Assembly (NCBI GenBank): GCA_008632985.1
Contig: QPGO01000116.1
Location: 124,001 to 188,000 of the forward strand
DNA length: 64,000 nt
Direction: 5' to 3'
Source of the DNA: Psammoneis japonica
Taxonomy: Eukaryota
Shown here: positions 1 through 64,000 of the stretch, in pieces
How positions within the stretch are numbered: the first letter of the stretch is position 1
How the letters are laid out: each line of letters starts with the position of its first letter
The notes under the pieces: generated by a model
Database searches by the model: none
Told to the model about the DNA's origin: nothing
What the model saw: the letters and a program-made list of their open reading frames with translations, nothing else
Position numbers and translations under genes: made by a program

Positions 1-1748
1 CCGTCGTTTCGTGCCAGAGCTTGCATTCGTACAACACTCTGGGACCACCGTTCTCCATAACTCTTCATAACCATCCAAGTGACTGTTCTTACGGGCCGAG
101 TAATATTATTGAATTCCAGTGTAAAAGACGAATGCAATCCGCCCGTCGGCACGAAACCGATCTTCCTGTAATCCAGCACGGGTTTCCACCCATTGTTTTG
201 TACCAAAAACGGCTCCAACGTCTCGTTCAATTGCTGTTCCGTCGTGACGGAGAGGTGGGATGCCCAAGCTGCGATACAACGACGCTGTCCTGGCATGCAA
301 GTCTCGTTCTTGACAGGAACGGATCTCCACTTGTGAGAAACTTCATCTAACGTGAGTCCGTCGGAAAGCATCGGAGGAAGACCACGTGGAATGGGGTTTG
401 GTTTTACGAGATTGTACTCTTGTCCCCCCTTGAGTGGCGGCAGGCTCTCCAACGGCTCCACCAATTTGGTCTTGGCGTACTCAGAGCTGCAATAATGTGT
501 TACGAGATTCATGGCATTGAATGCCAAAACCCACGATGCCGCAATGTGCGCTCCAATCGTCGGATGTACCTCTGTTTCCATATTGCCACCATTTCTATTG
601 TTGTACCACCTCGCTGGTGAAAACCAACTCTCGTGTGTATCGCCATAGACAAAGTCTCGCACCACGTTGGGATACGAAACCGACATTATTCCATAATAGT
701 TGGCAAGCGTCGAGACGGACTGCGACACAATGTTGGTGTCAAGAATGTCGCGTTGCTGGTTTCCAAGGTAGTCGTCAAAATGAATCAAGAGCGGCAAGTC
801 GTCGTCTTGACATGGAGTTGTCAATACGGTTCTTATAAATCTTTCCGTAAGGCTCGTGACAGCGCCTCGCAGTGTCTGATTTTGATGTTCTGCCGCTTGC
901 ATTGTATACAAGTGCATATCGTTGGTAGCGTAGCCGTGAATGACAACGTCAGGAGGTTGGTCGGTAGGCAACAATTCATACTCCAACAGCGTAATTCCGG
1001 ATTCGGTATTGGTGCCTCCAATGGCAGCATCCACCAATTCAAACACCTCACCACCCAGAATAGAATTCAAAAAGGAAAAAGTCCGCTGGGGCCAAGCGCA
1101 TTGTCTTCGCGACATTTGTCCGGGAAACTCGCGGTACCGACACTGATCTCCCACCGCAACCGACCCGCCCATGACCAACACTTGTACCTTGGGCGGTTCG
1201 TCTTGCGCCTCCTGAGTAGTATCCGATTGTAGATACTTGTACCTCGTAAAAGCTTTTCTGAGAACGCGCTCGACTACTTCCAAGTCATGAGGTAGATTCC
1301 TGACGCTACGCTGTAGTCGTTCTGGAGTAATGACGTGCAACATTTCCAGTGTCAAGTCGTGAAAGAAATAGCGCGGATCCATGAAATGTCTAGAGTGATT
1401 GAATATAGTAGGCAAACGTCGTCTCCACACATCCATGCTTGCGGGTATTAGCTGATGGGGAAACAGAGCAGAACAAATCTCGTTGTCGTCGTTGTTTGTT
1501 GAAACTGTTTCTTGACCTGTGTCTCCTGTGGTCGCGTTCAATCTCTGAATCAGTTCTTTATTTGCCGCCAAGGCTTCCGCTGTCTTGTTCTTTTCGTTCT
1601 GTAATTGGAGCTTCAATATCTGAAGCGCGTCCTCCGCCGCCTCAAAGGCTGCTGGTTCCAACACCATGACGCGGAGATAACGCCAATTGAGTAGCATCCA
1701 CGAGGCAACCGCAAACGACCCAACTGTCAACAGTATACTGCGACTCAT
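1..1748 (-). CDS. Membrane-anchored SGNH/GDSL-hydrolase-like protein, 3' end runs off the window
   Basis: Manual translation from ATG at 1748 (MSRSILLTVGSFAVASWMLL..) gives an N-terminal hydrophobic anchor, then VLVMGGSV, AIGGT, HGYATND and EVHP motifs typical of SGNH blocks. No in-frame stop was seen, which would explain its absence from the ORF track. Confidence 0.7.
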   Translation of the reverse strand, partial: MSRSILLTVGSFAVASWMLLNWRYLRVMVLEPAAFEAAEDALQILKLQLQNEKNKTAEALAANKELIQRLNATTGDTGQETVSTNNDDNEICSALFPHQLIPASMDVWRRRLPTIFNHSRHFMDPRYFFHDLTLEMLHVITPERLQRSVRNLPHDLEVVERVLRKAFTRYKYLQSDTTQEAQDEPPKVQVLVMGGSVAVGDQCRYREFPGQMSRRQCAWPQRTFSFLNSILGGEVFELVDAAIGGTNTESGITLLEYELLPTDQPPDVVIHGYATNDMHLYTMQAAEHQNQTLRGAVTSLTERFIRTVLTTPCQDDDLPLLIHFDDYLGNQQRDILDTNIVSQSVSTLANYYGIMSVSYPNVVRDFVYGDTHESWFSPARWYNNRNGGNMETEVHPTIGAHIAASWVLAFNAMNLVTHYCSSEYAKTKLVEPLESLPPLKGGQEYNLVKPNPIPRGLPPMLSDGLTLDEVSHKWRSVPVKNETCMPGQRRCIAAWASHLSVTTEQQLNETLEPFLVQNNGWKPVLDYRKIGFVPTGGLHSSFTLEFNNITRPVRTVTWMVMKSYGERWSQSVVRMQALARND

Positions 1749-2115
1749 GATGTTTAAGAAAGTAACAACCTAAGGTACACTACAAGAGAATGCAAACACA
1801 CAACGCACAACACTGTTCATGTTGCATGTTGTGAGTTGTGAAGTTGAATAATGTGCGCTGCTGTCTGGATGAATCTAGGCCCTAAATCGAGGCAGGCCGC
1901 CGCGCGCCCGAAATTTCAAAATGAGCTCAGTGCGCACTTCATGCGCGTCTTTGGAATGATTGACTCGACTAACTCATCACGATGATGGCGATGGCGGCAG
2001 AGAGTAGGCCGTAAAAAGCAAAACGAAGACAGCCAACAACAAAAGAATAGCGGCAACAGCCAGAGCTTTGTCCCTCGACACCGCACCTCCCATCACAGCG
2101 TTATTGTTATGAAAC

Positions 2116-5100
2116 ATGCCTTCTTGGACCTGTCAAACTTGTACGCTGGAAAACCCATCCAATCACAAATTTTGCGGCGTGTGTGAAGCACGGCGTCCAG
2201 TCACTGAAACTACATCCAACTTTACAGACTGGATCACAAGGAAAAAGCGAAAGCGGAGCAACAAGAAACGAGTAATAGTGACGATTAGATGCCAGAACGA
2301 ATCATGGTCGGAGTCTCTTGTGGCCAGTGTCGGTAGTAACATGCTGAAAGCTACAACCGCTGCTAAAAATACCGGAACTTCAGAATCAACACAGCAAATA
2401 CAAAACGCAACAACAAAATTAACAGCCTCCGCTTCCAACAAGAGCGACAATTCAGCACGCACAGCTCTTACCAAAAATATAATCCTTGAACAGATATCAC
2501 AGCAGCAAAGACAGATGCCGGTTTGGTGAATGATACCGACTTTCAATCGCGAGTTGCGATACAGAACGAAGCGATCGACCCATCTGACGCTAACACAGGA
2601 GTACACTACTTAGACGAGGAGACGACTAAAGCTTCTAGGGCTGATACCGTTACTACCTCAGATTCCACCGCTCTGGCAAATAATGCAATAAGGCTAGATG
2701 AGCCTGACGTCGAGAATGGCAGAGCTGAAGCAAGGAGATGTACACCGTCAAGCCAGAAACACGACGCAGACGACTCTTACATGATTCAGGAGGACACGAG
2801 TGAAGAAGCACTCCAGGGTAAGTCGACGCGAAGTCTCAAGACCAATGAACCCGAATCAATAACCATGACGATAAAGGCTGTTCCTCCATCTCCGATACGG
2901 GTAGCATGCGAACCTCAGTCTGCTGTTGACCAAGACCCGGACGAGAAGCGGCCTATTCCAATTGGAGAACACGTTACCACGCAACACTTTGCAACGACAG
3001 AGAACGAGGAGTCGCTGAATATGAACGAGGACATGGTTGGAGCAGACCTCCGTGACCAAGCCATGAGCGTGAAGGAAAAACCGATTGGCGATTCATCCAT
3101 CAAGGCTCCATTATCGGAAGCCGTACCGCAAGGTATCGGAAGGCCTGAAATAAGCTCCCCAGGAAAGTTGGTATTTCAAGACTTGTGCGAAGAAACTGCT
3201 GGGGAGAGCGTGGCAGCTACTCGCGATTCCGGAGCTTTCAAATCCGAATCTTTGCCATCTACCTCGCATACCGGTATGGATAACGAGGCTCTTCCTTGTT
3301 CGGGCACGTCCGAGATGCAACTTGACGATTCTCCTATTGCTGCCACAATAATACAAGATCAGGGGGATAGCAGAAGTGAAACCGACGCGACTCTATTGAC
3401 AGAACCAGCGACACATTCGACGATTCAGTGTGTGCGAGAGAGAAGCGCTCATTTAGTAGCAGCAGCTATGCAACCGGATCTTAGCGGTGACGGGACCACG
3501 AGAGACGCGAACTGTCGTAATCGGGAGTCAGCAAGTACAGAGGGGGTGACTCGTTCAGACATCCATACCTCTTCTTTGCTCTCGACACAACCTTCACAGA
3601 TCGAGACGGAGAATCCTTCTGAAGACTCCGAAATGCTGCGTCTAAGGGATGATGATTCGGAGAATGATTGTTCACAAGGCGGTGGCAACATGTCTCATCA
3701 AAGCTTGACACAACAGTCGGACAACAGCTTTGTCTATACACAGGTAATGCAATTGACGCAGTGCTTGGACGAACCTGATTGTGAATTATCGCAAAGCAAC
3801 GAAGAGTCGGGAGCAAGAGCCGACGAGCCAATGAGAGTTGACGGCAATTTCGATTCTGAAACTAGAAATCTACCGCAGTGTACGAACGACACGGAAACGC
3901 GTAGCTACTCATTACAACGGCAAGCTCCTGGTAGCGTAGACGAAGCTACAACGAATCACGTGGAGGAGCTAAACTCAATCGAGGTCGCACAGATCAATGA
4001 GCAAGCGCAAAGTCGAGATTCATCAGCTACATTTCATCAAGAGGGCATAGCGACTGAGTGTCTGGAGCGGCAAATAAAAGTGCTGAAGAAACAACGACAG
4101 ATACGATCGACGATGCATCGCTGGGACCATGCTTCTTTTCAACCGCGGGTCGAAAGTCCAAGATTCGTGTTTCTGCCGACAGCCTTGCAAAAGCCAACCA
4201 GCTGTTGAAGAGCAAGAGGAAAGATGCCAAAAAAGAAAATGCCACAACCCAACCCATCAACAGACAAAAGACGGTGGAGGAGCCCCTTTCGAAATTAGTT
4301 TCATTCGACGGAAACAAGCCGATAGTTTGTTCACAATCACTCGTTCCATGCTTCACTACTGCCGGTAAACAAACCAAGGTTGTCGTTTCTGCGGAAAGCC
4401 TTGGCAAGGCGGAACAGATTTTAGCCCAACAGAAACCTCCTGCCATTCCATGTTTTGCTACTTCAGAAAACGATTCCAAGATTGTGGTTTCAGCAGAGAA
4501 CTTGGCCAAGGGCGGGAAGCTTCTTTCATGGGCTGGCACTACGGGAGGTCAAGATTTGATTGACCCAAGCGATACAGCTCAGGTGCCTGACTCCGACGTA
4601 GAAGAACGCTTTTCTCCTCGTGATGCTTGTACTAAGGTTCAGCCGGGAGAATCGGATTCGCTTCCTTGCTTTAAAACCGCTGGCAAGAAGTCAAAAATTG
4701 CAGTCACGATGCAGGGCTTAGAAAAGGCTGGGCAAGTGTTGGCTAGGACGATCAAAGGGGGAAGTCGACTTAGACCGGATGGCAAAGCCGGGAGGACGAC
4801 GGCAGGTACAAATTCGAAGATCTCCGTCTCGGCACGAGGCCTTCAGCTCGCCGGAAATTCCTTAGAAGGCGGAGACTCGGAAGCTCCCCGTGATGCCTAC
4901 TCAGACACTGAGCTCGGAAGCCACGCTAACAAGGAGAACAAGCCTGAGCACCCCGTCCCTCCATCACTTGATCCAATAACTACCGCAAGAAAGCCGCACA
5001 CCTTCGCTCCATCCTTTACGACAGCCGGCAAGAAGTCCAGAATATCAGTCTCAGCCGAGAGCATGAAGCAGGCAGGACGAATTCTGGCGAGCAAGAACAC

Positions 5101-8100
5101 AAGCGCAAATCGCAACACCCGAGGTCTTGATGAACGTAGGTATGCTCCTGTTGCAAACCGTGGAAGTACGACGTCCGGCTTTGCGGCGAAACGTACTCTC
5201 CCACCTCTACGTCCTTGTTTTGCGACGGCCGGCAAGAGAGCCAAGATCACTGTCTCCGCACAAAGTCTCGCAAAGGCAGGGAAATTTCTTCATCGTGATG
5301 GTACTGCAGAATTTTGTAACGATGAAGCTAAAGCCTCTCATCCTCCCGTCCCTTCCTTTGCTACAGCTGGAAACAAATCTAGGATCGAGGTCTCAAAGAG
5401 CTGTATGGAAAAGGCTGGACTGTTTCTATTACGTAGTACCGCAAACGAAAATCGCCCGGATTCTGGGACACAGCCTGACAACATTCCCCCGAATACTTTA
5501 ACTAGAACGGCGAAGCCTGATTCCCTTCCAGGAACGAAATCCAAAATCAAAGTCGCAGCTCCCCGTCAAGTAGAAAGGGCCGAGCAGTGTCAAGGAAGGA
5601 ATGCTTCTGCGGGCGAGCAACTTGATTCCTCTAATGCCCATTCCGAGTATGATCAGGAAAACTGCTTGGACAGCAGCCGCCCCACGAAGCGCACAGCCCT
5701 TCCAATGGTTCCTAGCTTTGCCACAGCTGGGAAGAAGGCTACAATAAGTGTCTCGGCGGTGAGTGTCGCAAAGGCAAGGCAGCTGCTAGCCGGAAAGGGC
5801 GACACGGAGACTTCTCTGGACTCAAGCGGAAGCTTGGAATGCGCACCACTTTCGCCACAAACTGGGTTTGCAACAGGTGGAAAGAAGCCAAAGATACCTT
5901 TATCTGTAACGACTCTCCATAAGGCGCAAAAACTGCGAGCGATGAAGAGCCCCATAGACATGCCTTCGGATACGAACATCTCCAAGGAAGGCGCGTTCGT
6001 TCCTCCATTTGTCGGGTTTTCGACTGCTGGCGGGAATGCTGCAATACGTGTCTCGGCGGCAAGTCTTGAAGAGGCAGGACAGCTACTATCAAGTGAAAGC
6101 GCTGCGGACACTTCTCTGGACACAGGCTGTTCCTTGGGACGTGCTCCACATTCACCACAAACTGGGTTTGCATCAGCTGGAGCGAAGTCAAAGATAGCTG
6201 TCCCTGAAAAAAGTCTTGAAAAGGCGCGACAGCTGCTAGCGAGAAAGAGTAACACAGACACACTCTTGGACACGAAAGGTGTCACGGAAGGTGCGTCGCT
6301 TCCTCCGCTTGGTGGCTATGCGACCGCAGGTAAGAACTCTACCAGTAGTGTCTCGGCGGCGCGTCTAAAGAAGGCAGGACGGATGCTTTCGAGTAGGAGT
6401 GCCATGGACCCTCCTTTGGACTCGAGCTGCGCTAAGGAAGATTCGCTTCTTTCGATATCTGGCTTCGCCACAGCTGGTGCGAAGTCTAAAATATTAGTCT
6501 CGGCAGGGAGCCTCGAAAAGGCAGGAAAGACGCTCGGGACTGACAGTACCAGTAATAGCCTCATGGACCCGAAGGTTGCCACGCATTTTGCGCCCTCTCC
6601 CTTCTCAGCTGGCTTCGCCACAGCGGGGAACAACTCTACGATCACTGTTTTATCAGGGAGTCTTGAAAAGTCCGGGGAGATGATAGCGAGCAAGAATGGA
6701 AGCAAAGATATGGAACCAGGCTTCGACTCAAGCAGACCAATTGTTGTCGCCGCCGCTGCCGAGGAGAATTTTCTGACTCGTGTTGCTTCGGTCGGAGACC
6801 CTACGACTCGTCCAGAGGTAGACGGTGAACCTTCTGCTTATGATTCGAGGTTCTTGATTACTCGTGAGAAAGGGGAACTATTTTTCTCATCTCAGAGTCT
6901 TGAGAGCGACGAGGCAGCATCTACTGAGGGTCGCACAGCTACCAACTTGAAATCTAGCGCGGTATGTTGTACACCAGTTGCGGATGCGCCGCCGGAGGTG
7001 TCTCCTAGCTTGGACGGAACAAAAGACACTGATGAAGATGCCGCCTTTCCGATAGCTCGAATGAACCCGGTACCCGGAGTACCAGTTGCGGAAACGCAAG
7101 CAACACTCCTCTCATCCACCACGGCAACACCTTCCACGTGTTTGAGTGTCGCCAAGGCACACGTGGGTCACCGCGAACGTGCGACTGAGTCTATTGCTCC
7201 TTCCCCAGCTGAACGAACAGAGAGTTTGGCGATCAAAGTACCGAAACACATATATCAAGGTGTCTCGAGCGCCCGAAATCCACCTCACAATCTTTCTCCG
7301 AACAGCGATAGGAGTGTTCAAATCCCGGGTTGTGGCGATTCGGTTAAATCGCATTGTGTTCGATGGCGTGATGCCGACTGCAGTTATCCAAAACAAGCAC
7401 TTGAATGCATCTCTGCTTCTCAAACAGCTGATGTAGCGAGCGAGCGAACTGAATCAGCTACTTCCAGAGCCATGGACAAATCATTCACGCCGAAGCAGCA
7501 CTCGTCCCATCCAGCTATTGTCACTGTGTCCCATGCTAAAAAAGCTTCACGTAGAGGTTTGGCAGTAGCCAACACACCACGGGAGGCAACTACAGAAGGG
7601 CAAAACCGAATCCCATTCACTCCTATCCCCTTCAAGTTTTATCACATTGAAGGAAAATTTTGTGGTGAGAACATGCCACCCAGTTCAGTGTCGCGCGCAG
7701 AACGGTTGTTTGCTGTCAATGCTTCCACTTCTCGCGGCCACATGCACCAGTCTGTCGGAGAAAACTCGACGGGATTTCTGGAATCTCCGCGTCGTGAAAG
7801 CAAGGTTGCTATCCGGATACCAGGAGAAGAGCGTCGGCGGCTGAAGTTGTCAGATTGTCTCGCACGACAGCGAGAATTGATGGATACCACACCCCCAGAT
7901 GGTCCGCAATGTGTTGAGCTCTCCACTATTTTGGACGTCAACAGTAACAATGCTTCAGACCTTCTCTTTGAGACCGAGACTGGTCTCCCAACTTGCTTGT
8001 TGGACGCCGATTCACCTGAAGCGATTGGTAGCGAGGGTCACTTCTTAGAGTCTTTGACAGCTATTGGCTGTTGCTCCGATGCACTGACCGTGAAGTGGGT

Positions 8101-10401
8101 TACTATCCACAAACGATGGATTGTGTGGAAGCTTGCATCTATGGAGCGAAGGTTCCCAGCTCTCTTGGCTGGGCGATATTTGACTTATCATCACGTACTG
8201 CTCCAGCTCTATAATCGATACAAGAAGGAATTGAAGGGTGGAGCACGGTCTGCCTTGAGGAAGGTGTTGAATAGGGACGTCGCTTCGAACACTCTAATGG
8301 TTCTCTGCGTCAGTCAAGTTTTCTCCACCGGTCGTTCTCAGGAAGCGAAGGTAGAGCTTACCGACGGTTGGTACTCCATTCAAGCTCTATTGGATCCGCA
8401 CCTTACTCAATATGTTTCGAAGGGGAAGATTGAAGTTGGCTCGAAATTGTTGATTTGCAACGCGACGATGAACGGCGCTGAAAACGGAGTCGATCCTTTG
8501 GATTCAACCTATTCTTCAACAGATCCAGAGTCTTCTATTTTTCTCCGTATCGCAGTCAATTCGACTCGCCCAGCAAAATGGGACGCAAAGCTGGGTTTCG
8601 TGCCCCCAACTCCTACCTTACGTTCGCTACAAGGGTTGCTGCTGGTAAAATCGATATCTGAAATCAAACCTGGTGGTGGAAACGTACCTCTGATCAATCT
8701 ATTGGTGTGTCGAAGGTATCCGCTTCTTTTTCTGGAGCATAAAGGATCCCACGGAAAAGAAGGCGATGCGGATCTTTGCGATAGGACTTCGATTGTTTTG
8801 AATGAAAAACAGGAAAACAAGGCTCGCAAAGAATTCGATAAACGGAGGCGCCAAACGGTGGACAAGTTGTCTATGTCGATCGAAAAAGAATGTGAACAGG
8901 TAAAGTCTTACGGTGGAGCGAAGTGCTTCAATGCCATTGTTGTCTCCTTGCCTTACTGATTCTGTCGCTTTGCTTCTCACCACACAGATGGTAGACGAGA
9001 AAGCACCTGAGCTGTGGACAAGTCTATTAAAGAGTGACTCGCCAGGAGACTTCTACGAACGGCTTAGCTCGAGCGAGAAGGATACCATAGATAGGTGGAG
9101 AGAGCAGCGCTCCAGTCTACTTCAGGACTACGTTTGTAAAGAGATCGACGCAGCGCTAGAGTGCGATACTTCACTCATTCGAGAAAGTACTCCGTTTGTA
9201 CAGCTTTTGGTGAAGGCTGTTGACACAAGTGAACAAGTGTTTCATCCGCCGACTGCGAGAGCGCCATGCTGACGACTTGGAGACTGTCGGAAGACCAAAT
9301 GGATGCACTGAAGGAGGGAGCTGTGATCCGCTTCAAGGATTTGGGTGTTCGTCGAAGCAGGCGTGATGGCTTGATCCAACTGACTGCTAATCGGAAGACT
9401 CAGATGGAGGCTGTCACTTCCTTACCGAAATGTGTGTCAAAGATCGGGTATCACCGCCGCTCATTTGCGTCATTGTTCCGAGTGTGCATGTTGTCAAAGC
9501 GAGTCTTGAACAAGACCATCCCTCAGTTTCCAGCACCAGAAGTGGATACTGCTGGTGTGGTAGTCAAAGTTGTCGAATGCGACCACGAGAAAGCCGACCA
9601 GTCGACGATTTACATTACGGATGAATCTGGCCTTTTGCTTCGGGTGCATTGTAACTGTGAGCTTTTTGATATTGACGGCCTGATGTCATATCCCGACGCC
9701 ATTCAAGTCGAAAAGGATCCATCTACAATTTGCTTTCGAGATATTCGCATCATGCCATTTGACGCTACGGAGAACTGTGCTGTCGCCGTGTTCACAGAAA
9801 CTTCTAGCGTTCCTTCTCGAAAGCGGCCATGCAATCGATCGCTGGCGTTGAAGCAATGGTCCAAGTCTCTACAAGGTGGTAGAATGCTCTCATGCTATCG
9901 TCTTGCATGGAACTACAGCTCCCAACAACCAAAACTCGAGAATCGTCGTTGTCTTCTTTTGCTGTTGGCTACATTGTTGGCTTTTCGGTTCAGACCGACG
10001 GCCAGCAGCTTCAGAGGCAGTCAGAAGCACTCCAAATCATTGTCGACTGCGGTTGTGCTCATTTACAGGTTTGGGATTTTCCACTGGCACTTGTCGACGA
10101 CGCCCTTTCATCATGCTGTAACCCCGACGACGCGGTTGCCTTCAAGAGAGACCGCCTTCACGTCCATCTCAAGCACCTCGGTCTCATGTTTCGACAGAGC
10201 GGAGTTCTTGTTCACTTTGTGCTTACTCGTCAATGTACGGGTTGTGAGTACCGAGTCAAGAGCCTTCGAGCCGCTAGTTCCCGCGCCTTGTGTCAAGTGT
10301 ATGCCTCGTCTTATTCCGGAACCGACAAAAGTGAATTGCGTAAGAAACGAAAGCTAAATTCCCTACAAGAGGATATCGCGACTGCTAGTGGAGACAATTG
10401 A
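2116..10401 (+). CDS. BRCA2: BRCA2 homolog: N-terminal RanBP2-type zinc finger, long acidic region, about 15 BRC-like repeats, helical and OB-fold DNA-binding domain
   Basis: Repeated F-x-TA-G-K..I-x-VS..L-x-KA units in ORF 4058-8959; helical domain WIVWKLASMERRFP; OB1 ELTDGWYSI and NSTRPAKWDAKLG; RRYPLLFLE. GT-AG intron at 8900-8987. ORFs 2116-2529 (WTCQTCTLEN..CGVC), 2523-4208, 9266- and 9892- are joined by apparent frameshifts, so linkage of the first 2 kb to BRCA2 is inferred. Confidence 0.88.
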
Positions 10402-10675
10402 AAGTAATTTTCATTTCACAATCTATGGACTGATGACGTATAATCAATGCTACTCTCGCATGTTTCCTTTCCTGCTACTTGTACCACGAAAACAAATCGA
10501 AGAAAGTTCCGCCGTCAATTTTTTAACTAACATAGACATTTTACAATCAGCGAAATCATAGCTCTGCATCTGATGGTCGTAAGAAGATTTTCTCGTACCA
10601 GCTACGTATCTCTGTCGGGAGCGCCTCTGTTGTTATCCAATTCGTGCTTCACAAAGAACAATTCCAATTTGAGCA

Positions 10676-10969
10676 CTACTTTGACGGCGGTTTTGGAGAA
10701 TTCTGTCGCGCTTCCCTTAGTCTCGAATGTTTAGCTGAGTACACATGGTTTCCACCCTTTGATTTTCCGCCGCCACCACCACCGCCGCCCTTGGTTCCTA
10801 CAGCGTTGCACGCAAAATCGTCGTATTCATCGTACTTGTCGCCAACCGGTGGCATGGAATCGGTGCTTTCCTCACGAGCAGGGACTTGCTGCTTGGTTTC
10901 TGAAGACGATGAAGACGACATGGGGACGTGAAGACAATTGATGCTGCTTGCTTCTTGTACGGTACACAA
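10676..10969 (-). CDS. Small hypothetical protein (Gly-rich, basic C-terminus)
   Basis: 97-aa ORF with DEYDDFAC..KGGGGGGGGKSKGGNHVYSAKHSRLR and normal host-like composition; no family recognised. Confidence 0.4.
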   Translation of the reverse strand: MCTVQEASSINCLHVPMSSSSSSETKQQVPAREESTDSMPPVGDKYDEYDDFACNAVGTKGGGGGGGGKSKGGNHVYSAKHSRLREARQNSPKPPSK

Positions 10970-11104
10970 GTATGGGCTATCCTTCTCGTTTTTTATCTTT
11001 TTTTTTTATTGTGTGTTATTCGAGGTTGAGGTATCCAGCGGTCGATGGACAGGCAGTCCATCGAGCGAGAGATTTCGATGGACTTTAGATGGACTCTACA
11101 GTGG

Positions 11105-11160
11105 CTCTATCTCTACTCTAGCTAGCTAGCTAGCTAGCAGAGTAGAGACTAGCTAGAGCA
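11105..11160. repeat. (CTAG)n-rich low-complexity tract
   Basis: ctctagctagctagctagctagcagagtagagactagctag, directly at the left edge of the TpA-depleted island. Confidence 0.8.
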
Positions 11161-11179
11161 GCAGTAGACACGGTAGAAA

Positions 11180-14100
11180 AGATGCCCACCAAAGTGCAAT
11201 CACAATGGACACTTCCTGCCTCCAAGCATGGCGTGGGTTGTTGTCACAGCATCCCCATGCCCCAGCCATTTGTTGCCATGCAAGCTGCCACAGATGCAAA
11301 GGCACCAGCACAACACTGCCAGCACTGGAAGAGTGGCTGATGGCTGCTGTTCTTGAGAGCCAAAGCACAGCAGGGAGGAGTGCGGGGTGATGGAACATTT
11401 GAGCAGTGTTCAACTTCTTCTTCTTCATCCTTGTCAGAGAGTCAGAGGAGTTGCAGTTCTCAAACAACCGCCACATTGAAGCTGGGGAAAGTTTGCCAGA
11501 TCAGACCACTGCACAGTCTCTTCTTGTAGAGCCAGCGCTGCCCCGGGGAATGTGCTCATTGCAACAACCGCTGCCACAGTCTGGACTCTGCTGCTCCAGA
11601 TTGAGTGCAGCAAAGGTCAAAGCTCTTCTTTGAGCAAGAGCACTTGGCCCCTTTGTGCAACAAGCTCCTCAAAATCTGGACAAAAAAAAAAGCTGCCATC
11701 AGAAGATTGTTCTGGCCGGCAACTCTGCTGGGGGATTGGAAAACCCCAGTTTTTCAAGTTTTGGCTGCTTTGCACATCACCCTCCACTCTGTTGGCAAGA
11801 GGAAATTTCCTGGTTCACCTTGCTCTGAGACAGAGGTTGGTGAGGTCTTTTTTCTCATTGACGAAGAGACATGTGGATGCTGTCAGCTCAAGAAAGGCAA
11901 AAAGTGCCACATCAAAAAGCTGCTTGACAATTGACAATTGTTCCACAATGGCAAAATTCTTTGCTCATGAGAACCCACCACCTTGGAGGCCAACCAACTG
12001 CCACTCCCTGCATCAGCTGCTCCATCACCTGTCAGCACTGTCACCAGCACATCCACAGAGTTCAAGAAGTTTTTCCCATGCTTCTTGCACTTGCCAGCTT
12101 GGGAATTGAGTGAGCTTGAACTTGTTTCTGCCAGAGGAGAACACATGGATGGATCCAAGCATGACCACAATTTTCTCCATTTGTTGGGAGGCATCAGCAT
12201 TGGAGCACAATGCTGCACAACCACTTGAAGAAGACATGTCATCAAGCAATGAAATGCAGTTGTTGCAGAGATGATCTGTGCAGCAGCTTCTGTTGCTGTG
12301 GATGATGACCCACACATGCAGAAGACCTGGACAAACAACATCAGCAGCTTTGTTCTTGTGTCCCCTTGCGTTGACATTCCACAACAGGTTGAGAACAGTT
12401 TGCATGCTGATGGCACATGAAATGATGAGCCTCTCTGGTCACATCATGAGCATCTCCATGAGTTGGCAAATGGCTGGCAAGGCAAGTCAAAGACATTGTG
12501 GGAAATGATGATCTTGAGAGATTGGTTGTGTGCATGTTGACAACTGGCCCAAGGGCACCAGTGCCATGGTGGGAGCACCTTCCTGTTTGAGGAAAAACAG
12601 GTCTGCAGCTGGGAGCCCACTTGGTCCTTGCCAAGAGACAGATTGATTGTGGTGCTGTGCCTGATGTGTCAAAGATCAGCTGTCCAACCAAAACAACATT
12701 TGGCCTTGCTGACCACACCACTGTTTCACAGTGTTTCACAAACAGCACCTGGCACTTTAGATGACTTGGTGGCACAGTTGCCCACTCGAGCCTTCCATTT
12801 TTTTCTTGCACTCTGAGAAAAGTTGCAAGTTGATCCTGGAGATCATGTGTCAACCTTTTGTTTGTGCGTCCTGTCAACTGCAAAAAATGCAGGACACCCA
12901 CCAAAGATGAGCACCTTGAAAAGTGAAAAGGGTGAATGATTTGACCACCCAATTTTGGGCCACCAAAATGACACAAAGTTGCAGGTTGCAGGGACAGATG
13001 TTGCCAGAGTGCAGGCCAATGCACACATCTTTGTTGCTGCAATCCCTGAGGAAGGCCAGAAGAAAGCAACTCTAAAGAATTTGCAGCTGAGCCTGAAGCC
13101 AGCTCCTTCACAACAGACAGTGACTCAGCCTGTCTCCATGAACTCTGCAAAGCATCACTTTTGCCTCACTGTGTTGCAGAGCTGCAGCACCAAGAGCTGG
13201 ATCCAAGCCCTGCAGACCTGTGTTTGTTGCCAAGGACAAAAGCACACTTCAACAGCTGTTGCCTGCTGGAGTGCAGTCTTGTGCTCTGAGCCATTGCTTG
13301 CACAACAGAGTTCTGTGCTGCAGACCGCTGTTTTGGTTGGAGGCAATTTGTGCTGAGTTGTTTGAGCCAAATCTGAACAGAGGAGAAGAGATCTCACCAA
13401 ATGAAAAACAGTGCAAAAATAATGGGCGCCAGCTGCAAGTGGTGCAGTGACAGGCTTTTTGATCAGCATCACCCAGATGCATGTGTGATGATGAGTGTCC
13501 TGGGGTTGGCAAGTGAGGGTCACATCCTTGAGCAATTTGTGGCTCTCTTGCTTGTCATTCTCAATTTTCTTGATGTGTTTGCAGTGCACTCCATCAACAT
13601 GGTCACCAGAACTTGCTCATTTTCTGGGAATGCACTTGTTTCCATCTGGTGCAGAGCTGATCCCATGTGATGGTGAACAAGGATGATGGTGATGAAAGAA
13701 CACATCTGGTGAGGTTGATCACAGCTGGGAGAGGAAAATTGAGTGGTTGGAACATGAAAGTGCCACCAAGCAGAAAGAGGGCTGGTGAACATCATTGTGA
13801 TGTGTGAGCTGAAGGCAAGGAAGCAAGTGAGGAAGCATCAGAGGAGTGATGTGGATGACAAGTCAAAACTGGCATGACAGACAGTTTAGCACCAGAGCAT
13901 TTGTTGGTGAAATGACCTTTGCTGTTTTCACACAACACAGTGGTGGAGAATGAGCAAGGCAACAAATGAACGGATTTGGCAAATGCAGTTCAAACCCTTG
14001 TGGAGGCTGCCAACTGCCAAAAAACACTGTCACATGTGCAGAAAGACACTGGCTGGGTTGCCATCATTCTTCAAAGTGGCAGCAGAGCAGAGACATGACA

Positions 14101-17100
14101 AAATTCCATGTTGCCTCATCTGCCAGACCCTGCCAAACTTCTTCCCCTCTGAGAGCATGCAAGAGTGCTGTCAGACAAAAAGGCAAGCTTTGGCACTCAC
14201 AAAGTCAAAATCAACACATGGAATGAACACAACAACAGCCTCTGTGCAACATGCTTGAGTCAGACAACTCATCCAAACCTTGTGATCAATGTGTCACTCC
14301 TTTGCTGTGTTGTTGTGTGTGCCAAAATTTTGGAAAGAAAGGCTGCAAGGAATCAACCAATGGATTGGTCATCTTTTGTCCAGCAGTGGGAACCAGGTTT
14401 CTGTGACATGACACAAACCACCTGCACCTTTCAGAACCAGCAGCATGTGTTGCAGCATCTGTGCCAGATGTGACAGCAGCTGTGCCAGATGCAGCAGCAC
14501 TGCAACAGCCAAGGAAGGAGCTTTTGCCAGAGCAAAAGCCCTGCCATGGTTGTGGTGTGTGCCAGCTCAAGAACTGCAGCAGGAATCTGAAATGTTTGAA
14601 GATGAAGCACATTCCCACCAAAACAAAAAGTGTGCAAAGTTGGAATGACTGCCAGCTGGCGATGCTTCTTGACAGAGGAGGGAGCAATTTGAGTCAGGCC
14701 CAACTGAGCTGTGCATCAAGTGCAGCACCATGATTGATCTCTCTTCTCTTGGCAAGGGCCAAGGGAATTTCTTTGGGCAGCAAACCCCTTTTCCCACAAA
14801 CTGGAAGGTGCTCCTGCAATGCTGCCCTTGGCCCAACTGCCAACATGGCTGTGCACCACCACAACCAAACTCTCAAGGTCCTTTTCTGCAATGATGGAGG
14901 CTCATGACATGACCCAAGGCTCACCTTTTTGTGTGCCCCATCAAGCAGATGACAAGCTGGCTGGTCATCATGAGGTTTTGCTGCATGAAGCTGTTCTCAC
15001 CCTCTGGTGAAACATCAGCACAGGACATCAACATGCAACAAAAGCTGCTGATGGTGTTCTCCTGTTGTCTTCTGCGCATGGATCATCATCAAGAAGATTG
15101 ATGAAAACTGAGTGGCACATCTCAACAGCAGCTGCTTTGCATCACTTGACCATGTCCTGCTTCTTTGCACAATTGTGCAGCACTGTGCTGCTCCAGCTCA
15201 TGACAAGCAGCAATGCCCCTCAAAAGGAGAAAGTGTTTTGGTCAAGCACATGTGGAGCCATCCATGCATTCTTGTTTTGGCTCGCCACTTTGGAGGAATG
15301 GTCAGTGAGGTCAGAGGTTGCCACAGCAGGAGGAGGTTTGTCATCAGGTGCAAGTTGAAGGCCTGAGCAAATGTTTTGAAATGGTGAACACCCACGCCAG
15401 TGGGGACCAGAGGGGCTTGACTTTGCAAAGAGGAAGGAGGTGGAGCAGCTGGCTCTCTTGAGAAATTTCTGACATTTCCAAGGAGCTCCAGAGCTGCAAA
15501 AAATCTGGCAGAGGCAATGGAGTTCACAGCATCTGACACTTCATTGGAGATTCCTGGAATCAGTGGGTGGGGTTGACCTTGCACCGGCAAGGCATCCTCT
15601 GGAAGGTCACTCATCATGCTTTGAAGGGTCTGAGCAAGGTGCAAGCAAACTTGCTTGTGATGTGGTTTCTTGTGCACCAAGACATTGAAATGGGGAAAAC
15701 TGGCCCTCCTCTTTTCATGGGGATGACATCCTGAACACCGTCAATGAGTTTGAGCCAGATGCAAAGGCAGAAATTGACAGTTTTGGCACAATGCAACAGG
15801 GGAACCAAACAAGTTGTTCCGGCAAGTTTGCATTGGTGCTGAATGGCCTTGCCATGCGCTTCAGCTTCAGGATGAGAACAGCGCCAATGGAAAAGGATTG
15901 GGAGCCACCTGGATTGAGTTCTTGGCAGGAGAAGAAATCTTCTGGGGAATGAGCCTGATTGGTGATTTTGCACAGCTGTTTGGCACAAGGCACAATGGCT
16001 TGGAGTTACTTGATGACAACATCAGTGGAACAGCATTGAGGGAAATGCTCAGTGATGTGCAAGGTCTGTGGTGATGGGGCGTCTCATCCCATTCATGATG
16101 CTGTGCACAAATGGAACTGTCTTTGAGAGTCTCACTCACAAAAGAAATGTCTCAAATGTCAGAGAGGGCAAAAGAGGTGTGGAGGTGATGGACAATGACA
16201 TGTGCAGGCTTGTGATGATGAGTGCCACCAATGCAATGAATCACAAAATGTTGAGAGTGAGTTCTCAGACAGGAAAAAGCAGCAACAGCACTGACAACGA
16301 TGGGGCTGATGCAGCAAGTGGTGGTGTGTGGGTGCTGGTTGACTTCTAAGGTGCTAGAAGGCTCATGATGCAGCATCAGTGAAGAATTTTGCCACACGAA
16401 AATCCCAAGCAGCAGCTGTTTGATGTGACATTTTTCACCTTTGAACCAACACAGCCTTCACACATCTCTTGGTCAATTGGGAAAAACCTCACCAACTTGT
16501 CTTGCAGCAAAATGAATCAGGAAATTTGACCTCTTTCCAGCAGCATCAGAAGGTGACAGTGCAAAAAGCAAGGTTGGAACCAGGATTTCCCACCCCCCCA
16601 GCATCATTGTCAGTGTCAAAACAGCACTCTGAAAGCAGCACTTGTTTGCCCAGATTTCAAAGAGCTTGTTGCACAAAGGGGCAGAGCACTCTGGCTCAAA
16701 GTGCGCGACATGCTGCACAACCATGGCCCTTGCAGCGAGCGAGCCGAGAGTGGGGATGATCATGAATCCCACACGAAGAAGAAGAAGAGACTGCAGTGGT
16801 CTGACCAGGCAAATGCCATGGCTCCAGCTGCTCCCCAAGAACCACCATTCCCCTGGCAAGAATGCAATGAGAGAAGTTGGACACTGCTCAAATGATGTTT
16901 CATCACCCCATGCTCCTCCCCGCCCCGATCGCTGGCTCTCTCAACAAAACAACAAGAAGAGCTGCTCGCTCTCCCAGCTCTCACTCTCCTCCTTCAGTGC
17001 TGCTGATGCCTCAGCATCCACAGCAGCTTGCATGGCAACAATGGCTGGGATGTCAGGGATGCTGTGACAACAACCCATGCTGCGCTTGAAAACCCTTGCA

Positions 17101-17140
17101 GTGGAAGTGTCCATTGTGACTTGTGATTGTGCCGAGTTTC
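11180..17140. mobile_element. Degenerate element bounded by long (about 850 bp) diverged inverted repeats; TpA- and CpG-depleted
   Basis: About 11190-12040 is the reverse complement of about 16280-17130 (e.g. tcacaatggacacttcc / ggaagtgtccattgtga; cccctttgtgcaacaagctc / gagcttgttgcacaaagggg). No intact transposase recognised. Confidence 0.65.
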
Positions 17141-17418
17141 GATCTGGAGGAAAAATTGGTTCATGTTTTTCTTTCTTTTGTCATTTTTTTCATTTCTCCA
17201 AATTTTTCATTAGAAAAACGACGCCAATTGAAGATTTCGCGTGTGTACGGAGACTGAGGTAACATCCTACATACCTAAATCCTACACGCCTTCCTGGTAT
17301 AATTCAGCTTCACCTTTCTCTGCGCTTTTTTGCTTGCTGCTCATGGCATGGCGGCGGTGTTTTGCGGAGGTCTCTGAGCTTTACTCAGCAAGAGGGTCAA
17401 ACTCCTATCAGTCTCAAC

Positions 17419-20400
17419 ATGGCGGAAGACGCTACAAAAGCCTCAAAGTTATCGCCCTCCAAGCCGGATTTAAGCTCGACGTTCGAACCAGCAGCCAAGA
17501 GTGACAATAAACGCAACAAGCCCAGACTGCGCAGCAGTGACTTTAGCAGCCCCACCACATCTGTAGCGGATGTAACCGAAAGCAGCGATGTCGGACGAAG
17601 TGCCCGTCTCAGTTTCTTTCGTAATTTGATTGGACATCGCAACGATGATTACCGTGCGGACGCCCCGCAAGAAGTTGTGGTGGAGATGGACGAGGATCAA
17701 GCCATGAGTGCAGAAGCAAGTAACAATCGGTCGAGTCGCTCGAGTCGCAGTAGAATCACTTCAAGATGGAGCACTCGTCCCAGCACGGAAGAAGCGTCTT
17801 CTCTTGGACAGCGTGGCAGGAATTGTTGGCGTTCCATGGTGGAACAAGACATGCCTCGGATTTTGGGATCCAGAATTTGGCATGCCGGTCTCATCTTTTT
17901 CACGCTGGTGCTGCTGTTTGGATCGCAGATTCAGGCGCTGTGGATCCCAAAGAAGGAGACGTTTTCTTTGACGTCCTGTATATGGTGGACTTTGTCTTTT
18001 TCATTACAGATATTTGCATGAGATGCTTGGTGGAAAAGTCGTACTTTCATTTTCAGCTCTGTCAAAAGGATGACTCCACTTCGACGTGGGGAAGTTGTCG
18101 GCTTGGATCGTTTATGTTTTGGTGCGACCTGATTTCTTCCTTTCTGTTGCTCTATGACATCACCTTCATCAATCGGAGTGTCTTTCAGACTTCAACTATC
18201 GATATTACATTGGATAGCTTTGGGCTAGTGGTGAGTTCTGGTGTGACTAACCTGTTTTGTTGAATGCCTTATGAATTCGCAGTCTCTCATCCGTTTTGTT
18301 GTTCTTGCTTTACTTTAGACCGGCGGTACGGAAGAAATCAACACGGCTCTACCGATTCGGTGGCAGCCAGACTTGATCGTCACGGTCTTGCGTACAACTC
18401 GCGTGGCTCGTTTTATCCGTGCCTCTACGGTCGTCAAGACAAGCTCCATGGTGAATTGGTATTGGATGTTCCAATGGTTCAATCCAATTTGTTACTTTGA
18501 GAAAATAAAAGCCTTTTGTGGTCGCAAACTTGGAATGAAACAGAAGGAACCCGAAGAAGTCGTTGCTGCCGAACGGAGTGGAAGTGCTGATGCGTGGAGC
18601 AACTTGGCCCTGGGAGCTATTTCGACTGTTCAAGCCAAGCAACACGCCAGAATGCAACAAAAGGGCTTCAAGGGTTTTGTGGTCTCGTGTTTGATTCGTA
18701 TTGGTGTGTTACCAAACGAAGAGAAGAACTTGAAGGAGCGCATTGTGGCTGCTACCAAGATTCAACGAGCCTGGAGACGCTTTGCGACCGCCGATCTTCC
18801 TGCGGACGCGGAGGATGTAGCTTCTGGTAACGATCCGTTGGATCATACGGCAAGCAAATCCACTGATGGTTCTGCTAAAAAGAAACAACCTGGAAGGACC
18901 AATGCGATTCAAAGAACGATTCGTCGAAGTCTTGACGGTAAGGTGCAAGAGTCTCAAGTTGGTAGCGCCATGCGTGAATTGACGGGACAACGCGTCGCCG
19001 TTGGTGTCATCCTTTCCATGATTTTGACCATTCTTTTTACCTATTCTGAGAATGATGCCACGCTGCCGTCCACGATGATTGTCCTTCACGGGCAAACGGC
19101 CATTGAAGGGTTCGCGAATCAGGCTCTCAACGCTGCTCGTCGGAGCTCTGTACCTGGTCTGTACGAATATCAAACGGCAAATGGTACGGTGTATGAATTG
19201 AGATTGATGGCGAGGATCCTGACGAACTGAGGGACTGGGAGCTCTTGTACATTACAATCAAGGGTGACGAGGACAGTCTGAATTACAATGGAACAACAAC
19301 GGGCTACTTCACCAACCGCGAATACGTGCGTGATGCTGCTCTTGTGGAAATCCTCATAACCATTTTTATTTTGCTCATTTGGTTCTTTGGAGTCACGGCG
19401 TTTGCGGGTCCGGTCATGACGCTGGTTGTGATTCCATCGAGCGAATGATTCGATTGCTCGCGATGCTTGTAGATGACCCACTGGGTTATCAGAGCAGCAT
19501 GCGTTACAAAGATTTTGTAAACGAAGAAGATCAATTGACAAAGAACTCGCGCTGGACAAAGGAAGTGTTGAAAGGAATGGAAACGTAAGTTGTACTTTGT
19601 GTGATGGAATCGCTTCAGGGAAAATGGCATTCTAAACTCACGCTTCCATCTTTCCCTATGCTTAGTTCGTTTCTGATGTCTACCATCAATCGTATCGGGT
19701 CCTTGATGAAAGTGGGTTTCGGTAGCGCTGGCGTAGAAATCATTCGGAGCAATTTGCAAAGGGGTCAGAAGAAAGACACGCTGTTTCTTAACTCCCAGGG
19801 TTCTACGGTGGCGTGCATTTTCTTGTTTTGCGACATTCGACAGTTTACAGATGCCACAGAGTCGCTGCAGGAGGAAGTTTTTCTGTTCACAAACAAAATC
19901 GCCGCCGTTGTGCACTCGTTCTGTCACGCCTATGGTGGTTCTGCAAACAAAAACGTCGGTGACGCCTTTCTTCTCAGTTGGCGGTTAAAGGACGAAGGGA
20001 AGAACTCGGCGACCAATTCCTTTAGCGATGGCATTGGAGGACACAATACAGACACGTTTACGACCGAGAAGAACGAGGCTGATAAAGCACTTTTCTCGGT
20101 TGTGAAGATTTGCATTGCTCTTCAGCACGACGAGTACTACATAGAAGCCATGTCTCCGTCGTCTCGTGAGGCACTTCTGAAGAAAATCGAAAACAGGGAA
20201 GGGCCAGTGGTGCAGGTAAGCTTTGATTGCGTGGGGTTGTGGAAAGACTCAATCGATGCGCACTAACGGATGTTTATGTTGCGTTATTACCAACAGATGG
20301 GCTTTGGCTTGCATGCCGGCAAAGCTATTCAGGGAGCCCTTGGTTCACAGCGAAAGATTGATGCCACGTATGTGTCCGAAGCGGTGGAACGGGCCGAGTT

Positions 20401-21148
20401 TCTCGAATCGTCCACAAAGAAGTATGGAGTCAAAGTTCTCATGTCGGATAGCTTCTACAGACTTCTTCAACAGACGAGCCGGACTCGTTGTCGAAAAGTC
20501 GACCATATTCTCATCGATGACGACGAAGAGGATGATGACGATTCGTACGAGAGGGAAAGAGAGTATATGGAGCTATTCACTTTTGACATGGATATGGACG
20601 GGCTTTCAAAGATGGAGGACGAAAATGCGACTTCTGAGAATGAGTCCTCTCTGAACGAAAGCTCTGTCTCTGTTCGAGTAAGCAAGAGAGCAGAACTTCG
20701 ACGACGACGCAGTATCAAGGGTAAGAAAGCATTCGCCGGTTTAGTTGAGGTTGGCGGCGAAGTCATTAATGCAACATTGCACGAACAAGACAACAATAGT
20801 CGTACAAGCATCAAGGGTGACAGCGATAGCGAAGATGAAAATGCTAAAGTCGCGCGCCAACCGCTGGTTCTACCCACCGGTTCAGCTTTGTTCAATCCTG
20901 GTGTATGGGCGGCTGATGACATCAAGGCGATTCGTCGTAAATTCAATGACGGCTTTTTCTATCCCCGTTACCAGTCAGGATTGCAGTCTTATTATTCAAA
21001 GGATTGGCAGCAAGCAAAGCAGTGCTTTGAAGATCTCGTGAGACGTTACAATGACGGGCCGTCGAAGTACTTCCTGAAAGAGATCGAAGATCACGGCGGC
21101 GTCCCCCCTCGCAATTTCATTGGATATCAGCAACAGTTTGGAGGTTAA
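17419..21148 (+). CDS. Transmembrane class III adenylyl/guanylyl cyclase with ion-channel/voltage-sensor-like N-terminus
   Basis: Catalytic motifs FCDIRQFT, NKNVGDAFLL and MGFGLHAG..GALGSQRKIDATYVS; several TM helices; S4-like LRTTRVARFIR; C-terminal TPR-like W..AK..F..DGPS. Introns near 18231-18318, 19585-19664 and 20216-20296, plus apparent frameshifts. Confidence 0.85.
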
Positions 21149-21463
21149 GTCGTTTATATGTGAAAAGTTACATATTGTACTTCTAGTAGCCCCATTATTT
21201 ATGGTTCGTCATGTGCAGCATTCCTTCTCGTTTCCTGCGAGTTTTCTGGCACTTGTTCGGAATGTGGTTGGCAGATTACATTTCCGGTGGACACAAATGT
21301 CAGTGATACTAGAGAAAGTATTCCATACTCTCGGTAGAAGAAGAGAAATCTAGCATACGGTACCGGTACGTGCGTCGTCCGAAGCTGTTTTCAAACATTA
21401 TCGCGCGCGATCGCGCGTTCTCCGACTCACCGATCGAACGCACAAAATCGAGCACAATTGACC

Positions 21464-22600
21464 ATGGCGGCCACCTCCAACGCTCCCTTTTCGTTTTCCT
21501 CTGCCACTCCACCGGCTGCTGGTAGGGTTGACAAGTCCCCCCCAAAGGGTCTGGTGAATCCTTTGTTGTCAAAAAGTCCGGCCCCTTTCCAACAAGCGCC
21601 CGTTGCAGGCAATGCTGCCGCCGCACGCGGTCTCTCTGAAACAAATAATGATGGCTTGCGCCAGCGTCGAAAGAGCAGCGAAGCAAAGGACAAGGCTTCT
21701 ACTAAGAGTCCCTTTCCTCCAAATTAAGCCTTACCATGGGAGGAGGGTTTGCTGGGGCCTTGGACGACAGCAACAAGGTATGCGGAAAGCATAGTTTTGT
21801 GTTTGATTCTTCTGATATCTGTTTGATTCGGCAGATTGTCATTGCTGTCTTTAGCTCAGAAGTAATTGACTAACTAATGCTGGCACTCACCCATGATCTG
21901 TTTGTGCTCTGTACTTTTTATGATTAATATACGCAGGTTATGGGAGGCTCAAGCAATGTTACGCAGACACCTTGGACGTCGCCTCTCGAAACGGCCGACG
22001 ATACGGATGAAGCGTTTGATCGCTACGTGGTTGTGTATGGCTACGCCACCGCTGCGCAGTATGAGGCGATTCTTCGTCGATTTGAGACATATGGTAAGAT
22101 TGTGAATCGTCACGGTGTCTGTCGACCTGGCATGTCCAACTGGGTGGCGCTTCAATACGAAAGCCCGCTTCAGGCAGAAAAGGCACTCAGCCAGCAGAAC
22201 ACAATCATTATGAATGGGATTCTAGTCGGTGTCATGCGAATGGATGCTTCCTTGAAGGAGTCACTTGATTGGAACGCTACCGCACCGCCACTGGCAACAC
22301 CGACAGGTAGTGAGGGCGTCTCTCCTCCCGGCAAACAGCGTCTGGACGGAGTCTTTCGCGACAGTATGGATCAAACCACAAACGGGCGTCAAGACAGAGT
22401 CTTTCGCGACAGCATGGTCAAACCACAAACGGGCGTGAGTTTACGGAAGAAGATGTCTTGCTTCTGGGCCGTGAAAGCGAGTCTCGGGCACGCCGTGACG
22501 GAGTGAAACCGGGCCCTTGTGATCGATTCATCAGGTGGTGTTATGGCTGGAACAGCTCTTCCTCTGGTGTATCCCAGGCTTTGACTCAGAATGGGAGAAT
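21464..22600 (+). CDS. NUP35: Nucleoporin Nup35/Nup53 (MPPN RRM-like domain)
   Basis: YVVVYGY..ILRRFETYGKIV..SNWVALQYESPLQAEKAL..NGILVGV; intron about 21778-21936; ends approximate because of frameshifts. Confidence 0.72.
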
Positions 22601-22885
22601 GTAGGGCTATGGCACACTACTTTGTGGTTGTTCAGGGGGGAAGAGATCGGGTGGTTGCGCTAGCGCTGCAACTTATTCTTCAATTATTTGCTAGTTGATA
22701 TCATAGTTGGGCCTAGATACTTCATGTAATCCACTCTTCTTCATCAGTACTACCAGATACGACTGCGAAGGCCCTTTGCTTGCAACAGCTTCTCCATAAA
22801 CGGTATCAATTGGTAACTACAGTAAGCTTGGCATGAGTCTAGGTGCGTCCATTTCCACGTCGCAGATTTAAGCGTGGATATTGCA

Positions 22886-23221
22886 TCACTTGTCATTCCA
22901 TTGATGGCTGCATTTGCAGCATTTATAAAAAACGCTCATTGGTTCATCAGCACTCCGAATTTGCATTTGCAAAAAGTAAGCTTCGCCGTGACTGCAAGAG
23001 GGACAGACTGCCATGGTTCGGTCCACATTCTCCCACGCTGCTGCTCCTCCAAGGATATCATCGACAACCTTGCGTTCTGGGTGCATCTTTTTTGTCACAT
23101 GGGAGTCAATCTCGCGCGCGTATGGGCAGGTGGAGCACGCAAACAGAGTCACCGCTTCGGTCGATCCCGACGTTGGCAGCTGCACTTGAAGCAACGTCCC
23201 GTCCAACGGACAAAACCACAT
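22886..23221 (-). CDS. POLR3K: RNA polymerase III subunit RPC11 (C11/RPC10)
   Basis: MWFCPLDG..CSTCPY N-terminal zinc ribbon and TFIIS-like CPSC..QIRSADEPMSVFYKCCKCSHQW. Confidence 0.93.
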   Translation of the reverse strand: MWFCPLDGTLLQVQLPTSGSTEAVTLFACSTCPYAREIDSHVTKKMHPERKVVDDILGGAAAWENVDRTMAVCPSCSHGEAYFLQMQIRSADEPMSVFYKCCKCSHQWNDK

Positions 23222-23985
23222 GATAAATTTCTGCACTGTATATTTGGATCCTTACTGTAATCGAAAGCTGTCTACCGCACAAAAACTCGGCCACGACACG
23301 CTGCTATCCGACAGATTCCAAGATGTTGTGTTTTGCGGCTACTGTCATCCACAGGACGAGCTGACGACGAGCCGGATTTTCAATTTTATTTTTTGTTTGC
23401 GCCGCGTCGTTCGTTCGTCGTTGCGTTGGATGATGGAGATTTTGTTGTGATCGTGAAGTGTGGCCATGCATGCATCGTCCACTTCGGCGCAAAGTGACAC
23501 AGGTTATTTAAGAGGCTCGGAAAACAGAATCTAACATACTACATCATACTGGAGTCTTGTGTAGAGTCGCACGTGGATGGTGTCATGGTACACATCAATG
23601 TCTCTAAATCATTGCTGGCGCGAAGTGTCAATGTCTTTACGTAGAATATGTACTAAAGCTACGTGCGTGATGACGCCCAGCGCGTTTGCTGTCACCTTTC
23701 AAATTCCAAAAAATTCTTTCGTGAAAGAGTTTCGCCTCGTGGCACTCTTGCGAACACAATCTAGCCATCAAGCACGCTCTGACCAATGCTGAGTTGAGAA
23801 CGCAACTGAAGCCATCATTCCCATATAACAATGGTAGGTCTATGTCACAATTGAAGCCAGCGTTGTCTCCTTTATCTTGGTTGTGCTGGTGTTGTGTACT
23901 TATTCGATCCTCGATCCTTTGTCAGCAAACTAACGCAATGCCGTGTTTGACGCTGACACCGCAGAACCTTTTCTCTCGTCAAGCA

Positions 23986-25160
23986 ATGACTCCAGCCATG
24001 TGGATGACTGCCACTTTCTTCCTTTTACTTGGAAGCTCGTCCCACGCATTACCAGTGCATTCCTTGCAGTCACATTCCAAACCGACGTCGCAGAGGCATC
24101 CGACGGCCCTATCGTACCGGAATTCGGCTACCCCATCCACCGAGCCCAAGAAGCTGCCTTCGCTGAAGAGTAACAAAGTAAAGGAAGCCTCCAAGACGGT
24201 CCCGACTGGACGCAAAAAGTGGGGTGTAGACAAGGACCACACGATGAGTACTGGTTCAACAAGAGGATTCATACTCTCGGAAACACTGGCTTTCTCGGTG
24301 CCGTACATGCCGCTATTTCTCCCATTGCGACCAAAGTAATTGATGATCAGGCTTATGGAGGAGTCGATATTCGTCAAAGTGTGAGTTTGACTCTGTTGTG
24401 TACAGTAGCGTGAATCGTGGTTTGGTGCATGCGAATGCTAAACCTTGTTTGTTTTGTCGTTCCAATCTCACAGATCTCCAAGGAGCTCGCTGGACGATTC
24501 AAGTCAAGCAAAGCACGAGTGCTCGATCTCTGCTGTGGTGTTGGCATGTCTACAAGGGCTCTACAAAAAGCCTTTCCAGACGCCGAGAAAATCATTGGCA
24601 TGGACACGTCCCCAGAAATGGTCTCGATGGCGTCCTTTCTGGATAAGCATCTCAGCTTCCTTGAACCTATCCGGAACTACTTTGGCAAACTCAAGCACTC
24701 GTGTGATTCATCAAAAAAGCAAACGTGTGCCACTACCTTTATGGAAGGCAATGCCGAGCACACTCCATTTAAAGCTGGGTCATTTGATCTCGTAACAATC
24801 ATGTAAGTAATGCGATTGGTGTTTTTATATTATGCCATGCGAGTTCCTTTCCTCACGTGGCCAACACAACCTTGTGTTGTTATACATTGCAGGTACGCAT
24901 TCCACGAAGCTCCCAAAGACGGAAGAGCCCGAATGATCAAGGAGGCACGTAGGCTTCTTCGCCACGGCGGAATCCTTGCTTTGATTGACATTAGCCCCGA
25001 CTACAAGGCTAGTAAAAGCATGCTTGCCGGAGAACCTTACGTGTTGGAGTACCAGAAGAACATTCAGAAGCAACTGAAAAAGTTCAATGGCTTTGCGAGG
25101 ACTGCCTACAAGACTCTTGTCCCTGGCCATGTCAGTTGCTGGGTCCTCAAGCGAGAGTAG
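23986..25160 (+). CDS. Class I SAM-dependent methyltransferase (UbiE/MenG-like) with signal peptide, paralog A
   Basis: VLDLCCGVG motif I, GMDTSPEM, GNAEHTPF..FDLVTIM|YAFHEAP..RRLL..GG; introns about 24380-24472 and 24803-24892. Confidence 0.85.
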
Positions 25161-25645
25161 TTGCACGCGACCAACGCTTTTTTTGGAAACTATGTATATC
25201 TCATTGTACATACACGCACAAACTAATACGTCATGTGCGTCTCCGGCTCTAAACAGCTTGGATTCGCAGCATCGTTTGTGGCCAAACTCTGTATACATCA
25301 AAAGCTAAGAAACTATTGTAATTACAGCTTTTCACAATGATCATGACAATCGCAACTTTATATATTTACAGTTTTTCAGTGAAACGTTGTTTGTCAACGG
25401 AATAGGGTGCAAGAATGCTGACGTGTGTATAGCTGCAATGATGGGGGTGGCGAATGCTCTACTGGAATTATGCAACATAGAAACTCTAACAAAAAGGTTG
25501 GAACGAGTGCAACTGCTTCGGAGATTGAACAAATGTGTCCAAGGCCATATGGTGGAAATTTCTGCGCGTAGGAGTACCATCTTGTGCCTCGAGAAACAGT
25601 ACAAGTGCTCTTCAGAGCACAGCTCAGAAAGAGCTATCCGCTCGA

Positions 25646-26899
25646 TCAATCTTGGCGTTGAATAAACGAGGACACCGATTCTGACTCCCACGACGCCATT
25701 TCTGGTGCACTTGTTTGCTTGAGCAACCACATGCCGACATGATCGGGTACAACTTCCTGGTATCCCTCAAAAGTAAATCCCCGAGTGTGCCGCAATTGGT
25801 CGTGAATGTGTGCCTTGTATTCAAGCACGTAGGGCTCTCCGCAAGCATGGTGGCGCTCGGCGTGTAATTGGGGGAAATATCGACAATAGCAAGGATGCCG
25901 CCATCCTTGAGGAGACGTCGTGCCTCTTGAATCATTCGGTCGCGACCGACGTATGGGGCTTCGTGAAAACCGTACCTGCAACACAAGACAATCATATTCG
26001 TGAGGGGCATGAACGCAAGACTGGGAACTGCTATATTCCAACACAACAGCAATATGGTACGCAACGAACTTACATGATTGTCACCAAATCAAAGTCCTTG
26101 TCTGGAAATCCCGTACACTCAGCGTTGCCAATCGAATACCTCACCGAGGTTGTTTCTTTCTGGCCGACGGATTTCTTCACCTTGACACCCTTGATCTTGC
26201 CCATGAGTGTTTGCAAAAAGCCCACAACTTGAGAAGGAACCGATTTGGGATCCGAGTATGTTTCCGCCATGGCAATCATTTCGGGAGACGTGTCAACTCC
26301 AATGACAACCTCGCCATCCTCAAAGGCCTGTTGCAGAGCACGGGTCGAAATGCCAACACCACAACACATATCCACGACGCGAGCGTCCTTCTTGTTGACC
26401 ATGCAGTGCAAATCGCGAGAAATCTAATAAAGAGGAAAAGAAAAGAAATGCGTGAGTCTGAGAGCTCAGAACAAGACTACATAGAGTCTCTAGATTCTTG
26501 GTCCGTACCTGGGTGCGAACGTCGTCTCCATCATATGCCAAAACATCGATCAGTTTGGTACAAACCGGGGCAACTGCGGCATGAAGGCCCCCCAACATAC
26601 CCGTGTTACCAAACGTATGAATCCTGAAAAGTACAGAGCGGGAGAGTAAGTATTACACCGAGTGAGTCTTGAGCTTGTGTCAATCACCACTCAACTCAAC
26701 TACAAATGAACTATACTTACTTTGGATGAAACCAGTAGTCGGCGGGTCCTTGCTCTTCCACCGTGGTGGGAACGAGCGAGACGGTCTTCTTCGTACTGCG
26801 CTCAATCGCATTGCGAATCGCAGCATTGTCTTTGCCGCTGCCAATCTGATAGGCCGTCACGGCGAGTGGAAACAAGAGCAAGAGTAACTTGATAATCAT
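25646..26899 (-). CDS. Class I SAM-dependent methyltransferase, paralog B (convergent with A)
   Basis: VVDMCCGVG, GVDTSPEM, GNAECTGF..FDLVTIM|YGFHEAP; N-terminal signal peptide MIIKLLLLLFPLAVTA; three introns. Confidence 0.85.
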
Positions 26900-28353
26900 G
26901 GTGAAATCTACAGTACAGCAATCGACGTGGCGTGAGTAAAATTGTGGGACTAGAAAACTACGAATAAAAAAACGGGAATGATGGAGTGATTGAGGGGTTC
27001 TCATTGCAATACATCAGAGCCATGACAATGCCGCACCAATACAGCGTCGACGACCATCAGAGCCGCTCCATGATCAATGAAGAACGACGATTCCCGCAAG
27101 GACTCAAGTATTCCAGAAAGATGTGATGATTATTACTACACACATCCGTTCGCCTACAATCAGGAGTAGCTACAACTCCAATGACGAGAACAATGACCGA
27201 CATTCTCACGACAAACGCCGTACTGCCAAGCAGATGCGTCTCTCGCAAGCCACCGCAGATACGACAGCCTCACTCGTCGCGATTGCTCAAAACAACCATT
27301 GTCGCTTACCTCGAATAGTTATTTGTTGCGTTCGTAGCTTCTGATGGTTCCAAGTCAGAAAAAAAATTCTTTTTGTTGTGTGTGTTGGCGGCAGAATGAT
27401 TGTTGCGCCCGAATTCTCACAAGCAAGAGACGTGTCACTGCCGAAACATGCGCCAGTGTCACAGCGACAAATTCTCACCGAAAATCCACGTCTGCCAATG
27501 ACACGGTGACGTCAGACCATCTCCTTTTTGGCGCCAACCGTTTGCTCCAAAAATTGACGCGTCGCACGTCATAATCCGGGTTATTGACGAGTCGTTCGAC
27601 CAAACATGTTGAAGCAAGATCTTTGTTTCGGCGAGCACGCATGACATGAAATGCAACCATGAGCGACTTCAACCGGCGATTGTATCGTCCAGAACGCTGT
27701 TTGCAAGGCATTTCGCACCCTTCTTCATCCATCGATTCATGATGGTGTCCATAGTATTGCGAAAGCCAGCGTCAAACTGTCGAGTCAAGCATGAACGACG
27801 AAAAACACAAGACATGCCGGTGTGATCGATTCAACGCACGTCTAACATTTCACAATGAACTCCTTTCAGGAGACGAATCACTCTCCTACTCTTCCTTCGT
27901 TTATGAATGCTTCACGATACCAGACAATGCACCCCTCCCACACCGGACTGGGCTCCGCCGTGAACCCATCATGCCGAGTGCAAACAGAAAAAGCGAGATT
28001 TGTGTGAAAAACTCTGCGACGCGATGAAAGGCATGTCAAGCGAAAGTACCAGAGTTGGCGTTCAATTCTACATACGTTGTTTTGTCGTATTCTTGCACGA
28101 ACTCTTATGTATTGAATGAATCAGAGCGAACAGTGACGTCACTTCTTATATCCAAACCTAAGCGGCTGGATAAGCAAATTCTTGCGTCGGCGGCAACTTT
28201 TTCGATTTCAATTTTCGCCCGCACCATCAGCGCCTTTTACTATTGTTCCTGACGATTGTTGATGATTCATCCCCGGGCATTCTCTCTCGAACTACAGAGT
28301 CTACAGTGTATTCATTGCATCATCCACTGCTTCCGCTACACGAGGTGTTGACC

Positions 28354-29132
28354 ATGAATTCGTTTTGGTTTCATCCGCAATCAAGAGTGCAACGACTCGG
28401 CACGTTTTGACGACGCGGCGTTGCTTTGCCACCAAGAAGGATAATCGCCTAGACTTGGAACGAGTACGACAGCAAATCATACAAGAATGGATAAATTCGC
28501 AAGCCTCCAGTCCGCAAGGTGCAGCAGTCACGGCACGGTACTGCACCTTTACTTATTTTGACGGTGTCCGCGAGTACAAAAAGCACGATGCACCCTGGTT
28601 TTGGTTGGATCGAGAGTTGAGTTCCAATCTCGCGGGTGAGACTGGAGCTGTTTCTCTTTACAAGGGAGCATTAGCGGCTTTGAATGTAACAAGAAACGAA
28701 AACAAACAAGCTCTTGATTTTTGTCGTGAGCACATGGCCAACGAAGCCGAGCATTTGCGTCTGTTTGAATCGATTGTGCCGGCCGGAAGCACACGCGCTT
28801 GTTGCCCGTTTGGAGATTGGCGGGTGGACCTTGGCTTTGTACCGACAGCTTTGGGTGGTCCGAAAGCATTGTATGTAACGGTGGAAGCGGTAGAAACCTT
28901 TGTGGAAGAGCACTTCCAAGAGCAAATTATCCCGCTGAAAGAAAGAGGTGGGGCAGACGAGCTAGTGCGGCTCCTGGAACATTGCTGTGCCGATGAAGTC
29001 CATCACAAACAAGATGCGGTACAAAAGTTAATAGATGGCGACCCCGACTTTGACGCGTGGTGGGTAAAACCGTGGTCGAGAATTGTTGGGAAAGGTAGCG
29101 CCCTTGCTGCTGAAGTTGCAAGACGGGTGTGA
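28354..29132 (+). CDS. COQ7-like di-iron hydroxylase (ubiquinone biosynthesis, ferritin-like)
   Basis: ETGAVSLYKGA, EAEHL, VETFVEEHFQEQI and DEVHH di-iron E/ExxH motifs; N-terminus resembles a mitochondrial transit peptide; small indels present. Confidence 0.75.
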
Positions 29133-29619
29133 GGTTTTGGGACGTTTCATCTAGCACCAACCTTGTATATTTAGCCCGCCTTGGCAAAGCTTACTCCTGG
29201 TACTATGTCGAAACAGTAAGAATTTTCTTTTGGTCCAGTCTTTTATTTCACATCACGACATGATATTTTGGGGGTTTCGGTTATGGACTGCCGTGCATTC
29301 ATTTTCATGTCTCTGAAAAGATGTGCTCTTGGTCTCTCGGATGCATTCCGTTTCCATGTGAAGGTGGTTCGTTGCTCAAATTTCAATGTAAAGAATGGCG
29401 ATTTGATGTCACAATCTACAGAGTTACTGTTTGGAAACAAAATGAACCGACAGTGAACTGAGACTCAGAAAGAATCGGTGTACTTTCTCTTGAGACTATT
29501 GTGCGAGTCGCTACACCTGTACCAGGTTTCTCCGTCGATAGAGATGGAGGGAACAAATCCTACGGAACCGCTACCCTCGCTCAGTTCATGTGGTATCACA
29601 ATGTTGCAAGCCTATTTGG

Positions 29620-29705
29620 TCATCAACAATGGAAACCGCAGTTTTTTGAACGGTTACAACCGAGTCGCTACCGTATTTGCTCATGGAGCATTTCCTCCAT
29701 CGATG
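29620..29705 (-). pseudogene. Remnant of the 5' end of the YEATS-sirtuin gene
   Basis: tcaacaatggaaaccgcagttttttgaacggttacaac..ttgctcatgg aligns with 34851-34915. Confidence 0.65.
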
Positions 29706-30580
29706 TCGAGTTTATCAGCTTTGCGTCGATTGCCAAAGACGCTTTCTAGCAGTCCATTTCTCCTAAAGAAACTACAGACGAGTACAGCAATAATACAGTA
29801 TATAACTGTACCCTCCTCAACCCTATAGAGTAGAGATAGAGTATTCACAGACTTAGAACTAGCCTGAAAGTGCACGGTGAACCGGACACACAATGCCACT
29901 CTGTTTGCCTGCTCATTTGCTAGTATTAATACGCAGAAAAAGAGAGCGGTGTTGTACAAAAACACAAACAACGACATCAGAGTATGCAACGACATGTCAA
30001 GAGATACGCAGTCTACGTGGGGAATAACTTACACGCAAATATAGATTGCTATCTTGTACTTTTAGTCTTTCTACTTCTATTGGAATAGTTTCAAAGCGTG
30101 TTTCAAATATTTGAAACACACCAATGTCAAAAGTATCTATTGAAATCGGTCGCGTAGGGTAACGTTGCCTCAAGAGCGCCATCAAAAGATGGCGCTCAAG
30201 CTTTTTCGTATCTTCAGAGTGAAAATGTCACCCCAAGAAAAGAAAAAGGGGGGACGTACTACGGAGACAACAAGAAAACTTGCGAGTCGACCGCGTTCTA
30301 AATCAACACTCCCTACGAGTGAAGACTTACCGTATCATGTCACTGATACGACAGAACCCCAAACCTGTGTTCCGTCAATGGTATGATCTGCTCGGCGAGC
30401 TTTTGCTGCTTTGCAGACGAACGCTGCTGTCTGTTTCAACAGCCGTGACCTGACTGGGTCAAGCGAACAGGCAACTTCCTGCGCTCAAAGACACGAGAGT
30501 GACATGGACTCAAGGCCGGAGAGACGCACTCGATTTGCCCCGACCTCTGGACTCAACTGGCAACACCTGTGCCACCATTT

Positions 30581-30873
30581 GAGACAACACGCCATCAAGC
30601 AAAATGAGTTGTGGAACACCAAACAAGAGCAGGCAATTAGAACCAGAGGAAGGGCGAGCCATCCTTGGGTGTCGCGGCATTCCGGCTTGGCGAACAACAA
30701 CACCTCGTGCGAGACGACGAGTTGAAAAAGAGAGACAACACACCATCAAGCAAAATGAGTTGTGGAATACCAAACAAGAGCGAGCTCTCAATCCAGAGGA
30801 AGGGCGAGCCATCCTCGGAGATTACGGCTTCCGGCTTGGCAAACAACAACACATCGTGCGAGACGACGAGTTG
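30581..30873. repeat. Two-copy direct repeat of about 143 bp (30581-30724 and 30732-30873)
   Basis: gagacaacac(g/a)ccatcaagcaaaatgagttgtggaa..ccagaggaagggcgagccatcc..gtgcgagacgacgagttg occurs twice. Confidence 0.9.
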
Positions 30874-32469
30874 TGATCGAAAACGAGCGCGGTTTTCGAA
30901 GAGATTTTCTGTGGTGTCGTGACCGTTGCCACAATTCTCAATCACTATCACTTTTTGTGTACATTCGTAAAGAGAGTACCATGAATTCGTATGTAGAAAG
31001 TGGGTGGGCACTGGTACTTTCCAAATTATTACTAATTCCTACGTACGGTTTACGGCAACTGTCCAAAACGCAAAAACTGCCACCCATTTTAAAAATTTGA
31101 CATTATTGGCAACCCATTCATACCATGACACAACCTACCGGTACTCCAAAGACACAAGACACACCCATGCACCGAGTTGAACCTCACCGCATGAAGGGAC
31201 TCGAGGTTTTGTCTACCATCCTTTGCCATTTGAGGAAGGAAGTGGAGCTATCGCATGTGGCGCAGATTTGCTGGACTATTTTAATGGAAATGCCAACAAA
31301 AATACGACTACGGACTGTGAATGCTTCTTCCATGGCATCAATGGAGTCATTCTTTCCTTGAAGGGAAGTTTGTGCGTTTTGGTATTCCGGATTTTCTACA
31401 CCATTTGAAGAATTTCACCATTGTGATTCCAAAGTATGGAGAAGTTACTGTAGCCGTCCAAAACGCGAAAGACTGCCGCCGCCACCATAAAAGAATGTGC
31501 TGTACGCTGCATGTGCACACAACCTACCGTACGCCATGGCACATTCAAAGTCGTTTTGAGCAGTGATTATCCAGAGAAACAAGCCAATATGAGGCAAGAC
31601 GAGCCTGTAAGTAAACTTCACGCTTCACGGTAACCGTCAAAATATTCGTGGAAGGGTGCACGAGCTAAACATATTCCAATTCCATCCATTCGCCATGTCT
31701 CGCTGTCTTCCGAATTTATTGGCGTTTTATTGCGGTTCACCCTTACAAGAGCCTTCTTCCTCTCTGTCGCACTGTACGTGGAATTAAAGCAATCAGTCCC
31801 AGGGTATGTTGCCCAACGTATGACTAGACCAACTCTCATACGGTACGGATTGGCTGCAGGTTTGAAGGATCTCGATGCTCGTGTGGTTGTCACGTATTGG
31901 GGCTGCTTTCGCAAGTGAGCACTTGTCGGTTTATGAAGATGGCACAAGATCCGATCTTTGTTTCGCAAGAAGGCGCCATTCTCAGAGAAAACGACTGAGC
32001 TGATGGCAAGTTGAGGCTGTGAGGAGGGATATCGCGATCCGTTGTTAGCAGAGCACTTGGAGAAAAAAGTGTTTTTCATAATGCTGGAAACTATCCTCGA
32101 CTAGCTTTGGAGCGCCTTGAGGCTTTTGAATACACGCAATACGGTACTGTGGCATTTGTCCAGAGTTCAGACGCATGTAAGACCTTGCTCCGAGGTTGGG
32201 GCATTGATCCTCAAGAATCCCTATTCCTTGAGGAGATGCACGCACAAGGCATTGGCCACAAAAGTACAAGAATATAACGGAGAACGCGTATCATCAAAGC
32301 GAAATCGAACTGCTGTTTCAAGAATAAGCCAACTGTGCAAGCTTATGCGACTGGAGATGGATGACTCAAGCGGGCAATCGCATTGTTAAATGCCGCAATA
32401 CCCATAGGTTCCTCCATACTTTCTTCTCTACCTGGTAAAGATTTACCGATCTAAATATTGCTTCAGTAT

Positions 32470-33145
32470 GAAAAGATGCGGCAGACGAGTTAGTGTGGCC
32501 CCTGGAACATTGCTGTGAAGATGAGGTCCATCATAAACAAGATGCGGTACAACGGGTAGACCTACTGGATGGCGAACCCGACTTTGACGCGTGGTGGGTG
32601 AAGCCGTGGTCGAGAATTGTTGGGAAAGGTAGCCCCCTTGCTGCCGAAGCTGCAAGACGGATGTGAGCGTTTGGGACTTTTCAGCCCGCTCTGGCAAAGC
32701 TGCCTCCTAGCTAGTACTATAGAGACCATTAGAATTTCCTTTCGGTCTAGTCTTTTCTGCCATGTCATCTCAAGACATAGCTGGGTCGTCTATGTAATGT
32801 GTTTAAAGAAATGTTTTTGGAGGTTTCTGTTTAGGAGTACCGTGCAATCATTTTCATGTCACTTAAAAAGAGATGCTCTTGCTCTCTCAGCTGCATTCAG
32901 GTTTCACGATGGCGATTTGATGTCTCAACCTACAGAGTTACGTCCTGAGAAACGAAATAAAGTGACAATGAACGGCGAATTAGAAAGACTCAGTGTACTT
33001 CCTCTAGAGACTATTGTTAAACAAAGTAGCGAGTCGTCAGACCGGTACCAGATTTCTCTAGAGTTAGCGGGGACAGTGCAGTGACAGAAAACAGCGTAAC
33101 CGCTACCCTCGCTAAGCTCATGTGGGATCGCAATGATGCAAGCCT
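32470..33145 (+). pseudogene. Duplicated 3' fragment of the COQ7-like gene plus downstream spacer
   Basis: ctggaacattgctgtg..gatgcggtacaa..ccgactttgacgcgtggtgggt..cgagaattgttgggaaaggtagc matches about 28940-29610, with indels. Confidence 0.85.
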
Positions 33146-33248
33146 GATGCTTGTTTACCCAACAGTATATGGTACGTTACGGCTCACCCTATCTGGACAT
33201 TTTCTTTTCTATTTTTTTAAGAAAGCACTCATAATTTCTCGTTTCCTA

Positions 33249-34913
33249 CTAGATACTCCTACCCTCCACGTACTTAAATTCTGGATTGGCGTTCACCAAA
33301 GGAAGCCGGGTTGGCCCACCACGGGCAGCCGCCGCAAGCCACCACTGTCCCAAAGACATTTGTGCAGAACCCTCCATGGAGAGGTAAACGGCACAGGTGT
33401 TGTCACGCCACGCTGTCACGACTCCTCTTGGTTGCTTCTTACCTGCAATCCGATGGTATTCCGCTTGTCCCGAGCCGTGCAAATTGTGTCCTGGCGTCAT
33501 GACAATTTCGGCACCCACCACTAAATCCCACCACATGTGGGGAGCTCCACTGGACTCTGCAAGTCGCTTTCCGTTGCCATCGTACGGCACCAGAACCCGC
33601 CGATGCTGGGCTAGAACAGCCTTGCAAGTCAGTAATGGCGGTACACCAATGTTCATTTTTTGCAAGAGAGCGGTAAGCACTTGATCGCTTTCACCAAAGA
33701 TCCGCAGACTCGTCTTGTCATCCTGTGGGGTTTGTTGCAAATTAATGATAACCATGCCAAGTGACTTATTCTTTTTCGATCGCTTCGCAGCCCTGGTGGC
33801 AACGTCGTCCGCCGTGAGTCCACCAAGAGACGTGCCGAGAACCAAGACAAGGTCGGCCGTTTCTTTTTGTTGTTCCATCCACCTGCACTCTTCGTCCTTC
33901 AACCGTCCTGAATACAGAACCACTGGATTCGAAGGGTCGTACCATGACCCGTGAATCTCATTGACGCATTCTTGCGGAAAACCCGCCTTTTGTGGAAGAC
34001 CATCGTGATTCTGCTGTACCCATCCATGGACTAGTCCTTGCCTCCAAAGTGCTGTCAAGGCATGGTGTGTTTTGGTAGGTTGCGCCGTGACTGTCAAATT
34101 CTTGGGACGCCCAACTTGTTCGTTTCCTCCTCGAGCGGCCATGCCAATCCCCGCCGCACGTGAAATACCCGCTCCCGTGTAAAGTATAGTTTTGCGCGAT
34201 TGGCGGAGCAAGTCAGCCAATTGATTCAACTTCCAATCCATTGTTGTGTCTTCATCTCGGTATTCCGTCGCGGTTAACCAAGAAGGACCATCGTAGTGAT
34301 CGTCTCGAGGTTTGTCGGTCGACTGCCAGTGAGTTTTAGGTTGCTCGAGATGAATAGATTCTTCATATCCTAGACGTCCATGCCAAAAGGCCGGATCATC
34401 AGGTTGCATATAACCATGATTCGCCAACAATTGCAAGTAGTGCGTTCGACTGTGGCTGACCACAGAACTACTAATATCCATGGGACTTGTCGTGTCCAGC
34501 ATAGCAGCGACATTGTCGGACATGCCCATTGCCTGTAACTCGTGTCGAGTCGTGTGAGTCTCGTCTTGGGAAAAGACAAGTGGATGCACTACGCTGGAAT
34601 TGTGCTTGATTCCAGTCGCTGGGTCCGTCCACAAGATCGAGACGTCAACATCAAAGGTACCCCAGCCGGTAAAGGTGCACGACTCAAATACGACAGTCAT
34701 GCCATTTTCGGCTTGAATACGACGGCATTCCAACTCGTGTCGTCGAGGATGAAACGTGGGGTGGAGCATCGCGGTGACCTGGTCGAGTTGTACCGCGGAG
34801 GAGGAAGATTCAACCAAGAGTTTCCAACGCCATTGCTTTCGTCCATCGTCGTCAACAACGCAAACCGCAGTGTTTTGAACAATTACAACAGTGTCACTAC
34901 GGCCATTGCTCAT
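33249..34913 (-). CDS. YEATS-domain + Sir2-family (sirtuin) NAD-dependent deacylase fusion
   Basis: YEATS signature LHPTF..TGWGTFDV; sirtuin motifs YTGAGIS..AGI, QQNHDGL..KAG, EIHGS, LVLGTSL, IINLQ.T. Confidence 0.85.
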   Translation of the reverse strand: MSNGRSDTVVIVQNTAVCVVDDDGRKQWRWKLLVESSSSAVQLDQVTAMLHPTFHPRRHELECRRIQAENGMTVVFESCTFTGWGTFDVDVSILWTDPATGIKHNSSVVHPLVFSQDETHTTRHELQAMGMSDNVAAMLDTTSPMDISSSVVSHSRTHYLQLLANHGYMQPDDPAFWHGRLGYEESIHLEQPKTHWQSTDKPRDDHYDGPSWLTATEYRDEDTTMDWKLNQLADLLRQSRKTILYTGAGISRAAGIGMAARGGNEQVGRPKNLTVTAQPTKTHHALTALWRQGLVHGWVQQNHDGLPQKAGFPQECVNEIHGSWYDPSNPVVLYSGRLKDEECRWMEQQKETADLVLVLGTSLGGLTADDVATRAAKRSKKNKSLGMVIINLQQTPQDDKTSLRIFGESDQVLTALLQKMNIGVPPLLTCKAVLAQHRRVLVPYDGNGKRLAESSGAPHMWWDLVVGAEIVMTPGHNLHGSGQAEYHRIAGKKQPRGVVTAWRDNTCAVYLSMEGSAQMSLGQWWLAAAARGGPTRLPLVNANPEFKYVEGRSI

Positions 34914-35889
34914 GGTGTGTGTTTCGTTTCGATGCCTTTTGAAGAATAATGAAAACAACGCTGATGGCAGTCAGAATCAACAAAAAATGAAACGTGCATC
35001 GCGGAAACGCAGATCATAGCGGGACTCACTCGGAAGTCAAAAGAACAAGTCAAATGAGATGTCACAAAGTCATAGCAATGGTCCGGGGGTGCATTTGTAT
35101 GTATAGGGCCTAGACCTTTCATCATCTTGACCTCCGTTTGTCACTGGTGGTGTCAGGAGCGGCCCACGTTCTCGGCGCCCATCATGGCACCCATACCTAT
35201 CATCCACGACTTGAGGACGCGGTTCGCTCGCATTTTGAAGTTGGCCGTTCTCCCTCCACAATTTATTTACGTTATATATTTCTGTATACAATTTATGCTT
35301 TCATGTTCAAACATACAGAAATACTTCAGACCTGAAGCTAATGATGATAAGCGAATCGGGTTTCGCAAAATGCAGTTGCGACACACAAACGTGATAGTCA
35401 TAGGAAAGGGCAGTTCTCAGTCGAGTCATTCTTTCTTTTTGTTTCCGTTCGTATCGGCATTTGAATTAATAATAATATTAATCATTAGTTATCGCGGGAC
35501 TTGGTTGTATGTGGTTGTATATTCAATGAAGAAATGTTTAAAAAAATTAAGCGATAATTAATCTTCAAGGCCGGATAAAGGTATTCCTTTTGGCGCGTTA
35601 AAAAGATGACGGTCGTGAGCGCCGCAACGCTGGCGTTGATCTTGTGTGGTGGATGGAGTGGCGTTGCATCACGTGTGAAGTTCTTGTGATCTGCTTGAGA
35701 GTGCGTTCTGGGATAGAGGTGTTCCATATGCTATCAAAACAGGAGCTCTGGGGACGATCGACAAGCGAAGAGGCAGTGTGCTGTTTGGGAGAGAAACAGG
35801 GCGAACACAATTTTGCATACGGCCGTTTTTGAGTCAGGTGAACCTCTTCATAGTTCACAGTTCGAGGCAGGCGGCTTATTCATTCAAGC

Positions 35890-36784
35890 ATGAAGGGTCA
35901 CGCTCCCTCATTTGCGCTTTCGGGTGGTGCCTCGAAGAAGGTACACCACACGCGGAGATCTCGTAGAGGCAAAAAGGAAGATTCGTCGGATCAGTCAACG
36001 GACAGTGTTGACGCAAACTCGCTCTCCTACTCTGCAGCCTCGTCTGTGAATTCGGGGTTTTCTGCTGCTGGAGAATCGACCGATTCTTCCTTTGCCGATA
36101 TCATGAAAGTGTTGGATTTGCAAGAACGAGATGAGCTTGCTGCCCTCATGAAGAAGGACGGTCTTGGGGAATACCGCAAGACCCTTCAGAAGATTTCTTC
36201 AAACCAAAGCGTTGCGAGCTCACTGGCCTACTCGACTGATCAAGAATCAGCATTGGAATCAACCCTGGGTGGGGAAGCTCTGCTTCAGAATATAACTGGG
36301 TGAGTTAGTATTCGAGTAGGCAATGTCTGTGGCTGCTACTGTTTTTATGTTACGTGTTCTCAACCGTATCGTTGTTCCTCTGCAAAGCAGGCAACCTACC
36401 GACGGTTATGGCCCGGATTTAGGCGACGCTCTCGGCTCTTTTGATGGAGACGAGCCTTCTGACTTTGATATTGACAATAACATTTTATTTGCTCCGGCTG
36501 ATCCTTTTGATAAGAAAAAGAAAAAGGCCAAGGGCGCTCGCTCGAAACCGACCATGACGACCGTACCGCTCGGAGATGCTCCTCAAAAGACTCCCACCAA
36601 GACAGAAAAGGAAGAGTCCTCGAGCAGTGGATCGGTATCCACGCCTACTCCCAGATCTCCGCCTGATGTCAGGGGCAAGGAAGTACGGTCCACCCGTGCA
36701 ATTGAAGACGAGGCCTGTATGCCAAGGTGGTGGATGTGCGGTTTCTCAGATGCTTTTCGGGATTTGTTTCCAACTAGCTGGTAA
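35890..36784 (+). CDS. Hypothetical Ser-rich protein, two exons
   Basis: ORFs 35890-36303 and 36323-36784 joined by a GT-AG intron at about 36300-36390; C-terminal WWMCGF motif. Confidence 0.6.
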
Positions 36785-36960
36785 AGCCGCCAGCGTTGAC
36801 CTTTAAACCCTTTCTTTCTTTTATACGAAGAAACAACTGCCTTGGAGAAAGACCTGACATTTGAAAACGCTGATTGCGGTTACTGTACTTATTCTACACG
36901 TTTAAGTTACATATTTTTGGTGATATATTGCGTGGCGATAGTTTGTGTGCTGATAGTTCT

Positions 36961-37700
36961 TTACCTATCCAGAGCAGCGTCTCTTGCCAGTACTTCTGGT
37001 GAAAACTTGACTAGAAACACAGCCTTTTCCTTTCTCGGAGGCAAATTGGTGGTTGCACTCCCGCTCCCCGCCATGTTGGAGCCGGGTGCGTTCGCTGCGC
37101 TCATTTCACCCTCTTCCAAAGCGACACTGTGTGCCGTGACACGAGCTGTAAAGCCCGCTCCGTCCAACACTCCCGCAATAATCCCCGAAAGATATGCATC
37201 GACACTTAATTGTCCCAAATCAGAAGGCACCGACACGTAGATGGAGGTAATGGGTTCATAGTCAACAATCATGAATTCATCCGCATGATCAATACTCCGT
37301 TCCAACGAATCCGCAGCCTTTCCAAAGAGAGACTTCCAAACCGACGATGACACGAATTGTAAAATATTCATCAATCTCGTTTCTCGTTTGGATTCACGAG
37401 CGCGATACGCCAACAATTCAAGAACTTTGAGACCGACGCCGTATCCGGCACTCTCCAAACGCCGCTCCAGCTCCGAGATGCTCGCAACGCGACTCTGATG
37501 ATACTGAACCAACTCGGAATACAAATATGCAAAAGCACTCAACGACACGGATCCGTCAGCACTGATTGAGAGAGGAATAAAAAAGAATTAGTTGTGCTCT
37601 GCAAACGAGCTAGCTTTTTGCCACTATAAACCTGTCAAACTCACCGTGAGCCTCGTCCACCCAACGGCCGGTCGAGAATGTTTACGTTTGACCGACTCAT
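36961..37700 (-). CDS. TRAPPC5: TRAPP complex subunit 5 (Trs31)
   Basis: MSRSNVNILDRPL exon 1, intron about 37563-37645, then VSLSAFAYLYSELVQY..LERRLESAGYGVG..VWKSLFGKAADSLE..GF.ARVTAH. Confidence 0.93.
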
Positions 37701-38192
37701 TTCGCTCGTTCGCTAAAAATCTAATAAGTACAGGTGGGTGTATTAAAGTCAACTCTACAATATGATCACTTCTGCGGTGATCAAGAGTCCAACACAGAAC
37801 TACAAAGTCGAGTCTTCAACATAAACAGAGGTAAGCGTCTCTGAAATTGGCCATCTTCCATCTCCGCTCCAAATCACCAAAACAAATTCCAAAATCCGGG
37901 TGCAAAACGACCGCGCAAGAGCAAGCAAGGTTGCGCGTGTGCTCCGTCTGTATGTAGCTCCGTCCCTCCATTTCACAATGTCTTACCGGTACTCGCCTAC
38001 GAAGCCCTACACGAATTTGAAATTTTGGATTTTCGATTGCGTAAGCACACATTTCGTGGCATCGGCACGCACTGCGTTACCTGTTACCTCTACAAGACTC
38101 ACTCACTGACGTGCAAGACTGCTTGCGTTGGCATCTCGCTTTTCTGAGTTTTATACATCCGATGTGCAGTGTCAGAGTTCCTTGTTTAGGTA

Positions 38193-39482
38193 ATGCAGGC
38201 AGGATCGAACTTTGTCGAGACTAGACGTAAAGAGCATGAATACCTAGCGCTCTTCCACGCTCACAAAAATCTCATTGTTGGCGGACACGGCGTGGTGGAG
38301 AAGCCTGTAAATGCCAAAGGCGAGTGTGGCCGTAAACAACCTAGACGCAGCATGACGATAAAAGAGGCAGCAGAAATAAGCAACAAATCTCTTATGAACT
38401 TCTTCCCATCCTTTGATACGTTGGGAGACGTGAACTATTTTCAAGAACACGAACTCTCTGTCGAGGAGTGGCTCCAGTATTGCCTCTACAAGCTACCAGA
38501 AAAGAGGAGGCGCGTACCACAGCCAATCCTCGACCTTGAAAACAATAGCGATAGACAGGATGACATGCCTTCTTTCTTCTCGCCTTCCGACGCTGGTCGA
38601 GAGCTTTCTCCAGGCTATTTCCTGCATCCTGTGACTCAAGAGAACCTTGCAGATGCACAAGATCTTCTCTTGGAGATTTTTCCTGACGACGTTGCGCATT
38701 TTGAAGTTGTATTTTCGGTTCTTAAGAAGCCCTTTATTGAGTATGAGTTTGACAGCGACATTGAAAACTCTCCCACCGTTGCCAAATCTTTCTTTTGGCT
38801 GATCGTCGAGAAGGCGACTGGATCGCCTGCTGCCATTTGTTCTTTAATGTACCGTGATGAGGACTATGAAGACTCGCTTTGGGGGAGTTGGTATGGCGTT
38901 GGTCCAACCTTTCGTCGTAAAGGGTTGGGTTCTTTAGTTCTCCTCTTCTTGTTAGAAAAAAGTGTCTTGTCTCGCAAAAGAACCGCCAAGTTCTTTACTG
39001 AGGAGTTGGATTTTGAAGAGCAAGCCAACAGTTTGTACGACTACGTCGGGGCGAAAGTGTACAAACGCCAGTACTTCCCGAAAGGCAAGTGCCACCGTAT
39101 CTGGAGGCAGGCTCAAGTCGGTGGTTCGTTGAAGAATTTGTTCGTTGGGCTTCTGCTTATCAACATTCTGCGATTTCTGCATCGTTGTCGATGCTTGTTG
39201 TGGGAATTGTCTGACCTTGCTTCACTGCAACAAGACAGCAAGCGGTCCGTCATTTGCGCCCCTGCGAAGACGACGAAAGGTGACAAGCTACTGGGCTGGC
39301 TAATCGTGCTCCTTCCCCTATCTTTCGTGACGGAAAGCGTGAGGCGCTTTGCAGCGCGCTTTCCCAGCATCGTACAGCAGACGGTTGTATCCATCGTCAA
39401 CCCATTTGAACCCTCACAATCAGAAGTTGTGGAAGTTCCTCCAATCAATAGCCAAGCCAACAGCTTGGAAAAAGGTGACTGA
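38193..39482 (+). CDS. GNAT-family acetyltransferase, paralog 1
   Basis: Motif A WYGVGPTFRRKGLGSLVL, motif B ANSLY..VG; hydrophobic C-terminal segments; the true start may be downstream. Confidence 0.75.
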   Translation: MQAGSNFVETRRKEHEYLALFHAHKNLIVGGHGVVEKPVNAKGECGRKQPRRSMTIKEAAEISNKSLMNFFPSFDTLGDVNYFQEHELSVEEWLQYCLYKLPEKRRRVPQPILDLENNSDRQDDMPSFFSPSDAGRELSPGYFLHPVTQENLADAQDLLLEIFPDDVAHFEVVFSVLKKPFIEYEFDSDIENSPTVAKSFFWLIVEKATGSPAAICSLMYRDEDYEDSLWGSWYGVGPTFRRKGLGSLVLLFLLEKSVLSRKRTAKFFTEELDFEEQANSLYDYVGAKVYKRQYFPKGKCHRIWRQAQVGGSLKNLFVGLLLINILRFLHRCRCLLWELSDLASLQQDSKRSVICAPAKTTKGDKLLGWLIVLLPLSFVTESVRRFAARFPSIVQQTVVSIVNPFEPSQSEVVEVPPINSQANSLEKGD

Positions 39483-41050
39483 ACGGTCAGTGCACTTCTA
39501 ATGTCTCCCTGTGCTTGTGGCTAGATCCTGTTTGGGATCAGCATTGCGATAGAGTGCAACATTTTTGTCAGCCTTTCTTGTTGTACGGTGCAACATAAAT
39601 CTCACGGTGTTTCACGAAAAAGTGCCAAGTTGCACACACACAGACAAACGTAATTATTTTTAATCATTATTTTGTTTATAAACATGTCGTCGCTAGCCTA
39701 CTGCAACAGTCTGTATCTCTTTTCTTCAGCAACCAAGCCACGCCCAACGCATTCTTCGTCTAGAGAGGCACTTCCAACAGAAATGGACCCACACCTCACC
39801 AACTGCACCACTGCTGTTTACGACAACCACCATTGCCAGTCCCCATCCACACTCGGGACTTGTTTGACCATTTGTGTGGGGAAGACGGCACAGAATTCAC
39901 AGAAAAAAGTGCTGGGTTGTGTGCTTTTTGTCGCCTTAAAAGTGGAGGTGGGTTTGCAAATGGACTGCCACCACAGTCAGCAAGCTCCACCACACACGTT
40001 GCTCATGCTGAATCTGTTCTTTGCTTGTGCAGGAAAATGCCATCAAGAGAAATGAGACACTCACCCAAGTTTTGCCATGCAATGCAGGGATGAAAATTCA
40101 GTTTGGTCAAGAGGTGCTGTTGGGAAGTGCAAAGCTCTTTCTGTTGTTCAAAAGAAAGCAAGATGTGGCAAGTTGGCCAACTGACAAGAAGTTTTTGACT
40201 CTGAAGAGGATTCGAAGGTGAAAGAAATGTGCACAACCCCCAGGTCTGAGTTTCACCCACTCTCTCTTCCAAGGTCATGTCTGATGTGAATCACACTGGC
40301 AATCTCCAGTGTCAATCACACAAAGAAACATTGAAAGAGAGCTGGTGCATGTTCTTTTCGGCATGTTTGTGCTGGGCATCCTTGACAATGAACTTGAGCA
40401 TTTGCAATGAAAAAACCTTTGTTCAAAAGAAGAGCTGACCATTGATTCTGAGTGAGAGCTCAATCAAGTGCCAGCGACATAAAAATGAAAGTTGATCCAA
40501 GGCTGGCAATGGCACCCAACTGCAGAATGGGCTAAACAAGCTCAGAGCATCTGCTTTCAGCAGTGCAGCAGTTGACCATCTAGGTGCATTGTTTTCAGCT
40601 TTGGTGCTCACATGAAAAATAAAAAAAATGCACACACTCACTGCTCACTTGCTTTCCTGTTGACACACCCAAACTCCATCACTTTTCTGTGGCCTGTTCT
40701 ACATTTCATTCATTGCCATCCAGACACTCAAGGCTTGAGGATCTGATGGCCCAAATGAACAAATGTTCTTGTCAAAGAACTCTTGTCATGCAGAGTGTTG
40801 GCCTGGAAGAAAGGCCACTTCAAGCCCTCACAGCCATGGACATCCATGCCAGCAGAATGACAAGCAAAACGAAAATGTCAGTGGAGCAATGCAAACAACA
40901 AAGAACTGCTGATGACAACCATCACAGCATGTCAACCAGGGCACCTTTCAGATGTGATTCTGAGTCATCCTGCCAAATTTCACAGCCCCAGGCACCGCCA
41001 GTGGTTTGTGACATCTGCGCATCCAAGAGGAGGTGAGGAGCCAAGCAAAA

Positions 41051-41054
<4 letters not shown>

Positions 41055-41090
<36 letters not shown>
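41055..41090. repeat. (CT)n microsatellite
   Basis: Run of about 17-18 CT units. Confidence 0.95.
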
Positions 41091-41095
<5 letters not shown>

Positions 41096-41835
41096 TACCC
41101 AGTGCAAAGCCTGGTCTTGTGGTTGTGCACTGCTGAGATCTCCTGCAACTGTGTGGGCATCATTGTGTTTTGGAAAGTGAACACAACATGGCTGAAGAAT
41201 GGGAAGAGGGGGTCAGCCAACAAAGACCAGGTGCCTGTGCACAAGATCTGGGAGACACAGAAAAAAGGCTCACAGGCCATGCAAGTTTTGTCAAAACAAG
41301 TCCAGTTGTCAATCGATCACAACGCGCTCACAGATGTGTCTTCTTTGGAGCATTGCAAGTCATTCTAACAAATGTCATTGCCACAAGTGCTCCCAATGCT
41401 CCATGGCATTGTTTCATCACAAAGGCGTGTGCCACCCAACAGGAATTGTGACACCCTAAAAACTCATGCCATGTTTGCATCATCAAAGAAAAGACCCCAA
41501 TCCATGCCGAGGTTTGGATGACACAAGTGACAATGATGCAATGTGCAGCTGCAAGTGAAAAACATCAAGAGAATGATGATTTCACAATGTGCACCCAGAG
41601 CAGAGATTGTTGCCTCCAATGTCAGCTGTCGCAGAGCAATGCTGCAGCCTGCGTGCAATGTGGCAAATTTCAATTCTCTCCAAAGCTTGAAAAAAGCCAA
41701 GCAATCTTTTTCAAAGTTGGCAATCTTGACAAAGAGCATGGATGGTTTCATGGGTGACTTTGAGCCACTGGAGCTGTTTCAGCTTTTTCAAATGAAAATC
41801 AAGCTCTCGGCTGGCCTCAAGAACCTTGTCACCCC

Positions 41836-42212
41836 TTTGGATTCATGAGTGCAATGCACCACCAACGGTTCAAGACCCTTTAGACCGATGCCGCACCCGA
41901 CACTCTCCAGCTCCAAGATGCTTGCAATGTGACTCTGATGTAGCTGGTCATGCTGAGCCACTCAATGACACAGATCCATCAGCACTGATTGGAAAGAGAA
42001 CAAGAGAATTGGTGCTTTGCAAATGAGCTGGCTTTGCACCACAAACCTGCTGTCAAACTCACCCCGTGGGCCTCGTCCACCCAACCGTCGGTCGAGAGAA
42101 TGTTTGCATTTGACAGACTCATCATTTCTCTCATTTGCTGAAAATCTAACAAGCACAGGTGGTTGCAGCCAAGTCAAACTTGTCAAGATGATGTGATCGC
42201 TTCTGTGGTGAA
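41836..42212 (-). pseudogene. Decayed copy of the TRAPPC5 5' region (exon 1, intron, start of exon 2, promoter)
   Basis: Aligns to about 37387-37780 (e.g. cctcgtccacccaac, tgtcaaactcacc, cagcactgattg) with deletions and YpR transitions. Confidence 0.9.
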
Positions 42213-42816
42213 CCACACACTGAATTTGAAAATTTTTGATTTTTCGCCGTTTCGGCCAGTTTCTGATCTTTTAGCACCTTTTTCACAATGTGCTTGTCAC
42301 GAAATGCTCTGATTGTTGATTGCTGATTGCACTTCCTTCGATTCTTCTAACAGAGACAGTGTGTGGAGGAATGGCGTCAAGATGAGATGGGATTGTGCAG
42401 CACTGAATGTCTTGGTGCATCCTGCTTCTAGGATGCGGTGCACACGCAGCAAGTTTGCTTGATGCGGCCGCCCTCTGCGTGGCCCATGCGCCTCTTCTGC
42501 GGCTCAACAGGGCCCTCTGGCAGAGCAGCCAGAGTGCTCTCTCTGCTCTAGCTGGAGCTGGCCCCAGCTAGAGAGCTGGCTGGCTGGGACAAGATGATGG
42601 AAGGAGCAACGCGACATTTTGTTGCACATGTCAGCTGCACCATCACGCTCCACATTTGAAGCTTTTGGGCATTGTTCTGCATTGAACGAATGCATCATCA
42701 TCCGCCAAGCTTTTGTTTGTGTGCGCTCGACAACAAATTCGCGAGATCAGTCCAAGAAATGCGGCATTGACATTCATGACGAGATTGCTTAGAAAGTGTG
42801 CACTGCTCACATTCCG

Positions 42817-43288
42817 AGTCGTGGTTCGTCTGTCCACTGACCCAGATTCTCTGTTGTGTCTGTGCTTCCGTCAGTCGGAATTCTCGTTGAAATTCTTTTC
42901 GCGCTACGTCGACTTGATTCTCAAGCCGAATGCTTTGGGAATCACAGGCGGTGCTTTGGAGATCACAGGCTTTGCACAGATGTTGGGCCAACCACAGATT
43001 GGTTCAGCAGCATTTGGATGATTGTTGTGAATGTGGTTGACCCTGAAGTTTGCACCAGTCTCTAGTGCAAACCTGCAGATCAACCTCTGTTTGGGTGCAT
43101 TCAGCAGATTCAGTCTAGGTGGCTCACAATTTGGTCGCCAGCACTTTTGTGAAAGACTGAACACTCGTCACCACTCGTCAGCAGATTCCATCTGCTTGCA
43201 TTCTGCCTGAGGTGTCAATCTGGAGTGGACATCCAGTCGATGCGTCAGGAAGGCACTCGGAGCTTGCGCGGACACGCGAGCTTCGACT
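42817..43288 (+). repeat. 5' LTR
   Basis: AGTCG..CGACT, colinear without indels with the 3' LTR. Confidence 0.95.
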
Positions 43289-43672
43289 GGCCAGTTCGCC
43301 CAATTGGGGCAACTCAACACGTTCTGCGCTTCTGGTTGGGGATGCCCAAACCAGAGCAACCCTGTCAACAGCTCTGATGCCATCAGTGCTCCTCATTGGC
43401 TGTGCTCCGTGCTCTTGACATCAAGCACTGCGACTGACTCCGTCAGCTGAGTGGCTGGTTCCGCCAGAAGGTTCATTGTTGATTTTGCACGTGCACCATC
43501 TCAGGCCCCACTCCACCCCGCGGCCCTCCTGAGACCCAAGAGAGTTCTCCAAGCTTGCACTCTTTGATTGAGAACATCCCAGACGATTGGTCCGACTCGA
43601 CAGCTTCAAGCGTGCTGTCGGACATGGCTGACGACCCCGAAGTGTTCGAGGATCAGCCTCCTGAGGATCAAC

Positions 43673-44121
43673 TGCAATGTGCAGCTACCAACAAGAGTCA
43701 ATGCATCACGGCGACGTGTTGCAGCCTTTAAATGTCACAAAGGGCGTGACGAAAATAACCTTTTGTCTGCATGCATGCTGCGTTGTGAATTCACAGCGGA
43801 GTGGTTCATCTCGCAACCATTGGGCAGGAGGCCAGGGGTTCGAAACCCTGAGTGGGAGTTGTCTGCAGCAACGTTGATCACTGTCGAACGCGCAAAACTC
43901 TGTGCAGTTCTGCATGTTCCTTCGCACGCACCCACACTGTTCCGCCAAAACCGTGCAGTGTCAGCACACGTCAGCAAAGAGCCGCATGGATGCATGATGC
44001 ATGGGGAGGAGTGCAATGCACAGCTGCCAATGAGAGTCAATGTGTCACGGCGACGTGTTGCAGCCTTTAAATGTCACAAAGGGCATGACAAAAATGACCT
44101 TTTGTCTGCATGCACACTGCA
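43673..44121 (+). mobile_element. TRIM (miniature non-autonomous LTR element) nested in the Copia gag
   Basis: 110-bp direct terminal repeats 43673-43782 and 44012-44121, TG..CA ends, PPT ggggaggag before the second repeat, 4-bp TSD CAAC. Removing it restores the gag frame EDQ-PPQGDN. Confidence 0.88.
43794..43850 (+). promoter_or_regulatory. tRNA-type Pol III internal promoter (A box and B box) inside the TRIM
   Basis: cagcggagtgg (TRGCNNAGYGG if TA to CA is reverted) at 43794-43804 and GTTCGAAAC at 43838-43846 in a caggg..ccctg stem; 33-nt spacing as in tRNA genes. Confidence 0.6.
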
Positions 44122-47100
44122 CAACCTCCACAGGGGGACAATCCACCACCTCAGGACCCCAACAACCCAGACGACAAGCCTGTTCCACCCTTGGAACTTC
44201 GCCTGGACGATTCGGATGACGACTCGGACGATGATGATGATGAGCCCGCTGCAGGCTCTGGCATGTCGGAAGACGAGCGTCGCACCATTCAGGCCATGGC
44301 TGCCATGGCAGCCGCGGCGATGCCGAAGATGAAAGTCTGCAAACCCAAGGCTCCTAAGATGGGGGGGGGTTGTCTCCATTGGCTCCACTGAAAAAGTTGC
44401 TTGGACCGGTGGGAAACCCAAGGCTGGCTGGTCCAGATTGGAAACTCCCAACTCCAGTCCAACGTCACCAAATCAGTGTCGCTCCCACCACGTTTCTTCC
44501 GCCCAGAAAAGCAAGGCCCACTGAGTTGCCGGACTTTCAACCAAGTTTGACAAGAAGGGAGATCTTGCAACCTTTGAGAAGAATGTGATGAAGCATCTCA
44601 AGGGCTGCGGTTTGGATGCGGTGACTTGCCTGCAGGACCCCAAGGACTCAACTTCCGTGATGTCTTGTGTTGAAGGACATCCTCGGCACTCCAAATCGAG
44701 CGTCGCCCGTCTTGTCGCACCTCAACTCGCCAAGCATGACTCCTGCGATTCATCCAATGACAGGGACACTGCTGAGTTTCTCAAGAACTCCTTGGAGGCT
44801 AGCCTGGCCATGCAGCTGGATCTGGAGACGGAAGAGTCGGATTGCTTTCCGAAAGTCTGGACAGCTCTCGTCGTGATCCTTCAGAGCACATCCATCGAAC
44901 GCTTCAAGCAGCTCGAAAAGCAGCTAGAGGAACTCAAGCCCTCCCAGTTCGCCGGTCAGGATCTCTCCCAGCTCCTGTCCAAGTTCAAGACTGCGGCCCA
45001 AGAGTTGGATGTTGCGGGTCAGTGCAACCACAAGCTGACGCTTGCCTTGGTCAACGCTTGCCTGGAAGCTGGCGGGGATGGCAAAAACGGTCAGCAGTTC
45101 AAGCACGCCCTTCGCACTGTGAAAGAGAATTTGAGCAAAGCACTTGTTGAGACAGCGCACAAGTCTAAGACAGACGCGAAACGACACCTTGCGTCCAAGA
45201 ACCTTGCCCACTCTCAAGTCATTGGAAAGATCCTGGACCGCTGCCGCTTGTTCAAGAACAACACGCAGTGGGATCCTGTCAAGCATGCGACAGACTCCAA
45301 AGCCGCTCCCAGAGCCTTTGGAAACCTGGCACTTGATCCCTCAGCCACTTGTCAAACGGTTGGAGTTCCACTCACTCAGGCCCAGTTCAATGCTCTCTTC
45401 CAGCAGACGGCTGCTCCCCGCAAGAAGACTCCGGAAAACTCTCCATGCAACAACTGCGGCAAGCTCGGACACTGGGCACGTGACTGTCCCAACAAGTCTG
45501 GTGAGGGCACTGGAAACAACCAAGGCGGCTCAAACCCTGGGCAAAATGGTGGAGGACAAGGAGGAAGGGGCAAGACCCGCTCCGGTGGCAACGGAGTCAA
45601 GGTGGTGACGGAGGCAATGGCAACGGTGGCGCCGTGCGCAACTGGAAGAAGGTCGCGCCTCGTCCCAGACAACCTGAGTCCAAGGTTGCTCAGGGCAAGA
45701 CTTGGCACTGGTGTGCCAAGTGCCGTCGTTGGTCCACCACTCACGGTGCTGCTGAGCATGGGCAGAAGGATGAGTCACCTCCTGCGCCGACTCAGCAGGC
45801 CAACACCCTCTTCCTGGATCCTGGAGCGTGGCACGCGGAATTCGACTTTGAGTTGGGATTCAAGGACGCACCACTTGGACTGTTTCAGGTTGTGCTCACC
45901 TTGATCCACCCTTTTGCATCTCTGCTGCTCTGTGCCACCTTGGGACATTGGTGTTCTCAGCTTCCGGCCAACTGGTGGATTGCTGGAGTCAACGCCATGA
46001 TCTGGTTCGTGACGGTCGTTGCGTCGCATGTCTCATCACATTGGCGCCTCTGTCCTTTGCCCGCAATCTGGTTCCTTCTGCTTCCAGTGGCGGCATTCTT
46101 GCCGTCTAAGTTTGAGCGTGATGCTCGTGCCGAAGCCCCACGTGCTCCTCCTCCACCCCCTCCTCCCCGCTGGGCCACACACCAAGGAACCAAGTTCTCC
46201 AAGCGCCGCGAACGTTGGGGGTGTCGTCGCCTGCGGGAGCTTCAGCCTCGCTGCGGACGCCGCCGTGCTCCACCCAGGCATCCCTCTCTGTCCAACGTGC
46301 CCGTGGGGCGCCTGGTGTCAAGCAGCGGCAGCGCAATCAGTTGTGTGACCTCAGTGAAGAGGTCAAGGCCTTCGAGCGGTCACTCACCTTCATGCACGCA
46401 CGTCCTCTCCTCGGTCGAGAGGGAGAAGCCGGTCGTCCCAAGGGCACCAGACGTTGTAAGAGCACTGCTCTAAAAAGGGGTCCTGATGTTCGTCATCAAG
46501 GTCGTCGGAACCTCAGTGCACCCATGTGTCGCCCTGTTGGTTCAAATGCTGCACACGGTTTGACGCGCTCCCAGCTTGATGCCATCTGCTCCCCAGCAGC
46601 CAAGGCTTGTCTTGCCAATGCTGACGTCCCGTAACCTCTACTTTCTGTTGCTGGCGCTCTCAAGGTGGCGTTCACGAGTCCCAAGGAGACAAAGGAAGTG
46701 GTCAAAGAGCACACCTTCCCGGTCATTTGGGACTCAGGAGCAAGCGTGTCGGTCTCACCTTGCAAGGACGACTTCGTCGGGCCTCTCGAGAAACCACCTG
46801 TCGCCATCCGGCTCCAAGGTGTCGCAAAGGGCCTCCATGTGGCAGGTGTTGGACACGTTGCTTGGTCTTTTGTTGATGTCATTGGGGTGCTTCGGACCCT
46901 GAAGGTTCCGGCCCACTGCATCCCCAAGTCCAAGGCTCGTCTCTTGAGCATGACCAGTCTCTTGCAGACGCACTTGGATGAGTCCATCGAACTGCTGTCG
47001 GACCGCACCATCCTCAGTGGATCCAAGAATCGTGAACAAGGACACAGGCGAGGTGTTGAAGTGTTGATTGAACCTTCAACTAACCTGCCGGTTGGATGGG

Positions 47101-49231
47101 CCTGCGCGAATCAAGCAAGTCAACAAATTTGTGAGGAGTTTCATTTGACGTTGTCGACGATTGTGGAGCACAATCACAATGTCTCACCTGCTGAAAAGGA
47201 GCTGCTACGTTGGCACTTTCGTCTCAGGCATCTGAGCTTTCGAAAGGTGCAATTTTTGATGCGTGCGGGAGTTCTGTCCCACTCCGAGGGCACCCATCAT
47301 TTGCATGAACGCACTTGTCGCATCGATCGTCCGCCCCTTTGTGCCGCATGCCAACATGGAAAACAAAAACACCGTCCCAGCCCCGGAAAGACTTCTCGTG
47401 TCGTCAAGGATCGAGCTGGAGCCTTGAAGAAGGACCAACTGTTCCCCAGTCAATGAGTTTTGGTTGATCACTTTGTTTGTTCCACTCGTGGTCGTCTGAA
47501 ACACACTTTTGGAAAGGAGAGCATAAAACATCAGCATTTGGGCAGAGCAATCTTTGTGGATCATGCATCCGGTTGTGTCAACGTTCAACATCAAACTCAC
47601 CTTAATGCCCATGAAACTTTGACGGCCAAGAACGCGTTTGAGGCCCATTGTCGTGATTGTGGCGTTGTTCCCCAAGAATGTCTGAGCGACAACGGAAAGG
47701 CGTTCACGTCGGCCAATTTCAGGGTTCACTTGGAATCTTTTGCTCAAGTTTCAAAGTGTGCCGGTGTGGGAGCTCACCATCACAATGGGGTTTGTGAACG
47801 AGCAACACACACTGCGATGTCGATCGCGAGAAGTGTGATGTTGCATGCGGCGATCCATTGGCCTGATGTTGCGGATGCCACTCTTTGGCCTTTGGCTGCA
47901 GACCACACTGTTGTGCTTCACAATGTGATGCCAGACCCATCTGCGGGTCTAAGTCCACAGGACATGTTCACCCAGATGCGCAACCCTCACTCTCGGTTCC
48001 AGGATTGTCGTGTTTGGGGGTGCCCTGTTCATGTTCTTGACAAAGCCCTCGCCGATGGAAAGAAACTGCCAAAGTGGAAACCCCGCGCGAGTTGGCATGT
48101 CTGTGTGGGACTCAGCCCCGAGCATGCCTCGTCAGTCCCGCCAGTCTTGAGTCTTGAAACGGGAGCCATCACTCCACAATTCCATGTCGTTTTTGATGAT
48201 TGGTTTGCGACGGTTCCTGCCAATGCCAGCTCGTTGCCTCCCATTGGGTCTCTGGAATGGACGTCTCTTTTCGGAGACAGTGCATGTCAACATGCTGTGG
48301 ATGATGAAGAGCAGGCTGATGTCGACATCCATCAAGAACACCCAGAATGTGAGCGCCGATCCGAGGAAATCCGCGAAACCGTCACCTGCCGTTCGCCTCC
48401 CAAACCCTCACAGGTCCCTCCTCTGGCTGCTCAGGCACCAGTGTCTTCTCCCAAGGCCCCCTCGAGTCCTGTTGTGGAAACCCCGGTCCCTGAGGTGGAG
48501 TCCATGCCTCCACCAGAGTCTCCTGCTGAACCTGTGGCTTCAGACTCGCCTCAGAGGGAGAGAGCACCCGCTGCCAACTCAAATGCCCCACCAAGTCCTC
48601 AGAGGGAGCCTCCCACCCCTCGCAGTCTTTCTTCGGATCTCGGTCAAGAGAGGGAGTCACCACCTGTGGCTCCACCCAGCACACAACGCCCCTCTCCAAC
48701 CCCAGTTCGTCGCTCAACCCGGACTCGCGCTGCGCCCCAGCGGTTTGGATGTGATGGATCTCAGGGACACGGATGCTTGTCTCACTTCGTTGATTTCCAT
48801 CATGCACACAAGTTTGACCACGGTTGCAACATGTCCATGACTGCTCCCACCGTGTGCAAGGCGTCGGTGCGTGAAATCAAGGATCCGGGTGCGCCATCGT
48901 GGGACGAGGCCATGCGCTCTTCCGATCGCGACAAGTGGTTGAAAGCAGCTGAGATCGAGATTGCAGCACTTGTCCATCAAGGAATGTGGGTCGAGGTGCC
49001 TGCATCCGATGCTCGAACCAAGATCCTTCCCGGCACTTGGGCATTTCGTCGCAAGCGATCACCTTCAGGCGAGATCAAGAAGTGCAAGGCTCGCTGCTGT
49101 TGTCGCGGCGATCTGCAGGAAGGAAGTCTGTTTGATGCTTGTGCACCGGTTGCAGCCTGGAGTGCAGCTCAAGCATTTTTGGCATTGAGTCTCATTCTTT
49201 GGATGGCATGCGGCATCCGCCGATTTCCAGT

Positions 49232-49834
49232 CCGCATTTGTTCAAGCAGTGCTTCCTGTGGAAGAACCAGTTTGGATTCATCTTCCATGAGGTTTCAGCT
49301 CAATGAAAGGACCCAAGACTTGTCTCAAGCTCGTCAAGAGTCTCCTGGACTCTCTTCGGCTCCAAAGTTGTGGTGTGAACATTGTCTGCAAGCCTTCTTG
49401 GACTTGGGTTTCATCCAAAGCGAGTACGACCAATGTCTCCTGCTTCGCCATGATTGCATGGTCTGCCTGAATGTCGATGATTGCGGGATCAGTGCAGCGC
49501 AGGAGCCCACCATTGATCAGCTGATGTTTCAGCCGCATTCGTTCAAGCAGTGCTTCCTGCGGAAGAACCAGTTTGGATTCATCTTCCATGAGGTTTCAGC
49601 TCAATGAAAGGACCCAAGACTTGTCTCAAGCTCATCAAGAGTCTCTGTGGACTCTCTTCAGCTCCAAAGTTGTGGTGCGAACATTGTCCACAAGCCTTCT
49701 TGGACTTGGGTTTCATCCAAAGCGAGCACGACCAGTGTCTCCTGCTCCGACATGATTGCATGGTCTGCCTGCATGTCGACGATTGTGGGATCAGTGCAGC
49801 GCAGGAGTCTACCATCGATCAGTTGATGTCTCAG
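49232..49834 (+). repeat. About 301-bp tandem duplication within RT
   Basis: ccgcatt(t/c)gttcaagcagtgcttcctg.. begins at 49232 and again at 49533; both copies encode SSAPKLWCEH..VDD. Confidence 0.92.
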
Positions 49835-50905
49835 CTGCACGAGAAAGGATTTGAATTGACGAAGGAGGGCAGTTTTGCCAAGTTCTTGGGCATCAAGTTC
49901 GAAAGGAGAGACGACGGCACCATCAAGTTGACGCAGAAAGGGTTGACTGACAAGATCCTGTCAGCTGCCGGCTTGATTGATGGCAAACCAAACTCACTCC
50001 CTGCGGCGTCCCAAGCCCTCGGCACCGATGCGGATGGAGATCCCATGCAGGAGGACTGGAGCTGTCCCTCCGTTGTTGGAATGCTCCTGTGCTTGTCCAC
50101 CAATGCCCGTCCTGACATTTCCCTTGCCGTCAGTCAGGTTGCACGCTTCAACTCCAACCCGAAACAGCCGCGTGCAACGCCGTCAAGACTCTGGTCCGCT
50201 GCTTGAAAAGGACGCATGATCAGGGGATGCTGCCATCTCCAACCGGTCGTTTGGATCTTGATTTGTGGGTTGATGCCAATTTGCTGGTCTCTGTCGCTGC
50301 GAAGCAGATTCTGATCCGAGTTCTGTGAGGTCACGCACCGGATGCATCACAACTCTCAGTGGATGTCCTTTGGTGTGGAAATCGCAGCTCCAGTCAGCCA
50401 TTTCCTGCTCCACCCTCGAAGCCGAGTGTCAAGCCGCCTCCTGTGCTCTTCGGACTCTCCTGCCTTTGAAGAACCTGCTCCTTGAGATCGTCTTTACCTT
50501 GGACATCTCCCAAGATCTCAGGACTTCGGTTCGTCCGCGTGTGTTCGAAGACAATCAAGGCGCTCACTGCCTGGCTGCCAACCACCGCATCACCAATCAT
50601 GCCAAGTGTTTTCTCGTCAAGTGGCATTGGCTCTGGTTGCATTGTGATGAGTTCAACACGATTGAGGTGGAATCGGCCGAGCAACTCGCCGATTGTCTTG
50701 CCAAGCCTTTGACTCGAGAGCTCTTTGAGAACAACCAGTTGAAGGTCCAAGGGTGGCGGCACTTTGGAAGCATCGCTTCCTTTGTTTGTCATGTGTTGTG
50801 GCTTGGTCAAGATGTGGGAGCTTTGCTCTGAACTTGTGCCAATTGTGTGAGCTTTCTCGTTTGCGATTTTCTTGTTGGTTGCTGGAATCTGTGAATGAGA
50901 GGGAG

Positions 50906-51377
50906 AGTCGTGGTTCATCTGTCCACCGACCCAGATTCTCTGTTGTGTCTGTGCTTCCGTCAGTCGGAATTCTCATTGAAGTTCTTTTTGCACCACGTCG
51001 ACTTGATTCTCAAGCCAAATGCTTTGGGAATCACAGGCGGTGCTTTGGAGATCACAGGCTTTGCACAGATGTTGGACCAACCACAGATTGGTTCAGCAGC
51101 ATTTGGATGATTGTTGTGAATGTGGTCAACCCTGAAGTTTGTGCCAGTCTCTGGTGCAAACCTGCGGATCAACCTCTGTTTGGGTGCATTCAGCAGATTC
51201 AGTCTAGGCAGCTTGTGGTTTGGTCACTGGCACTTTTGTGAAAGACCAAATGCTCGTTGCCACTCGTCAGTAGATTCCATCTACTTGCATTCTGCCTGAG
51301 GCATCGATCTGGAGTGGACATCCAGTCGATGCGTCAGGAAGGCACTCGGAGCTTGCGCGGACACGCGAGCTTCGACT
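50906..51377 (+). repeat. 3' LTR
   Basis: Preceded by the PPT and followed by TSD TTCCG. Confidence 0.95.
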
Positions 51378-51454
51378 TTCCGCAGAGAAATCAAGTCACA
51401 TCATCCCACTGCACAACTTCATGTTGTAACATGAACTGACAATGACATTGTTGT

Positions 51455-52555
51455 TCATTGTTGGATGTTGACATTCCAAATGAGTCCGAGCTTTTCCAAA
51501 GGCACCAAGAAAAACCAACATGCAGTGTTGCACTCACTGCGTTTGGCCAACCTTGCATGATTGTGATGGTCCAGGTGTTCACCCTCGGTGATGAAATGGG
51601 AAAAAGGGGTGCACAAAAGATCAAAGACAAGAAAAGGCAGACAGCAACCAGATGCACTGGCCTTGAAGTTTGACGCCATGCATTTGTTCTCGGTGTGAAT
51701 TGGTTTCTCGTCGAGGGGTGGCGGATGGTTGTGGCAACGTTAAACCAGAGAGTCATGGTCTGGCAGAGCCAAGAAGAAGCAAAGGCCACAAACAGCGTAG
51801 TGTGCCAAAATGAACTCCATGCTTGGCACTGTCCATGCCCATGCATCCAGAATTCTGATTGCCGGCGTGTCAATTTTTCGCGGTGCAAACTCTTCGTCGA
51901 CATCCTCATGAACATCAAGATCAAAGAAAGAGAAAGCCAACTCAACCCCGTAGAGCAGCGGTGCATGTGGATCGCCGGGGACGTCGCAAAACTTGTGATG
52001 ACGCCGATGCTGTGATGACCACCACAGGGGGCCGCCCTGATTCGAAATTGCCCCCAGTGACAGCATGCATGTGGACGTGATCGGTCCACACTGAAAGGCG
52101 CCGTGAGCAGCGTAGCGGTACAGACACACTGACATGAAAATGTTAATCTTTGTGAGTGCAAGAGCAAGTGATAGTGCTGCAAGCTTGGTTGGAGCATCAA
52201 ATGTCCACAGTAGAATCAACGAGCTGAAGTAGATGGGAACGATGGCAATACAGTATTGCGTTTTCATCCCTTGGAGAGCCGAAAGAAGAATCGACAACAG
52301 ACATACGGTACAAAACGTCTTGATCTCGTAAGTTTCCAGTTCCTTTACCAAGACAAAGATGGCACCAACAAGCGTGGCTACAACCCCCACCGAGAAAAAG
52401 ATGTTGGTTCCACCACGATTGTACCACTTTCTAGCGACAGCATCATCGTTGGTGGACTGTCTCATGACATTGTTTGCGGTAGTATTCATTATTGATGTTG
52501 ATGCCCTTGCGAGTGTAGGCGTTCTGTGTTGTGCGTGGAGGGTGGGCGTGAGCAT
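51455..52555 (-). pseudogene. Membrane fatty-acid (delta-9-like) desaturase, probably disrupted
   Basis: QGGPLWWSSQHRRHHKFCD..DPH (His box 2) and GEHLDHH (box 3). His box 1 reads CLYRYAAH instead of HRYxxH, there are two frameshifts, and the 3' part shows apparent Y to C changes. Confidence 0.75.
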
Positions 52556-52663
52556 GGAGAATTAAGAAAGGAGTTGCCACGATTGTAAGCACGATATTCC
52601 GTGGCACTGGGTCACAAGATTATAGGCGTTGGCGTGAGGCTTATGTGAGGTTTAACCGTCCTG

Positions 52664-53974
52664 ATGTTCAGTGTCGCAGTCGCAGTTACTTATTTAGTGC
52701 AGGCGGGATTAAAATTTGTCGAGAATAGACTTCGAGCGGGATTATTGCGATGGAGCGCTCGTCCACGCTCACAAACATCCTCGTTGTGGGCGAACACGGC
52801 GTGGAGGAGAAAGCCAGTACATGTCAAAGGTGTGTTTGGTGATAAACAAGCAAGGCGCAGCATGACGATATCACAGGCAGCAGAATTAAGCGACAAATCT
52901 CTTATGGATTTCTTCCCATCCTTTGATACGTTGGGAGACGTGAACTATTTTCAAGAACACGAACTCTCTGTCGAGGATTGGCTCCGATATTGCCTCTACG
53001 AGCTACCAGAAAAGAGGAAGTGCCTACTTGAGAACAATGGCGATAGACAGGATGGCATGCCTTCTTTCTTCTCACCTTCTGACGTCGGTCGGGAGCTTTC
53101 TCCAGGCTATGTCCTGCATCCTGTGACTCAAGAGAACCTTGCAGATGCACAAGATCTTCTCTTGGAGATTTTTCCTGACGATGTTGCGCATTTTGAAATT
53201 GTTTTTTCGGTTCTTAACAAGCCCTTTATCGAGTACGAGTTTGACAGCGACATTGAAAACTCTCCCACCGTTGCCAAATCTTTCTTTTGGCTGGTCGTCG
53301 AGAAGGCGACTGGATCGCCTGCTGCCATTTGTTCCTTAATGTACCGTGATGAGGACTATGAAGACTCGCTCTGGGGGAGTTGGTATGGCGTTGGTCCTAC
53401 CTTTCGTCGTAAGGGGTTGGGTTCTTTGGTTCTCCTCTTCTTGTTAGAGAAAAGTGTCTTGTTTCGCAAAAGAACCGCCAAGTTCTTTACTGAGGAGTTG
53501 GATTTTGAAGAGCAAGCCAACAGTTTGTACGACTACGTCGGGGCGAAAGTGTACAAACGCCAGTACTTCCCGAAAGGCAAGTGCCACCGTATCTGGAGGC
53601 AGGCTCAAGTCGGTGATTCGTTGAAGATTTTGTTCGTTGGGCTTCTGCTTATCAACATTTTGCGATTTCTACATCGTTGTCGATGCTTGTTGTGGGAATT
53701 GTCTAAACTTGCTTCACTGCAACAAGACAGCAAGCAACCCGTCACGAGCACGCTTGCGAAGACGACGAAAGCTGATAGGCTACTGGGCTGGCTAATCGTG
53801 CTCCTTCCCTTATCCTTCGTGAAGGAAAACGTGAGTCGCTTTGCAGCCCGACTTCCCGGCATCGTGCAGCAGACGGTCGTATCCATGATCAACCCATTCG
53901 AATCCTCGCAGTCAGAAGTTGTGGAAGTCGCTCCAATGAAAAGCCGCGCCAACCGTTTGGAAAAAGATGACTGA
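52664..53974 (+). CDS. GNAT-family acetyltransferase, paralog 2
   Basis: Core nearly identical to 38193-39482. Confidence 0.75.
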   Translation: MFSVAVAVTYLVQAGLKFVENRLRAGLLRWSARPRSQTSSLWANTAWRRKPVHVKGVFGDKQARRSMTISQAAELSDKSLMDFFPSFDTLGDVNYFQEHELSVEDWLRYCLYELPEKRKCLLENNGDRQDGMPSFFSPSDVGRELSPGYVLHPVTQENLADAQDLLLEIFPDDVAHFEIVFSVLNKPFIEYEFDSDIENSPTVAKSFFWLVVEKATGSPAAICSLMYRDEDYEDSLWGSWYGVGPTFRRKGLGSLVLLFLLEKSVLFRKRTAKFFTEELDFEEQANSLYDYVGAKVYKRQYFPKGKCHRIWRQAQVGDSLKILFVGLLLINILRFLHRCRCLLWELSKLASLQQDSKQPVTSTLAKTTKADRLLGWLIVLLPLSFVKENVSRFAARLPGIVQQTVVSMINPFESSQSEVVEVAPMKSRANRLEKDD

Positions 53975-54360
53975 CCAGGAGTACGGTTCTTATGTCTTCC
54001 TCCTGTGCTTGCGGCGAGCCATCCGCTTCGAAATAGATGGCTGATTTTTTGGTGTGTCAGAACATTTCTGATATCACTGTGCCCTCAGACCTGGTCTTGT
54101 TCGTGTATTATCATAATCATATGTGCGGCTTTATCTTTGGGATCCGCATCGCGCCTAAATACGAAGTTAGTAGCTCGTATTTTATAAAAAGAAATTTTCT
54201 TGTGTCATGGAGTTGTACGACTAGCTAGAGCATACTCGTTCAACGCTGTTGTGCGGTGAATGAGTATGTTCATCCTCCGCAAAGCTTGCGGGCGTCTTGC
54301 AGCGTTATACCGGTACGTGTTTGCCCTACCGGTAGGACGATTACTGAACTCCGACTTTTG

Positions 54361-56874
54361 CTATGAATCTGTCTCTTTTGCGAGGACCCTTATCGTTGTC
54401 TCCTTGAGCAACGAGAGTACTGAAAGAGCAGAAGAATTCAATGGAAGAAGCAAACCATCCATGGCGAACGCGTAGTTCAGCTGCGTCTTTCCCACTGTGT
54501 CTGGAATGCATTGTGGAGTAGTCTCTTCGACACCGGGTGGGAGATGAGCATACCTCTGAGAAAAATGCGTCAACAAACAGGCGTCCACCATTGTCTGTCT
54601 TGCAATGTTGAGTGCTTCCAGGACTGTCGAATGACGCTTCTGCTTAGCTTCCTTGATGCCACGTTCGTCATCCGAGAATGTCGCTTCGTGAATCAAAAGG
54701 GAGCAGAGAAGCTCGTTTGGATACCTAGATCGTACCTCTCGGTAAGCCCGGACGAGTTCAGGTGATGGCCGCGTGTCTCCGGAATAACACAGCACGAGAT
54801 GATTCTGCGGCTGATTGATTCCCAGGAGAAGAGCATAGGCTTGAGGACAATGCTCAACTGGAACATTTTGGATTGTTGAAAATGGAAAATACTCTTCGAG
54901 ATCCTCCGAGCAGCCTTTGTTTGTGCTATTCCGCCACCAAAGCAGCTTGTACTGATGCAGCAAGTCCCGTGCGAACCCTGCAAAGGGAGACGACCCAAAC
55001 TCTTTGTGGTTAACTCCCACATAAAGTCGATAGTGACTCTTGTACTTATTATTTGGCTTCTTCACTTCGTCAGTCTCCCCGCTTGTCGCCCGAGGAGGGT
55101 ATCTTCCATTTTTACAAGCGAGTGAAGCATCTAAATATTGAAGCACCTTGGAAGGAGCAACAACAACGACAGGAGCACGAAGGCAACGGCATCTTGGTGC
55201 TCGTCCGTTTTCAAGCTTTCGTCGCTTGTGCATCTCGCCGCCTTTTGTGTCTGATATCCCTGTCACACACTCACACGAGCAACATTCAGCACGAGCCTTT
55301 TGGATTTCCCGAATGAGACACGGGAGACCACCGTAGTGATCCAGATGCGCGTGTGATATCCATATCAGCCTAATCTGCAAAAGGCGATTTCTGAAAATGG
55401 TGTCTGTCGCCTCGCATTTGCTGTTTGTAGAGAACGTGGGACAGTGCCGTGAAAAGGAAGTCAAGAACCCTTCGCCGCACTCAATCACGGCGGACAAGAC
55501 CAAGTCAGATTGATGTTCTGTCTCGCCATCTTTCCTCGTCAGAGTTGGTAGAAACAGAGCGTGTCCCGAAGAACCCCGCATCGGCGATGGCGATGCACAA
55601 CCTGTACCCAAGACAAGCAATTGCGGCGACATTGTTCTAGAATATGACACATCATTGTCGGTGGCCATACTCGAGGCATCATCACTGTCGTCGAGATCGA
55701 TTTCATTTCCATCTTGGCACTCGTCCTCGTCGACATTGATTTGGTGAGCCTCGCCACTGCCTTTGTATCCAGCAAAGGGATCCACAGGCAAACCAAAGCT
55801 GCTTTGTGGCTCCGGTGTTTGACACTTTTCCCAGATGGCGTTCATGCGCATGACCAATCGAAATGCTTCTTCACTGGCGTCGCAAGAGACGTTACCGAGA
55901 ATCCAAGACGTGCATGATTTCAGCCGGACATATGTAGTATCATTATAATATGAGTGTTGTTGAGATGAACAGCACAATGAACGGCTGTCGACATTTGTAG
56001 AGTCTGTCACTGGAACGCAATTGGGCATGGCATTGTGAAGTCTCCTGGCCTGAGCTGCAGCACGAATCAATATACCTTTGTCCCACGACGTGTTGTTCTG
56101 TGGCAATGTATAGAAGACGCGTCTTGACAGCTTGATATCAATCGGGAGGGGAGAGTCGAGGCAAACAACGAATTCCACATTGTCTTTGACATCCGACGGC
56201 AACGGTCGCAGCACACCGCCACATGAATTGCATCCCGGCGGCAAGATACAAAGCGAATATTTCCCCCCAAGTCCTCTACCATTTCCAGTAAGAACGGTGT
56301 AAATCAGAACTATGGGAGCCTCGTTGATCTCGTACGCGTCTGTATCTGTGGCTACCAGGTTGGCAGCATGAACCACGACGAATTCATCCGTATAAATCTT
56401 CCACCACTGTTCCTTTTCAGTACGTGCTGGCACTTCACACGTGTTGATCTGTGGATATATCTTTTGTTTCATAATAATACCCGCTACCGTTTCCGCATAA
56501 GACGCAATACCAGCCCCACCGCAAACCGCCAGAGCTGCGGAACCGGCTTGGCTCAGACTGAGCATGAGCGACGCGAGCCCCGAGGTACAAGCACGGGTCG
56601 GACAAGTGACAAGACGAGTCTGACGGAGCGCAAATTTTTGGTCAGCAGCCAGCCGCGCCGTCATGTTGGAAAGGCCAGAAATGCCATAGCGGGCCAAGAC
56701 GTCTCCTTGTTGGTACTCTCCGATATTATTTGACTTCTTTGCTACAGTTAGAAAGATGGTTCCGTGTCCCGTGTATTCTGATCCGTCTGTTAGCACGTCC
56801 AATGAATATTCTAACGCCCTATTTGACCTAAGTTTAACCCTATCGTTTCCAAGGGTTGGGAATGTTGTATTCAT
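54361..56874 (-). CDS. RNase Z, long form (ELAC2/Trz1-like metallo-beta-lactamase)
   Basis: LGTG..PSPMR, ECGEG, SHAHLDH, VEHC, YSGDTRP, IHEATF, HST, LTHFSQRY. Confidence 0.92.
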   Translation of the reverse strand: MNTTFPTLGNDRVKLRSNRALEYSLDVLTDGSEYTGHGTIFLTVAKKSNNIGEYQQGDVLARYGISGLSNMTARLAADQKFALRQTRLVTCPTRACTSGLASLMLSLSQAGSAALAVCGGAGIASYAETVAGIIMKQKIYPQINTCEVPARTEKEQWWKIYTDEFVVVHAANLVATDTDAYEINEAPIVLIYTVLTGNGRGLGGKYSLCILPPGCNSCGGVLRPLPSDVKDNVEFVVCLDSPLPIDIKLSRRVFYTLPQNNTSWDKGILIRAAAQARRLHNAMPNCVPVTDSTNVDSRSLCCSSQQHSYYNDTTYVRLKSCTSWILGNVSCDASEEAFRLVMRMNAIWEKCQTPEPQSSFGLPVDPFAGYKGSGEAHQINVDEDECQDGNEIDLDDSDDASSMATDNDVSYSRTMSPQLLVLGTGCASPSPMRGSSGHALFLPTLTRKDGETEHQSDLVLSAVIECGEGFLTSFSRHCPTFSTNSKCEATDTIFRNRLLQIRLIWISHAHLDHYGGLPCLIREIQKARAECCSCECVTGISDTKGGEMHKRRKLENGRAPRCRCLRAPVVVVAPSKVLQYLDASLACKNGRYPPRATSGETDEVKKPNNKYKSHYRLYVGVNHKEFGSSPFAGFARDLLHQYKLLWWRNSTNKGCSEDLEEYFPFSTIQNVPVEHCPQAYALLLGINQPQNHLVLCYSGDTRPSPELVRAYREVRSRYPNELLCSLLIHEATFSDDERGIKEAKQKRHSTVLEALNIARQTMVDACLLTHFSQRYAHLPPGVEETTPQCIPDTVGKTQLNYAFAMDGLLLPLNSSALSVLSLLKETTIRVLAKETDS

Positions 56875-57438
56875 CTGTTCATCTCTTGCTCATCTTCTCA
56901 ACGGAACCATCGTCGATCTCGTCGTCGTGTGCTTCTTCATCATCGTCGCTCGTTTTTGGAGACTAATGAATTTTGAGGCAGCGGAGCGGGCGGCGGACGG
57001 ACTCCAATTTTTGTACACGTCATTATTTTATTTATAGATCCGAATATTACATAGTGTCACGGAAAAGCTGTTCCGTCATGATGATGTCACTGCAGTTTTG
57101 GCGGGAAAAGTGAAAATCTTCAACTTGAGGTGCGAGGCACGCGATCCGAAGCGACCTTCTACTTATGCACTTTGACAACTCGTTATGTCTTGATGACGTG
57201 TTCATACGTTGATTTATTACCATCCAAATCGTATGTACAAACCAACGCATATCCCTCGTACTGAAACAAAATACCGGTATTTTTACTTCGCAGCCAAACA
57301 TGGAGAAAATGAATCATTACCCGCTCCTGCTCACTCCCGCGTTTCCTCGTTCGTTCGTTTGTGGTTGACAACCTTTTTCTTCACAACTTGGATCAACGAT
57401 CTGGATCGACCTCTCTTTTAACTTTGCGTCGATCCAAT

Positions 57439-59457
57439 ATGCCTATGAATTCGGACTCAAGAAATGATACATATTACGACAAAGGGTCGGAGGAGCCTGC
57501 TACTGAAACACCACTGACGATACAGAAACTTGAAAAGGTACATCATTCTAGAATGCAAAAGAAGAATCTTTGTCCTCAAGTGATTCATTCGTTTGTTCTC
57601 TCGTGTAATCCATATGAATTCTGCTCACGCATTCGTATCGCGCTCACTCTTTCTTTTTACAGCGACGCCATTTGACACCGAATAACAAGCGCACAGTGAT
57701 TGTGTTGGTGGGCCTACCCGGGCGAGGCAAGTCGTTTGTCGCACGCAAGCTGTCGACCTTTTTGACTTGGCGTGGAGTTGATTCCAAGGTTTTCAACGTT
57801 GGTTTTTACCGTCGACATGCGGTGATGCTGGAACAGGAATCGGAATCCAAGAATGGAGCATGCGATGCCGACTTCTTTGATGCAGGAAACGAGAGAGCGG
57901 CGGCTATTCGTCATCAAGTTGCCGAGTTAGCCATGAAAGACATGCTATTGTGGTTGGATATGGGGCTTGATGGCGACGAGGATGACGATTCTTCGTCTTC
58001 TTCAATATCTGCCGCCAGGTCAAAAGATCGAGTCGCTATCTTTGATGCGACCAACTCGACAAAAAAGCGAAGGCGGTGGATTCTTGAACAGTGTACTTCT
58101 CCTGATCGGCGGCTAGATAAACCTACCGGGGTTGTCTTTGTTGAGTCAATCTGTGATGACAAGGAGCTCTTGGAAGAAAACTTCCGTTTCAAGGTCTCCA
58201 ACAGTCCAGACTACGCGGGGATGTCCGAGGAACTTGCCCTTCAAGATCTACGGAAACGTGTTCATAACTACGAAGCATCGTACGAAACTATCACGAATGA
58301 CAGCCTGTCGTACATCAAGGTATTCAACCTTTCCAGCAAGCTCATGGTCAATCATATTTATGGTCGAATGGCGAAGAGCATTGTGCCTGCGTTAATGGCT
58401 TGGAATATTGGAACTCGACCTGTGTTCCTATGTCGAGCTGGGAGTACTCCGCATCATTTGAACGGAGACAGTTTCCATATCAACAATGACCTGTTGCAAG
58501 TTTCACCCAATCCAACAAGAAGGAATACGAGGGGTAACAGGCTGGGTAAAAGGGGACTGCACTTCCGTGATGATCTTTGCAAGTTTATTGAAACTGAATG
58601 CACCGAATTTATCCAGAAGCGAAACGCGTTGGCTGCCAAGACAACAGGAACATCCATGACTGGTATTTCCTCGAATATCATTGGTGATGTTGGTAGAGAT
58701 GGCCAGCCGTTGCCATTCCCTTGCGTGATAATGTCTAGCACCATGCCAAGGTAAGCATACTATTTGTTATACGGCGTTTGTCGAGCTTGCATACATGTTT
58801 CAACCCCTCACGTGTTAGTGCTTGCTCTTCAGGGCGGTGCAAACCGTAACTTGGGAAAGCCCTTCAATTCAGGTGGAGCAACAGTCGGCCCTAAACCCTT
58901 TAGACAAAGGTGATTTTGGTGGTTTGGAGCTGGACGAAATCAGAAAGCGCGAACCGGAGTGGTACGCAAAGCTAAGGGAAGATCCTTTTCACACAAGGTG
59001 AGAGTAACAAAACCCTCCTCATCTAAATTCTATTGCTTCGAAATCTATGACCGGCGCTGACTCTTTGTCATTTTGGGCATGTGTGAACAGATTCCCTGGT
59101 GGGGAGAGCTACTGTGACTTGATCAAGCGCCTTGAGCCGGTCATTATTGACATTGAGCAGCAAGTTGCGCCCGTGGTTGTAGCCAGTCACGTGAGCAACA
59201 TACAGATGCTGATGTCTTATTTCCGAAATTCTCCAGTCGAAAAGTGCACGTCGATTGAGGTCCCCATGCACACAGTTATTAAATTCACTCCTGTACAAGG
59301 AGGAGGATGGAGCGAAAGGTCATACACATTGTATCACCCAAGAGATGAGGAAATTCCACCTTTGCCGTTGGGCCATGAATCCGATTCGTCCTTCAGTGAC
59401 ATTTCCGAAGATGGACATAGTCCTCCCATTTGGGGTGATCCTCGAATGCGCCGATGA
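57439..59457 (+). CDS. 6-phosphofructo-2-kinase / fructose-2,6-bisphosphatase
   Basis: P-loop VGLPGRGKS, FNVG.YRR, DATNST..RR, FVESICDD, RFPGGESY.DL..RLEP; introns about 57538-57662, 58751-58831 and 58998-59090. Confidence 0.92.
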
Positions 59458-59570
59458 CGTGCTCGTGTTCGTGCAAGGTAGTGGCTATGTACAGAAGAAC
59501 AACTTTTGCGTACGCGTGTCTAAGTATCTTATGTCTAATTTTTCTATTCTTTGTTACCCTCTCTACATAC

Positions 59571-60185
59571 CTATTCGTTCTTCCCCTCTTTTCTATCTTT
59601 CTCCTTCAAAAACTCGATTTTATCAACGATATTGGCTTGGATCCATGGAGTAGTCGACAGCGCCAATCCAATTCTCAAAGGAACGGCGAATCGAGCAAAG
59701 TTTACGAAAGCAAAAGCTTCCGCTGACAGCTTGGTAACGTCGTCCTGGTTACTCAAATCAGGCCAGTGTCCTGTGACAGTGTGGTAGCCAGCTAACACAA
59801 CAGGTACAGAAACGGCCCAGAAACCCAGTTCCCATGCTGCGTATGAGATGACTCCTGCGATTCCCGCGTCCTTCACTTGTTGCATGAGGTTCTCCTTCTC
59901 GTCCTTCTTGTCTTCCACCATCAAGTCTTTGTCGGCTTCGACATATTCGATTTTTTCCTGTGGCCTGTTCTTCTCAATAGTCTCTTCAACCGCTGCTGGA
60001 GACTGTTCTGCTGCAGGTGCTTCGAGCGTCGCTGTCGTGGAATCTTGATCGGTAGCTGCAAAAACCGTCAATCGATGAGCAGGAGGAGCGTGCACCGGCG
60101 AGTGGACAATGAATGCTGGAGGGGCAAAAGCCGTCGATGTGTATGGGATCAGGAGCAATGTGGTAGCTGCAATAGACTTCTTCAT
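59571..60185 (-). CDS. Plastid-targeted membrane protein (DUF1279/FAM210-like)
   Basis: Signal peptide ending STA-FAP; AGIAGVISY..WE..FW and FARFAVPLRIGLAL..TPW. Confidence 0.7.
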   Translation of the reverse strand: MKKSIAATTLLLIPYTSTAFAPPAFIVHSPVHAPPAHRLTVFAATDQDSTTATLEAPAAEQSPAAVEETIEKNRPQEKIEYVEADKDLMVEDKKDEKENLMQQVKDAGIAGVISYAAWELGFWAVSVPVVLAGYHTVTGHWPDLSNQDDVTKLSAEAFAFVNFARFAVPLRIGLALSTTPWIQANIVDKIEFLKEKDRKEGKNE

Positions 60186-61011
60186 CGTGAACTGCTTTGT
60201 GTCAAGGAAGATGAGCTGATTTGTTTTTAGTCGAAGAGCGTCGAAAATGTGAGCACATTGTGGTCATGTAGTCACAGTCGAATGAGTCAGATAGTCGTTG
60301 TCAGTGCCACGTCATCTCTGCGTCACAGTTCGCCTTCCGTCCGTCCTTCCATCGTCACTGCAGCGTTTGATCTGCTCAGAGATGACGACTTTCACACGCT
60401 ACAAGTACTGTACTCTCTGCTCTCTAGAGACTAGCTCTAGAGAGAGAAGTGCTGTCAAACACTTACCACTAATCACTTCAATCTACTTTAGAAGTACCTA
60501 GCCATTGAGTAGATCAAATAGGTATGTATCTATACTGTACAGCCTCTACGTAGATGAATTCGCAAACAAAACTCAAAGCTCCGGTCCATCGTGATGACTG
60601 TCCGCTCTCGAGTGATTTTCATGGCGTGTGGCAAAATCGTCGTCTGAGCAGGAAGGAAAACAAAAATTAAAATAGTACATAGCCATTAAAAAAGCTTTGT
60701 AAAACTAGCTACAATGTTCATTCTTTATTCGCACTTCGAGTTAGATTTTTTTATTAGCCTTTTCGGATTCTGGCGCCGCTTCCACGTGTCGGAAAGCAAG
60801 CGCAAAAATTTGCGCGGGAAAGCCCACGCCGTGCTGACTGACGCAGTGGCGGAATTGCGAATCGCTACAAGAAGAAGTGTGCTGGCGGTTCGGGTGTGTG
60901 ATGGGTGTTCAGTTCTGATATCATGCGAACGGAGTCAACACGATCGTTTCCAAGATTACCATTCTCGTGCCTTACAACACCCATCATCATCGAACAATAG
61001 TTTTTGGAAGA

Positions 61012-61938
61012 ATGAGTCGTAGTCCTTTCTTTGCAATCATTTTCTTTGTGGCATTGAGTACCAATGCTTTCTCCATCTCATCGGCATCTAAGCCACGCGG
61101 ATGTGTGTCGGGATCACGAGAATTCGACTCGCCAGCTCTACGGTCCTCGACAGTTACAGAAATAGGCGACTTGGAAACTCGAACGCCAAGTCCTCTTAGA
61201 CCACCATCATCCAAAAAGGTGCAGAGGAAAAAGGAAAATTATGTGCAACTGACGTTGTGCGGAAGTAAGACAGTACAAACTGAACCAGTGCCAATGCCGA
61301 CTAACATGAAAATGCTGAATGAGTTCTTTTCGAAGAAGGAGCATCGAAATCTTTTATTTCCTCAGAACGAAGCACGTGATCTGCCAAATCCAACATCGCA
61401 ACAACTTAGAACCTGGTCCCAAGCAGCGAAACTTGGCGGAGCGACACCAATGCTCGACCTTGTTCCGACTAAAAGCGAGGTGATCAAGATTTCAGCGCAG
61501 CTCAATCTTCCGGGCGTGAAAGTTACATCCACATCAACAATTGGTGTGAACTTGTTCTTACCAGAGAAGAAATCAGCAATGCAATATCCCGAGTATCAAT
61601 TCACCCTTCTTGACTCCGATCTTTCTCCGCACGGCCCGAAACCCCTTGTATGGTTGTTCAACCAGTTGACAAAGTACCGGGATTCAACTGATTCCTTTAC
61701 TAGAGTTAGAGCCATAAACGCTGGGGGCGTGAATTGCGATAAGATTGCATTCGTCACGGAGGCTCGACTTCAAACGAGTATTCGTATTCCAAAACTTGCT
61801 CTCAAGCTGCTGCCCGTAAAGAACGTGGAACGATTCGAGCGACAAGGAAGTGAAGCCATTCAAAAGCTATTAGAGAAGGAACTTCAACCGGCACTCTCTG
61901 GGTTTCGCAACGCTTATCTTAACTCACTTTCGGACTAG
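61012..61938 (+). CDS. Hypothetical plastid-targeted protein (possibly DUF1997/START-like)
   Basis: Signal peptide ending TNA-FS; 300-aa ORF ending FERQGSEAIQKLLEKELQPAL..FRNAY. Confidence 0.6.
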   Translation: MSRSPFFAIIFFVALSTNAFSISSASKPRGCVSGSREFDSPALRSSTVTEIGDLETRTPSPLRPPSSKKVQRKKENYVQLTLCGSKTVQTEPVPMPTNMKMLNEFFSKKEHRNLLFPQNEARDLPNPTSQQLRTWSQAAKLGGATPMLDLVPTKSEVIKISAQLNLPGVKVTSTSTIGVNLFLPEKKSAMQYPEYQFTLLDSDLSPHGPKPLVWLFNQLTKYRDSTDSFTRVRAINAGGVNCDKIAFVTEARLQTSIRIPKLALKLLPVKNVERFERQGSEAIQKLLEKELQPALSGFRNAYLNSLSD

Positions 61939-62048
61939 ACGCTGCGTCTAGGTAGTCTATGCTATGAAAGGATTCCATGTTGACATGTTCAAAAATCGTT
62001 ATAGACTATAAAACTATTTTAGAGATTTTGTGTATAGCAAGAGTTGTA

Positions 62049-63700
62049 TTAGGATTTGTGCCTTGTAATTGGAGAAAAAGCAATCTGCCCATTGCTCTCC
62101 TTCAATTCGTCCATGGCGGATGAAGACACGGCTGTCACAATCGAGAGCGGTCTGACAAATGAAGAATTACCATTATCTGACATCGCCTTGGAATAACCGG
62201 AGGAAGAAGAGGATGCTCTGTCCGACTTGTCGCCTGCGACACTTCTTTGAAGAGAAGCAAAAGCTTGCTCCAGTTGGATCTGAGGAGACGATGGTGCTGA
62301 CCGCACCATGTTGTTGCATCGCCGTACTGAAGACGTGTCTGAGCCGGACGATGATGATCTACCAGATTTGTCTTCTATAACGCTTCTCTGTGTAGGAGTG
62401 AGTACTTGTTCCATCATATGCATTGTTCCCGGTGACGATGGAGCCGACCAAACCATCTTGGTAATCTGTCGAGAATGATCTGACATGGTCTCTGAATCGG
62501 AGGATAAAGTTCCTCCCGACGATGACTTGTCATCACCAGAATGTCTTGACACCTGATCTTGTGTTGAATGTGATTGTGTCGCGTACCCGTACATGCCACA
62601 CAACTGCTTTGTATGTTGCGCGCTTCCGTATACTTGCGATTGCGACGGGGCATGAGATACAAGGGCTTGGCGTTGCTCTGATTCCATCTCCGTACCAGGT
62701 GTAGCCTTGCAATCTGTGGCATCTCCCTGTAATTGTTCCATACTCGTTGCTAGCACGTCCGCTGCTCTTGGATCGGTCAAGACCGTGTTGGGACGTTCAG
62801 AAACGCTGCTCGCAACCCGACGCGGCTGCAGTGGCTGAGTAGTGTACAGGGGAGGAGAAGCACTAAGAACCGGTTGCTGTTGAACAATAGCATGTTGGCA
62901 CCTGTCAGGATACTGCAGTTGGTGATACTGAGCAATTGAATTTGACGCTTCTTGTGCTTGGGATAGCGCACTGTACGGAAGAGAGGAACTTGCAACGGAA
63001 GATGGTTGTTGCTGTGAATAGAATACACCTTGAACTAAGCCATAGAAAAAGGTCGGCGGGACAGCAGGAGCCTCCCCACTCCATCTTGGAGGGACTAATT
63101 TAGAATTTCCTTGTGATGACGTGGGTGGCCTTGTTGAACCCTTCCTCTTCTTTGGTATCGGCGTTGCTCTCTTCTTACCAATAATCTCTGCTCGTATCTC
63201 AGGGGCGTTTTCTCTCAGTGCTTGACTCGTCTTGTCCCTTGCCTTGGCGTCTCCTATTTCATAATACGCGCCTGTTGCAGAATCTTTGTTCAAGAAACGT
63301 CCTGGTGGATCAAGAGCTCGGATCTCACTAACTATTGTATCTGCAATCAGTCTTTTCTCTTCCTTGAATCGGGCGTTCAAGTACACGATTCTGTACCTTT
63401 TCACTGTCTTTCGAAAATTTTCGTTACCTGAATGAGAAAGTGAATAACATGGTAGTCAGTAAAATCTCGAGAAATCGACAAAGAGAAGAAAGGATGGAAG
63501 AAGAAACAGAGAAAGCACAGGAACCCAAAGTTTTTCTCGATAGAAAAGAACGTAGTGGGTACGCTAGCTTGGGAAATGTTACCTGGATGAGCATTAATGG
63601 TCCCTCCTCTACCACATAGAACATCGTTATGATTTAGAGAGACAGGTGGTATGTTGGAAGTTGACTGAGGTGTTCCCTCGTCATCGTTTTCCGCCGCCAT
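62049..63700 (-). CDS. DUF6824-domain protein (diatom-expanded putative regulator)
   Basis: NDVLCGRGG..N.HPGN..FR across an intron at about 63428-63583, then EKRLIA..IV..IR..PPGRFL..A.DKTSQALRE and a Ser/Gln-rich tail. Confidence 0.85.
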
Positions 63701-64000
63701 GGTTGCTCACAATTCCATCGGTCATCTGAAAAAAAATGAGCTGCGCGTCGCCGCAGGATTTGTTGATATCGGTCATTGAATACATTTCATGACAGTTTAT
63801 ATCTTATTGGGATAAATAATGTGGCTGGCCAATTATTTGGGTTGATTTTTTGGTATATATTAGTATTCTTATACTTTTAATATACTCTCGACGGTTACAC
63901 GGAGCACTCGACTTGTTCGACTCAGTTTTCAAACATTGTTGGGTTTGGCGTTGGGTCATGGGTCATCACACACATCATTCATCATCAGCAATTCAATTCA

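Follow-up and report, generated by a model that had tools for sequence, protein, structure and literature searches.

The one report so far of TpA-specific hypermutation directed at foreign DNA is a preprint of 2026, which concerns a rhizarian alga. In the available part of that preprint, Mettrop et al. report that TpA changes de novo to TpG or CpA in viral DNA integrated in Bigelowiella natans, with a rate of about 6e-7 per site and generation, describe TpA-poor clusters that are enriched in transposon domains, and apply thresholds of <= 0.43 for Rho TpA and >= 1.52 for Rho CpA+TpG (bioRxiv 10.64898/2026.01.13.699255). A literature search found no report of TpA to TpG/CpA hypermutation in a diatom, and only the Bigelowiella preprint was found to describe the process. 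RIP, by comparison, changes CpA to TpA, so that TpA is created, and it requires duplication. The transposons of diatoms are CpG-methylated, according to the available part of a published account (PMC9998398).

A stretch of 64,000 nucleotides from the diatom Psammoneis japonica (contig QPGO01000116.1, positions 124,001 to 188,000), here called the window, contains an island from which both TpA and CpG have nearly vanished, next to a simple repeat that has kept its TpA:

11175–17130, no strand: the island, a 5956-bp unit nearly without TpA (8) and CpG (37), with TpG and CpA doubled.
11095–11168, no strand: a TA-rich (CTAG)n palindrome that abuts the left border and is unaltered, showing the sharpness of that border.

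At the density of the window's normal DNA (a 44.7-kb reference with 38.7 TA and 59.3 CG per kb), about 230 TA and about 353 CG would be predicted for the island, and no equally long stretch of that normal DNA holds fewer than 186 TA. In eleven consecutive overlapping 1-kb segments (11501–17000) the observed/expected ratio (o/e) of TA is 0.00–0.05 and that of CG is 0.02–0.21, with a mean TG/CA o/e of 1.75–1.98; in the flanks TA is at about 0.4–0.75 and CG at about 0.9–1.3. What was lost as TA and CG is present as TG and CA. Per kb, TA+CG goes from 98 in normal DNA to 7.5 in the island (CG by itself from 59.3 to 6.2) and TG+CA from 143 to 228, while the YpR total is kept (235.4 in the island, 241.0 in normal DNA). 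The gain is symmetric, with 681 TG and 676 CA, and the strand-coordinated clusters of TG or CA that would be the expected trace of a processive single-strand deaminase are absent from the island (runs test, z = -0.24). An earlier, sequence-only reading had counted about 1 TpA and 3 CpG in 12001–13000, and more than 15 TpA in 10381–10620; the exact numbers are 1, 3 and 17. Its description of TpG and CpA as greatly enriched agrees with the ratios above, and its six-frame ORFs nearly free of Tyr and rich in Cys and His are recovered in the six-frame translation, with Tyr at 0.0% (flanks 1.8–2.0%), Cys at 6.1% (3.4–3.6%) and His at 5.0% (2.7–3.3%).

On the left, 14 TA fall within 11085–11174 and none within 11175–11526. 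On the right, 17131–17210 has none, 17211–17300 has nine, and composition is normal from 17211 onward. The borders had previously been placed at 11160 and 17200; their sharpness stands, and the true positions, about 11175 and about 17130, lie slightly inward of those given.

The organisation of the island, as judged from alignments, points to an insertion that is dead and non-coding, measures about 5.95 kb and takes the form of a long inverted repeat, with arms of at least 1.6 kb, 1 kb more in the right arm, and a centre of about 1.8 kb:

11200–12041, plus strand: left outer inverted arm, aligning to the reverse complement of 16285–17119.
16285–17119, minus strand: right outer inverted arm, pairing with the left arm; by eye, the similarity extends to about 11186 and about 17134.
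12130–12810, minus strand: inner continuation of the left arm, found by transition-tolerant local alignment to 14575–15281.
14575–15281, plus strand: inner continuation of the right arm, counterpart of 12130–12810.
15282–16284, no strand: about 1 kb confined to the right arm and equally TA-free, deduced from offsets in the arm alignments.
12811–14574, no strand: central segment without detectable inverted symmetry or recognisable coding remnant.

The outer arms align over 912 columns, 147 of them gapped, with 77% identity in the ungapped columns and 72 transversions. The inner pair reaches a transition-tolerant score of 293, compared with 31–44 in 10 shuffles, and blastn recovers it in pieces of 69–73% identity. 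The limits of the depletion fall at the ends of the inverted arms, to within about 25 bp. Terminal inverted repeats of the kind found in TIR DNA transposons and foldback elements are thus provided by the arms; no target-site duplication is visible at the island ends, where heavy mutation could mask one. Mutation could likewise mask a transposase or its remnant, of which none was found when a six-frame read-through translation (X at stops) was compared with Pfam; nothing scored above the cut-off, and the best matches below it were DUF632 (15.2 bits) and SCAB-PH (15 bits). For the longest ORF of the island (12344–13165, minus strand), 300 candidates were compared and none was a homologue at E <= 0.01, and a tblastx search of the island against the window returned only its own inverted arms. 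The other depleted blocks of the window (39600–42815 and 51378–52400) are unrelated to it, with transition-tolerant scores of 35–48 against 35–41 for shuffles. When metagenomes were scanned for the conserved core of the arm, written as a degenerate pattern, a first scan gave 0 matches and a second gave 12 loci that share only a 21-mer with the arm. Given the raised depth over 15282–16284 (summed contig depth bins of 66–110, against 59), further genomic copies of this segment probably exist. The depletion appears from these features to be confined to foreign or mobile DNA with the adjacent genes spared, and the target is presumed to be silent.

The direction of mutation can be read from other sequences in the same window:

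42816–43288, plus strand: 5' LTR of a Copia element, differing from 50905–51377 over 473 bp by 36 transitions and 0 transversions.
50905–51377, plus strand: 3' LTR of the Copia element, partner of 42816–43288.
41836–42211, minus strand: dead partial copy of a TRAPP gene inside the second depleted block, giving the direction of mutation.
38125–39524, plus strand: control direct duplicate of 1.4 kb, 87.6% identical to 52626–54018, with TpA retained.

The parent TRAPP gene (36964–37587, minus strand; PF04051 match, E 3e-40) lies about 4 kb from the dead copy and is unconverted. Its TA sites correspond in the dead copy to TG or CA in 11 of 16 aligned cases (5 TG, 6 CA, 1 TA, 4 other), and its CG sites to TG in 10, CA in 7, CG in 6 and other steps in 3. 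The TRAPP fragment was struck, as the analysis has it, solely owing to its location inside the depleted block. Transitions at YpR steps make up 33 of the 36 between the Copia LTRs, with discordances of CA/TG at 10 sites, TA versus TG/CA at 4 and CG versus TG/CA at 9. In two tandem duplications within the Copia, 32 of 36 differences are transitions, largely at YpR steps. The pol region is still alignable, and of 18 columns that are Tyr in its relatives none is Tyr in the window and 12 are Cys (8) or His (4). The change of TA to TG or CA is seen directly in this neighbouring Copia/TRAPP block; for the island itself it is inferred. The earlier reading that CpG loss fits deamination of 5-methylcytosine, as a separate process, is in keeping with the CG to TG/CA changes in the TRAPP copy, the LTRs and the arms.

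The control duplicates have 49 and 47 TA, 36 of them in common, and no CA/TG discordance. Because this 1.4-kb duplicate is untouched, duplication alone is an insufficient trigger, and we propose that targeting tracks a silent or foreign DNA domain rather than duplication as such. RIP was considered for the island and rejected on direction, since TpA is destroyed and CpA/TpG doubled, and on its duplication trigger, since the 87.6%-identity duplicate keeps its TA.

We consider it probable that two transition processes confined to elements, fast TpA hypermutation and slower CpG decay, rewrote the YpR steps of a dead inverted-repeat island that is older as a target than the Copia, and that the TpA eraser persisted on it. 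The first process would be a fast A:T to G:C hypermutation strictly at TpA, with TpG and CpA as equally likely products decided site by site, and would be the same one that emptied the adjacent Copia block. The second would be C to T change at CpG, about 8-fold slower, for which the simplest source would be deamination of 5-methylcytosine in silenced DNA. The eraser would have had to remain active on the island, holding TpA at an equilibrium between mutation and erasure.

The arms allow a site-by-site comparison. Double transitions between CA and TG occur at 15 of 149 sites (10.1%), whereas the other seven classes of double transition together have 7 of 567 (1.2%), an 8-fold excess that supports independent resolution of YpR sites by the two arms. 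Only 2 arm sites are TA versus TG/CA, and 7 are CG versus TG/CA. Searches of sequence, protein and metagenome data found no unmutated, TA-bearing relative of the island; the CA/TG discordances can therefore not be divided by TA or CG ancestry. The arms agree at 101 of 116 aligned TG/CA sites, and so much of the conversion predates their divergence, or the arms were never TA-rich.

A different account places the loss of TpA and CpG, from the element or from its family, earlier than the origin of this copy or of its arms, whether at another locus or in the history of the family; the present site would then have undergone nothing special, and the borders would be mere insertion borders. The concordant arm sites, the coincidence of the borders with the arm ends and the lack of a TA-bearing relative in the searches made all favour it. 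We nevertheless hold it to be unlikely. Independent CA/TG resolutions are still in 8-fold excess between the arms. In the adjacent block, a piece of a host gene underwent conversion where it lies, and its parent, at a distance of 4 kb, did not. The account also requires the same process anyway, merely at an earlier time. It is also opposed by the number of TpA that should have arisen since the arms split. Outside the YpR-discordant CA/TG-type columns, the arms differ by 64 transitions and 72 transversions in 717 columns, from which about 102 TpA would be expected to have arisen anew in the island; the actual number is 8, and TpA erasure must therefore have continued on this lineage. A transposon's inverted arms are not made identical again when it inserts, and the 23% divergence does not date the insertion, which weakens the arguments from age and from re-creation of TpA. 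In addition, of 21 differences between the window and read contigs within the island, 8 are between CpG and TpG/CpA and only 1 is at TpA, and thus present-day TpA activity on the island is not directly observed.

In favour of the two-process reading, the LTRs also provide estimates of rate. Conversion is about 87% per LTR at TpA and about 22% at CpG, for a ratio k_TA/k_CG of about 8; the ratio of k_TA to background is about 650, an order of magnitude only, given the 3 background changes in the LTR pair. The sequence-only reading had taken the island for a target of the process that erases TpA in the Copia, but an older one and by now saturated, and this is upheld by the YpR balance and by CpG densities of 6 per kb in the island and 51 per kb in the Copia. 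Because CpG, which decays about 8 times more slowly than TpA, is also nearly gone, the island is an older target than the Copia, about 9 times its age by the CpG rate calibrated on the LTRs. In the Copia, too, loss of TpA has already reached saturation (3.2 per kb), and the contrast between the two lies in CpG rather than in TpA.

The TpA sites that survive in the depleted blocks of the window are biased in context. YTAR accounts for 35 of 64, more than in normal DNA (268 of 1730; p = 2e-12) and more than the 26.8% expected from the flanks of TG/CA (p = 3e-6), whereas RTAY accounts for 3 of 64; 43 of 64 are in CTA/TAG contexts, for which 43% is expected. The YTAR surplus could partly reflect how new TpA arise. 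From these contexts the eraser seems to prefer 5'-TAY. The natural target of a TadA/ADAT-like enzyme is U33-A34, which such a preference would fit. The inferred agent would be a DNA adenine deaminase, producing inosine that is read as G, with a preference for 5'-TAY and recruitment to silenced chromatin. The earlier statement that deamination cannot remove TpA is correct for cytosine and fails for adenine, the deamination of which could do so. To our knowledge, no natural enzyme is known to deaminate adenine in double-stranded DNA.

The same substitutions could instead start from thymine, if the thymine of TpA in silenced transposons were modified, in the manner of 5-hydroxymethyluracil or formyluracil produced by a TET/JBP dioxygenase, and then mispaired with G to give T to C. 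Either chemistry yields A:T to G:C at TpA on both strands, as is seen here. In the available part of a study of dinoflagellates, a TET/JBP enzyme makes 5hmU mostly on transposable elements, where it aids silencing, and older work cited there describes thymine replacement preferentially in TA and TC dinucleotides (PMC11572971). At this locus TpC shows no visible effect, and the YpR total is kept with TA alone lost. Moreover, 5hmU pairs normally with A and is weakly mutagenic, which counts against thymine oxidation, and the TAY preference of the eraser suits a TadA/ADAT-like enzyme. We give this chemistry little probability, although not a negligible one.

Adenine could also be deaminated in RNA, with editing of element transcripts by an ADAR-like or ADAT-like enzyme fixed in DNA through reverse transcription. 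The long inverted arms would give double-stranded RNA, and ADAR favours U 5' of the edited A, as cited in the available part of the Bigelowiella preprint (bioRxiv 10.64898/2026.01.13.699255). Editing of a single strand would leave TG only, whereas TG and CA are interleaved in nearly equal number, and ADAR-type editing was rejected for want of strand asymmetry. No remnant of a reverse transcriptase was found in the island in the six-frame Pfam search or with the longest ORF. The Copia LTRs differ from each other, so that their changes are post-integration, and a non-mobile gene fragment was also struck; this route is very improbable.

Modified bases cause A to G and C to T consensus errors in some long-read assemblies, which lends some support to an artefact of sequencing or assembly, such as systematic miscalls at modified bases. 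The sequence was compared with the Logan contigs of one public read set, run X1, which may derive from the assembly's own source sample, a point in favour of an artefact. The contigs span 10600–15435 with 11 substitutions and 16300–17700 with 5, or about 99.7% identity, and have a k-mer depth of about 59, single-copy depth, in island and flanks alike. Because they reproduce the island across both borders, it is not an assembly artefact. The 72 transversions and 147 gap columns between the arms are real, old divergence, and Tyr to Cys/His changes lie in a pol that is still alignable; an artefact is thus scarcely credible. Many RNA viruses and some retroelements are poor in both UpA and CpG, but selection against these steps in element transcripts, in place of mutation, is just as hard to credit, given a near-total depletion (o/e 0.00–0.05) that is uniform over a centre and arms matching no protein family, the destruction of conserved Copia Tyr codons, and the effect on a dead host gene fragment.

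A broader claim is offered tentatively, as possible although doubtful: that diatoms possess an active mutator of DNA directed to chromatin domains, which changes TpA to TpG/CpA in silent foreign DNA at hundreds of times background, prefers TAY, respects borders within a few tens of bases, is blind to duplication, persists on old targets, and is the same system as in Bigelowiella. If true, this would represent an ancient genome defence of the SAR supergroup built on natural adenine deamination of double-stranded DNA. The saturated footprint in a diatom adds a second lineage, one that is ecologically dominant and genetically tractable, and the enzyme becomes searchable by comparing genomes with and without the signature. 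The lineage is indicated by the DUF6824 protein, every named relative of which is a diatom; the 6PF2K gene was uninformative in this respect. The base-editing field would have an interest in a natural mutator that acts on adenine in DNA. The island constrains the mechanism by its element-matched borders (about 25 bp), its lack of strand coordination, the failure of duplication as trigger, persistence on old targets and the apparent TAY preference. Loss of TpA at about 8 times the rate of CpG supplies two clocks for dating insertions. For annotation, TAA and TAG stops are taken away by the process and new stops hardly ever made, and therefore dead elements retain long open frames, which should not be read as a sign of function.

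Compared with known systems, the locus shares with RIP of Neurospora and other Ascomycota a dense, dinucleotide-specific transition hypermutation that is confined to mobile or repeated DNA and kills the target. It shares CpG depletion with decay driven by 5-methylcytosine, seen where CG has become TG/CA in the arms, in the LTRs and in the TRAPP remnant, although such decay leaves the loss of TpA unexplained. The dinoflagellate 5hmU system is similar in that a SAR alga modifies T:A pairs in its transposons, for which older work reports a TA/TC preference; it differs as an epigenetic mark that the available part of its description does not report as a mutation process, and there is no loss of TpC here (PMC11572971). 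The closest likeness is to Bigelowiella natans, as the available part of the preprint describes it. In both, only A to G and T to C occur, only at TpA, to yield TpG and CpA, in blocks of foreign DNA beside normal genes. Substitution at TpA is found here in the second block and the Copia, and is indicated in the island by YpR balance and CA/TG discordance. Long-term TpA depletion with CpA+TpG enrichment is also common to both, with the island far beyond the thresholds of the preprint, and a single-copy region is struck there, and duplication alone is insufficient here. The two differ in host, a diatom (Stramenopila) rather than a chlorarachniophyte (Rhizaria), and in target, an inverted-repeat element rather than, in the preprint's available account, a virus. 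By that same account, the slower CpG decay that is coupled in time here is not described for B. natans, and its de novo rate is measured, whereas the diatom locus is a fossil footprint. The rate excess is about 1000-fold as measured there and about 650-fold here, indirectly from the LTR pair, and saturation has gone further in the island, with a TA o/e of 0.00–0.05 compared with the Rho of 0.45 given in the available part of the preprint for the hypermutable viral region of B. natans.

The TpA- and CpG-depleted island at 11175-17130 is a dead insertion built on inverted repeats, in which TpA and CpG have been turned into TpG and CpA. The counts by which a sequence-only reading had singled it out are exact: one TpA and three CpG lie at 12001-13000, and 17 TpA, there put at more than 15, lie in the 240-bp stretch 10381-10620. 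The sliding-window check that it had proposed was applied within the window, with 1-kb windows. The observed/expected ratio (o/e) at 11501-17000 is 0.00-0.05 for TA and 0.02-0.21 for CG, as opposed to ~0.4-0.75 and ~0.9-1.3 in the DNA around the island, and the mean TG/CA o/e of 1.75-1.98 bears out the described enrichment of TpG and CpA. The 5956-bp island has 8 TA and 37 CG, with ~230 and ~353 expected from the normal DNA of the window (44.7 kb), in which the minimum for any stretch of equal length is 186 TA. TG and CA are equal in number (681 and 676). Six-frame translation is nearly free of Tyr and rich in Cys and His, as had been noted, with Tyr at 0.0% vs 1.8-2.0% in the flanks and Cys plus His roughly doubled.

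The island is a single unit bearing long inverted arms.

Parts of the island, in window positions
11200-12041 and the reverse complement of 16285-17119: outer inverted arms, 912 columns, 77% identity in ungapped columns
12130-12810 and 14575-15281: inner inverted continuation, transition-tolerant score 293 vs 31-44 in 10 shuffles
15282-16284: right-arm insert of ~1 kb, absent from the left arm
Island centre, ~1.8 kb: no symmetry detected

The outer-arm alignment includes 175 mismatches and 147 gap columns. The borders are as sharp as had been claimed: 14 TA in 11085-11174 are followed by 352 bp with none, and on the right CpG resumes at 17133 and TpA at 17211. Depletion sets in no more than ~25 bp from the end of the left arm and ceases where the right arm ends; given that its limits coincide with the arm ends, the composition island is the element. 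Outside the right arm, 17131-17210 is an 80-bp T-rich, TpA-free stretch (chance ~0.045 at normal density) with CpG present, which could be a slight spread of erasure or the true element end. A TA-rich (CTAG)n palindrome at 11095-11168, within the 90 bp that have 14 TA, escaped erasure and abuts the left border; it is a candidate boundary element, insertion scar or young microsatellite. Searches of the six read-through frames against Pfam gave nothing above cut-off, a search with the longest island ORF found no homologue, two metagenome scans found no relatives, and no target-site duplication is visible at the island ends. The island is unrelated to the other depleted blocks of the window.

The sequence itself is supported by contigs from a public read set, X1, which contains 0.86 of the sampled words and is the one public sample to contain the stretch. 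A 7192-nt contig covers 10600-15435 with 11 substitutions, at a k-mer depth of ~59 in island and flanks alike, a second covers 16300-17700 with 5 substitutions, and there are short contigs in between. Therefore, both borders and the TA-free sequence are present in contigs built from reads, and a consensus artefact is excluded, although X1 may be the assembly's own source, so that an independent isolate is not represented. Of 21 island substitutions listed between window and contigs, 8 exchange CpG with TpG or CpA, with CpG on the contig side in 7, and 1 sets TpA in the contig against TpG in the window, at 14220. Summed contig depth is elevated at the arms and at the 1-kb insert, and some contigs match in part, which points to a small number of diverged copies at other sites in the genome. 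One contig of depth 66 links the two arms on opposite strands (11674/16516 and 11978/16451); it represents either another, shorter family copy or a graph flip across the inverted repeat.

The mass balance of the island shows where its TpA and CpG went. Pyrimidine-purine (YpR) steps amount to 241.0/kb in normal DNA (TA 38.7, CG 59.3, TG 72.8, CA 70.2) and 235.4/kb in the island (TA 1.3, CG 6.2, TG 114.3, CA 113.5); TA and CG have shifted into TG and CA, with no loss to other dinucleotides. Between the arms, CA/TG double transitions occupy 15 of 149 sites (10.1%), compared with 7 of 567 (1.2%) in the remaining seven classes of double transition, a pattern that would be expected if each arm had independently resolved an ancestral TA or CG, two ancestries that the arms alone do not separate. 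CG faces TG/CA at 7 sites of the arm pair, and TA does so at 2.

The direction of change comes from elsewhere in the window. A live TRAPP gene (36964-37587, minus strand; PF04051, E 3e-40) has a dead segment copy at 41836-42211, within a second depleted block. The 16 aligned TA of the live gene appear in the dead copy as TG (5), CA (6), TA (1) or other (4), and its 26 CG as TG (10), CA (7), CG (6) or other (3). The 473-bp LTR pair of a Copia retroelement adjoining that block has 36 differences, all transitions, with CA/TG discordance at 10, TA vs TG/CA at 4, CG vs TG/CA at 9 and 3 other changes. Two short tandem duplications within the Copia (49215-49839 and 43673-44120; spacing ~300 bp, 89-92% identity) differ by transitions, largely YpR, at 32 of 36 positions. 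The Copia pol (47457-49604) was aligned with 22 of 150 returned relatives, chosen for near-full coverage and with one Tyr-poor relative dropped; the 18 columns with Tyr in at least 30% of these relatives have no Tyr, 8 Cys and 4 His in the Copia, and non-Tyr conserved residues are retained in 54-100% of columns. Judged from the mass balance, the arm pair and these alignments, the island's composition appears to be a mutational product, with the direction from TA to TG/CA shown in the same window, outside the island.

Since integration, ~87% of TpA and ~22% of CpG have been converted per LTR, along with only 3 other substitutions in 2 x 473 bp. Therefore, TpA is lost ~8 times as fast as CpG and roughly 650 times as fast as background, the latter an order of magnitude only, resting on three events. 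The island retains 6 CpG/kb and the Copia 51, making the island about 9 times older on a CpG clock. Among the 717 columns that are not YpR-discordant (CA/TG-type), the arms differ by 64 transitions and 72 transversions, a divergence that dates the arm split rather than the present insertion, given that transposition does not reset inverted arms. Without removal, this divergence predicts ~102 new TpA in the island, where 8 are present; therefore the eraser must have stayed active on the island's lineage until recently, and apparently polices it still. The CpG difference, the YpR balance of the island and the Copia and TRAPP direction support the earlier interpretation of the island as an older, saturated target of the process seen in the Copia. 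On its left side (39600-42815), where the dead TRAPP fragment lies, the second depleted block has 9 TpA/kb and 19 CpG/kb; being CpG-poor relative to the Copia, this part is an older layer with the Copia beside it.

Duplication by itself does not trigger the process. One direct duplicate of 1.4 kb (38125-39524 and 52626-54018, 87.6% identity) brackets the whole 13-kb transposon block and is spanned by ORFs of 430 and 441 codons without a Pfam match, yet its copies keep normal TpA (49 and 47, 36 in common) and show no CA/TG discordance. This differs from RIP, which is triggered by duplication. The TRAPP fragment, from a host gene, was converted just because it lies in a depleted block; therefore, targeting looks domain-based, sharp-edged and directed at silent or foreign DNA. 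Within the island, TG and CA alternate at random (runs test z = -0.24), so every site was resolved separately.

TAA and TAG are lost through the TpA process, which hardly ever gives rise to a stop. Therefore, ORFs as long as 716 codons persist in the dead Copia (43300-50900), and long ORFs in blocks of this kind are no evidence of function. The window is rich in genes, and its long unbroken ORFs include a BRCA2 homologue of 1633 codons. For its DUF6824 protein, the named relatives all come from diatoms (Attheya, Amphora, Epithemia, Cylindrotheca, Mayamaea, Stephanodiscus and others). A single 573-codon ORF at 33252-34970 (minus strand) weakly matches both YEATS (E 8e-4) and SIR2 (E 5e-7); a chromatin reader and a deacetylase make an unusual combination.

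Sequence context bears on the eraser itself. The 64 TpA surviving in the depleted blocks include 35 YTAR and 3 RTAY, vs 268 and 563 among 1730 TpA of normal DNA (p = 2e-12 and 1e-7); in the island, 5 of 8 are YTAR and none RTAY. The eraser thus seems, from these survivors, to prefer 5'-TAY. A bias in the origin of new TpA is a possible source of the YTAR excess, given that CTA/TAG contexts make up 43 of the 64 vs 43% expected; if new TpA arose from the blocks' own TG/CA, YTAR would be expected at 26.8%, and it is found at 55% (p = 3e-6).

Taken together, a change from A:T to G:C at TpA is shown that is strand-symmetric, domain-bounded, fast and persistent, with slower conversion of CpG to TpG/CpA alongside. 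The simplest chemistry would be a deamination of DNA adenine that yields hypoxanthine. TadA/ADAT enzymes target A34, preceded by an invariant U33, which fits the T preceding the target. Chemically, the main rival is a TET/JBP enzyme that would oxidise thymine at TpA and so cause mutation: dinoflagellate 5hmU is located on transposons, reportedly favouring TA and TC (PMC11572971), but the window's depleted DNA shows no TpC loss. The CpG component would most simply arise by 5mC deamination; diatom transposons are reported to be methylated, and some diatoms to have RID-like DNMT4 enzymes (PMC9998398).

The island is an old, saturated target of TpA-specific hypermutation, a process known from one other alga. 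Among papers returned by full-text searches on hypermutation in Bigelowiella, TpA hypermutation, diatom transposons and RIP, the signature is described only by Mettrop et al. (bioRxiv 10.64898/2026.01.13.699255), and no diatom report was found. In Bigelowiella natans, their preprint reports, two integrated viral regions account for 231 of 302 de novo mutations, and of these 231, 230 are A to G or T to C at TpA; 124 clusters are TpA-poor and rich in CpA and TpG, and TpA-poor genes show an enrichment of transposon domains. It puts forward deamination of DNA adenine to hypoxanthine and offers an ADAT2 homologue as candidate enzyme. To this, the island adds constraints: on the borders and the trigger, on relative rates, on persistence and on sequence context. 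The ~650-fold estimate from the Copia LTRs comes near the excess of about 1000-fold that was measured in Bigelowiella.

Follow-up and report, generated by a model that had tools for sequence, protein, structure and literature searches.

The closest described system to the one considered here is a hypermutation at TpA that affects viral DNA integrated into the genome of the chlorarachniophyte Bigelowiella natans (Mettrop et al., April 2026, bioRxiv 10.64898/2026.01.13.699255). In mutation-accumulation lines of this species, two viral regions received 231 of the 302 point mutations recorded in the nuclear genome; nearly all mutations in these regions were A>G or T>C, each was on TpA, and the rate was ~6e-7 per site per generation, ~1000-fold over background (Mettrop et al., 2026). 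The same source describes 124 TpA-poor, CpA+TpG-rich clusters in the genome and an enrichment of reverse transcriptase and DDE domains in low-TpA genes, and its authors propose an ADAT2-like adenine deaminase (Mettrop et al., 2026). This single preprint, on one species and on viral insertions, is the only earlier report found of an A:T>G:C hypermutation limited to one dinucleotide. No report of TpA hypermutation in diatoms was found in full-text searches of the freely accessible literature.

Repeat-induced point mutation (RIP) of ascomycete fungi, which is triggered by duplication, converts C:G to T:A, mainly CpA to TpA; it creates TpA and lowers GC. CpG methylation occurs on diatom transposons. 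Described here is a stretch of 64,000 nt from Psammoneis japonica (assembly GCA_008632985.1, contig QPGO01000116.1, 124,001-188,000 of the forward strand), termed the window. It displays a strand-symmetric, TpA-specific A:T>G:C change in DNA that is confined to domains containing mobile or inverted-repeat DNA.

Two islands depleted in TpA

TpA is nearly absent from two islands, delimited by composition and, for the first, also by inverted arms. Island 1 (11175..17210, 6,036 bp) contains 8 TpA, as against 235 predicted by the density in the rest of the window, and island 2 (39820..52112, 12,293 bp) contains 49, as against 479. These figures represent losses of 97% and 90%, respectively (Poisson p < 1e-80). 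The TpA observed/expected ratio is 0.02 in island 1 and 0.07 in island 2 versus 0.58 outside, and the TpA frequency is 0.0013-0.0040 in the islands versus 0.039 outside. The island borders are sharp to ~100-200 bp: dense TpA stops at 11174 and restarts at 17211, then stops at 39761 and restarts at 52113. When the stretch is cut into 1-kb windows, 56 of 253 have five or fewer TpA.

The missing dinucleotides are matched by a gain of TpG and CpA, with observed/expected ratios of up to 1.5-1.9 in the islands. The two are gained equally, with 1173 TG and 1151 CA in island 2 and 686 TG and 681 CA in island 1. The sum of TA, CG, TG and CA per kb is unchanged, at ~234-236 in the islands versus 241 outside. 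CpG is also depleted, with 39 CpG in island 1 (observed/expected 0.11) and 526 in island 2 (0.62), as compared with 1.02 outside; within island 2 the ratio is 0.18 in 39820-41835 and 0.69 in the copia element described below, where GC reaches 0.52-0.62. A runs test for strand-coordinated TG/CA tracts revealed no sign of processivity in either island (z = -0.35 and 0.09), although saturation would mask it.

Island 1 is an inverted-repeat structure, with arms at ~11188-12669 and 17137-14711 whose edges agree with those of the island within ~15-70 bp. The arms become much clearer once transitions are ignored. As TAA and TAG are nearly absent from the islands, all six frames are open over long distances and the open reading frames found there are meaningless. 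None of 36 open reading frames in island 1 has a Pfam match, and the 53 island open reading frames outside copia gave only a sub-threshold desaturase match and a chance-level PH match. Searches of 39500-52500 with Rfam (E <= 0.01) and ARAGORN found nothing.

The TRAPPC5 gene and its dead partial copy

An intact TRAPPC5/Trs31 gene lies outside the islands at 36961..37700 on the minus strand. It consists of exon 1 (37645-37700, with the ATG at 37700-37698), an 83-nt GT..AG intron (37562-37644) and exon 2 including the stop codon (36961-37561), as determined from open reading frames and the sequence, and for the gene as a whole also from diatom homologues. A contig from run X2, which is labelled 'DNA?' yet behaves like a transcriptome, skips exactly the 37562-37644 intron, and the gene is thus expressed. 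X2 yielded no contig across 39970-43371 and run X3 none anywhere in the window, absences that make no statement on expression. The diatom TRAPPC5 search was made with exon 2 alone (199 of 217 codons). Its translation (199 aa) has 688 protein matches at E <= 0.001; PF04051 is present in all of the best 120 of these, and identity to diatom trafficking protein particle complex subunit 5 is 77-93% among the top 20. The nearest of these proteins, at 88-93% identity, are already distant enough for saturation to be expected at silent sites. As the closest proteins are those of diatoms, the window comes from a diatom, and the gene, which shows similarity to the family (PF04051) over its full length, is assigned to TRAPPC5/Trs31.

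When 41301-42700 was compared with the window by blastn, the single other match was 37387-37780, with 71% identity over 413 columns and in the same orientation. The corresponding segment of island 2, on the minus strand at 41836..42212 as delimited by blastn and alignments, is 377 bp long and has 3 TpA and 10 CpG. It includes exon 1 and the intron in addition to ~80 bp of 5′ flank and approximately the first 60 codons of exon 2. The segment carries in-frame stops, a 12-bp deletion and one larger deletion, and its match to TRAPPC5 proteins is restricted to the first ~80 codons. The presence of the intron indicates that duplication was at the DNA level and that this is not a retrocopy; the segment is a dead, partial, DNA-level duplicate of the 5′ part of TRAPPC5. 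Its 3 TpA compare with 14.7 predicted from the density outside the islands (Poisson p = 3e-4).

The intact and dead sequences were aligned in two ways, with MAFFT and with a transition-lenient global alignment; the former produces more spurious transversions and gives the same picture. MAFFT yields 83 substitutions in 371 aligned columns. Read from intact to dead, these comprise TA>TG 6, TA>CA 6, CG>TG 10 and CG>CA 7, the remainder being 26 other transitions and 28 transversions. The transition-lenient alignment has 73 substitutions in 378 aligned columns. In it, the 19 TpA of the intact sequence became TG in six cases, CA in six and CC in one, with three kept and three in indels, so that 12 of 16 alignable TpA turned into TG or CA. 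The 32 intact CpG correspond to 11 TG, 7 CA, 7 kept, 4 other and 3 indels. Transitions affect 14 of 34 TpA bases versus 18 of 165 other A/T bases (odds ratio 5.7, Fisher p = 8e-5), and 18 of 59 CpG bases versus 8 of 120 other G/C bases (odds ratio 6.1, p = 6e-5). When the pair is read in the opposite direction, from dead to intact, there is no TpA effect (0/6).

Direction of change

For polarisation, the intact exon 2 was placed in an alignment with 60 TRAPPC5 proteins of diatoms. At a codon that changed from TAC to TGC (Tyr to Cys) in the dead copy, 59 of the 60 outgroups have Tyr, and at one that changed from TAT to CAT (Tyr to His), the outgroup residue is Tyr in 53 and Phe in 5. One further Tyr, present in 58 of 60 outgroups, is lost within a shifted stretch of the dead copy. 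At seven of eight non-synonymous changes at CpG sites the outgroups agree with the intact copy, the eighth column being too variable. In a comparison of exon 1 with the N-termini of 50 outgroups, its sole TpA codon is in a variable column. The outgroup residues thus indicate that the intact copy retains the ancestral state wherever the sites are informative. Strict outgroup polarisation covers two to three TpA sites of the pseudogene; at synonymous, intron and 5′-flank sites the direction assumes that the intact gene approximates the ancestor, an assumption that is complemented by the island-wide composition.

The pseudogene had been singled out in the first-pass annotation, made from the letters alone, as the feature that polarises the mutation. 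Its coordinates, 41836-42212, are correct, although dinucleotide counts reveal a pattern that reaches far beyond them, and the eight pairs of intact and dead strings that it quoted are all present in both alignments. The CG to TG/CA changes that it noted alongside TpA loss are found at 18 of the 32 intact CpG. Its premise that the intact gene approximates the ancestor is borne out by the 60 diatom proteins where they are informative. A formal alignment of the two copies and a context-specific substitution count, the latter proposed there as a check, bear the pattern out as well, TpA and CpG bases both being significantly enriched for transitions. The wording of A to G on either strand holds in that the T:A pair of TpA becomes C:G, but an origin as A>G is indistinguishable from one as T>C, whichever the strand. 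The direction assigned to the pseudogene is right, and a host TRAPPC5 fragment caught as a bystander does polarise the change; the pseudogene is not special, however, being a host fragment in a 12.3-kb island.

The copia element and its LTRs

The core of island 2 is, as judged by its LTRs, zinc knuckle and an integrase-type motif before RVT_2, a Ty1/copia LTR retrotransposon on the plus strand. The 5′ LTR (42816..43288) and the 3′ LTR (50905..51377) are each 473 bp, with 92.4% identity by self-blast, the 3′ LTR being supported by alignment as well. The internal region (43289..50904), defined by Pfam matches and homologues, carries frameshifts and an in-frame TGA at 47454-47456. Predicted coding segments are gag with a zinc knuckle (44525-45901; Pfam zf-CCHC), a gag-pre-integrase segment (46635-47453; Pfam gag_pre-integrs), integrase plus reverse transcriptase (47457-49604; Pfam RVT_2 for the RT) and a continuation of RT (49592-50203). 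The 716-amino-acid open reading frame has an integrase-type motif N-terminal of the RT, and no rve domain was found in the element at E <= 0.01. There are 383 homologues, the best with 48% identity over most of the length; a tblastn search of the window with 120 of them found nothing outside 44363-50756. A possible target-site duplication matches at 4 of 5 bases.

At integration, the LTRs at the two ends of an element have the same sequence. Here they differ at 36 of 473 aligned positions, and all of the differences are transitions, the pair being 100% identical in purine/pyrimidine coding. Ten CA/TG pairs make up 20 of the differences; a further 9 are CG versus TG/CA, 4 are TA versus TG/CA and 3 are other, such that 33 of 36 are in the TA/CG-to-TG/CA classes. 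A CA in one LTR facing a TG in the other is one ancestral TpA (or CpG) resolved separately in each LTR. CpG is kept in both LTRs at 16 sites and in one at 9, from which at most ~1 of the 10 CA/TG pairs is expected to derive from CpG. The estimated loss per LTR is ~87% of TpA and ~22% of CpG against a background of ~0.3% per lineage, all from small counts; by our own arithmetic on these small numbers, the per-base speed over background is roughly 300-fold for TpA and roughly 40-fold for CpG. As the LTRs were identical at integration and are now discordant, the change struck DNA in place, after integration. The pseudogene had been called the most direct evidence of direction in the window; that place belongs to the LTR pair, which is stronger and needs no polarity.

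A tandem duplication of 305 bp within the RT region (49215..49839, plus strand), detected by self-comparison, has units at 49215-49537 and 49516-49839. These units display one discordant CA/TG pair, where ~6 would be expected had the duplication preceded the purge (Poisson p = 0.017), but 10 differences at CpG sites. The tandem thus arose after the TpA purge, with CpG decay continuing. Two contigs from run X1 skip 49534-49840, which shows that the duplication is absent from other copies of the element.

The effect on the encoded proteins is seen in tyrosine, whose codons begin with TpA. Nine columns of the polyprotein hold Tyr in at least 60% of 50 homologues, and the element has lost the residue in all nine (Cys 4, His 3, Pro 1, Asn 1); lost Tyr codons now read TGT, TGC or CAT, and other conserved residues are mostly retained. 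Tyr makes up 0.1% of the 716-amino-acid open reading frame versus a median of 2.5% among homologues. The RT motif is NVDD/HVDD, as compared with YVDD in the homologue consensus.

Depth in X1 over the body of the element is 600-1000 versus ~60 in unique DNA, which suggests ~10-20 genomic copies. Among these copies there are 696 transitions versus 91 transversions, and adjacent CA/TG doubles occur at 44862/3, 46747/8 and 47963/4.

Flanking DNA and a control gene pair

To the left of copia, island 2 comprises the dead TRAPPC5 fragment and 2 kb (39820-41835) of CpG-poor sequence without recognisable origin. On the other side of copia, the island takes in the 3′ part of a desaturase-like open reading frame whose 5′ part is outside it. 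This frame (51740..52558, minus strand), characterised by its ORF, a PF00487 match and the positions of TpA, has a PF00487 E value of 2.5e-4, which is below the Pfam cut-off, and covers profile positions 7-82 of 253 only. Leftwards of 52112 the frame is TpA-poor and the family match ends. The dead TRAPPC5 copy and the desaturase-like 3′ part are best regarded as host bystanders in a purged island.

Gene A is a 430-amino-acid open reading frame with weak GNAT acetyltransferase matches at 38125..39524 on the plus strand, recognised from its ORF and by self-comparison. A second copy, 87.6% identical, is found just outside island 2 at 52626..54018, also on the plus strand, and an X2 contig that spans 52184-53000 continues into it. 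The TRAPPC5 fragment and the second gene A copy suggest one old duplicated block, and the gene A pair is probably part of the same block as the fragment. The arrangement suggests that copia and other DNA may have been inserted later into this old block.

The gene A copies share 37 TpA and have no CA/TG pairs, and CpG is retained as well. Changes affect 3 of 86 TpA bases versus 32 of 574 other A/T bases (p = 0.6), i.e., a TpA effect is not found in this pair. A duplicated pair that keeps its TpA shows that the purge is not triggered by duplication as such.

Proposed process and alternative explanations

The explanation preferred here, at a probability of about 0.8, is DNA-level TpA hypermutation in two presumably silent repeat-derived domains, with host DNA as a bystander. 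Nearly every TpA in such a domain has become TpG or CpA, on either strand equally often, and CpG in the same domains becomes TpG or CpA more slowly. The process acts in place once a sequence has entered the domain and stops within ~100-200 bp of its edge. The most economical cause would be an enzymatic activity recruited to silenced chromatin. The most likely chemistry would be deamination of adenine following thymine, with inosine copied as G, as proposed for B. natans; we put forward adenine deamination specifically as a tentative choice, at somewhat less than even odds. An identical footprint would result if thymine, and not adenine, were modified mutagenically at TpA. The CpG loss would most likely be ordinary 5-methylcytosine deamination in methylated repeats. 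It grows with age, from 22% in the young LTRs to ~72% in the dead TRAPPC5 copy and ~90% in island 1.

The reality of the sequence has to be considered, since misreading of modified bases (for example modified thymine or adenine at TpA, and 5-methylcytosine at CpG) could produce such islands in DNA that still is TA and CG. The LTRs differ nearly only at TA/CG-type sites and are purine/pyrimidine-identical, as randomly resolved miscalls would be, and once its TA/CG-site changes are set aside, the TRAPPC5 pair has a divergence similar to that of the gene A copies. Moreover, X1, the sole DNA run containing the stretch (75% of sampled words present; one sample), is probably the assembly's own sample and not an independent isolate, with a platform that is not on record. 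Its contigs were nevertheless assembled independently of the assembly and agree with it: the contig at 39624-41046 has 1 other letter, that at 41099-42868 has 2 other letters and no gaps, and that at 51348-52939 has none. The k-mer depth of these island contigs is 60-65, and that of unique flanks is 56-60 (56 for 36001-38429). Clean contigs of 1.4-1.8 kb at single-copy depth are not expected from noisy long reads, and miscalls that depend on the strand should, as the step is palindromic, give two half-depth variants per site. A random miscall predicts a discordant RT tandem, yet only 1 pair is discordant there; a context-determined miscall predicts concordant LTRs, yet 10 pairs are discordant. 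Neither is the age-graded loss of CpG predicted, and a sequencing artefact is considered very unlikely. Hyperediting of retrotransposon RNA by an ADAR-like A-to-I activity before reverse transcription has still less in its favour and is hardly tenable. As one set of regions in the RNA template supplies the sequence of both LTRs, RNA editing cannot make them differ, yet 33 TA/CG-type positions do. DNA that is not of retrotransposon origin is purged too (the intron-bearing TRAPPC5 copy, the desaturase-like 3′ part and flanks), and the equal TG and CA counts, with runs-test z values of ~0, also speak against it. The 5′ U preference of ADAR, as stated in the B. natans preprint (bioRxiv 10.64898/2026.01.13.699255), does fit the TpA context, a retrotransposon makes up the largest purged unit, and the inverted repeat of island 1 could form double-stranded RNA.

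A homology-triggered process similar to RIP, in which duplicates are recognised by pairing and changed by a different chemistry, is unlikely, though it would suit a purged set made up of a multi-copy copia element, a duplicated gene fragment and an inverted repeat. The retention of TpA in the gene A pair speaks against it, as does the single-copy depth of 39970-42804 in X1, although old purged copies would lose shared 31-mers. A single-copy region is described as the main target in B. natans (bioRxiv 10.64898/2026.01.13.699255). That no special process is needed, i.e., that neutral decay, biased gene conversion or selection against TA would suffice, can scarcely be credited. TpA is under-represented outside the islands too, and CpG-only decay is common, with several metagenomic copia loci at CpG ratios of 0.17-0.35 and normal TpA. 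Such processes do not account for a near-complete loss of TpA inside sharp borders, nor for that in the LTRs at 0.6% background divergence. The loss of catalytic and conserved Tyr excludes selection on function, and GC-biased conversion would neither remove CpG nor be restricted to TpA.

Relation to other systems and significance

The hypermutation in Psammoneis resembles that of B. natans in that A:T>G:C transitions are confined to TpA, lead to TpG or CpA and occur in discrete regions, at a rate that is orders of magnitude over background (here ~300-fold, from small counts). There are several differences. The host here is a diatom (Stramenopila) and not a chlorarachniophyte (Rhizaria), and the mutations are all inferred from fixed differences, none having been observed to arise, whereas those of B. 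natans are new mutations in cultured lines. The identified targets here are an LTR retrotransposon and an inverted repeat, with host fragments as bystanders, and not viral DNA, and the LTR pair provides a post-integration timing. The purge is saturated, whereas the NCLDV region of B. natans still has 3.3% TpA, and CpG is co-depleted; neither CpG nor diatoms are mentioned in the text of the preprint (Mettrop et al., 2026).

As in fungal RIP (e.g., PMC2621366, PMC7296669), there is an irreversible, dinucleotide-specific transition hypermutation of repeats, with compositionally aberrant islands that can leak into adjoining host DNA. Unlike in RIP, TpA is destroyed (depleted 10- to 30-fold), GC rises and the duplicated gene A pair is untouched; RIP itself was rejected as a candidate on its opposite direction and its duplication trigger. 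The change of CpG to TpG/CpA in the islands, slower than TpA loss and growing with age, is like 5-methylcytosine decay, which leaves the loss of TpA unexplained. Editing by ADAR and APOBEC similarly produces deaminase-type transition clusters against selfish elements, with the 5′ U preference in the case of ADAR. In the summary given for these enzymes by Mettrop et al. (2026), however, editing is of RNA or single-stranded cDNA, pre-integration and strand-asymmetric, whereas here it is post-integration and strand-symmetric. ADAR-type editing fixed by retrotransposition was also rejected, the LTRs being discordant at 10 CA/TG, 4 TA and 9 CG sites.

The purge is not general among diatom copia elements. 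Among metagenomic loci with copia relatives (80 kept of 509 confirmed), none is purged, the lowest TpA observed/expected ratio being 0.34, and none of their 1,470 1-kb windows has five or fewer TpA. Likewise, none of 120 homologous copia proteins is Tyr-poor.

Several consequences are practical. In a genome of this kind, long open reading frames within repeats carry no information, since TAA and TAG cannot occur there, and copies of a repeat can be matched to one another only by searches that disregard transitions. Dating by LTR divergence overestimates age ~tenfold, as the raw divergence is 7.6% versus 0.6% outside the TA/CG classes. A natural enzyme activity is suggested, and this would be of interest to base-editing research.

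Relative to B. natans, the Psammoneis locus adds a second, distant lineage, saturation, an LTR retrotransposon as target, proof of post-integration action, bystanders and an unaffected control duplicate. Diatoms and chlorarachniophytes represent two distant branches of the SAR supergroup. It is conceivable, if somewhat more doubtful than not, that they share an enzymatic defence directed to silent chromatin, which would edit TpA in double-stranded DNA, through conversion of adenine to inosine or an equivalent reaction at thymine, until the target has lost every such step. If so, transposons, viral insertions and trapped host DNA would be irreversibly killed by a natural, context-specific A:T-to-G:C DNA editor that is a mirror image of fungal RIP. 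The saturated end-state found in a diatom would then turn a curiosity of one alga into what is possibly a widespread genome defence of eukaryotes.

Surviving TpA in the purged islands

The two TpA-purged blocks, island 1 (11175-17210) and island 2 (39820-52112), retain 57 TpA dinucleotides, and these are non-random with respect to flanking bases. Over-represented contexts are CTAA (13), CTAG (10) and CTAC (7). A T directly after the surviving TpA is found in none of the 57, versus 28% outside the islands. When both strands are counted, survival is enriched ∼2-fold with G after the TpA and 1.7-fold with A after it, and is depleted 6-fold with T after it. These skewed contexts may reflect a flanking-base preference of the purge process, with TAY worst affected; alternatively, the surviving sites may be newly arisen TpA. 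A palindromic stretch rich in (AGCT/CTAG)n is situated just beyond the left edge of island 1 (11104-11159), and palindromes with CTAG are also present within island 2 (42540-42580).

The copia element and the island 2 border

In the Ty1/copia retrotransposon of island 2, the gag-pre-integrase and integrase-RT open reading frames share the same frame and are separated by a lone in-frame TGA (47454-47456), a codon that a CGA to TGA transition at a CpG would generate. There are at least four frameshifts elsewhere in the element.

The copia leader (43372-44505) carries two copies of a repeated unit of ∼110–140 bp (43673-43810 and 44012-44147). In X1, a DNA run whose contigs were built independently of the assembly, k-mer depth of the unit is 23,000–53,000 compared with ∼60 for unique DNA, and several hundred copies are therefore indicated genome-wide. 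Rfam and tRNA searches gave no match; the unit does contain a T-arm-like sequence, GGTTCGAAACC. Possible identities are a SINE/MITE-like element and a satellite.

A fatty-acid-desaturase-like open reading frame (51740-52558, minus strand), with a sub-threshold match to only the first third of the PF00487 profile, starts in normal sequence and crosses the border of island 2 (52112). It probably represents a host gene that was truncated by the insertions and then purged inwards from the border.

The flanking gene A copies

The gene A copies (38125-39524 and 52626-54018), which lie outside the islands, are 87.6% identical overall. In their central part, over 100 bp are perfectly identical, which suggests gene conversion. 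At 38690-39258, X1 variants comprise about half of a doubled depth (53/116). These half-depth variants are explained not by heterozygosity but by alignment of the paralogue (52.6-54.0 kb) to this interval. X2, a run that behaves like a transcriptome, has only the version of the 52.6-kb copy at these sites.

CpG decay in environmental relatives

Some metagenome loci with copia relatives (L031, L034, L060 and L014) display strong CpG depletion (observed/expected ratios of 0.17–0.35) and normal TpA. CpG decay of such elements therefore occurs without TpA purge in other diatom-like genomes.

Follow-up and report, generated by a model that had tools for sequence, protein, structure and literature searches.

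The locus studied here raises the question of how a Copia retrotransposon could come to lack almost all of its TpA dinucleotides, together with the conserved tyrosines of its proteins, and whether this happened before or after the element was inserted. The analysis covered a single window, that is, the whole 64-kb stretch of DNA under study, and the rates given below are derived from sequence rather than observed directly. The composition and the patterns of difference very probably reflect a targeted, post-insertion hypermutation of TpA at the DNA level, running from A:T to G:C; this confidence concerns the process and excludes the enzyme behind it.

Results

TpA depletion in two sharp-edged blocks

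Two sharp-edged blocks, at about 11175–17210 and 39940–52112, held 56 TpA against ~709 expected. In the Copia element (42816–51377), 27 TA were counted against 333 expected at the background frequency of the window (Poisson P 2e-105), with an observed/expected ratio (o/e) of 0.06 for TA and 0.69 for CG. One TA-free gap (47950–49425) spans 1475 nt, whereas the longest gap outside the blocks is 256 nt. The earlier note had reported no TpA at all in 48001–49000 with CpG still abundant there, and both counts hold (zero TpA; 57 CpG, o/e 0.69). Its view that TpA loss is more complete than CpG decay also stands, whereas the claim that the two are uncoupled is only partly borne out, since both are co-located in every block. 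The loss that it described for the Copia was confirmed, but its extent was understated, as 39940–42815, 51378–52112, and 11175–17210 are affected as well.

Within the blocks, TA and CG were the sole depleted dinucleotides and CA/TG the sole enriched ones. The TA o/e fell to 0.02–0.09, and all TA-poor blocks were also CpG-depleted (o/e 0.11–0.69 versus 1.01 in the background). The AA/TT ratio was 1.17–1.20 versus 1.15 in the background, AT was likewise unchanged, and TC/GA showed no depletion (1.00–1.20 versus 1.14). TG and CA were balanced (786 versus 748). The bases preceding the 56 surviving TA departed from the background, with CTA at 45% (background 22%), TTA at 33% (20%), GTA at 18% (32%), and ATA at 4% (26%; chi-square P 3e-13). 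Purine-preceded TA (RTA, which is TAY on the opposite strand) was nearly fully erased, and YTAR (CTAG, CTAA) survived most.

Structure of the Copia element

The element has two long terminal repeats (LTRs), a target-site duplication, and the order gag (CCHC), pre-integrase/integrase, and reverse transcriptase (RT; RVT_2), as expected of Ty1/Copia. Its parts are as follows:

42816–51377, + strand: Copia element, LTR to LTR
42812–42815 and again 51378–51381: target-site duplication TTCC, at both junctions of the Copia
42816–43288, + strand: 5' LTR, 473 nt, aligning end to end with 50905–51377
44525–45904, + strand: gag ORF with a CCHC zinc knuckle and zero Tyr (PF00098, E 7e-8)
46635–47456, + strand: protease/pre-integrase portion of pol (PF13976, E 9e-9)
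47457–49607, + strand: integrase–RT ORF, 716 aa, one Tyr
49232–49839, + strand: tandem duplication in RT, 302 nt x 2, frame broken
49592–50206, + strand: second RT piece (RVT_2; PF07727, E 3e-15), with LHVDD where a YVDD-type motif is expected
50274–50831, + strand: C-terminal pol piece, an RNase H region by position only, with three conserved Tyr now Cys
50905–51377, + strand: 3' LTR, aligning end to end with the 5' LTR (42816–43288)

No Pfam match was obtained for the integrase core of the Copia or for the C-terminal pol piece at 50274–50831, and Rfam gave zero matches within the 64-kb window. The nearest named relatives are diatom elements, with 41–44% identity. A near-length protein search with the RT piece returned no close family member (best 52–60% identity), so less-mutated copies are visible only through the contigs of sequencing runs described below.

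Loss of tyrosine from the Copia proteins

The five ORFs of the element combined contain a single Tyr in 1837 aa (0.05%), compared with a mean of 2.66% in 120 homologs; all 120 of these long homologs have a normal Tyr content (1.9–3.9%), and none is a hypermutated relative. Conserved positions were defined as BLASTP-anchored columns that comprised 60 or more homologs, 70% or more of them with Tyr. Tyr was kept in none of the 20 such columns, having been replaced by Cys (TGY) in 12, His (CAY) in five, and Asn, Phe, and Pro in one each. No strand-coordinated clustering of these outcomes was seen, with 9 runs among 17 Tyr outcomes versus 8.1 expected. The lone Tyr of the integrase–RT ORF had been noticed before and was found again, and the motifs then quoted as changed from Tyr to Cys or His are all present in the translations of the window (LHVDD, KSLCGL, KKCKAR, MLLCL, EAEC, CPVHVL, and ECLSDNG).

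In related metagenome loci, the TA o/e was 0–0.18 in 5 of 47. The TA-poor loci L034–L036 and L042 retain 20–37% of the Tyr positions, mostly in CTAY; this could reflect partial mutation or elements that evolve under the pressure of the process.

Direction and timing of the change

The direction of change is TA to TG/CA, as shown by the Tyr codons, by a paralog of normal composition, and by TA in other genomic copies. The paralogous pair is as follows:

37373–37780: paralog of normal composition, used as the polarity reference
41822–42211: hypermutated paralog of 37373–37780, inside 39940–42211

Of the 14 TA sites of the normal paralog, the block copy has kept 1 as TA and shows TG at 6 and CA at 7, whereas all 18 TG sites of the normal paralog are still TG there. 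As a control, the GNAT paralogs (1.4 kb, 87.6% alike) kept 38 of 41 TA and differed by 80 transitions and 61 transversions. Among the 40 best-supported of 1273 differences, other genomic copies gave TA where the window has CA/TG at nine places (43893, 43913, 43972, 43975, 47919, 48030, 48514, 51215, and 51217), and the conserved Tyr codon at 48030 is TAT in another copy.

The two LTRs differ at 36 positions, all of them transitions and 33 of them in YpR steps. There are 10 CA/TG doublets, 4 sites with TA facing TG or CA, and 1 TA/TA site; the CpG classes comprise 16 CG/CG sites and 9 with a single hit. From CpG decay by itself, ~0.6 discordant doublets would be expected rather than 10 (hand calculation; Poisson P ~2e-9). 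This discordance, made up of transitions only and including the 10 TG/CA doublets, places the change after insertion. About 24 TA sites can be inferred per LTR at insertion, and conversion per copy was ~0.9 for TA versus ~0.006 for other sites, a roughly 400-fold excess by a hand estimate from small counts. TA conversion was fast, with ~90% converted per LTR while other sites diverged by ~0.6% per copy, and CpG decay in the LTRs was about 9–10 times slower than the TA process (hand estimate). These data, together with the Tyr codons and the less-mutated copies, uphold the proposal of the earlier note that TpA was changed to TpG/CpA after insertion and on both strands.

The 302-nt duplication in RT is an awkward fit with a simple order of insertion followed by a burst, since its units differ by 1 TG/CA doublet but by ~7 other differences. 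Two contigs of run X1 omit one unit (joint 49534 to 49840).

Spread into the flanks and a host gene

The depletion does not stop at the ends of the element, as seen in the following features:

42212–42815: left Copia flank; 6 TA in 604 nt, o/e 0.16; CG o/e 0.64, decayed only to the level of the Copia
51378–52112: right Copia flank; 4 TA, o/e 0.09; CG o/e 0.69
51452–52561, − strand: host desaturase-family gene, with a TAA in frame at 51742 and a locally disrupted reading frame
39940–42211: older TA-poor and CpG-poor stretch without a recognisable domain; TA o/e 0.07, CG o/e 0.20
11175–17210: second hypermutated block without a Pfam domain; 8 TA versus 235 expected, CG o/e 0.11

The domain edges, including the right one at 52112, are uncertain by ~150 nt. 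The right flank overlaps the 3' two thirds of the desaturase-family gene, which is apparently a pseudogene; 3 TA remain in the 661 nt adjoining the Copia versus 19 in the 449 nt farther off (Fisher P 1e-5). Since the process spread ~0.6–0.7 kb into unique DNA on both sides, host gene included, and spared nearby duplicated genes, it tracks a contiguous domain and not sequence homology. The blocks are presumably methylated and in a silent chromatin state, a reading drawn from their CpG depletion only. The second block is framed by inverted arms of ~0.8 kb (11198–12018 versus 17121–16304), and its ends lie within ~25–90 nt of these arms. A Pfam search of 52 six-frame ORFs from the older blocks and the right flank (51394–52215) found no credible domain.

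Support from sequencing reads

The sequencing runs come from one sample and study, possibly the source sample of the assembly itself, and their records do not give the library type. Runs X2 and X3 had little or no coverage of the stretch and were not used for conclusions. The contigs of run X1, built from 31-mers at a k-mer depth of ~65, were compared with the TA-poor single-copy parts and showed 1 difference in 39624–41046, 2 in 41099–42868, and 0 in 51348–52939. As judged from the k-mer depth and a 315-kb contig, X1 appears to consist of accurate reads.

This match, with 0–2 differences, largely refutes the reading of the TA loss as a basecalling artefact, a check that the earlier note had asked for and in which TA was not restored. 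For such an artefact, modified bases in heterochromatin would have made a long-read basecaller write TG/CA for TA; strand-dependent miscalls would indeed yield TG or CA at random per site, and the missing record of library types would leave room for them. We nevertheless regard this explanation as very improbable. A ~65-fold depth of 31-mers and a 315-kb contig cannot stem from noisy long reads, and polymerase-based reads leave the letters unaltered where a base is modified. Like genuine old DNA, the TA-poor copy moreover shows CpG decay, frameshifts, and a duplication, and TA-poor relatives occur in other public assemblies.

Discussion

Proposed process and alternative explanations

We conclude that transposon-bearing and presumably silenced chromatin domains have very probably been hypermutated at the DNA level after insertion, specifically at TpA. 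Each TA became TG or CA about equally often, so that either strand can be hit, and ordinary CpG decay to TG/CA proceeds in parallel, ~10 times more slowly. The sharp domain edges, which run into a host gene, support the earlier suggestion of a mutator aimed at silenced transposon DNA. The process presumably serves genome defence.

Several explanations that place the change elsewhere were weighed against this one. If the RNA had been edited before reverse transcription by an ADAR- or ADAT-like A-to-I activity and the edited copy fixed on integration, the preference for U before the edited A, as given in the available part of the B. natans preprint (bioRxiv 10.64898/2026.01.13.699255), would fit the TpA target. 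Such editing would confine A-to-G to the sense strand, whereas TG and CA are balanced here; the LTRs, which start out identical when an element integrates, now disagree at 10 TG/CA doublets; and the non-element flanks and the host gene are affected. The LTR discordance and the flank effect refute RNA editing, which we consider hardly credible. An inherited composition, in which selection (exerted, for example, by a TA-reading nuclease) would have kept TA out of the family or its master copy and nothing would have changed in place, draws some support from those TA-poor metagenome relatives in which a share of the tyrosines survives, mainly in CTAY. For this Copia copy, it is refuted and has next to no probability: catalytic and conserved Tyr are lost in all 20 columns, the ORFs are broken, ~24 TA sites were inferable per LTR at insertion, TA is present in other copies, and unique flanks are affected. 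Pol-eta-type error-prone repair (WA to WG), which the earlier note had listed among its mechanisms, and GC-biased gene conversion among copies both drive A:T to G:C. The former would target AA besides TA, but neither AA/TT nor AT has changed, which leaves TA as the only target rather than WA or A:T at large, and the single-copy flanks have no partner for gene conversion; this pair of mechanisms is highly unlikely, and Pol eta is accordingly disfavoured.

The enzymatic step is less certain than the process. Our leading but tentative candidate is an ADAT/TadA-like deaminase that would be drawn to silent chromatin and turn adenine in DNA into hypoxanthine. An unlikely yet serious second is a TET/JBP-type dioxygenase that would mark silenced repeats by oxidising the T of TpA to 5hmU and beyond, in which case T-to-C would be a mutagenic by-product of an epigenetic mark and not an editing defence; it rivals the enzyme step only. 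Oxidised thymines mispair with G. As TA is palindromic, T-to-C on one strand equals A-to-G on the other, and the adenine and thymine routes are indistinguishable from sequence alone. In dinoflagellates, according to the accessible portion of one report (PMC11572971), a TET/JBP homolog makes 5hmU, a mark that is enriched in repeats and associated with the silencing of transposons, and TA and TC were the preferred contexts of thymine replacement in older work. TC/GA is undepleted in the blocks, unlike that TA-plus-TC preference, and no report of 5hmU in diatoms was found in the literature searched. What remains of the probability falls to a chemistry not yet imagined.

Comparison with known systems

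The present case is a new instance of a very recently described process, which has one prior report, in an unrelated alga. In the chlorarachniophyte Bigelowiella natans, integrated viral DNA is hypermutated specifically at TpA (Mettrop et al., bioRxiv 10.64898/2026.01.13.699255). According to the available part of that preprint, mutation-accumulation lines had 231 mutations in two viral inserts, of which 230 were A-to-G or T-to-C, and its authors place those all at TpA; over the long term, the process leaves clusters that are poor in TpA, rich in CpA+TpG, and enriched for reverse-transcriptase and DDE domains, and an ADAT2-like deaminase is proposed as the enzyme (bioRxiv 10.64898/2026.01.13.699255). 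Both cases share near-exclusive A-to-G/T-to-C change at TpA, giving TpG/CpA, and confinement to particular integrated or mobile regions at rates orders of magnitude above the remaining genome. In the window, the corresponding observations are that every LTR difference is a transition (36/36), that the paralog changed 13 of 14 TA to TG/CA and none of 18 TG, that TpA is the only target, with the co-occurring CpG loss being a separate slower process, and that the edges are sharp and the rate is elevated roughly 400-fold (hand estimate). We infer that the process is the same.

The two cases also differ. B. natans belongs to Rhizaria, whereas the DNA analysed here is from a diatom-like stramenopile, a different branch of the supergroup. 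Its targets are giant-virus and virophage inserts that, by the figures in the available text, are still rich in TpA (3.3% and 9.2% of dinucleotides), unlike the LTR retrotransposon and older repeats near saturation in the window, and its rates were measured directly by mutation accumulation, whereas ours are deduced from sequence. The accessible text of the preprint does not deal with CpG or diatoms, nor with the RTA/YTAR context, dating by LTRs, or spread through the flanks to host genes. The novelty presumed in the earlier note therefore holds in that no report of TpA hypermutation in diatoms was found in the literature searched, but the phenomenon is not wholly new, having been measured in B. 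natans.

Fungal RIP resembles the present process in that it inactivates transposons by mutating them massively, through transitions only and at a specific dinucleotide. It can also spill over into neighbouring unique DNA, and the flank spread seen here resembles that leakage. However, RIP is C-to-T at CpA and creates TpA, the opposite direction to the change seen here. RIP also needs duplicated sequence and hits both copies, whereas here the GNAT duplicates and the normal copy at 37373–37780 were unaffected and the unique flanks were affected. Many diatoms have RID-like DNMT4 genes of unknown function, according to the part of the source available (PMC9998398); no evidence ties them to the TpA hypermutation here. 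CpG decay by 5mC deamination acts in the same blocks (CG o/e 0.11–0.69) and gives the same products, TG/CA, but it cannot account for the loss of TA or for Tyr codons becoming Cys/His. The dinoflagellate 5hmU system is likewise enzymatic, acts on T preferentially in TA and on repeats, is tied to the silencing of transposons, and belongs to a related supergroup; it is, however, a base modification and not a sequence change, and TC, also a target there by the accessible text, is unaffected here (PMC11572971). Animal APOBEC/ADAR editing of retroelements is deaminase-driven hypermutation as a defence, acting in a strand-asymmetric manner on cDNA or RNA during replication, whereas the changes here lie in integrated duplex DNA, on both strands and in the flanks, and are neither strand-asymmetric, LTR-identical, nor element-limited.

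Implications

It is about an even chance, in our judgement, that diatoms and chlorarachniophytes share a silent-chromatin-guided enzyme system that rewrites TpA in duplex DNA. This would be a DNA-editing genome defence, ancient in SAR or widely convergent, which would destroy a new insertion and ~0.7 kb beside it before neutral sites diverge by 1%. If so, it would be a hidden source of host-gene loss beside transposons, and the RTA/TAY preference would be the footprint of the enzyme. Natural A:T to G:C conversion at one dinucleotide has one report so far, the 2026 chlorarachniophyte preprint. The saturated footprint on LTR retrotransposons in a diatom-like genome suggests that such mutation occurs widely in marine protists and strikes transposons besides viral inserts. 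Relative to the available part of the preprint, the LTR dating, the flanking-base preference, and the collateral damage to an adjacent host gene are new. If a DNA adenine deaminase is responsible, nature would have its own equivalent of the engineered adenine base editors. On a practical side, TA-free blocks are free of TAA and TAG stops, so that long but spurious ORFs appear on either strand and can misdirect gene callers.

TpA Depletion and Its Extent

The dinucleotide counts across the window reproduced the coordinates and counts of the earlier note, which had described hypermutation of transposons at 42817–51377; the TpA loss reported there is real, but the phenomenon is larger than reported. 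Counted per kilobase, the observed/expected ratio (o/e) of TpA usually lies at about 0.45–0.7 and drops to 0–0.13 in two stretches, inside which TG and CA climb to 1.3–2.1. When every TA was mapped, the edges proved sharp: one TA per 10–20 nt was found up to 11174, followed by 8 TA in 6 kb, with dense TA resuming at 17211, and TA was likewise sparse from about 39940 to 52112.

TA in the TA-poor segments; the expectation uses the remaining 45.8 kb of the window as background (TA o/e 0.58, CG 1.01)
11175–17210 (block A): 8 observed, 235 expected, Poisson P 2e-88
39940–42815: 17 observed, 112 expected, Poisson P 5e-29
42816–51377 (Copia element): 27 observed, 333 expected, Poisson P 2e-105
51378–52112: 4 observed, 29 expected, Poisson P 1e-8

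The longest TA-free gaps measured 2120 and 1475 nt in the blocks versus 256 nt outside. When dinucleotides were grouped into ten strand-symmetric classes, depletion was limited to TA and CG and enrichment to CA/TG, and CpG depletion was present in every TA-poor block. With TAA and TAG nearly missing, long overlapping stop-to-stop ORFs abound on both strands of 11175–17210 and 39940–52112 (in block A, 36 ORFs of at least 90 aa within 6 kb). None of these long ORFs carried a domain, and such spurious ORFs are a trap for gene prediction.

The sequencing data comprised three runs from one sample and study, which may stem from the assembled sample and hence not represent an independent strain; contigs were compared over 38001–54000. 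The contigs of one public run (X1) reach a k-mer depth of about 65 where the sequence is unique, and the longest, built from 31-mers, measures 315 kb; from both figures we infer that the X1 reads are accurate. The X1 contigs differed from the window once in 39624–41046, twice in 41099–42868 and nowhere in 51348–52939, all of them TA-poor. Since the TA-poor stretches are thus reproduced, a basecalling artefact is excluded. Within a unique stretch covered by a single X1 contig, the window reads CA at 42121 and CG at 42610 where X1 reads CG and TG, respectively, both being sites of CpG type; these differences may be allelic or residual assembly errors.

The Copia Element

42816–51377: Ty1/Copia LTR retrotransposon
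LTRs: 473 nt each
Flanks: TTCC on both sides
Coding content: gag with a CCHC knuckle, pre-integrase domain, two RVT_2 pieces

The reverse transcriptase (RT) frame is broken by a 302-nt tandem duplication. The relatives of the element are diatom Copia elements, the best being 49% identical, with named matches in Fragilaria crotonensis and Cylindrotheca closterium; for a host gene in the window that encodes RNase Z, the best named matches are also diatoms, at only 29–33% identity. Judging from these matches, the organism is diatom-like, without a close named relative, and is not Bigelowiella.

Direction and Timing of the Change

The core reading of the earlier note, namely targeted TpA to TpG/CpA hypermutation of transposon DNA on both strands after insertion, is supported by the tyrosine, paralog, copy and LTR tests, and four independent lines of sequence comparison indicate that TA changed to TG/CA. 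In the Copia ORFs, Tyr accounts for 1 of 1837 residues versus 2.66% in 120 homologs, with Cys (4.2% vs 1.6%) and His (4.4% vs 3.4%) raised. None of the 20 conserved Tyr columns (60 or more homologs, Tyr in 70% or more of them) is kept in the window, which reads TGY in 12, CAY in 5 and AAT, TTC and CCT in one each, whereas other conserved residues are retained in 55–95% of columns. The commonest replacements among the latter, Thr to Ala (8/29), Val to Ala (4) and Ile to Thr (3), are changes that a loss of TA inside codons or at codon junctions would be expected to produce. At 347 Tyr positions defined against 8 intact homologs, the window has Tyr in 0%, Cys in 41% and His in 23%, while ordinary relatives have Tyr in about 50% and Cys in at most 6%, except for one metagenome locus (L041; Cys 22%).

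A segment of the 39940–52112 block (41822–42211) is a copy of 37373–37780, which has normal composition. The 14 TA of this paralog appear in the block copy as TA (1), TG (6) and CA (7) and its 24 CG as CG (6), TG (11) and CA (7), while TG was still TG at 18/18 sites. Two control pairs outside the blocks kept TA at 38/41 and 12/17 sites, with a transition/transversion ratio near 1.3–1.6. Among the best-supported 40 of 1273 listed differences are sites at which the window reads CA or TG and other genomic copies in the X1 contigs show TA, for example as TAT at 48030, an invariant Tyr codon; at further such sites these copies show CG.

An element integrates with two identical LTRs; this pair shows 36 differences over 473 positions, every one a transition and 33 of them in shared YpR steps.

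Dinucleotide states at paired LTR sites
CA/TG doublets: 10
TA versus TG or CA: 4
CG versus TG or CA: 9
TA/TA: 1
CG/CG: 16

With 16 CpG sites intact and 9 hit once, a hand calculation for CpG decay alone gives an expectation of about 0.6 discordant doublets, against which the 10 observed have a Poisson probability of ~2e-9. The doublets must therefore derive from ancestral TA, about 24 per LTR, each resolved independently. Conversion per copy, estimated roughly from small counts, came to 0.9 at TA, 0.22 at CpG and 0.006 elsewhere; relative to the base rate, this is ~400x for TA and ~40x for CpG, figures good to an order of magnitude only. Strand clustering of outcomes was absent among 17 Tyr codons (9 runs vs 8.1 expected). 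In the duplication units (49232–49839), nearly all TA conversions are common to both and only 1 doublet was found, which suggests that the duplication arose after TA conversion; the units differ at ~7 non-YpR sites, a higher density than in the LTRs, which have 3 over 473 nt, and these differences fit that order awkwardly.

Sequence Context

The 56 surviving TA are non-random: a pyrimidine precedes 78% of them (CTA and TTA) versus 42% of TA in the background (P 3e-13), and ATAC, ATAG and ATAT have no survivors. The preferred target is therefore RTA, read as TAY on the opposite strand, and the least favoured is YTAR; part of the surviving TA may be newly created. Among Tyr codons, TAC became TGC in 7 cases and CAC in 1, and TAT became TGT in 5 and CAT in 4. 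The natural TadA substrate contains U-A-C, which is a lead and not a test for the TA context.

Targets of Hypermutation

Hypermutation does not follow homology, since the GNAT duplicates and the normal paralog copy are unaffected; it follows a contiguous domain. The GNAT-acetyltransferase-like gene copies (38125–39524 and 52626–54018; 1.4 kb, 87.6% alike) stand on either side of the 39940–52112 block with normal TA and CG, and represent the remnants of a tandem duplication in which repeats invaded the second unit. Both flanks of the Copia element are as TA-poor as the element (left, 604 nt, 6 TA, o/e 0.16; right, 735 nt, 4 TA, o/e 0.09) and share its modest CpG decay (o/e 0.64–0.69), while 39940–42211 is older (CG o/e 0.20). 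The 3' two thirds of a host gene make up the right flank.

51452–52561, minus strand: host desaturase-family gene with histidine boxes, from homologs

Homologs of 379–411 aa align to the minus strand between 52471 and 51452. Along this gene, TA numbers 19 in the 449 nt farther from the Copia element but 3 in the 661 nt next to it (P 1e-5), and TGT stands at a Tyr position kept by 62% of 48 homologs. The frame is interrupted by an in-frame TAA near 51742 and a local out-and-back frame shift, matched by X1 without differences, and the gene is probably a pseudogene made beside the Copia insertion.

Since all TA-poor blocks are CpG-depleted and transposons are methylated in diatoms (as described in the available text of PMC9998398), the analogy suggests that the blocks may be methylated silent chromatin. 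Block A is bounded by inverted arms of ~0.8 kb (11198–12018 and 16304–17121) with 141 transitions, 49 transversions and 18 CA/TG doublets; no coding domain was recognised in it, and block A possibly represents an old element whose termini are long inverted repeats.

Possible Mechanism and Precedent

Specific tests contradicted each of four alternatives: inherited avoidance of TA, a sequencing artefact, editing of RNA ahead of integration, and repair of the Pol-eta type; against Pol-eta, an example proposed in the earlier note, stands the steady AA/TT ratio (1.17–1.20 in the blocks vs 1.15 in the background). For the enzyme step, adenine deamination is the leading but tentative candidate. Thymine oxidation of the TET/JBP type draws on dinoflagellates, where such an enzyme produces 5hmU within repeats, with preferential replacement of thymine in TA and TC (PMC11572971); however, TC, a target there, is not depleted in the window blocks, and this route appears unlikely.

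No description of this hypermutation in diatoms was found by full-text literature search, but the kind has already been described in a preprint on Bigelowiella natans by Mettrop et al. (bioRxiv 10.64898/2026.01.13.699255), and the window case belongs to this very recently described kind. According to the available preprint text, 231 of 302 mutations in mutation-accumulation lines fell in integrated giant-virus and virophage regions, and 230 of the 231 were A-to-G or T-to-C, all at TpA per the authors, at ~6e-7 per site per generation and in some lines only. Reverse-transcriptase and DDE domains were over-represented in clusters poor in TpA and rich in CpA and TpG, and an ADAT2-like DNA adenine deaminase was proposed; this text mentions neither diatoms nor CpG. 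To that report the window adds a new lineage, a new class of target, dating by LTRs, the preference for certain flanking bases and the spread into a host gene.

The signature is not confined to this assembly, since 5 of 47 related Copia loci in metagenome contigs (L033–L036 and L042; one family, 70–98% alike) had TA o/e 0–0.18 and CG 0.03–0.34; L041 was partly affected and the other 41 lay at TA o/e 0.41–0.75. Tyr positions were kept at 20–37% in L034–L036 and L042 and at none in L033, and CTAC/CTAT made up most surviving TA in L034–L036. On the sense strand of the five loci, TG (o/e ~1.9) exceeded CA (~1.3), an asymmetry the window lacks; a bias linked to transcription, or partial mutation, may lie behind this pattern.

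In 43341–44408, which separates the 5' LTR from gag, the summed X1 contig depth reached 35,000–46,000, compared with 600–1500 in the rest of the Copia element and about 65 in unique DNA. This region, for which Rfam gave no match, may be a satellite, a short dispersed repeat or other; it contains a 109-nt unit with a repeat spacing of 339 nt, and at 43893–43975, where the window has CA, 37–76% of the summed X1 contig depth carries T, giving TA.

Follow-up and report, generated by a model that had tools for sequence, protein, structure and literature searches.

The window analysed here, a 64,000-nt stretch of Psammoneis japonica DNA (GCA_008632985.1, QPGO01000116.1 positions 124,001 to 188,000; all coordinates below are window positions), carries a dead Ty1/copia LTR retrotransposon of 8.56 kb on the + strand. 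Its two direct 472-bp LTRs (42817-43288 and 50906-51377) are enclosed by a perfectly matching TTCCG target-site duplication (TSD; 42812-42816 and 51378-51382), within the 4-6 bp of the group, and its domains stand in the copia order of zinc knuckle, GAG-pre-integrase, integrase and RVT_2 (PF00098, PF13976 and PF07727 matched in order), with the integrase upstream of an RVT_2-type reverse transcriptase (RT). The TG...CA LTR termini that are usual for Ty1/copia, though not strictly defining, are absent. The 5' LTR is followed by a conserved stretch starting TGG (43288-43310), a putative primer-binding site by position that is similar in the 11 copies compared and has no tRNA match. Downstream lie a gag-like frame with a zinc knuckle and 0 Tyr in 459 aa (44525-45904; PF00098, E=7e-8), a segment combining a GAG-pre-integrase domain (46635-47456; PF13976, E=9e-9) with a DSG that we take to be the protease motif, a frame with the integrase and RT start that holds 1 Tyr in 716 aa (47457-49607; RVT_2, E=3e-4; 574 longer homologs, the best at 66-67% identity), and the frameshift-broken remainder of RT and the C-terminal pol segment, which could be aligned to homologs (49592-50831; RVT_2, E=3e-15). 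A polypurine-tract-like stretch (50891-50905), identical in 11 copies, precedes the 3' LTR. A 301-bp tandem duplication within RT (49215-49839), with halves ~92% alike (20 transitions, 4 transversions and 3 gap columns), is private to the window copy. The named homologs, at 55-59%, belong to the diatoms Cylindrotheca, Fragilaria and Mayamaea, which points to a diatom host.

The LTRs begin and end with AGTCG...CGACT (42817-42821 and 43284-43288), a 5-bp inverted repeat inside 5-bp TSDs, and these AG...CT boundaries hold in nine elements apart from junction bases altered at TA steps. Other non-canonical LTR termini are known in plants (PMC5659011); our literature search returned no report of this end motif. 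A search of the genome returned 44 LTR matches, 18 of them full-length at an identity of at least 89%. Our comparisons use 18 full-length LTRs and the internal regions of nine copies, with the diverged C18 pair (L019/L020) and L021-L030 excluded from the LTR table and the partial copies C116 and C137 from the internal table. Nested at 43673-44121 (+) is a non-autonomous, TRIM-like mini LTR element of 449 bp with TG...CA ends, LTRs of ~110 bp (43673-43782 and 44012-44121) and a 4-bp TSD, CAAC; sister copies whose alignment spans the position lack it, and it belongs to a high-copy family (322 genome candidates; 45 matches among 40 scored).

The surrounding host DNA preserves an old local duplication, in which the TRAPP-gene region and the next gene (37387-39524) have second copies at 41836-42211 and 52626-54018. 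The first of these, a decayed copy of 37387-37780, lies inside a TA- and CG-poor block to the left of the element (39800-42816; 19 TA and 54 CG in 3,017 bp), and the second lies outside it with a normal mutational spectrum. To the right, a host flank on the - strand with a single match in the genome (51378-52110) overlaps the 3' portion of a fatty-acid desaturase gene and holds 4 TA in ~730 bp. A 6-kb block at 11175-17210, with sharp edges and inverted ends of ~700 bp, adjoins a (TAGC)n run (~11100-11170) and has 8 TA and 39 CG left; it is probably an older target. A BRCA2-like gene (4058-8959, +) encodes a 1,633-aa frame with a 300-bp internal repeat at 5717-6642.

The LTR pair and the source of its differences

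The two LTRs align over 472 bp without a gap and differ at 36 positions, with 36 transitions, 0 transversions and 0 indels. The differences comprise 10 doubles in which TG in one LTR faces CA in the other (20 differences), 9 steps with CG against TG or CA, 4 with TA against TG or CA, and 3 outside YpR steps; these counts, taken from a computed alignment, are exactly those of a preliminary description of this DNA. YpR steps contain 33 of the 36 differences while making up 48% of positions (P=4e-8), the 10 doubles compare with 2.3 expected and were reached in 0 of 20,000 simulations, and the 36:0 ratio of transitions to transversions departs from the 80:64 counted between two host paralogs of the window, 38125-39524 and 52626-54018 (Fisher P=2e-8). 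One public DNA run has contigs across 42400-42868, where one letter differs (42610, outside the LTR), and across 51348-52300, where none differ; they verify the outer LTR ends only, the repeat interior being collapsed, and the run may be the assembly's own sample.

CpG decay might be thought to account for the whole pattern, with every double derived from CG and TA arising through CG>TG>TA. Such decay is present, in 7 of the 36 LTR differences, and the left block and the block at 11.2-17.2 kb are CG-depleted as well as TA-depleted. The other copies of the family contradict it as the sole cause. At 7 of the 10 double sites, 1-6 of the 16 remaining LTRs keep TA and none has CG, whereas true CpG sites retain CG in 10-16 of 16; the three double sites without direct resolution show TG and CA only (two sites) or a single CG (one site). 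Neither a normal share of transversions nor a CpG origin of all the doubles, which the preliminary description had named as results contrary to its reading, was seen: transversions number zero, and when the doubles are split by the other copies CG is a common state at 0 of 10. In the internal regions, 445 columns carry both TG and CA, accompanied by TA in 61, by CG in 204, by both in 1 and by neither in 179. A beta-binomial split of these columns into TA and CG origins placed its CG parameters at the boundary and was replaced by a tally of residues in homologs. Where a codon starts at a TG/CA column that lacks both TA and CG, the residue in homologs is Tyr in 1,347 cases and Arg in 11, and at CG-bearing codon-start columns it is Arg in 1,614 cases and Tyr in 11; because homologs carry Tyr, not Arg, at columns of the first kind, these are best read as TA-derived.

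We scored as conserved those pol columns at which 80% or more of the aligned homologs have Tyr. There are nine, every one of which occurs as TG in some of the nine copies and as CA in others, and 75 of their 80 codons now encode Cys or His. The five gag/pol frames of the window copy contain 1 Tyr in ~1,840 residues, against a mean of 2.5% in 120 homologs. TA is depleted ~10-fold rather than enriched, with 27 steps per 8,561 bp in the element and 876 per 22,401 bp in host DNA (O/E 0.06 vs 0.57), and the CG count of the element is just mildly lowered. Comparison of the copies with one another and with their homologs shows that the LTR doubles derive from TA, not from CG. CpG decay as the only cause is refuted by the conserved-Tyr codons, the Tyr/Arg tally and the insertion junctions described below, is at odds with the near-exclusive occurrence of TA and CG in the TG/CA columns, and is left with very little probability. 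In terms of direction, the 36 LTR differences resolve into 28 A:T>G:C changes, 7 CpG decays and 1 ambiguous case (42905), the 28 consisting of 20 from the doubles (three of which are assigned by inference), 3 TA singles, 2 CG gains and 3 non-YpR changes. The two gains, at 42885 and 43136, belong to the 9 sites with CG against TG or CA, and since CG occurs there in 0 of the other 16 LTRs they are probably gains of CG and not CpG decay.

Direction, timing and extent of TA loss

An LTR has A as its first base and T as its last, so an element that lands beside a host T or A forms with it a TA step that was present in neither partner, and such junction-born steps prove direction and timing from within the elements themselves, with no ancestral sequence required. 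In the nine elements with both TSDs (C18, C116 and C137, which have no TSD pair, do not enter this test), 6 of 7 junction-born TA steps have been converted to TG or CA (C188, C14, C9, C271, C11 and C171, with the caveat that the TSD copies of C171 are themselves altered at TA steps), and one, in C390, has kept TA, whereas 0 of 11 non-TA junctions are altered (Fisher P=4e-4). The process thus works on chromosomal DNA after integration, and its direction is from TA to TG or CA. The decayed host duplicate at 41836-42211 agrees with this direction: of the 16 TA steps of its intact counterpart 9 are now TG or CA and 1 is still TA, and 17 of 26 CG steps are also TG or CA. The earlier proposal that palindromic steps were resolved independently on opposite strands after insertion is borne out. 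Editing of RNA or cDNA before integration, in the manner of ADAR or APOBEC, has a general precedent in the editing of retroelements. Both it and an assembly artefact are contradicted by the equal treatment of the two strands, by altered junction bases, TSDs and host flank, by LTRs that differ within one element, by an LTR pair free of indels and transversions, and by public contigs that agree at the outer LTR ends. Altered junctions and host flank refute both, and we regard either as scarcely conceivable.

The conversion is near saturation, while CpG loss is partial. In pooled site-by-copy cells, TA is retained in 10% of 2,644 TA-type cells (~90% converted) and CG in 71% of 3,942 CG-type cells (~29% of polymorphic CG decayed, a slight overstatement of CpG loss in that 50 invariant CG columns fall outside the count), and the window copy retains TA at 13 of 252 TA-type sites and CG at 299 of 412 CG-type sites (113 of 412, or 27%, lost). 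Off target, private A>G changes outside TA amount to 0.35-0.7% (AA 0.70%, CA 0.48%, GA 0.35%), private C>T changes to 0.24-0.46% and each transversion type to 0.05-0.09%. Hits per A are ~1.15 at TA and 0.007 at AA, an excess of more than 150-fold that is a lower bound computed from accumulated change; hits per step are 2.3 for TA and ~0.3 for CpG, which makes TA conversion at least 7-fold faster. The two TRIM LTRs of the window differ at 12 of 109 sites (11%), all by transitions, and LTR pairs across the TRIM family, with 2,982 sites in all, have 196 transitions in YpR steps, 20 elsewhere and 4 transversions. Among the 30 TRIM copies fetched (L067-L096, of which two pairs look duplicated), surroundings are TA-poor in 29, and within the family most TA is gone with most CG sites intact in 26-30 of 30 copies, which indicates that the TA process runs first, without waiting for CpG decay.

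These rates bear directly on a possible origin in error-prone repair, whereby T:G mismatches left by 5mC decay would recruit a polymerase-eta-like enzyme that places G opposite T at TA. CpG decay does occur in the same DNA, AA is the leading non-TA context for A>G change, as the WA rule of Pol eta has it, and background transitions are raised. Pol eta bias, however, is a few-fold, which is hard to match with the excess of TA over AA; the TRIM family, with most TA lost and most CG kept, offers too few CpG events for seeding, and TA and CG hits within 300 bp of each other showed no concordance of strand. Repair of this kind appears to us rather unlikely as the source.

Both strands are affected about equally and one site at a time, with 1,063 TG against 925 CA among the internal products. 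Processive same-strand editing is rejected, as the same-strand share of neighbouring TA sites is 0.50-0.52 at any distance, equal to that of permutations. Strand agreement between TA and CG hits reached 0.510 vs 0.500 (z=4.5) at 301-1,000 bp, in one of 18 bins and without explanation. Fitted strand-level rates by the base after TA are 2.6 for T, 2.1 for C, 1.1 for G and 0.9 for A, so that a following C or T roughly doubles the conversion rate relative to a following A or G, and the 5' base has a weaker effect; TA survives best in CTAA/TTAG (30%) and CTAG (22%) and almost never in ATAT and ATAC/GTAT. Hits that are distributive, strand-symmetric and domain-limited, like the adjacent CpG decay, would also be expected if the A or T within TA steps of silenced DNA bore a base mark, some methylation or oxidation, that promotes spontaneous mispairing or deamination as 5mC does at CpG, with no dedicated editor at work. 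The genome has 27 matches to C5-methyltransferase domains, and our family searches found no specialised deaminase (see below), both of which favour such a mark. We know of no TA-specific base mark, and the pace of TA conversion relative to CpG decay counts against this explanation, which we judge unlikely.

The process is confined to domains that cover mobile DNA and reach into the flanks of some copies, with TA depletion running 400-800 bp past some LTRs and not at all past others. The LTRs vary in how much TA they retain (chi-square P=3e-7), and strong differences can occur even within one element, as in C98, whose LTRs keep 4 and 14 of 26 TA. The 3' LTR of C98 (L006) and an LTR of C116 (L015), with 14 and 12 of 26 TA kept, are the most TA-retaining of the set, adjoin TA-normal host DNA and have the two TA-richest flanks, a coincidence that suggests weaker editing at domain edges; over all LTRs the correlation between TA retention and flank TA is not significant (Spearman 0.23, P=0.36). 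Beside the window element, the desaturase gene (~51461-52519, -), as read from alignment to proteins P0121-P0124, is TA-depleted in its 3' part, which also has Tyr replaced by Cys and a frameshift near 51760-51790, and has normal TA in its 5' part. Damage to this adjoining single-copy gene is a cost to the host. Pairing of repeated copies, probably in a sexual cycle, could in principle trigger such a process, as in fungal RIP but with the opposite chemistry. Repeats are indeed the targets here, RIP leaks into flanks, and it inflates LTR dates (see below). The TA sites, however, lack same-strand runs, and two weaker arguments point the same way, namely the strong difference between the C98 LTRs and the hit on a single-copy gene end across ~700 bp. 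In Bigelowiella natans, moreover, a single-copy viral insert is mutated in clonal lines (Mettrop et al., bioRxiv 10.64898/2026.01.13.699255), and we consider a pairing trigger quite improbable.

The LTR clock and a proposed DNA adenine editor

Saturation of TA conversion has direct consequences for dating. Across eight LTR pairs (3,763 sites) we counted 247 YpR transitions, 26 other transitions and 8 transversions, and the mean distance within elements (7.5%) is indistinguishable from that between elements (8.4%, 112 pairs; P=0.10). Since a palindromic TA ends as TG or CA with about even odds, ~26 LTR sites give ~20 differences once saturated: any two LTRs are expected to differ by 19.4 at 26 TA sites and by 7.0 at 22 CG sites, and the window pair shows 21 and 7. 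LTR divergence is thereby held near a plateau and no longer tracks age. At non-target sites, the window copy carries 17 private changes in 3,199 (0.53%, 95% CI 0.31-0.85%), or ~1.1% pairwise, while transversions give a pairwise divergence of 0.21% (CI 0.09-0.42%), which becomes ~0.5% when scaled by the transversion share of host paralogs (64/144) that are old and coding. Set against a raw LTR divergence of 7.6% (8.3% K2P), these values support an overstatement of age of ~7-17-fold, in keeping with the early warning that LTR dating would greatly overestimate it. The nested TRIM element, necessarily younger than its copia host, nevertheless has LTRs 12/109 apart, with the wide interval of a short LTR. 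At a rate borrowed from Phaeodactylum tricornutum (4.77e-10 per site per generation; PMC6604790), the naive LTR age of 8.7e7 generations falls to ~5e6-1.1e7. The description of the element as young therefore stands relative to the naive LTR date and fails in absolute terms: with 27% of CG lost, a nested insertion, a 301-bp duplication and ~0.5% private non-target change, the element is not brand new, and its age is roughly 5-11 million generations at the borrowed rate. We hold the mutational pattern and the failure of the clock to be close to certain. LTR-identity dating and repeat landscapes are unreliable wherever the TA process runs, and because diatom LTR ages are now derived from identity and a constant P. 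tricornutum rate (bioRxiv 10.1101/2025.10.24.684338), 'ancient' diatom LTR peaks need a second look after masking of TA and CG sites.

With regard to mechanism, we lean, without strong conviction, toward the view that the TA-to-TG/CA changes are made by a host enzyme that deaminates adenine in DNA and is directed to silenced chromatin. The two LTRs would have been mutated independently after insertion, with a slower CpG decay superimposed; A would be deaminated to inosine and copied as G, the editor may be a TadA/ADAT-type enzyme, targeting could proceed through a silencing mark such as CG methylation or a histone mark, and the CpG loss would be 5mC deamination, a separate and slower process. 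The loss of essential Tyr codons in every copy examined points to a role in defence. Profile searches (PF00383, PF14437 and PF02137) recovered ordinary-looking genes that, by their motifs, are presumably dCMP deaminase-, TadA-, ADAT2-, guanine-deaminase- and RibD-like, together with two A_deamin genes, and yielded no expanded or visibly fused candidate among the ORFs read, those within ~1.5 kb, a set to which L101/L103 make no separate contribution. Contig C26 of the genome (G000) bears an ADAT2-like gene and C38 a TadA-like gene, both of them candidates only. The A_deamin (ADAT1/ADAR) domain occurs in two separate genes, L100 (G000 C40) and L102 (G000 C79); one such gene, ADAT1, is expected, and the second is a candidate worth classifying. 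Two identical dCMP-deaminase-like loci (G000 C41:505477-506590 and C317:55748-56795) may be a recent duplication or two haplotypes that the assembly left uncollapsed. The preference for a pyrimidine after TA resembles the UAC substrate of TadA, but is just ~2-fold, which counts against this mechanism. Non-target transitions and transversions stand at 14:3 in the window copy against 44:64 in host paralogs, with an excess of both A>G and C>T, and this raised background of both kinds is not explained by a pure adenine editor.

Beyond this genome, the best 80 related metagenome loci have a TA O/E of 0.33-0.81 in 77 cases and of 0.00-0.12 in three (L179, L182 and L181), which are copia relatives on metagenome contigs at 41-43% aa identity to the query. 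L179 has 0 TA in 1,356 bp, and L181 is TA- and CG-poor yet has Tyr at 10 of 15 conserved columns, as might be expected of an element surviving under TA-erasing pressure, although this is a lead only; the DNA of L179 and L181 had no match in the genome, an empty result that is not proof of absence. A broader reading, which we find plausible but somewhat short of probable, is that a dedicated DNA adenine editor, guided by chromatin, operates in diatoms and would quickly rewrite every TA of newly silenced mobile DNA and so kill Tyr codons without making stops, that this is the same defence as in Bigelowiella, either ancient in SAR or convergent, and that some copia lineages have evolved TA-poor genomes with TA kept mainly at essential Tyr (L181). 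The enzyme, if found, would be a natural DNA adenine editor.

Relation to known systems

The element shares with diatom Ty1/copia elements (CoDi) the gag-protease-integrase-RT order, the RVT_2 domain and a 5-bp TSD, and differs from them in ending with AG...CT rather than TG...CA. Like fungal RIP, the TA process makes dinucleotide-targeted transitions in repeats, kills elements and inflates LTR dates. RIP makes TpA, however, and leaves its mutations in strand-coordinated clusters, whereas here the polarity is opposite, with TpA lost and 28 of 36 LTR differences A:T>G:C, and strand-coordinated runs are absent (same-strand share 0.50-0.52). The RIP change is C>T (Mettrop et al., bioRxiv 10.64898/2026.01.13.699255), and RIP may cause insertion times to be overestimated (PMC4522978). 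Diatom transposons carry DNMT5-dependent CG methylation (PMC9998398), which would explain the CG>TG/CA part of the pattern and offer a targeting mark, but does not give A:T>G:C at TA.

The closest parallel is Bigelowiella natans, in which integrated NCLDV and virophage DNA undergoes TpA>TpG/CpA change at ~1000-fold background, measured directly; the changes are A:T>G:C solely at TpA, fall on both strands, are confined to foreign DNA and are active in some clonal lines, and the same authors report TpA-poor transposase and RT genes in B. natans and suggest that the enzyme is of ADAT2 type (Mettrop et al., bioRxiv 10.64898/2026.01.13.699255). Our data agree in the target, with 90% of TA cells changed A:T>G:C against 0.35-0.7% A>G elsewhere, in the TG and CA products on both strands (1,063 vs 925), and in confinement to mobile DNA (O/E 0.06 vs 0.57 in the host) with limited spread into flanks. 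They differ in that the host is likely a diatom (a stramenopile) and not a rhizarian, that the targets are LTR retroelements instead of viral inserts, that conversion is near saturation whereas the B. natans NCLDV region still has a Rho TpA of 0.45, and that TA loss here is accompanied by CpG decay, favours a pyrimidine on the 3' side and extends into a host gene. The timing here is shown by LTRs, TSDs and junction bases, and the rate is deduced from accumulated change where in B. natans it was measured. The main text of that preprint mentions neither LTRs nor CpG nor diatoms, and we found no report of TpA hypermutation in diatoms in the literature searched, which misses most subscription papers. 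By analogy, the pattern described here works like the TpA hypermutation of B. natans, with shared ADAT2-like machinery as a candidate explanation. A natural, dinucleotide-specific A-to-G process on genomic DNA, reported once before in a preprint on an unrelated alga, is thus encountered here in another lineage and on LTR retrotransposons.

What the first reader, a model, noticed from the sequence alone, without database searches (positions are those of the whole stretch)
43673..44121. 449-bp TRIM with an internal tRNA-like Pol III promoter, nested in gag
Seen: 110-bp terminal repeats, PPT, a 4-bp CAAC TSD (unlike the host Copia's 5 bp), and directly after the first repeat an A box and B box at tRNA spacing with a T-arm-like stem. 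Its two repeats again differ only at YpR sites (9 sites, including cta/ctg and ata/atg). Established: plant Cassandra TRIMs carry 5S-derived Pol III promoters in their LTRs. Inference: a SINE/TRIM hybrid that may be Pol III-transcribed or supply its own tRNA-like primer, mobilised by a different (possibly Gypsy-type) integrase.
Basis: partly seen in the sequence, partly recalled or inferred. Interest (0 to 1): 0.7.

Follow-up and report, generated by a model that had tools for sequence, protein, structure and literature searches.

The report
Diatom mini-retrotransposon with internal tRNA promoter
This is a real, abundant, gene-less jumping element in a diatom-like genome that carries a worn tRNA-gene promoter between its end repeats rather than inside them, so it is an unusual variant of a recently described kind of element, and whether that promoter helps it copy itself is still untested.

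Summary
43673-44121 is one copy of a family of 445-450-bp miniature LTR retrotransposons (TRIMs): 387 exact LTR-core hits, perfect 4-bp target duplications in 64 of 78 copies, solo LTRs, and a single CAAC at the empty site in 7 of 7 other Copia copies. The A and B boxes are real (1 of 1500 shuffles scores as high) but the cloverleaf is gone. There is no tRNA primer site; a 12-nt palindrome sits there, as in this genome's Gypsy elements. One Gypsy family shares the 4-bp TSD, the first 10 LTR bases and the end, and is the likely helper. Unlike Helenus and Cassandra, the promoter lies outside the LTRs, so a Pol III RNA would run from the palindrome to the T4 in the 3' LTR and lack U5; it cannot regenerate the element alone. 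'Own tRNA primer' is not supported; Pol III transcription is untested. The YpR differences come from post-insertion TpA-to-TpG/CpA mutation, which has also hit A-box T8 in most copies. The scan noted what appears to be this family twice before elsewhere in this genome. New variant of a known kind.

The parts
43669..43672 (+). Left target-site duplication CAAC
   Evidence: single CAAC at the empty site in 7 of 7 other Copia copies
43673..43782 (+). 5' LTR, 110 bp, TGCA...TGCA type ends (last base G in this copy)
   Evidence: solo LTRs with 4-bp TSD
43735..43740 (+). TCACAA, similar to a motif found 42-70 nt before the LTR end in 7 of 7 Gypsy LTRs examined; candidate Pol II start (weak, short motif)
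   Evidence: function inferred
43752..43758 (+). A-rich stretch about 43 nt before A-box T8, in the AT-rich zone seen upstream of this genome's tRNA genes; candidate TFIIIB site (weak)
43761..43764 (+). T4 run in the 5' LTR, upstream of the predicted Pol III start
43784..43795 (.). 12-nt palindrome in place of a tRNA primer-binding site; overlaps the first two bases of the A box
   Evidence: same placement in the Gypsy elements examined
43794..43804 (+). Pol III type-2 A box; T8 changed to C here and in most copies
   Evidence: T8 kept in 7 of 62 copies
43800..43821 (+). Short hairpin (AGTGGTT / AACCATT) replacing the tRNA D and anticodon arms; recurrent family variants fall mostly in its loop
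   Evidence: my reading of the variants
43837..43847 (+). Pol III B box GGTTCGAAACC in a decayed T arm
   Evidence: (intact in 59 of 62 copies)
44003..44011 (+). Polypurine tract
   Evidence: no substitution in 62 of 62 copies
44012..44121 (+). 3' LTR, 110 bp
44100..44103 (+). T4 in the 3' LTR: first possible Pol III terminator after the boxes
   Evidence: present in 30 of 30 copies, no internal T4 but one near the 5' LTR; 13 of 31 tRNA genes have only T4 downstream
44122..44125 (+). Right target-site duplication CAAC
42817..51377 (+). Host Copia element (LTRs 42817-43288 and 50906-51377, ends AGTCG...CGACT, 5-bp TSD), broken reading frames

Best explanation
A non-autonomous TRIM copied in trans by a Ty3/Gypsy family of the same genome. 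Its replicating RNA starts inside the 5' LTR, most likely by Pol II (inferred). Minus-strand synthesis is primed at the 12-nt palindrome by pairing of two RNAs rather than by a tRNA (inferred from the shared Gypsy anatomy). Plus-strand synthesis uses the PPT, and the helper's integrase makes 4-bp duplications (TSD shown, helper inferred). The lineage captured a tRNA- or SINE-derived head just behind the palindrome and kept its A and B boxes while losing the cloverleaf (shown). In unmutated copies this is probably a working type-2 Pol III promoter that makes a roughly 320-nt RNA from the LTR/palindrome junction to the T4 of the 3' LTR (inferred). That RNA lacks U5 and cannot regenerate an element alone. 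After insertion a host TpA-to-TpG/CpA process damages most copies, including A-box T8 (shown).
For: Family and TSDs. Helper: the L115 Gypsy family (RT, RNase H, integrase) has 4-bp TSDs in 5 of 5 elements, against 5 bp in 6 of the 9 other elements checked. It shares the first 10 LTR bases with the TRIM against 3-4 for other families, and both prefer C at target position 1 (23 of 38 and 47 of 73). Palindrome of 10-14 nt after the 5' LTR in 14 of 14 Gypsy elements when YpR changes are allowed; 12 nt or more occurs at 92 of 5000 random places under that rule. Boxes; 237 genome hits to an A+B pattern against 1 control, 96 of the 100 listed being this family; ten promoter positions other than T8 kept in 57-62 of 62 copies. 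Cloverleaf lost: 9.9-13.3 bits with a model of the genome's own tRNAs. An A box lies 12-20 nt after the start site (10.1101/2020.04.17.046805, passage), which puts the start at 43774-43782. TA kept at 11% of 35 sites in 62 copies, CG at 90%.
Against: No RNA evidence for either polymerase. The Pol II start motif is short, and its match in the TRIM is only 6 of 9 bases. Conservation of the boxes among young copies is weak evidence of selection, because non-TA divergence is only about 2% and the A box shows the same rate as the rest (0.020 against 0.023; B box 0.004). No sequence similarity to any Gypsy locus beyond the ends. Middle target bases differ between TRIM and helper candidate (A/T 109 of 146 against 42 of 76, p=0.004). 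A second Gypsy element, L131, also has a 4-bp TSD, and only 20 of 485 Gypsy candidates were fetched whole. Palindromic priming is itself unproven.
Confidence: 0.5

Rival explanations
1. Passenger relic: an ordinary Pol II TRIM that once captured a tRNA or SINE head. The boxes no longer drive transcription, or only bind TFIIIC, and play no part in replication.
For: T8 is lost in 55 of 62 copies. No excess conservation of the A box. The promoter sits where it cannot make a complete genome. Autonomous Gypsy elements have no B box near the 5' LTR in 14 of 14 cases.
Against: In the least-mutated copy both boxes fit the consensus fully while pairing and parent identity are lost, which suggests selection on the boxes. 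No free SINE parent found. T8 loss is post-insertion damage, not a property of the templates.
Confidence: 0.27
2. Helenus/Cassandra-like: Pol III makes the full replicating RNA, starting unusually far upstream inside the 5' LTR (nt 85-92) and ending at the 3' LTR T4, or reading through it.
For: Cassandra has an 18-nt terminal overlap made by Pol III (PMC10886601, introduction). TBP can choose a site within a 20-bp window. TTTAAA lies 30 nt before LTR nt 85 and keeps its TA in 57 and 51 of 62 copies.
Against: Needs a start 30-37 nt before the A box against the usual 12-20, and escape from a T4 within the first bases. TTTAAA is kept in both LTRs after insertion, which selection on transcription would not explain.
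Confidence: 0.1
3. The tRNA-like part is processed into a primer for the element.
For: The tRNA-like 5' end overlaps the primer-site position.
Against: No acceptor stem or CCA; no internal match of 6 nt or more to the post-LTR site; a cut at tRNA position +1 would leave only 3 nt of the palindrome (geometry). Kojima found no such complementarity in Helenus (section 3.6).
Confidence: 0.03
4. The A/B match is chance.
For: No Rfam or default ARAGORN call; model E-values of only 0.04-0.5; 1 of 580 background tiles scores as high.
Against: 1 of 1500 shuffles. The only exact match to a 22-nt piece in the metagenome collection is a bacterial tRNA-Ala gene, 25 of 26 identical. TA-intact and TG copies score about 26 bits, inside the range of real tRNA genes.
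Confidence: 0.04

Closest known systems
Helenus (TRIMp3), Kojima 2024, PMC10886601 (read parts 1-4 of 6: abstract to discussion; one supplement searched)
   Same: Short non-coding TRIM; tRNA-derived A and B boxes kept while the tRNA fold is lost; 4-bp TSD with a Gypsy helper, as in animal Helenus; solo LTRs and tandem arrays.
   Different: The tRNA-derived part is single and internal, not in both LTRs; a palindrome replaces the tRNA primer site; diatom-like host (diatom names: 0 in main text; 0 in the held supplement).
Cassandra (plants) and Ajax (nemerteans); PMC10886601 and passages of PMC7215508
   Same: TRIM with Pol III promoter elements and a possible terminator in the LTR.
   Different: Those carry 5S-derived boxes inside each LTR, so Pol III can make a terminally redundant RNA; here the boxes are tRNA-type and outside the LTR.
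Fungal GalEa Copia elements with a palindromic 'conserved hairpin site' (PMC5445492, passages) and Tf1-type self-priming
   Same: No tRNA primer site; a palindrome directly after the 5' LTR.
   Different: Those are autonomous; their palindrome is 9-10 nt with a downstream complement; Tf1 primes from the RNA 5' end. Repbase notes on self-priming palindromes in Thalassiosira LTR elements are recalled only and were not found by search.
biv-TRIM of bivalves (PMC6934838, passages)
   Same: TRIM without a canonical primer site, with palindromes and short tRNA similarities in the inner domain.
   Different: No A/B box pair was seen in the passages read ('polymerase III' occurs 0 times).
tRNA-derived SINEs
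   Same: Head with A and B boxes at tRNA spacing and decayed cloverleaf.
   Different: Always between LTRs here, fixed 4-bp TSD, PPT, no tail.
TpA hypermutation in Bigelowiella natans (bioRxiv 10.64898/2026.01.13.699255, passages)
   Same: TpA to TpG/CpA changes in foreign DNA.
   Different: There observed in mutation-accumulation lines on viral inserts; here inferred from retrotransposon copies in a diatom-like genome.

Membership tests
TRIM | Under 1 kb, no coding capacity | tested here: met
   449 bp; longest ATG frame 31 codons in the least-mutated copy; no Pfam match across it
TRIM | Two short LTRs, PPT, fixed-length TSD, multicopy with solo LTRs | tested here: met
TRIM | tRNA-complementary primer-binding site | tested here: not met
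   Best match at the site is 7 nt, to a tRNA-Met anticodon loop, among 40 tRNAs (the set lacks several isotypes); palindrome instead
Helenus / TRIMp3 | tRNA-derived sequence inside both LTRs | tested here: not met
   One A/B pair, 12 nt after the 5' LTR
Helenus / TRIMp3 | Conserved A box (TRGCY..YGG) and B box (GGTTC) with no functional tRNA | tested here: met
   fifth A-box base is G, not Y
Helenus / TRIMp3 | 4- or 5-bp TSD tied to a Gypsy or Copia helper | tested here: met
   4-bp TSD; matching Gypsy family; helper relation is inferred
Helenus / TRIMp3 | Transcription by Pol III | not testable with these tools
   Only one assembled contig of a relative was available
Cassandra / Ajax | 5S rRNA-derived domain in the LTR | tested here: not met
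   No Rfam 5S match up to E=10
tRNA-derived SINE | Free copies without LTRs, with a tail | tested here: not met
   19 of 19 box-selected TRIM-type loci have an LTR upstream; 137 of 237 pattern hits were not listed
tRNA gene | Cloverleaf scoring as tRNA | tested here: not met
Gypsy-dependent element (L115 family as helper) | Shared termini, TSD length, primer-site type and target preference | tested here: inconclusive
   Termini, TSD length and palindrome agree; target position 1 agrees, middle bases differ; no internal similarity

The most novel reading that the evidence does not exclude
A two-polymerase retroelement. The predicted Pol III RNA runs from the primer-site palindrome to a T4 in the 3' LTR, which is exactly the stretch copied after the first strand transfer. 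It could pair through its 5' palindrome with a co-packaged LTR-initiated RNA, donate the primer after cleavage, and serve as acceptor template, while the other RNA supplies only R-U5. The internal promoter would then be selected as a replication amplifier, a design not described for Helenus, Ajax or Cassandra in what I read.
Probability: 0.13. Interest if true: 0.82.

Novelty: new variant of a known kind. Interest (0 to 1): 0.42.

Why it matters
It widens the TRIMp3 idea in two ways: a diatom-like host, and a promoter placed after the primer site instead of inside the LTR. That placement makes a sharp prediction, a 320-nt RNA without U5, so one RACE experiment separates the models. If that RNA takes part in reverse transcription it would be a new replication design. 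The element is also a compact substrate for two open questions: how palindromic primer sites prime, and how a host converts TpA in inserted DNA. Practically, over 200 such boxes outnumber the real tRNA genes found in this genome.

Tried and rejected
ARAGORN at default and Rfam to E=10 found no tRNA. ARAGORN at a relaxed threshold gave 87 inconsistent calls in 30 copies, treated as noise. Parent tRNA not assignable: Glu, Pro, Ala and Asp score alike. Folding z-scores were weak, -0.4 to -1.9. Searches for an autonomous partner sharing longer ends found none: (18 hits: TRIM copies, L132-family Gypsy with a 5-bp TSD, other hits; 2 hits, both TRIM; 0 hits), BLAST of 40 Gypsy loci (none). Metagenome scan found no relative, only a bacterial tRNA. 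One RNA run held 9% of the words; one 262-nt contig covers 43778-44048 with 32 other letters and 14 gaps, and 9 of 21 listed substitutions restore a TA by my reading. Its left end is near the predicted Pol III start, but contigs cannot show starts, so I do not use it. Targeting to tRNA genes: no TRIM within 1.5 kb of 30 tRNA loci. TA retention in copies does not track flank TA content (rho -0.02, 78 copies). TTTAAA resistance was not explained by flanking-base context in other repeats. An RNase P cleavage model was rejected on geometry. A search for the diatom initiator consensus gave nothing usable. Not-in-print searches: searches returned no paper on a diatom TRIM with an internal tRNA promoter; the library lacks most subscription papers and Repbase.

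Full report
Observation. The window holds two 110-bp direct repeats at 43673-43782 and 44012-44121, flanked by CAAC, with a purine tract before the second. They differ at 13 bases in 9 YpR dinucleotides. The element sits 385 bp after the 5' LTR of a Copia element (zinc knuckle, gag-pre-integrase and RVT_2 domains; LTR ends AGTCG...CGACT and a 5-bp TSD). Seven of seven other copies of that Copia have one CAAC and no insert at this site, so the TSD is a true insertion mark. A neighbouring gene has DUF6824, which I recall as diatom-typical; I call the host diatom-like on that basis and did not identify it further.

Family. A DNA search gave 322 candidates, 40 scored, 45 matches, 42 of them nearly full length at 85-100% identity. 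A 21-nt LTR core has 387 exact matches and its control none. Of 87 loci given, 78 held a full copy: 64 with a perfect 4-bp TSD, 6 with one mismatch, 3 with more, 5 with unclear ends. None of the first 30 had a 5-bp TSD; two pairs among them are duplicates of one insertion. Among 20 loci with a single LTR-core hit, three are solo LTRs with a 4-bp TSD, and tandem forms occur. This is a TRIM.

The tRNA-like part. Default ARAGORN and Rfam see nothing. I collected 40 distinct tRNA genes from the genome, 38 of which entered a weight matrix. The window copy has an A box at 43794 and a B box at 43837, 43 nt apart; 1 of 1500 shuffles and 1 of 580 background tiles reach its score. A genome-wide A+B pattern has 237 hits against 1 control; 96 of the 100 listed are this family, 3 are tRNA genes, 1 is another repeat. 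All 19 box-selected TRIM-type loci fetched have an LTR upstream, so no free SINE was seen. A covariance model from 29 own tRNAs gives five TRIM copies 9.9-13.3 bits with many broken pairs, and no hit for a sixth. The only exact metagenome match to a 22-nt piece is a bacterial tRNA-Ala gene. No parent tRNA stands out. So the boxes and 3' half are tRNA-derived and the cloverleaf is lost, as in SINE heads and Helenus.

Mutation. One copy (L146) keeps 35 TA dinucleotides and has LTRs differing at one base. Measured against it, in 62 copies of 70 loci not chosen for their boxes, TA is kept at 11%, becoming CA (48.5%) or TG (36%), while CG is kept at 90%. This matches the TpA signature reported in Bigelowiella natans (bioRxiv 10.64898/2026.01.13.699255, passages), a lead I took from an earlier scan note. 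It also removes A-box T8 in 55 of 62 copies, whereas ten other promoter positions are kept in 57-62 of 62. Against selection being visible: the A box changes at the same non-TA rate as the rest of the element (0.020 against 0.023; B box 0.004), and the family is too young for this test to have power.

Primer site and helper. After the 5' LTR there is no tRNA complement longer than 7 nt at the site (tRNA set incomplete). There is a 12-nt palindrome instead. I fetched 20 of 485 Gypsy candidates whole and examined the LTR ends of 14; all 14 have a 10-14-nt palindrome at this place when YpR changes are allowed, 8 of 14 strictly. TSD length differs among them: 4 bp in 5 of 5 elements of the L115 family and in L131, 5 bp in six others (two with one mismatch), unresolved in two. 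The L115 family encodes RT, RNase H and integrase in Gypsy order, shares the first 10 LTR bases with the TRIM where other families share 3-4, ends in TGCA, and has T plus a 12-nt palindrome. Target position 1 is C in 23 of 38 of its sites and 47 of 73 TRIM sites; the middle bases differ (p=0.004) and I have no background control for this. There is no similarity beyond the ends. It is the best helper candidate, not a proven one. A 4-bp TSD alone is not diagnostic, since the diatom Copia Blackbeard has one (PMC2806351, passage). Palindromic primer sites are described for fungal GalEa elements with no established mechanism (PMC5445492, passages).

How it most likely works. An A box lies 12-20 nt after the Pol III start (10.1101/2020.04.17.046805 and PMC7279448, passages), so Pol III would start at 43774-43782, the last bases of the 5' LTR, just before the palindrome. 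The LTR has an A-rich stretch 43 nt before T8, within the AT-rich zone upstream of 29 own tRNA genes (weak). The first T4 downstream is in the 3' LTR at 44100-44103, and T4 is the longest run after 13 of 31 own tRNA genes. The predicted RNA is about 320 nt and lacks most of LTR nt 93-110, so it cannot regenerate an LTR alone. The replicating RNA must therefore start in the LTR; a TCACAA motif 48 nt before the LTR end resembles one at 42-70 nt in 7 of 7 Gypsy LTRs (weak). T runs near LTR ends also occur in autonomous Gypsy LTRs, so the T4 is not special evidence for Pol III. I put 0.5 on this Pol II-replicated TRIM with a promoter that works in intact copies, 0.27 on a pure passenger relic, 0.1 on a full-length Pol III genome, 0.03 on an own tRNA primer and 0.04 on chance. 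The boldest reading, a sub-case of the first, is that the Pol III RNA spans exactly the primer site to R and acts as primer donor and acceptor template (0.13). None of this is shown at RNA level.

Comparison and novelty. The closest described kind is Helenus (Kojima 2024, PMC10886601; parts 1-4 of 6 read; one supplement searched). It works like Helenus in carrying tRNA-derived boxes in a TRIM, but fails the defining test: the boxes are not in the LTRs and there is no tRNA primer site. Searches found no paper on this arrangement or on diatom TRIMs of this type; of PMC13570524, PMC7215508, PMC6934838 and PMC8545674 I saw passages only, and supplements of these and of the preprints were not seen. 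Repbase was not available and may hold diatom examples. Earlier notes of this scan describe what appears to be the same family elsewhere in this genome (e1-7618289, e1-7691797), the palindromes (e1-7621546), and internal or split tRNA promoters in TRIMs of other genomes; these are unchecked AI notes, not support. Verdict: new variant of a known kind, interest 0.42.

Noticed in passing
window 43568-44332: The TRIM plus one TSD adds 453 nt (151 codons) and is stop-free in the host frame, because TA loss removed stops; one open frame runs through the whole insert.
   Followed up: no
window 42817-51377: The host Copia has non-canonical ends AGTCG...CGACT, followed by TGG and then a CCCAATTGGG palindrome; no matching tRNA among the 40 collected.
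   Followed up: partly
L195, L200, L201, L204-L208 (e.g. L204:1487-1559): A second repeat family with a 727-bp tandem unit carries a much better tRNA-like cloverleaf (29-37 bits), a T5 right after it and telomere-like AACCCTA repeats; it does not look like an LTR element. Its head is only slightly closer to this TRIM's than real tRNAs are.
   Followed up: partly
window 12001-16000 and about 40001-42000: These stretches lack both TA and CG (ratios 0.02 and 0.06 at 12001-16000), whereas the Copia and TRIM lack mainly TA; this suggests older repeats or a second process.
   Followed up: no
window 43727-43732 and 44066-44071: The TA in TTTAAA escapes mutation in 57 and 51 of 62 copies while most other TA sites are lost; unexplained.
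   Followed up: partly
L001-L175 flanks: 76 of 78 TRIM copies sit in TA-depleted flanks, so they are found almost only in other mutated repeats, including the least-mutated copy.
   Followed up: partly
L115-L134: Gypsy families in one genome differ in TSD length (4 or 5 bp) yet all examined have a palindrome instead of a tRNA primer site.
   Followed up: yes
L085:51-124: ARAGORN calls a tRNA-Phe with an AAA anticodon, unusual for a nuclear gene; possibly a pseudogene.
   Followed up: no
window 38301-38834 and 52811-53326: A duplicated stretch with long open frames (430 and 441 aa, no Pfam match) lies on both sides of the repeat block.
   Followed up: no
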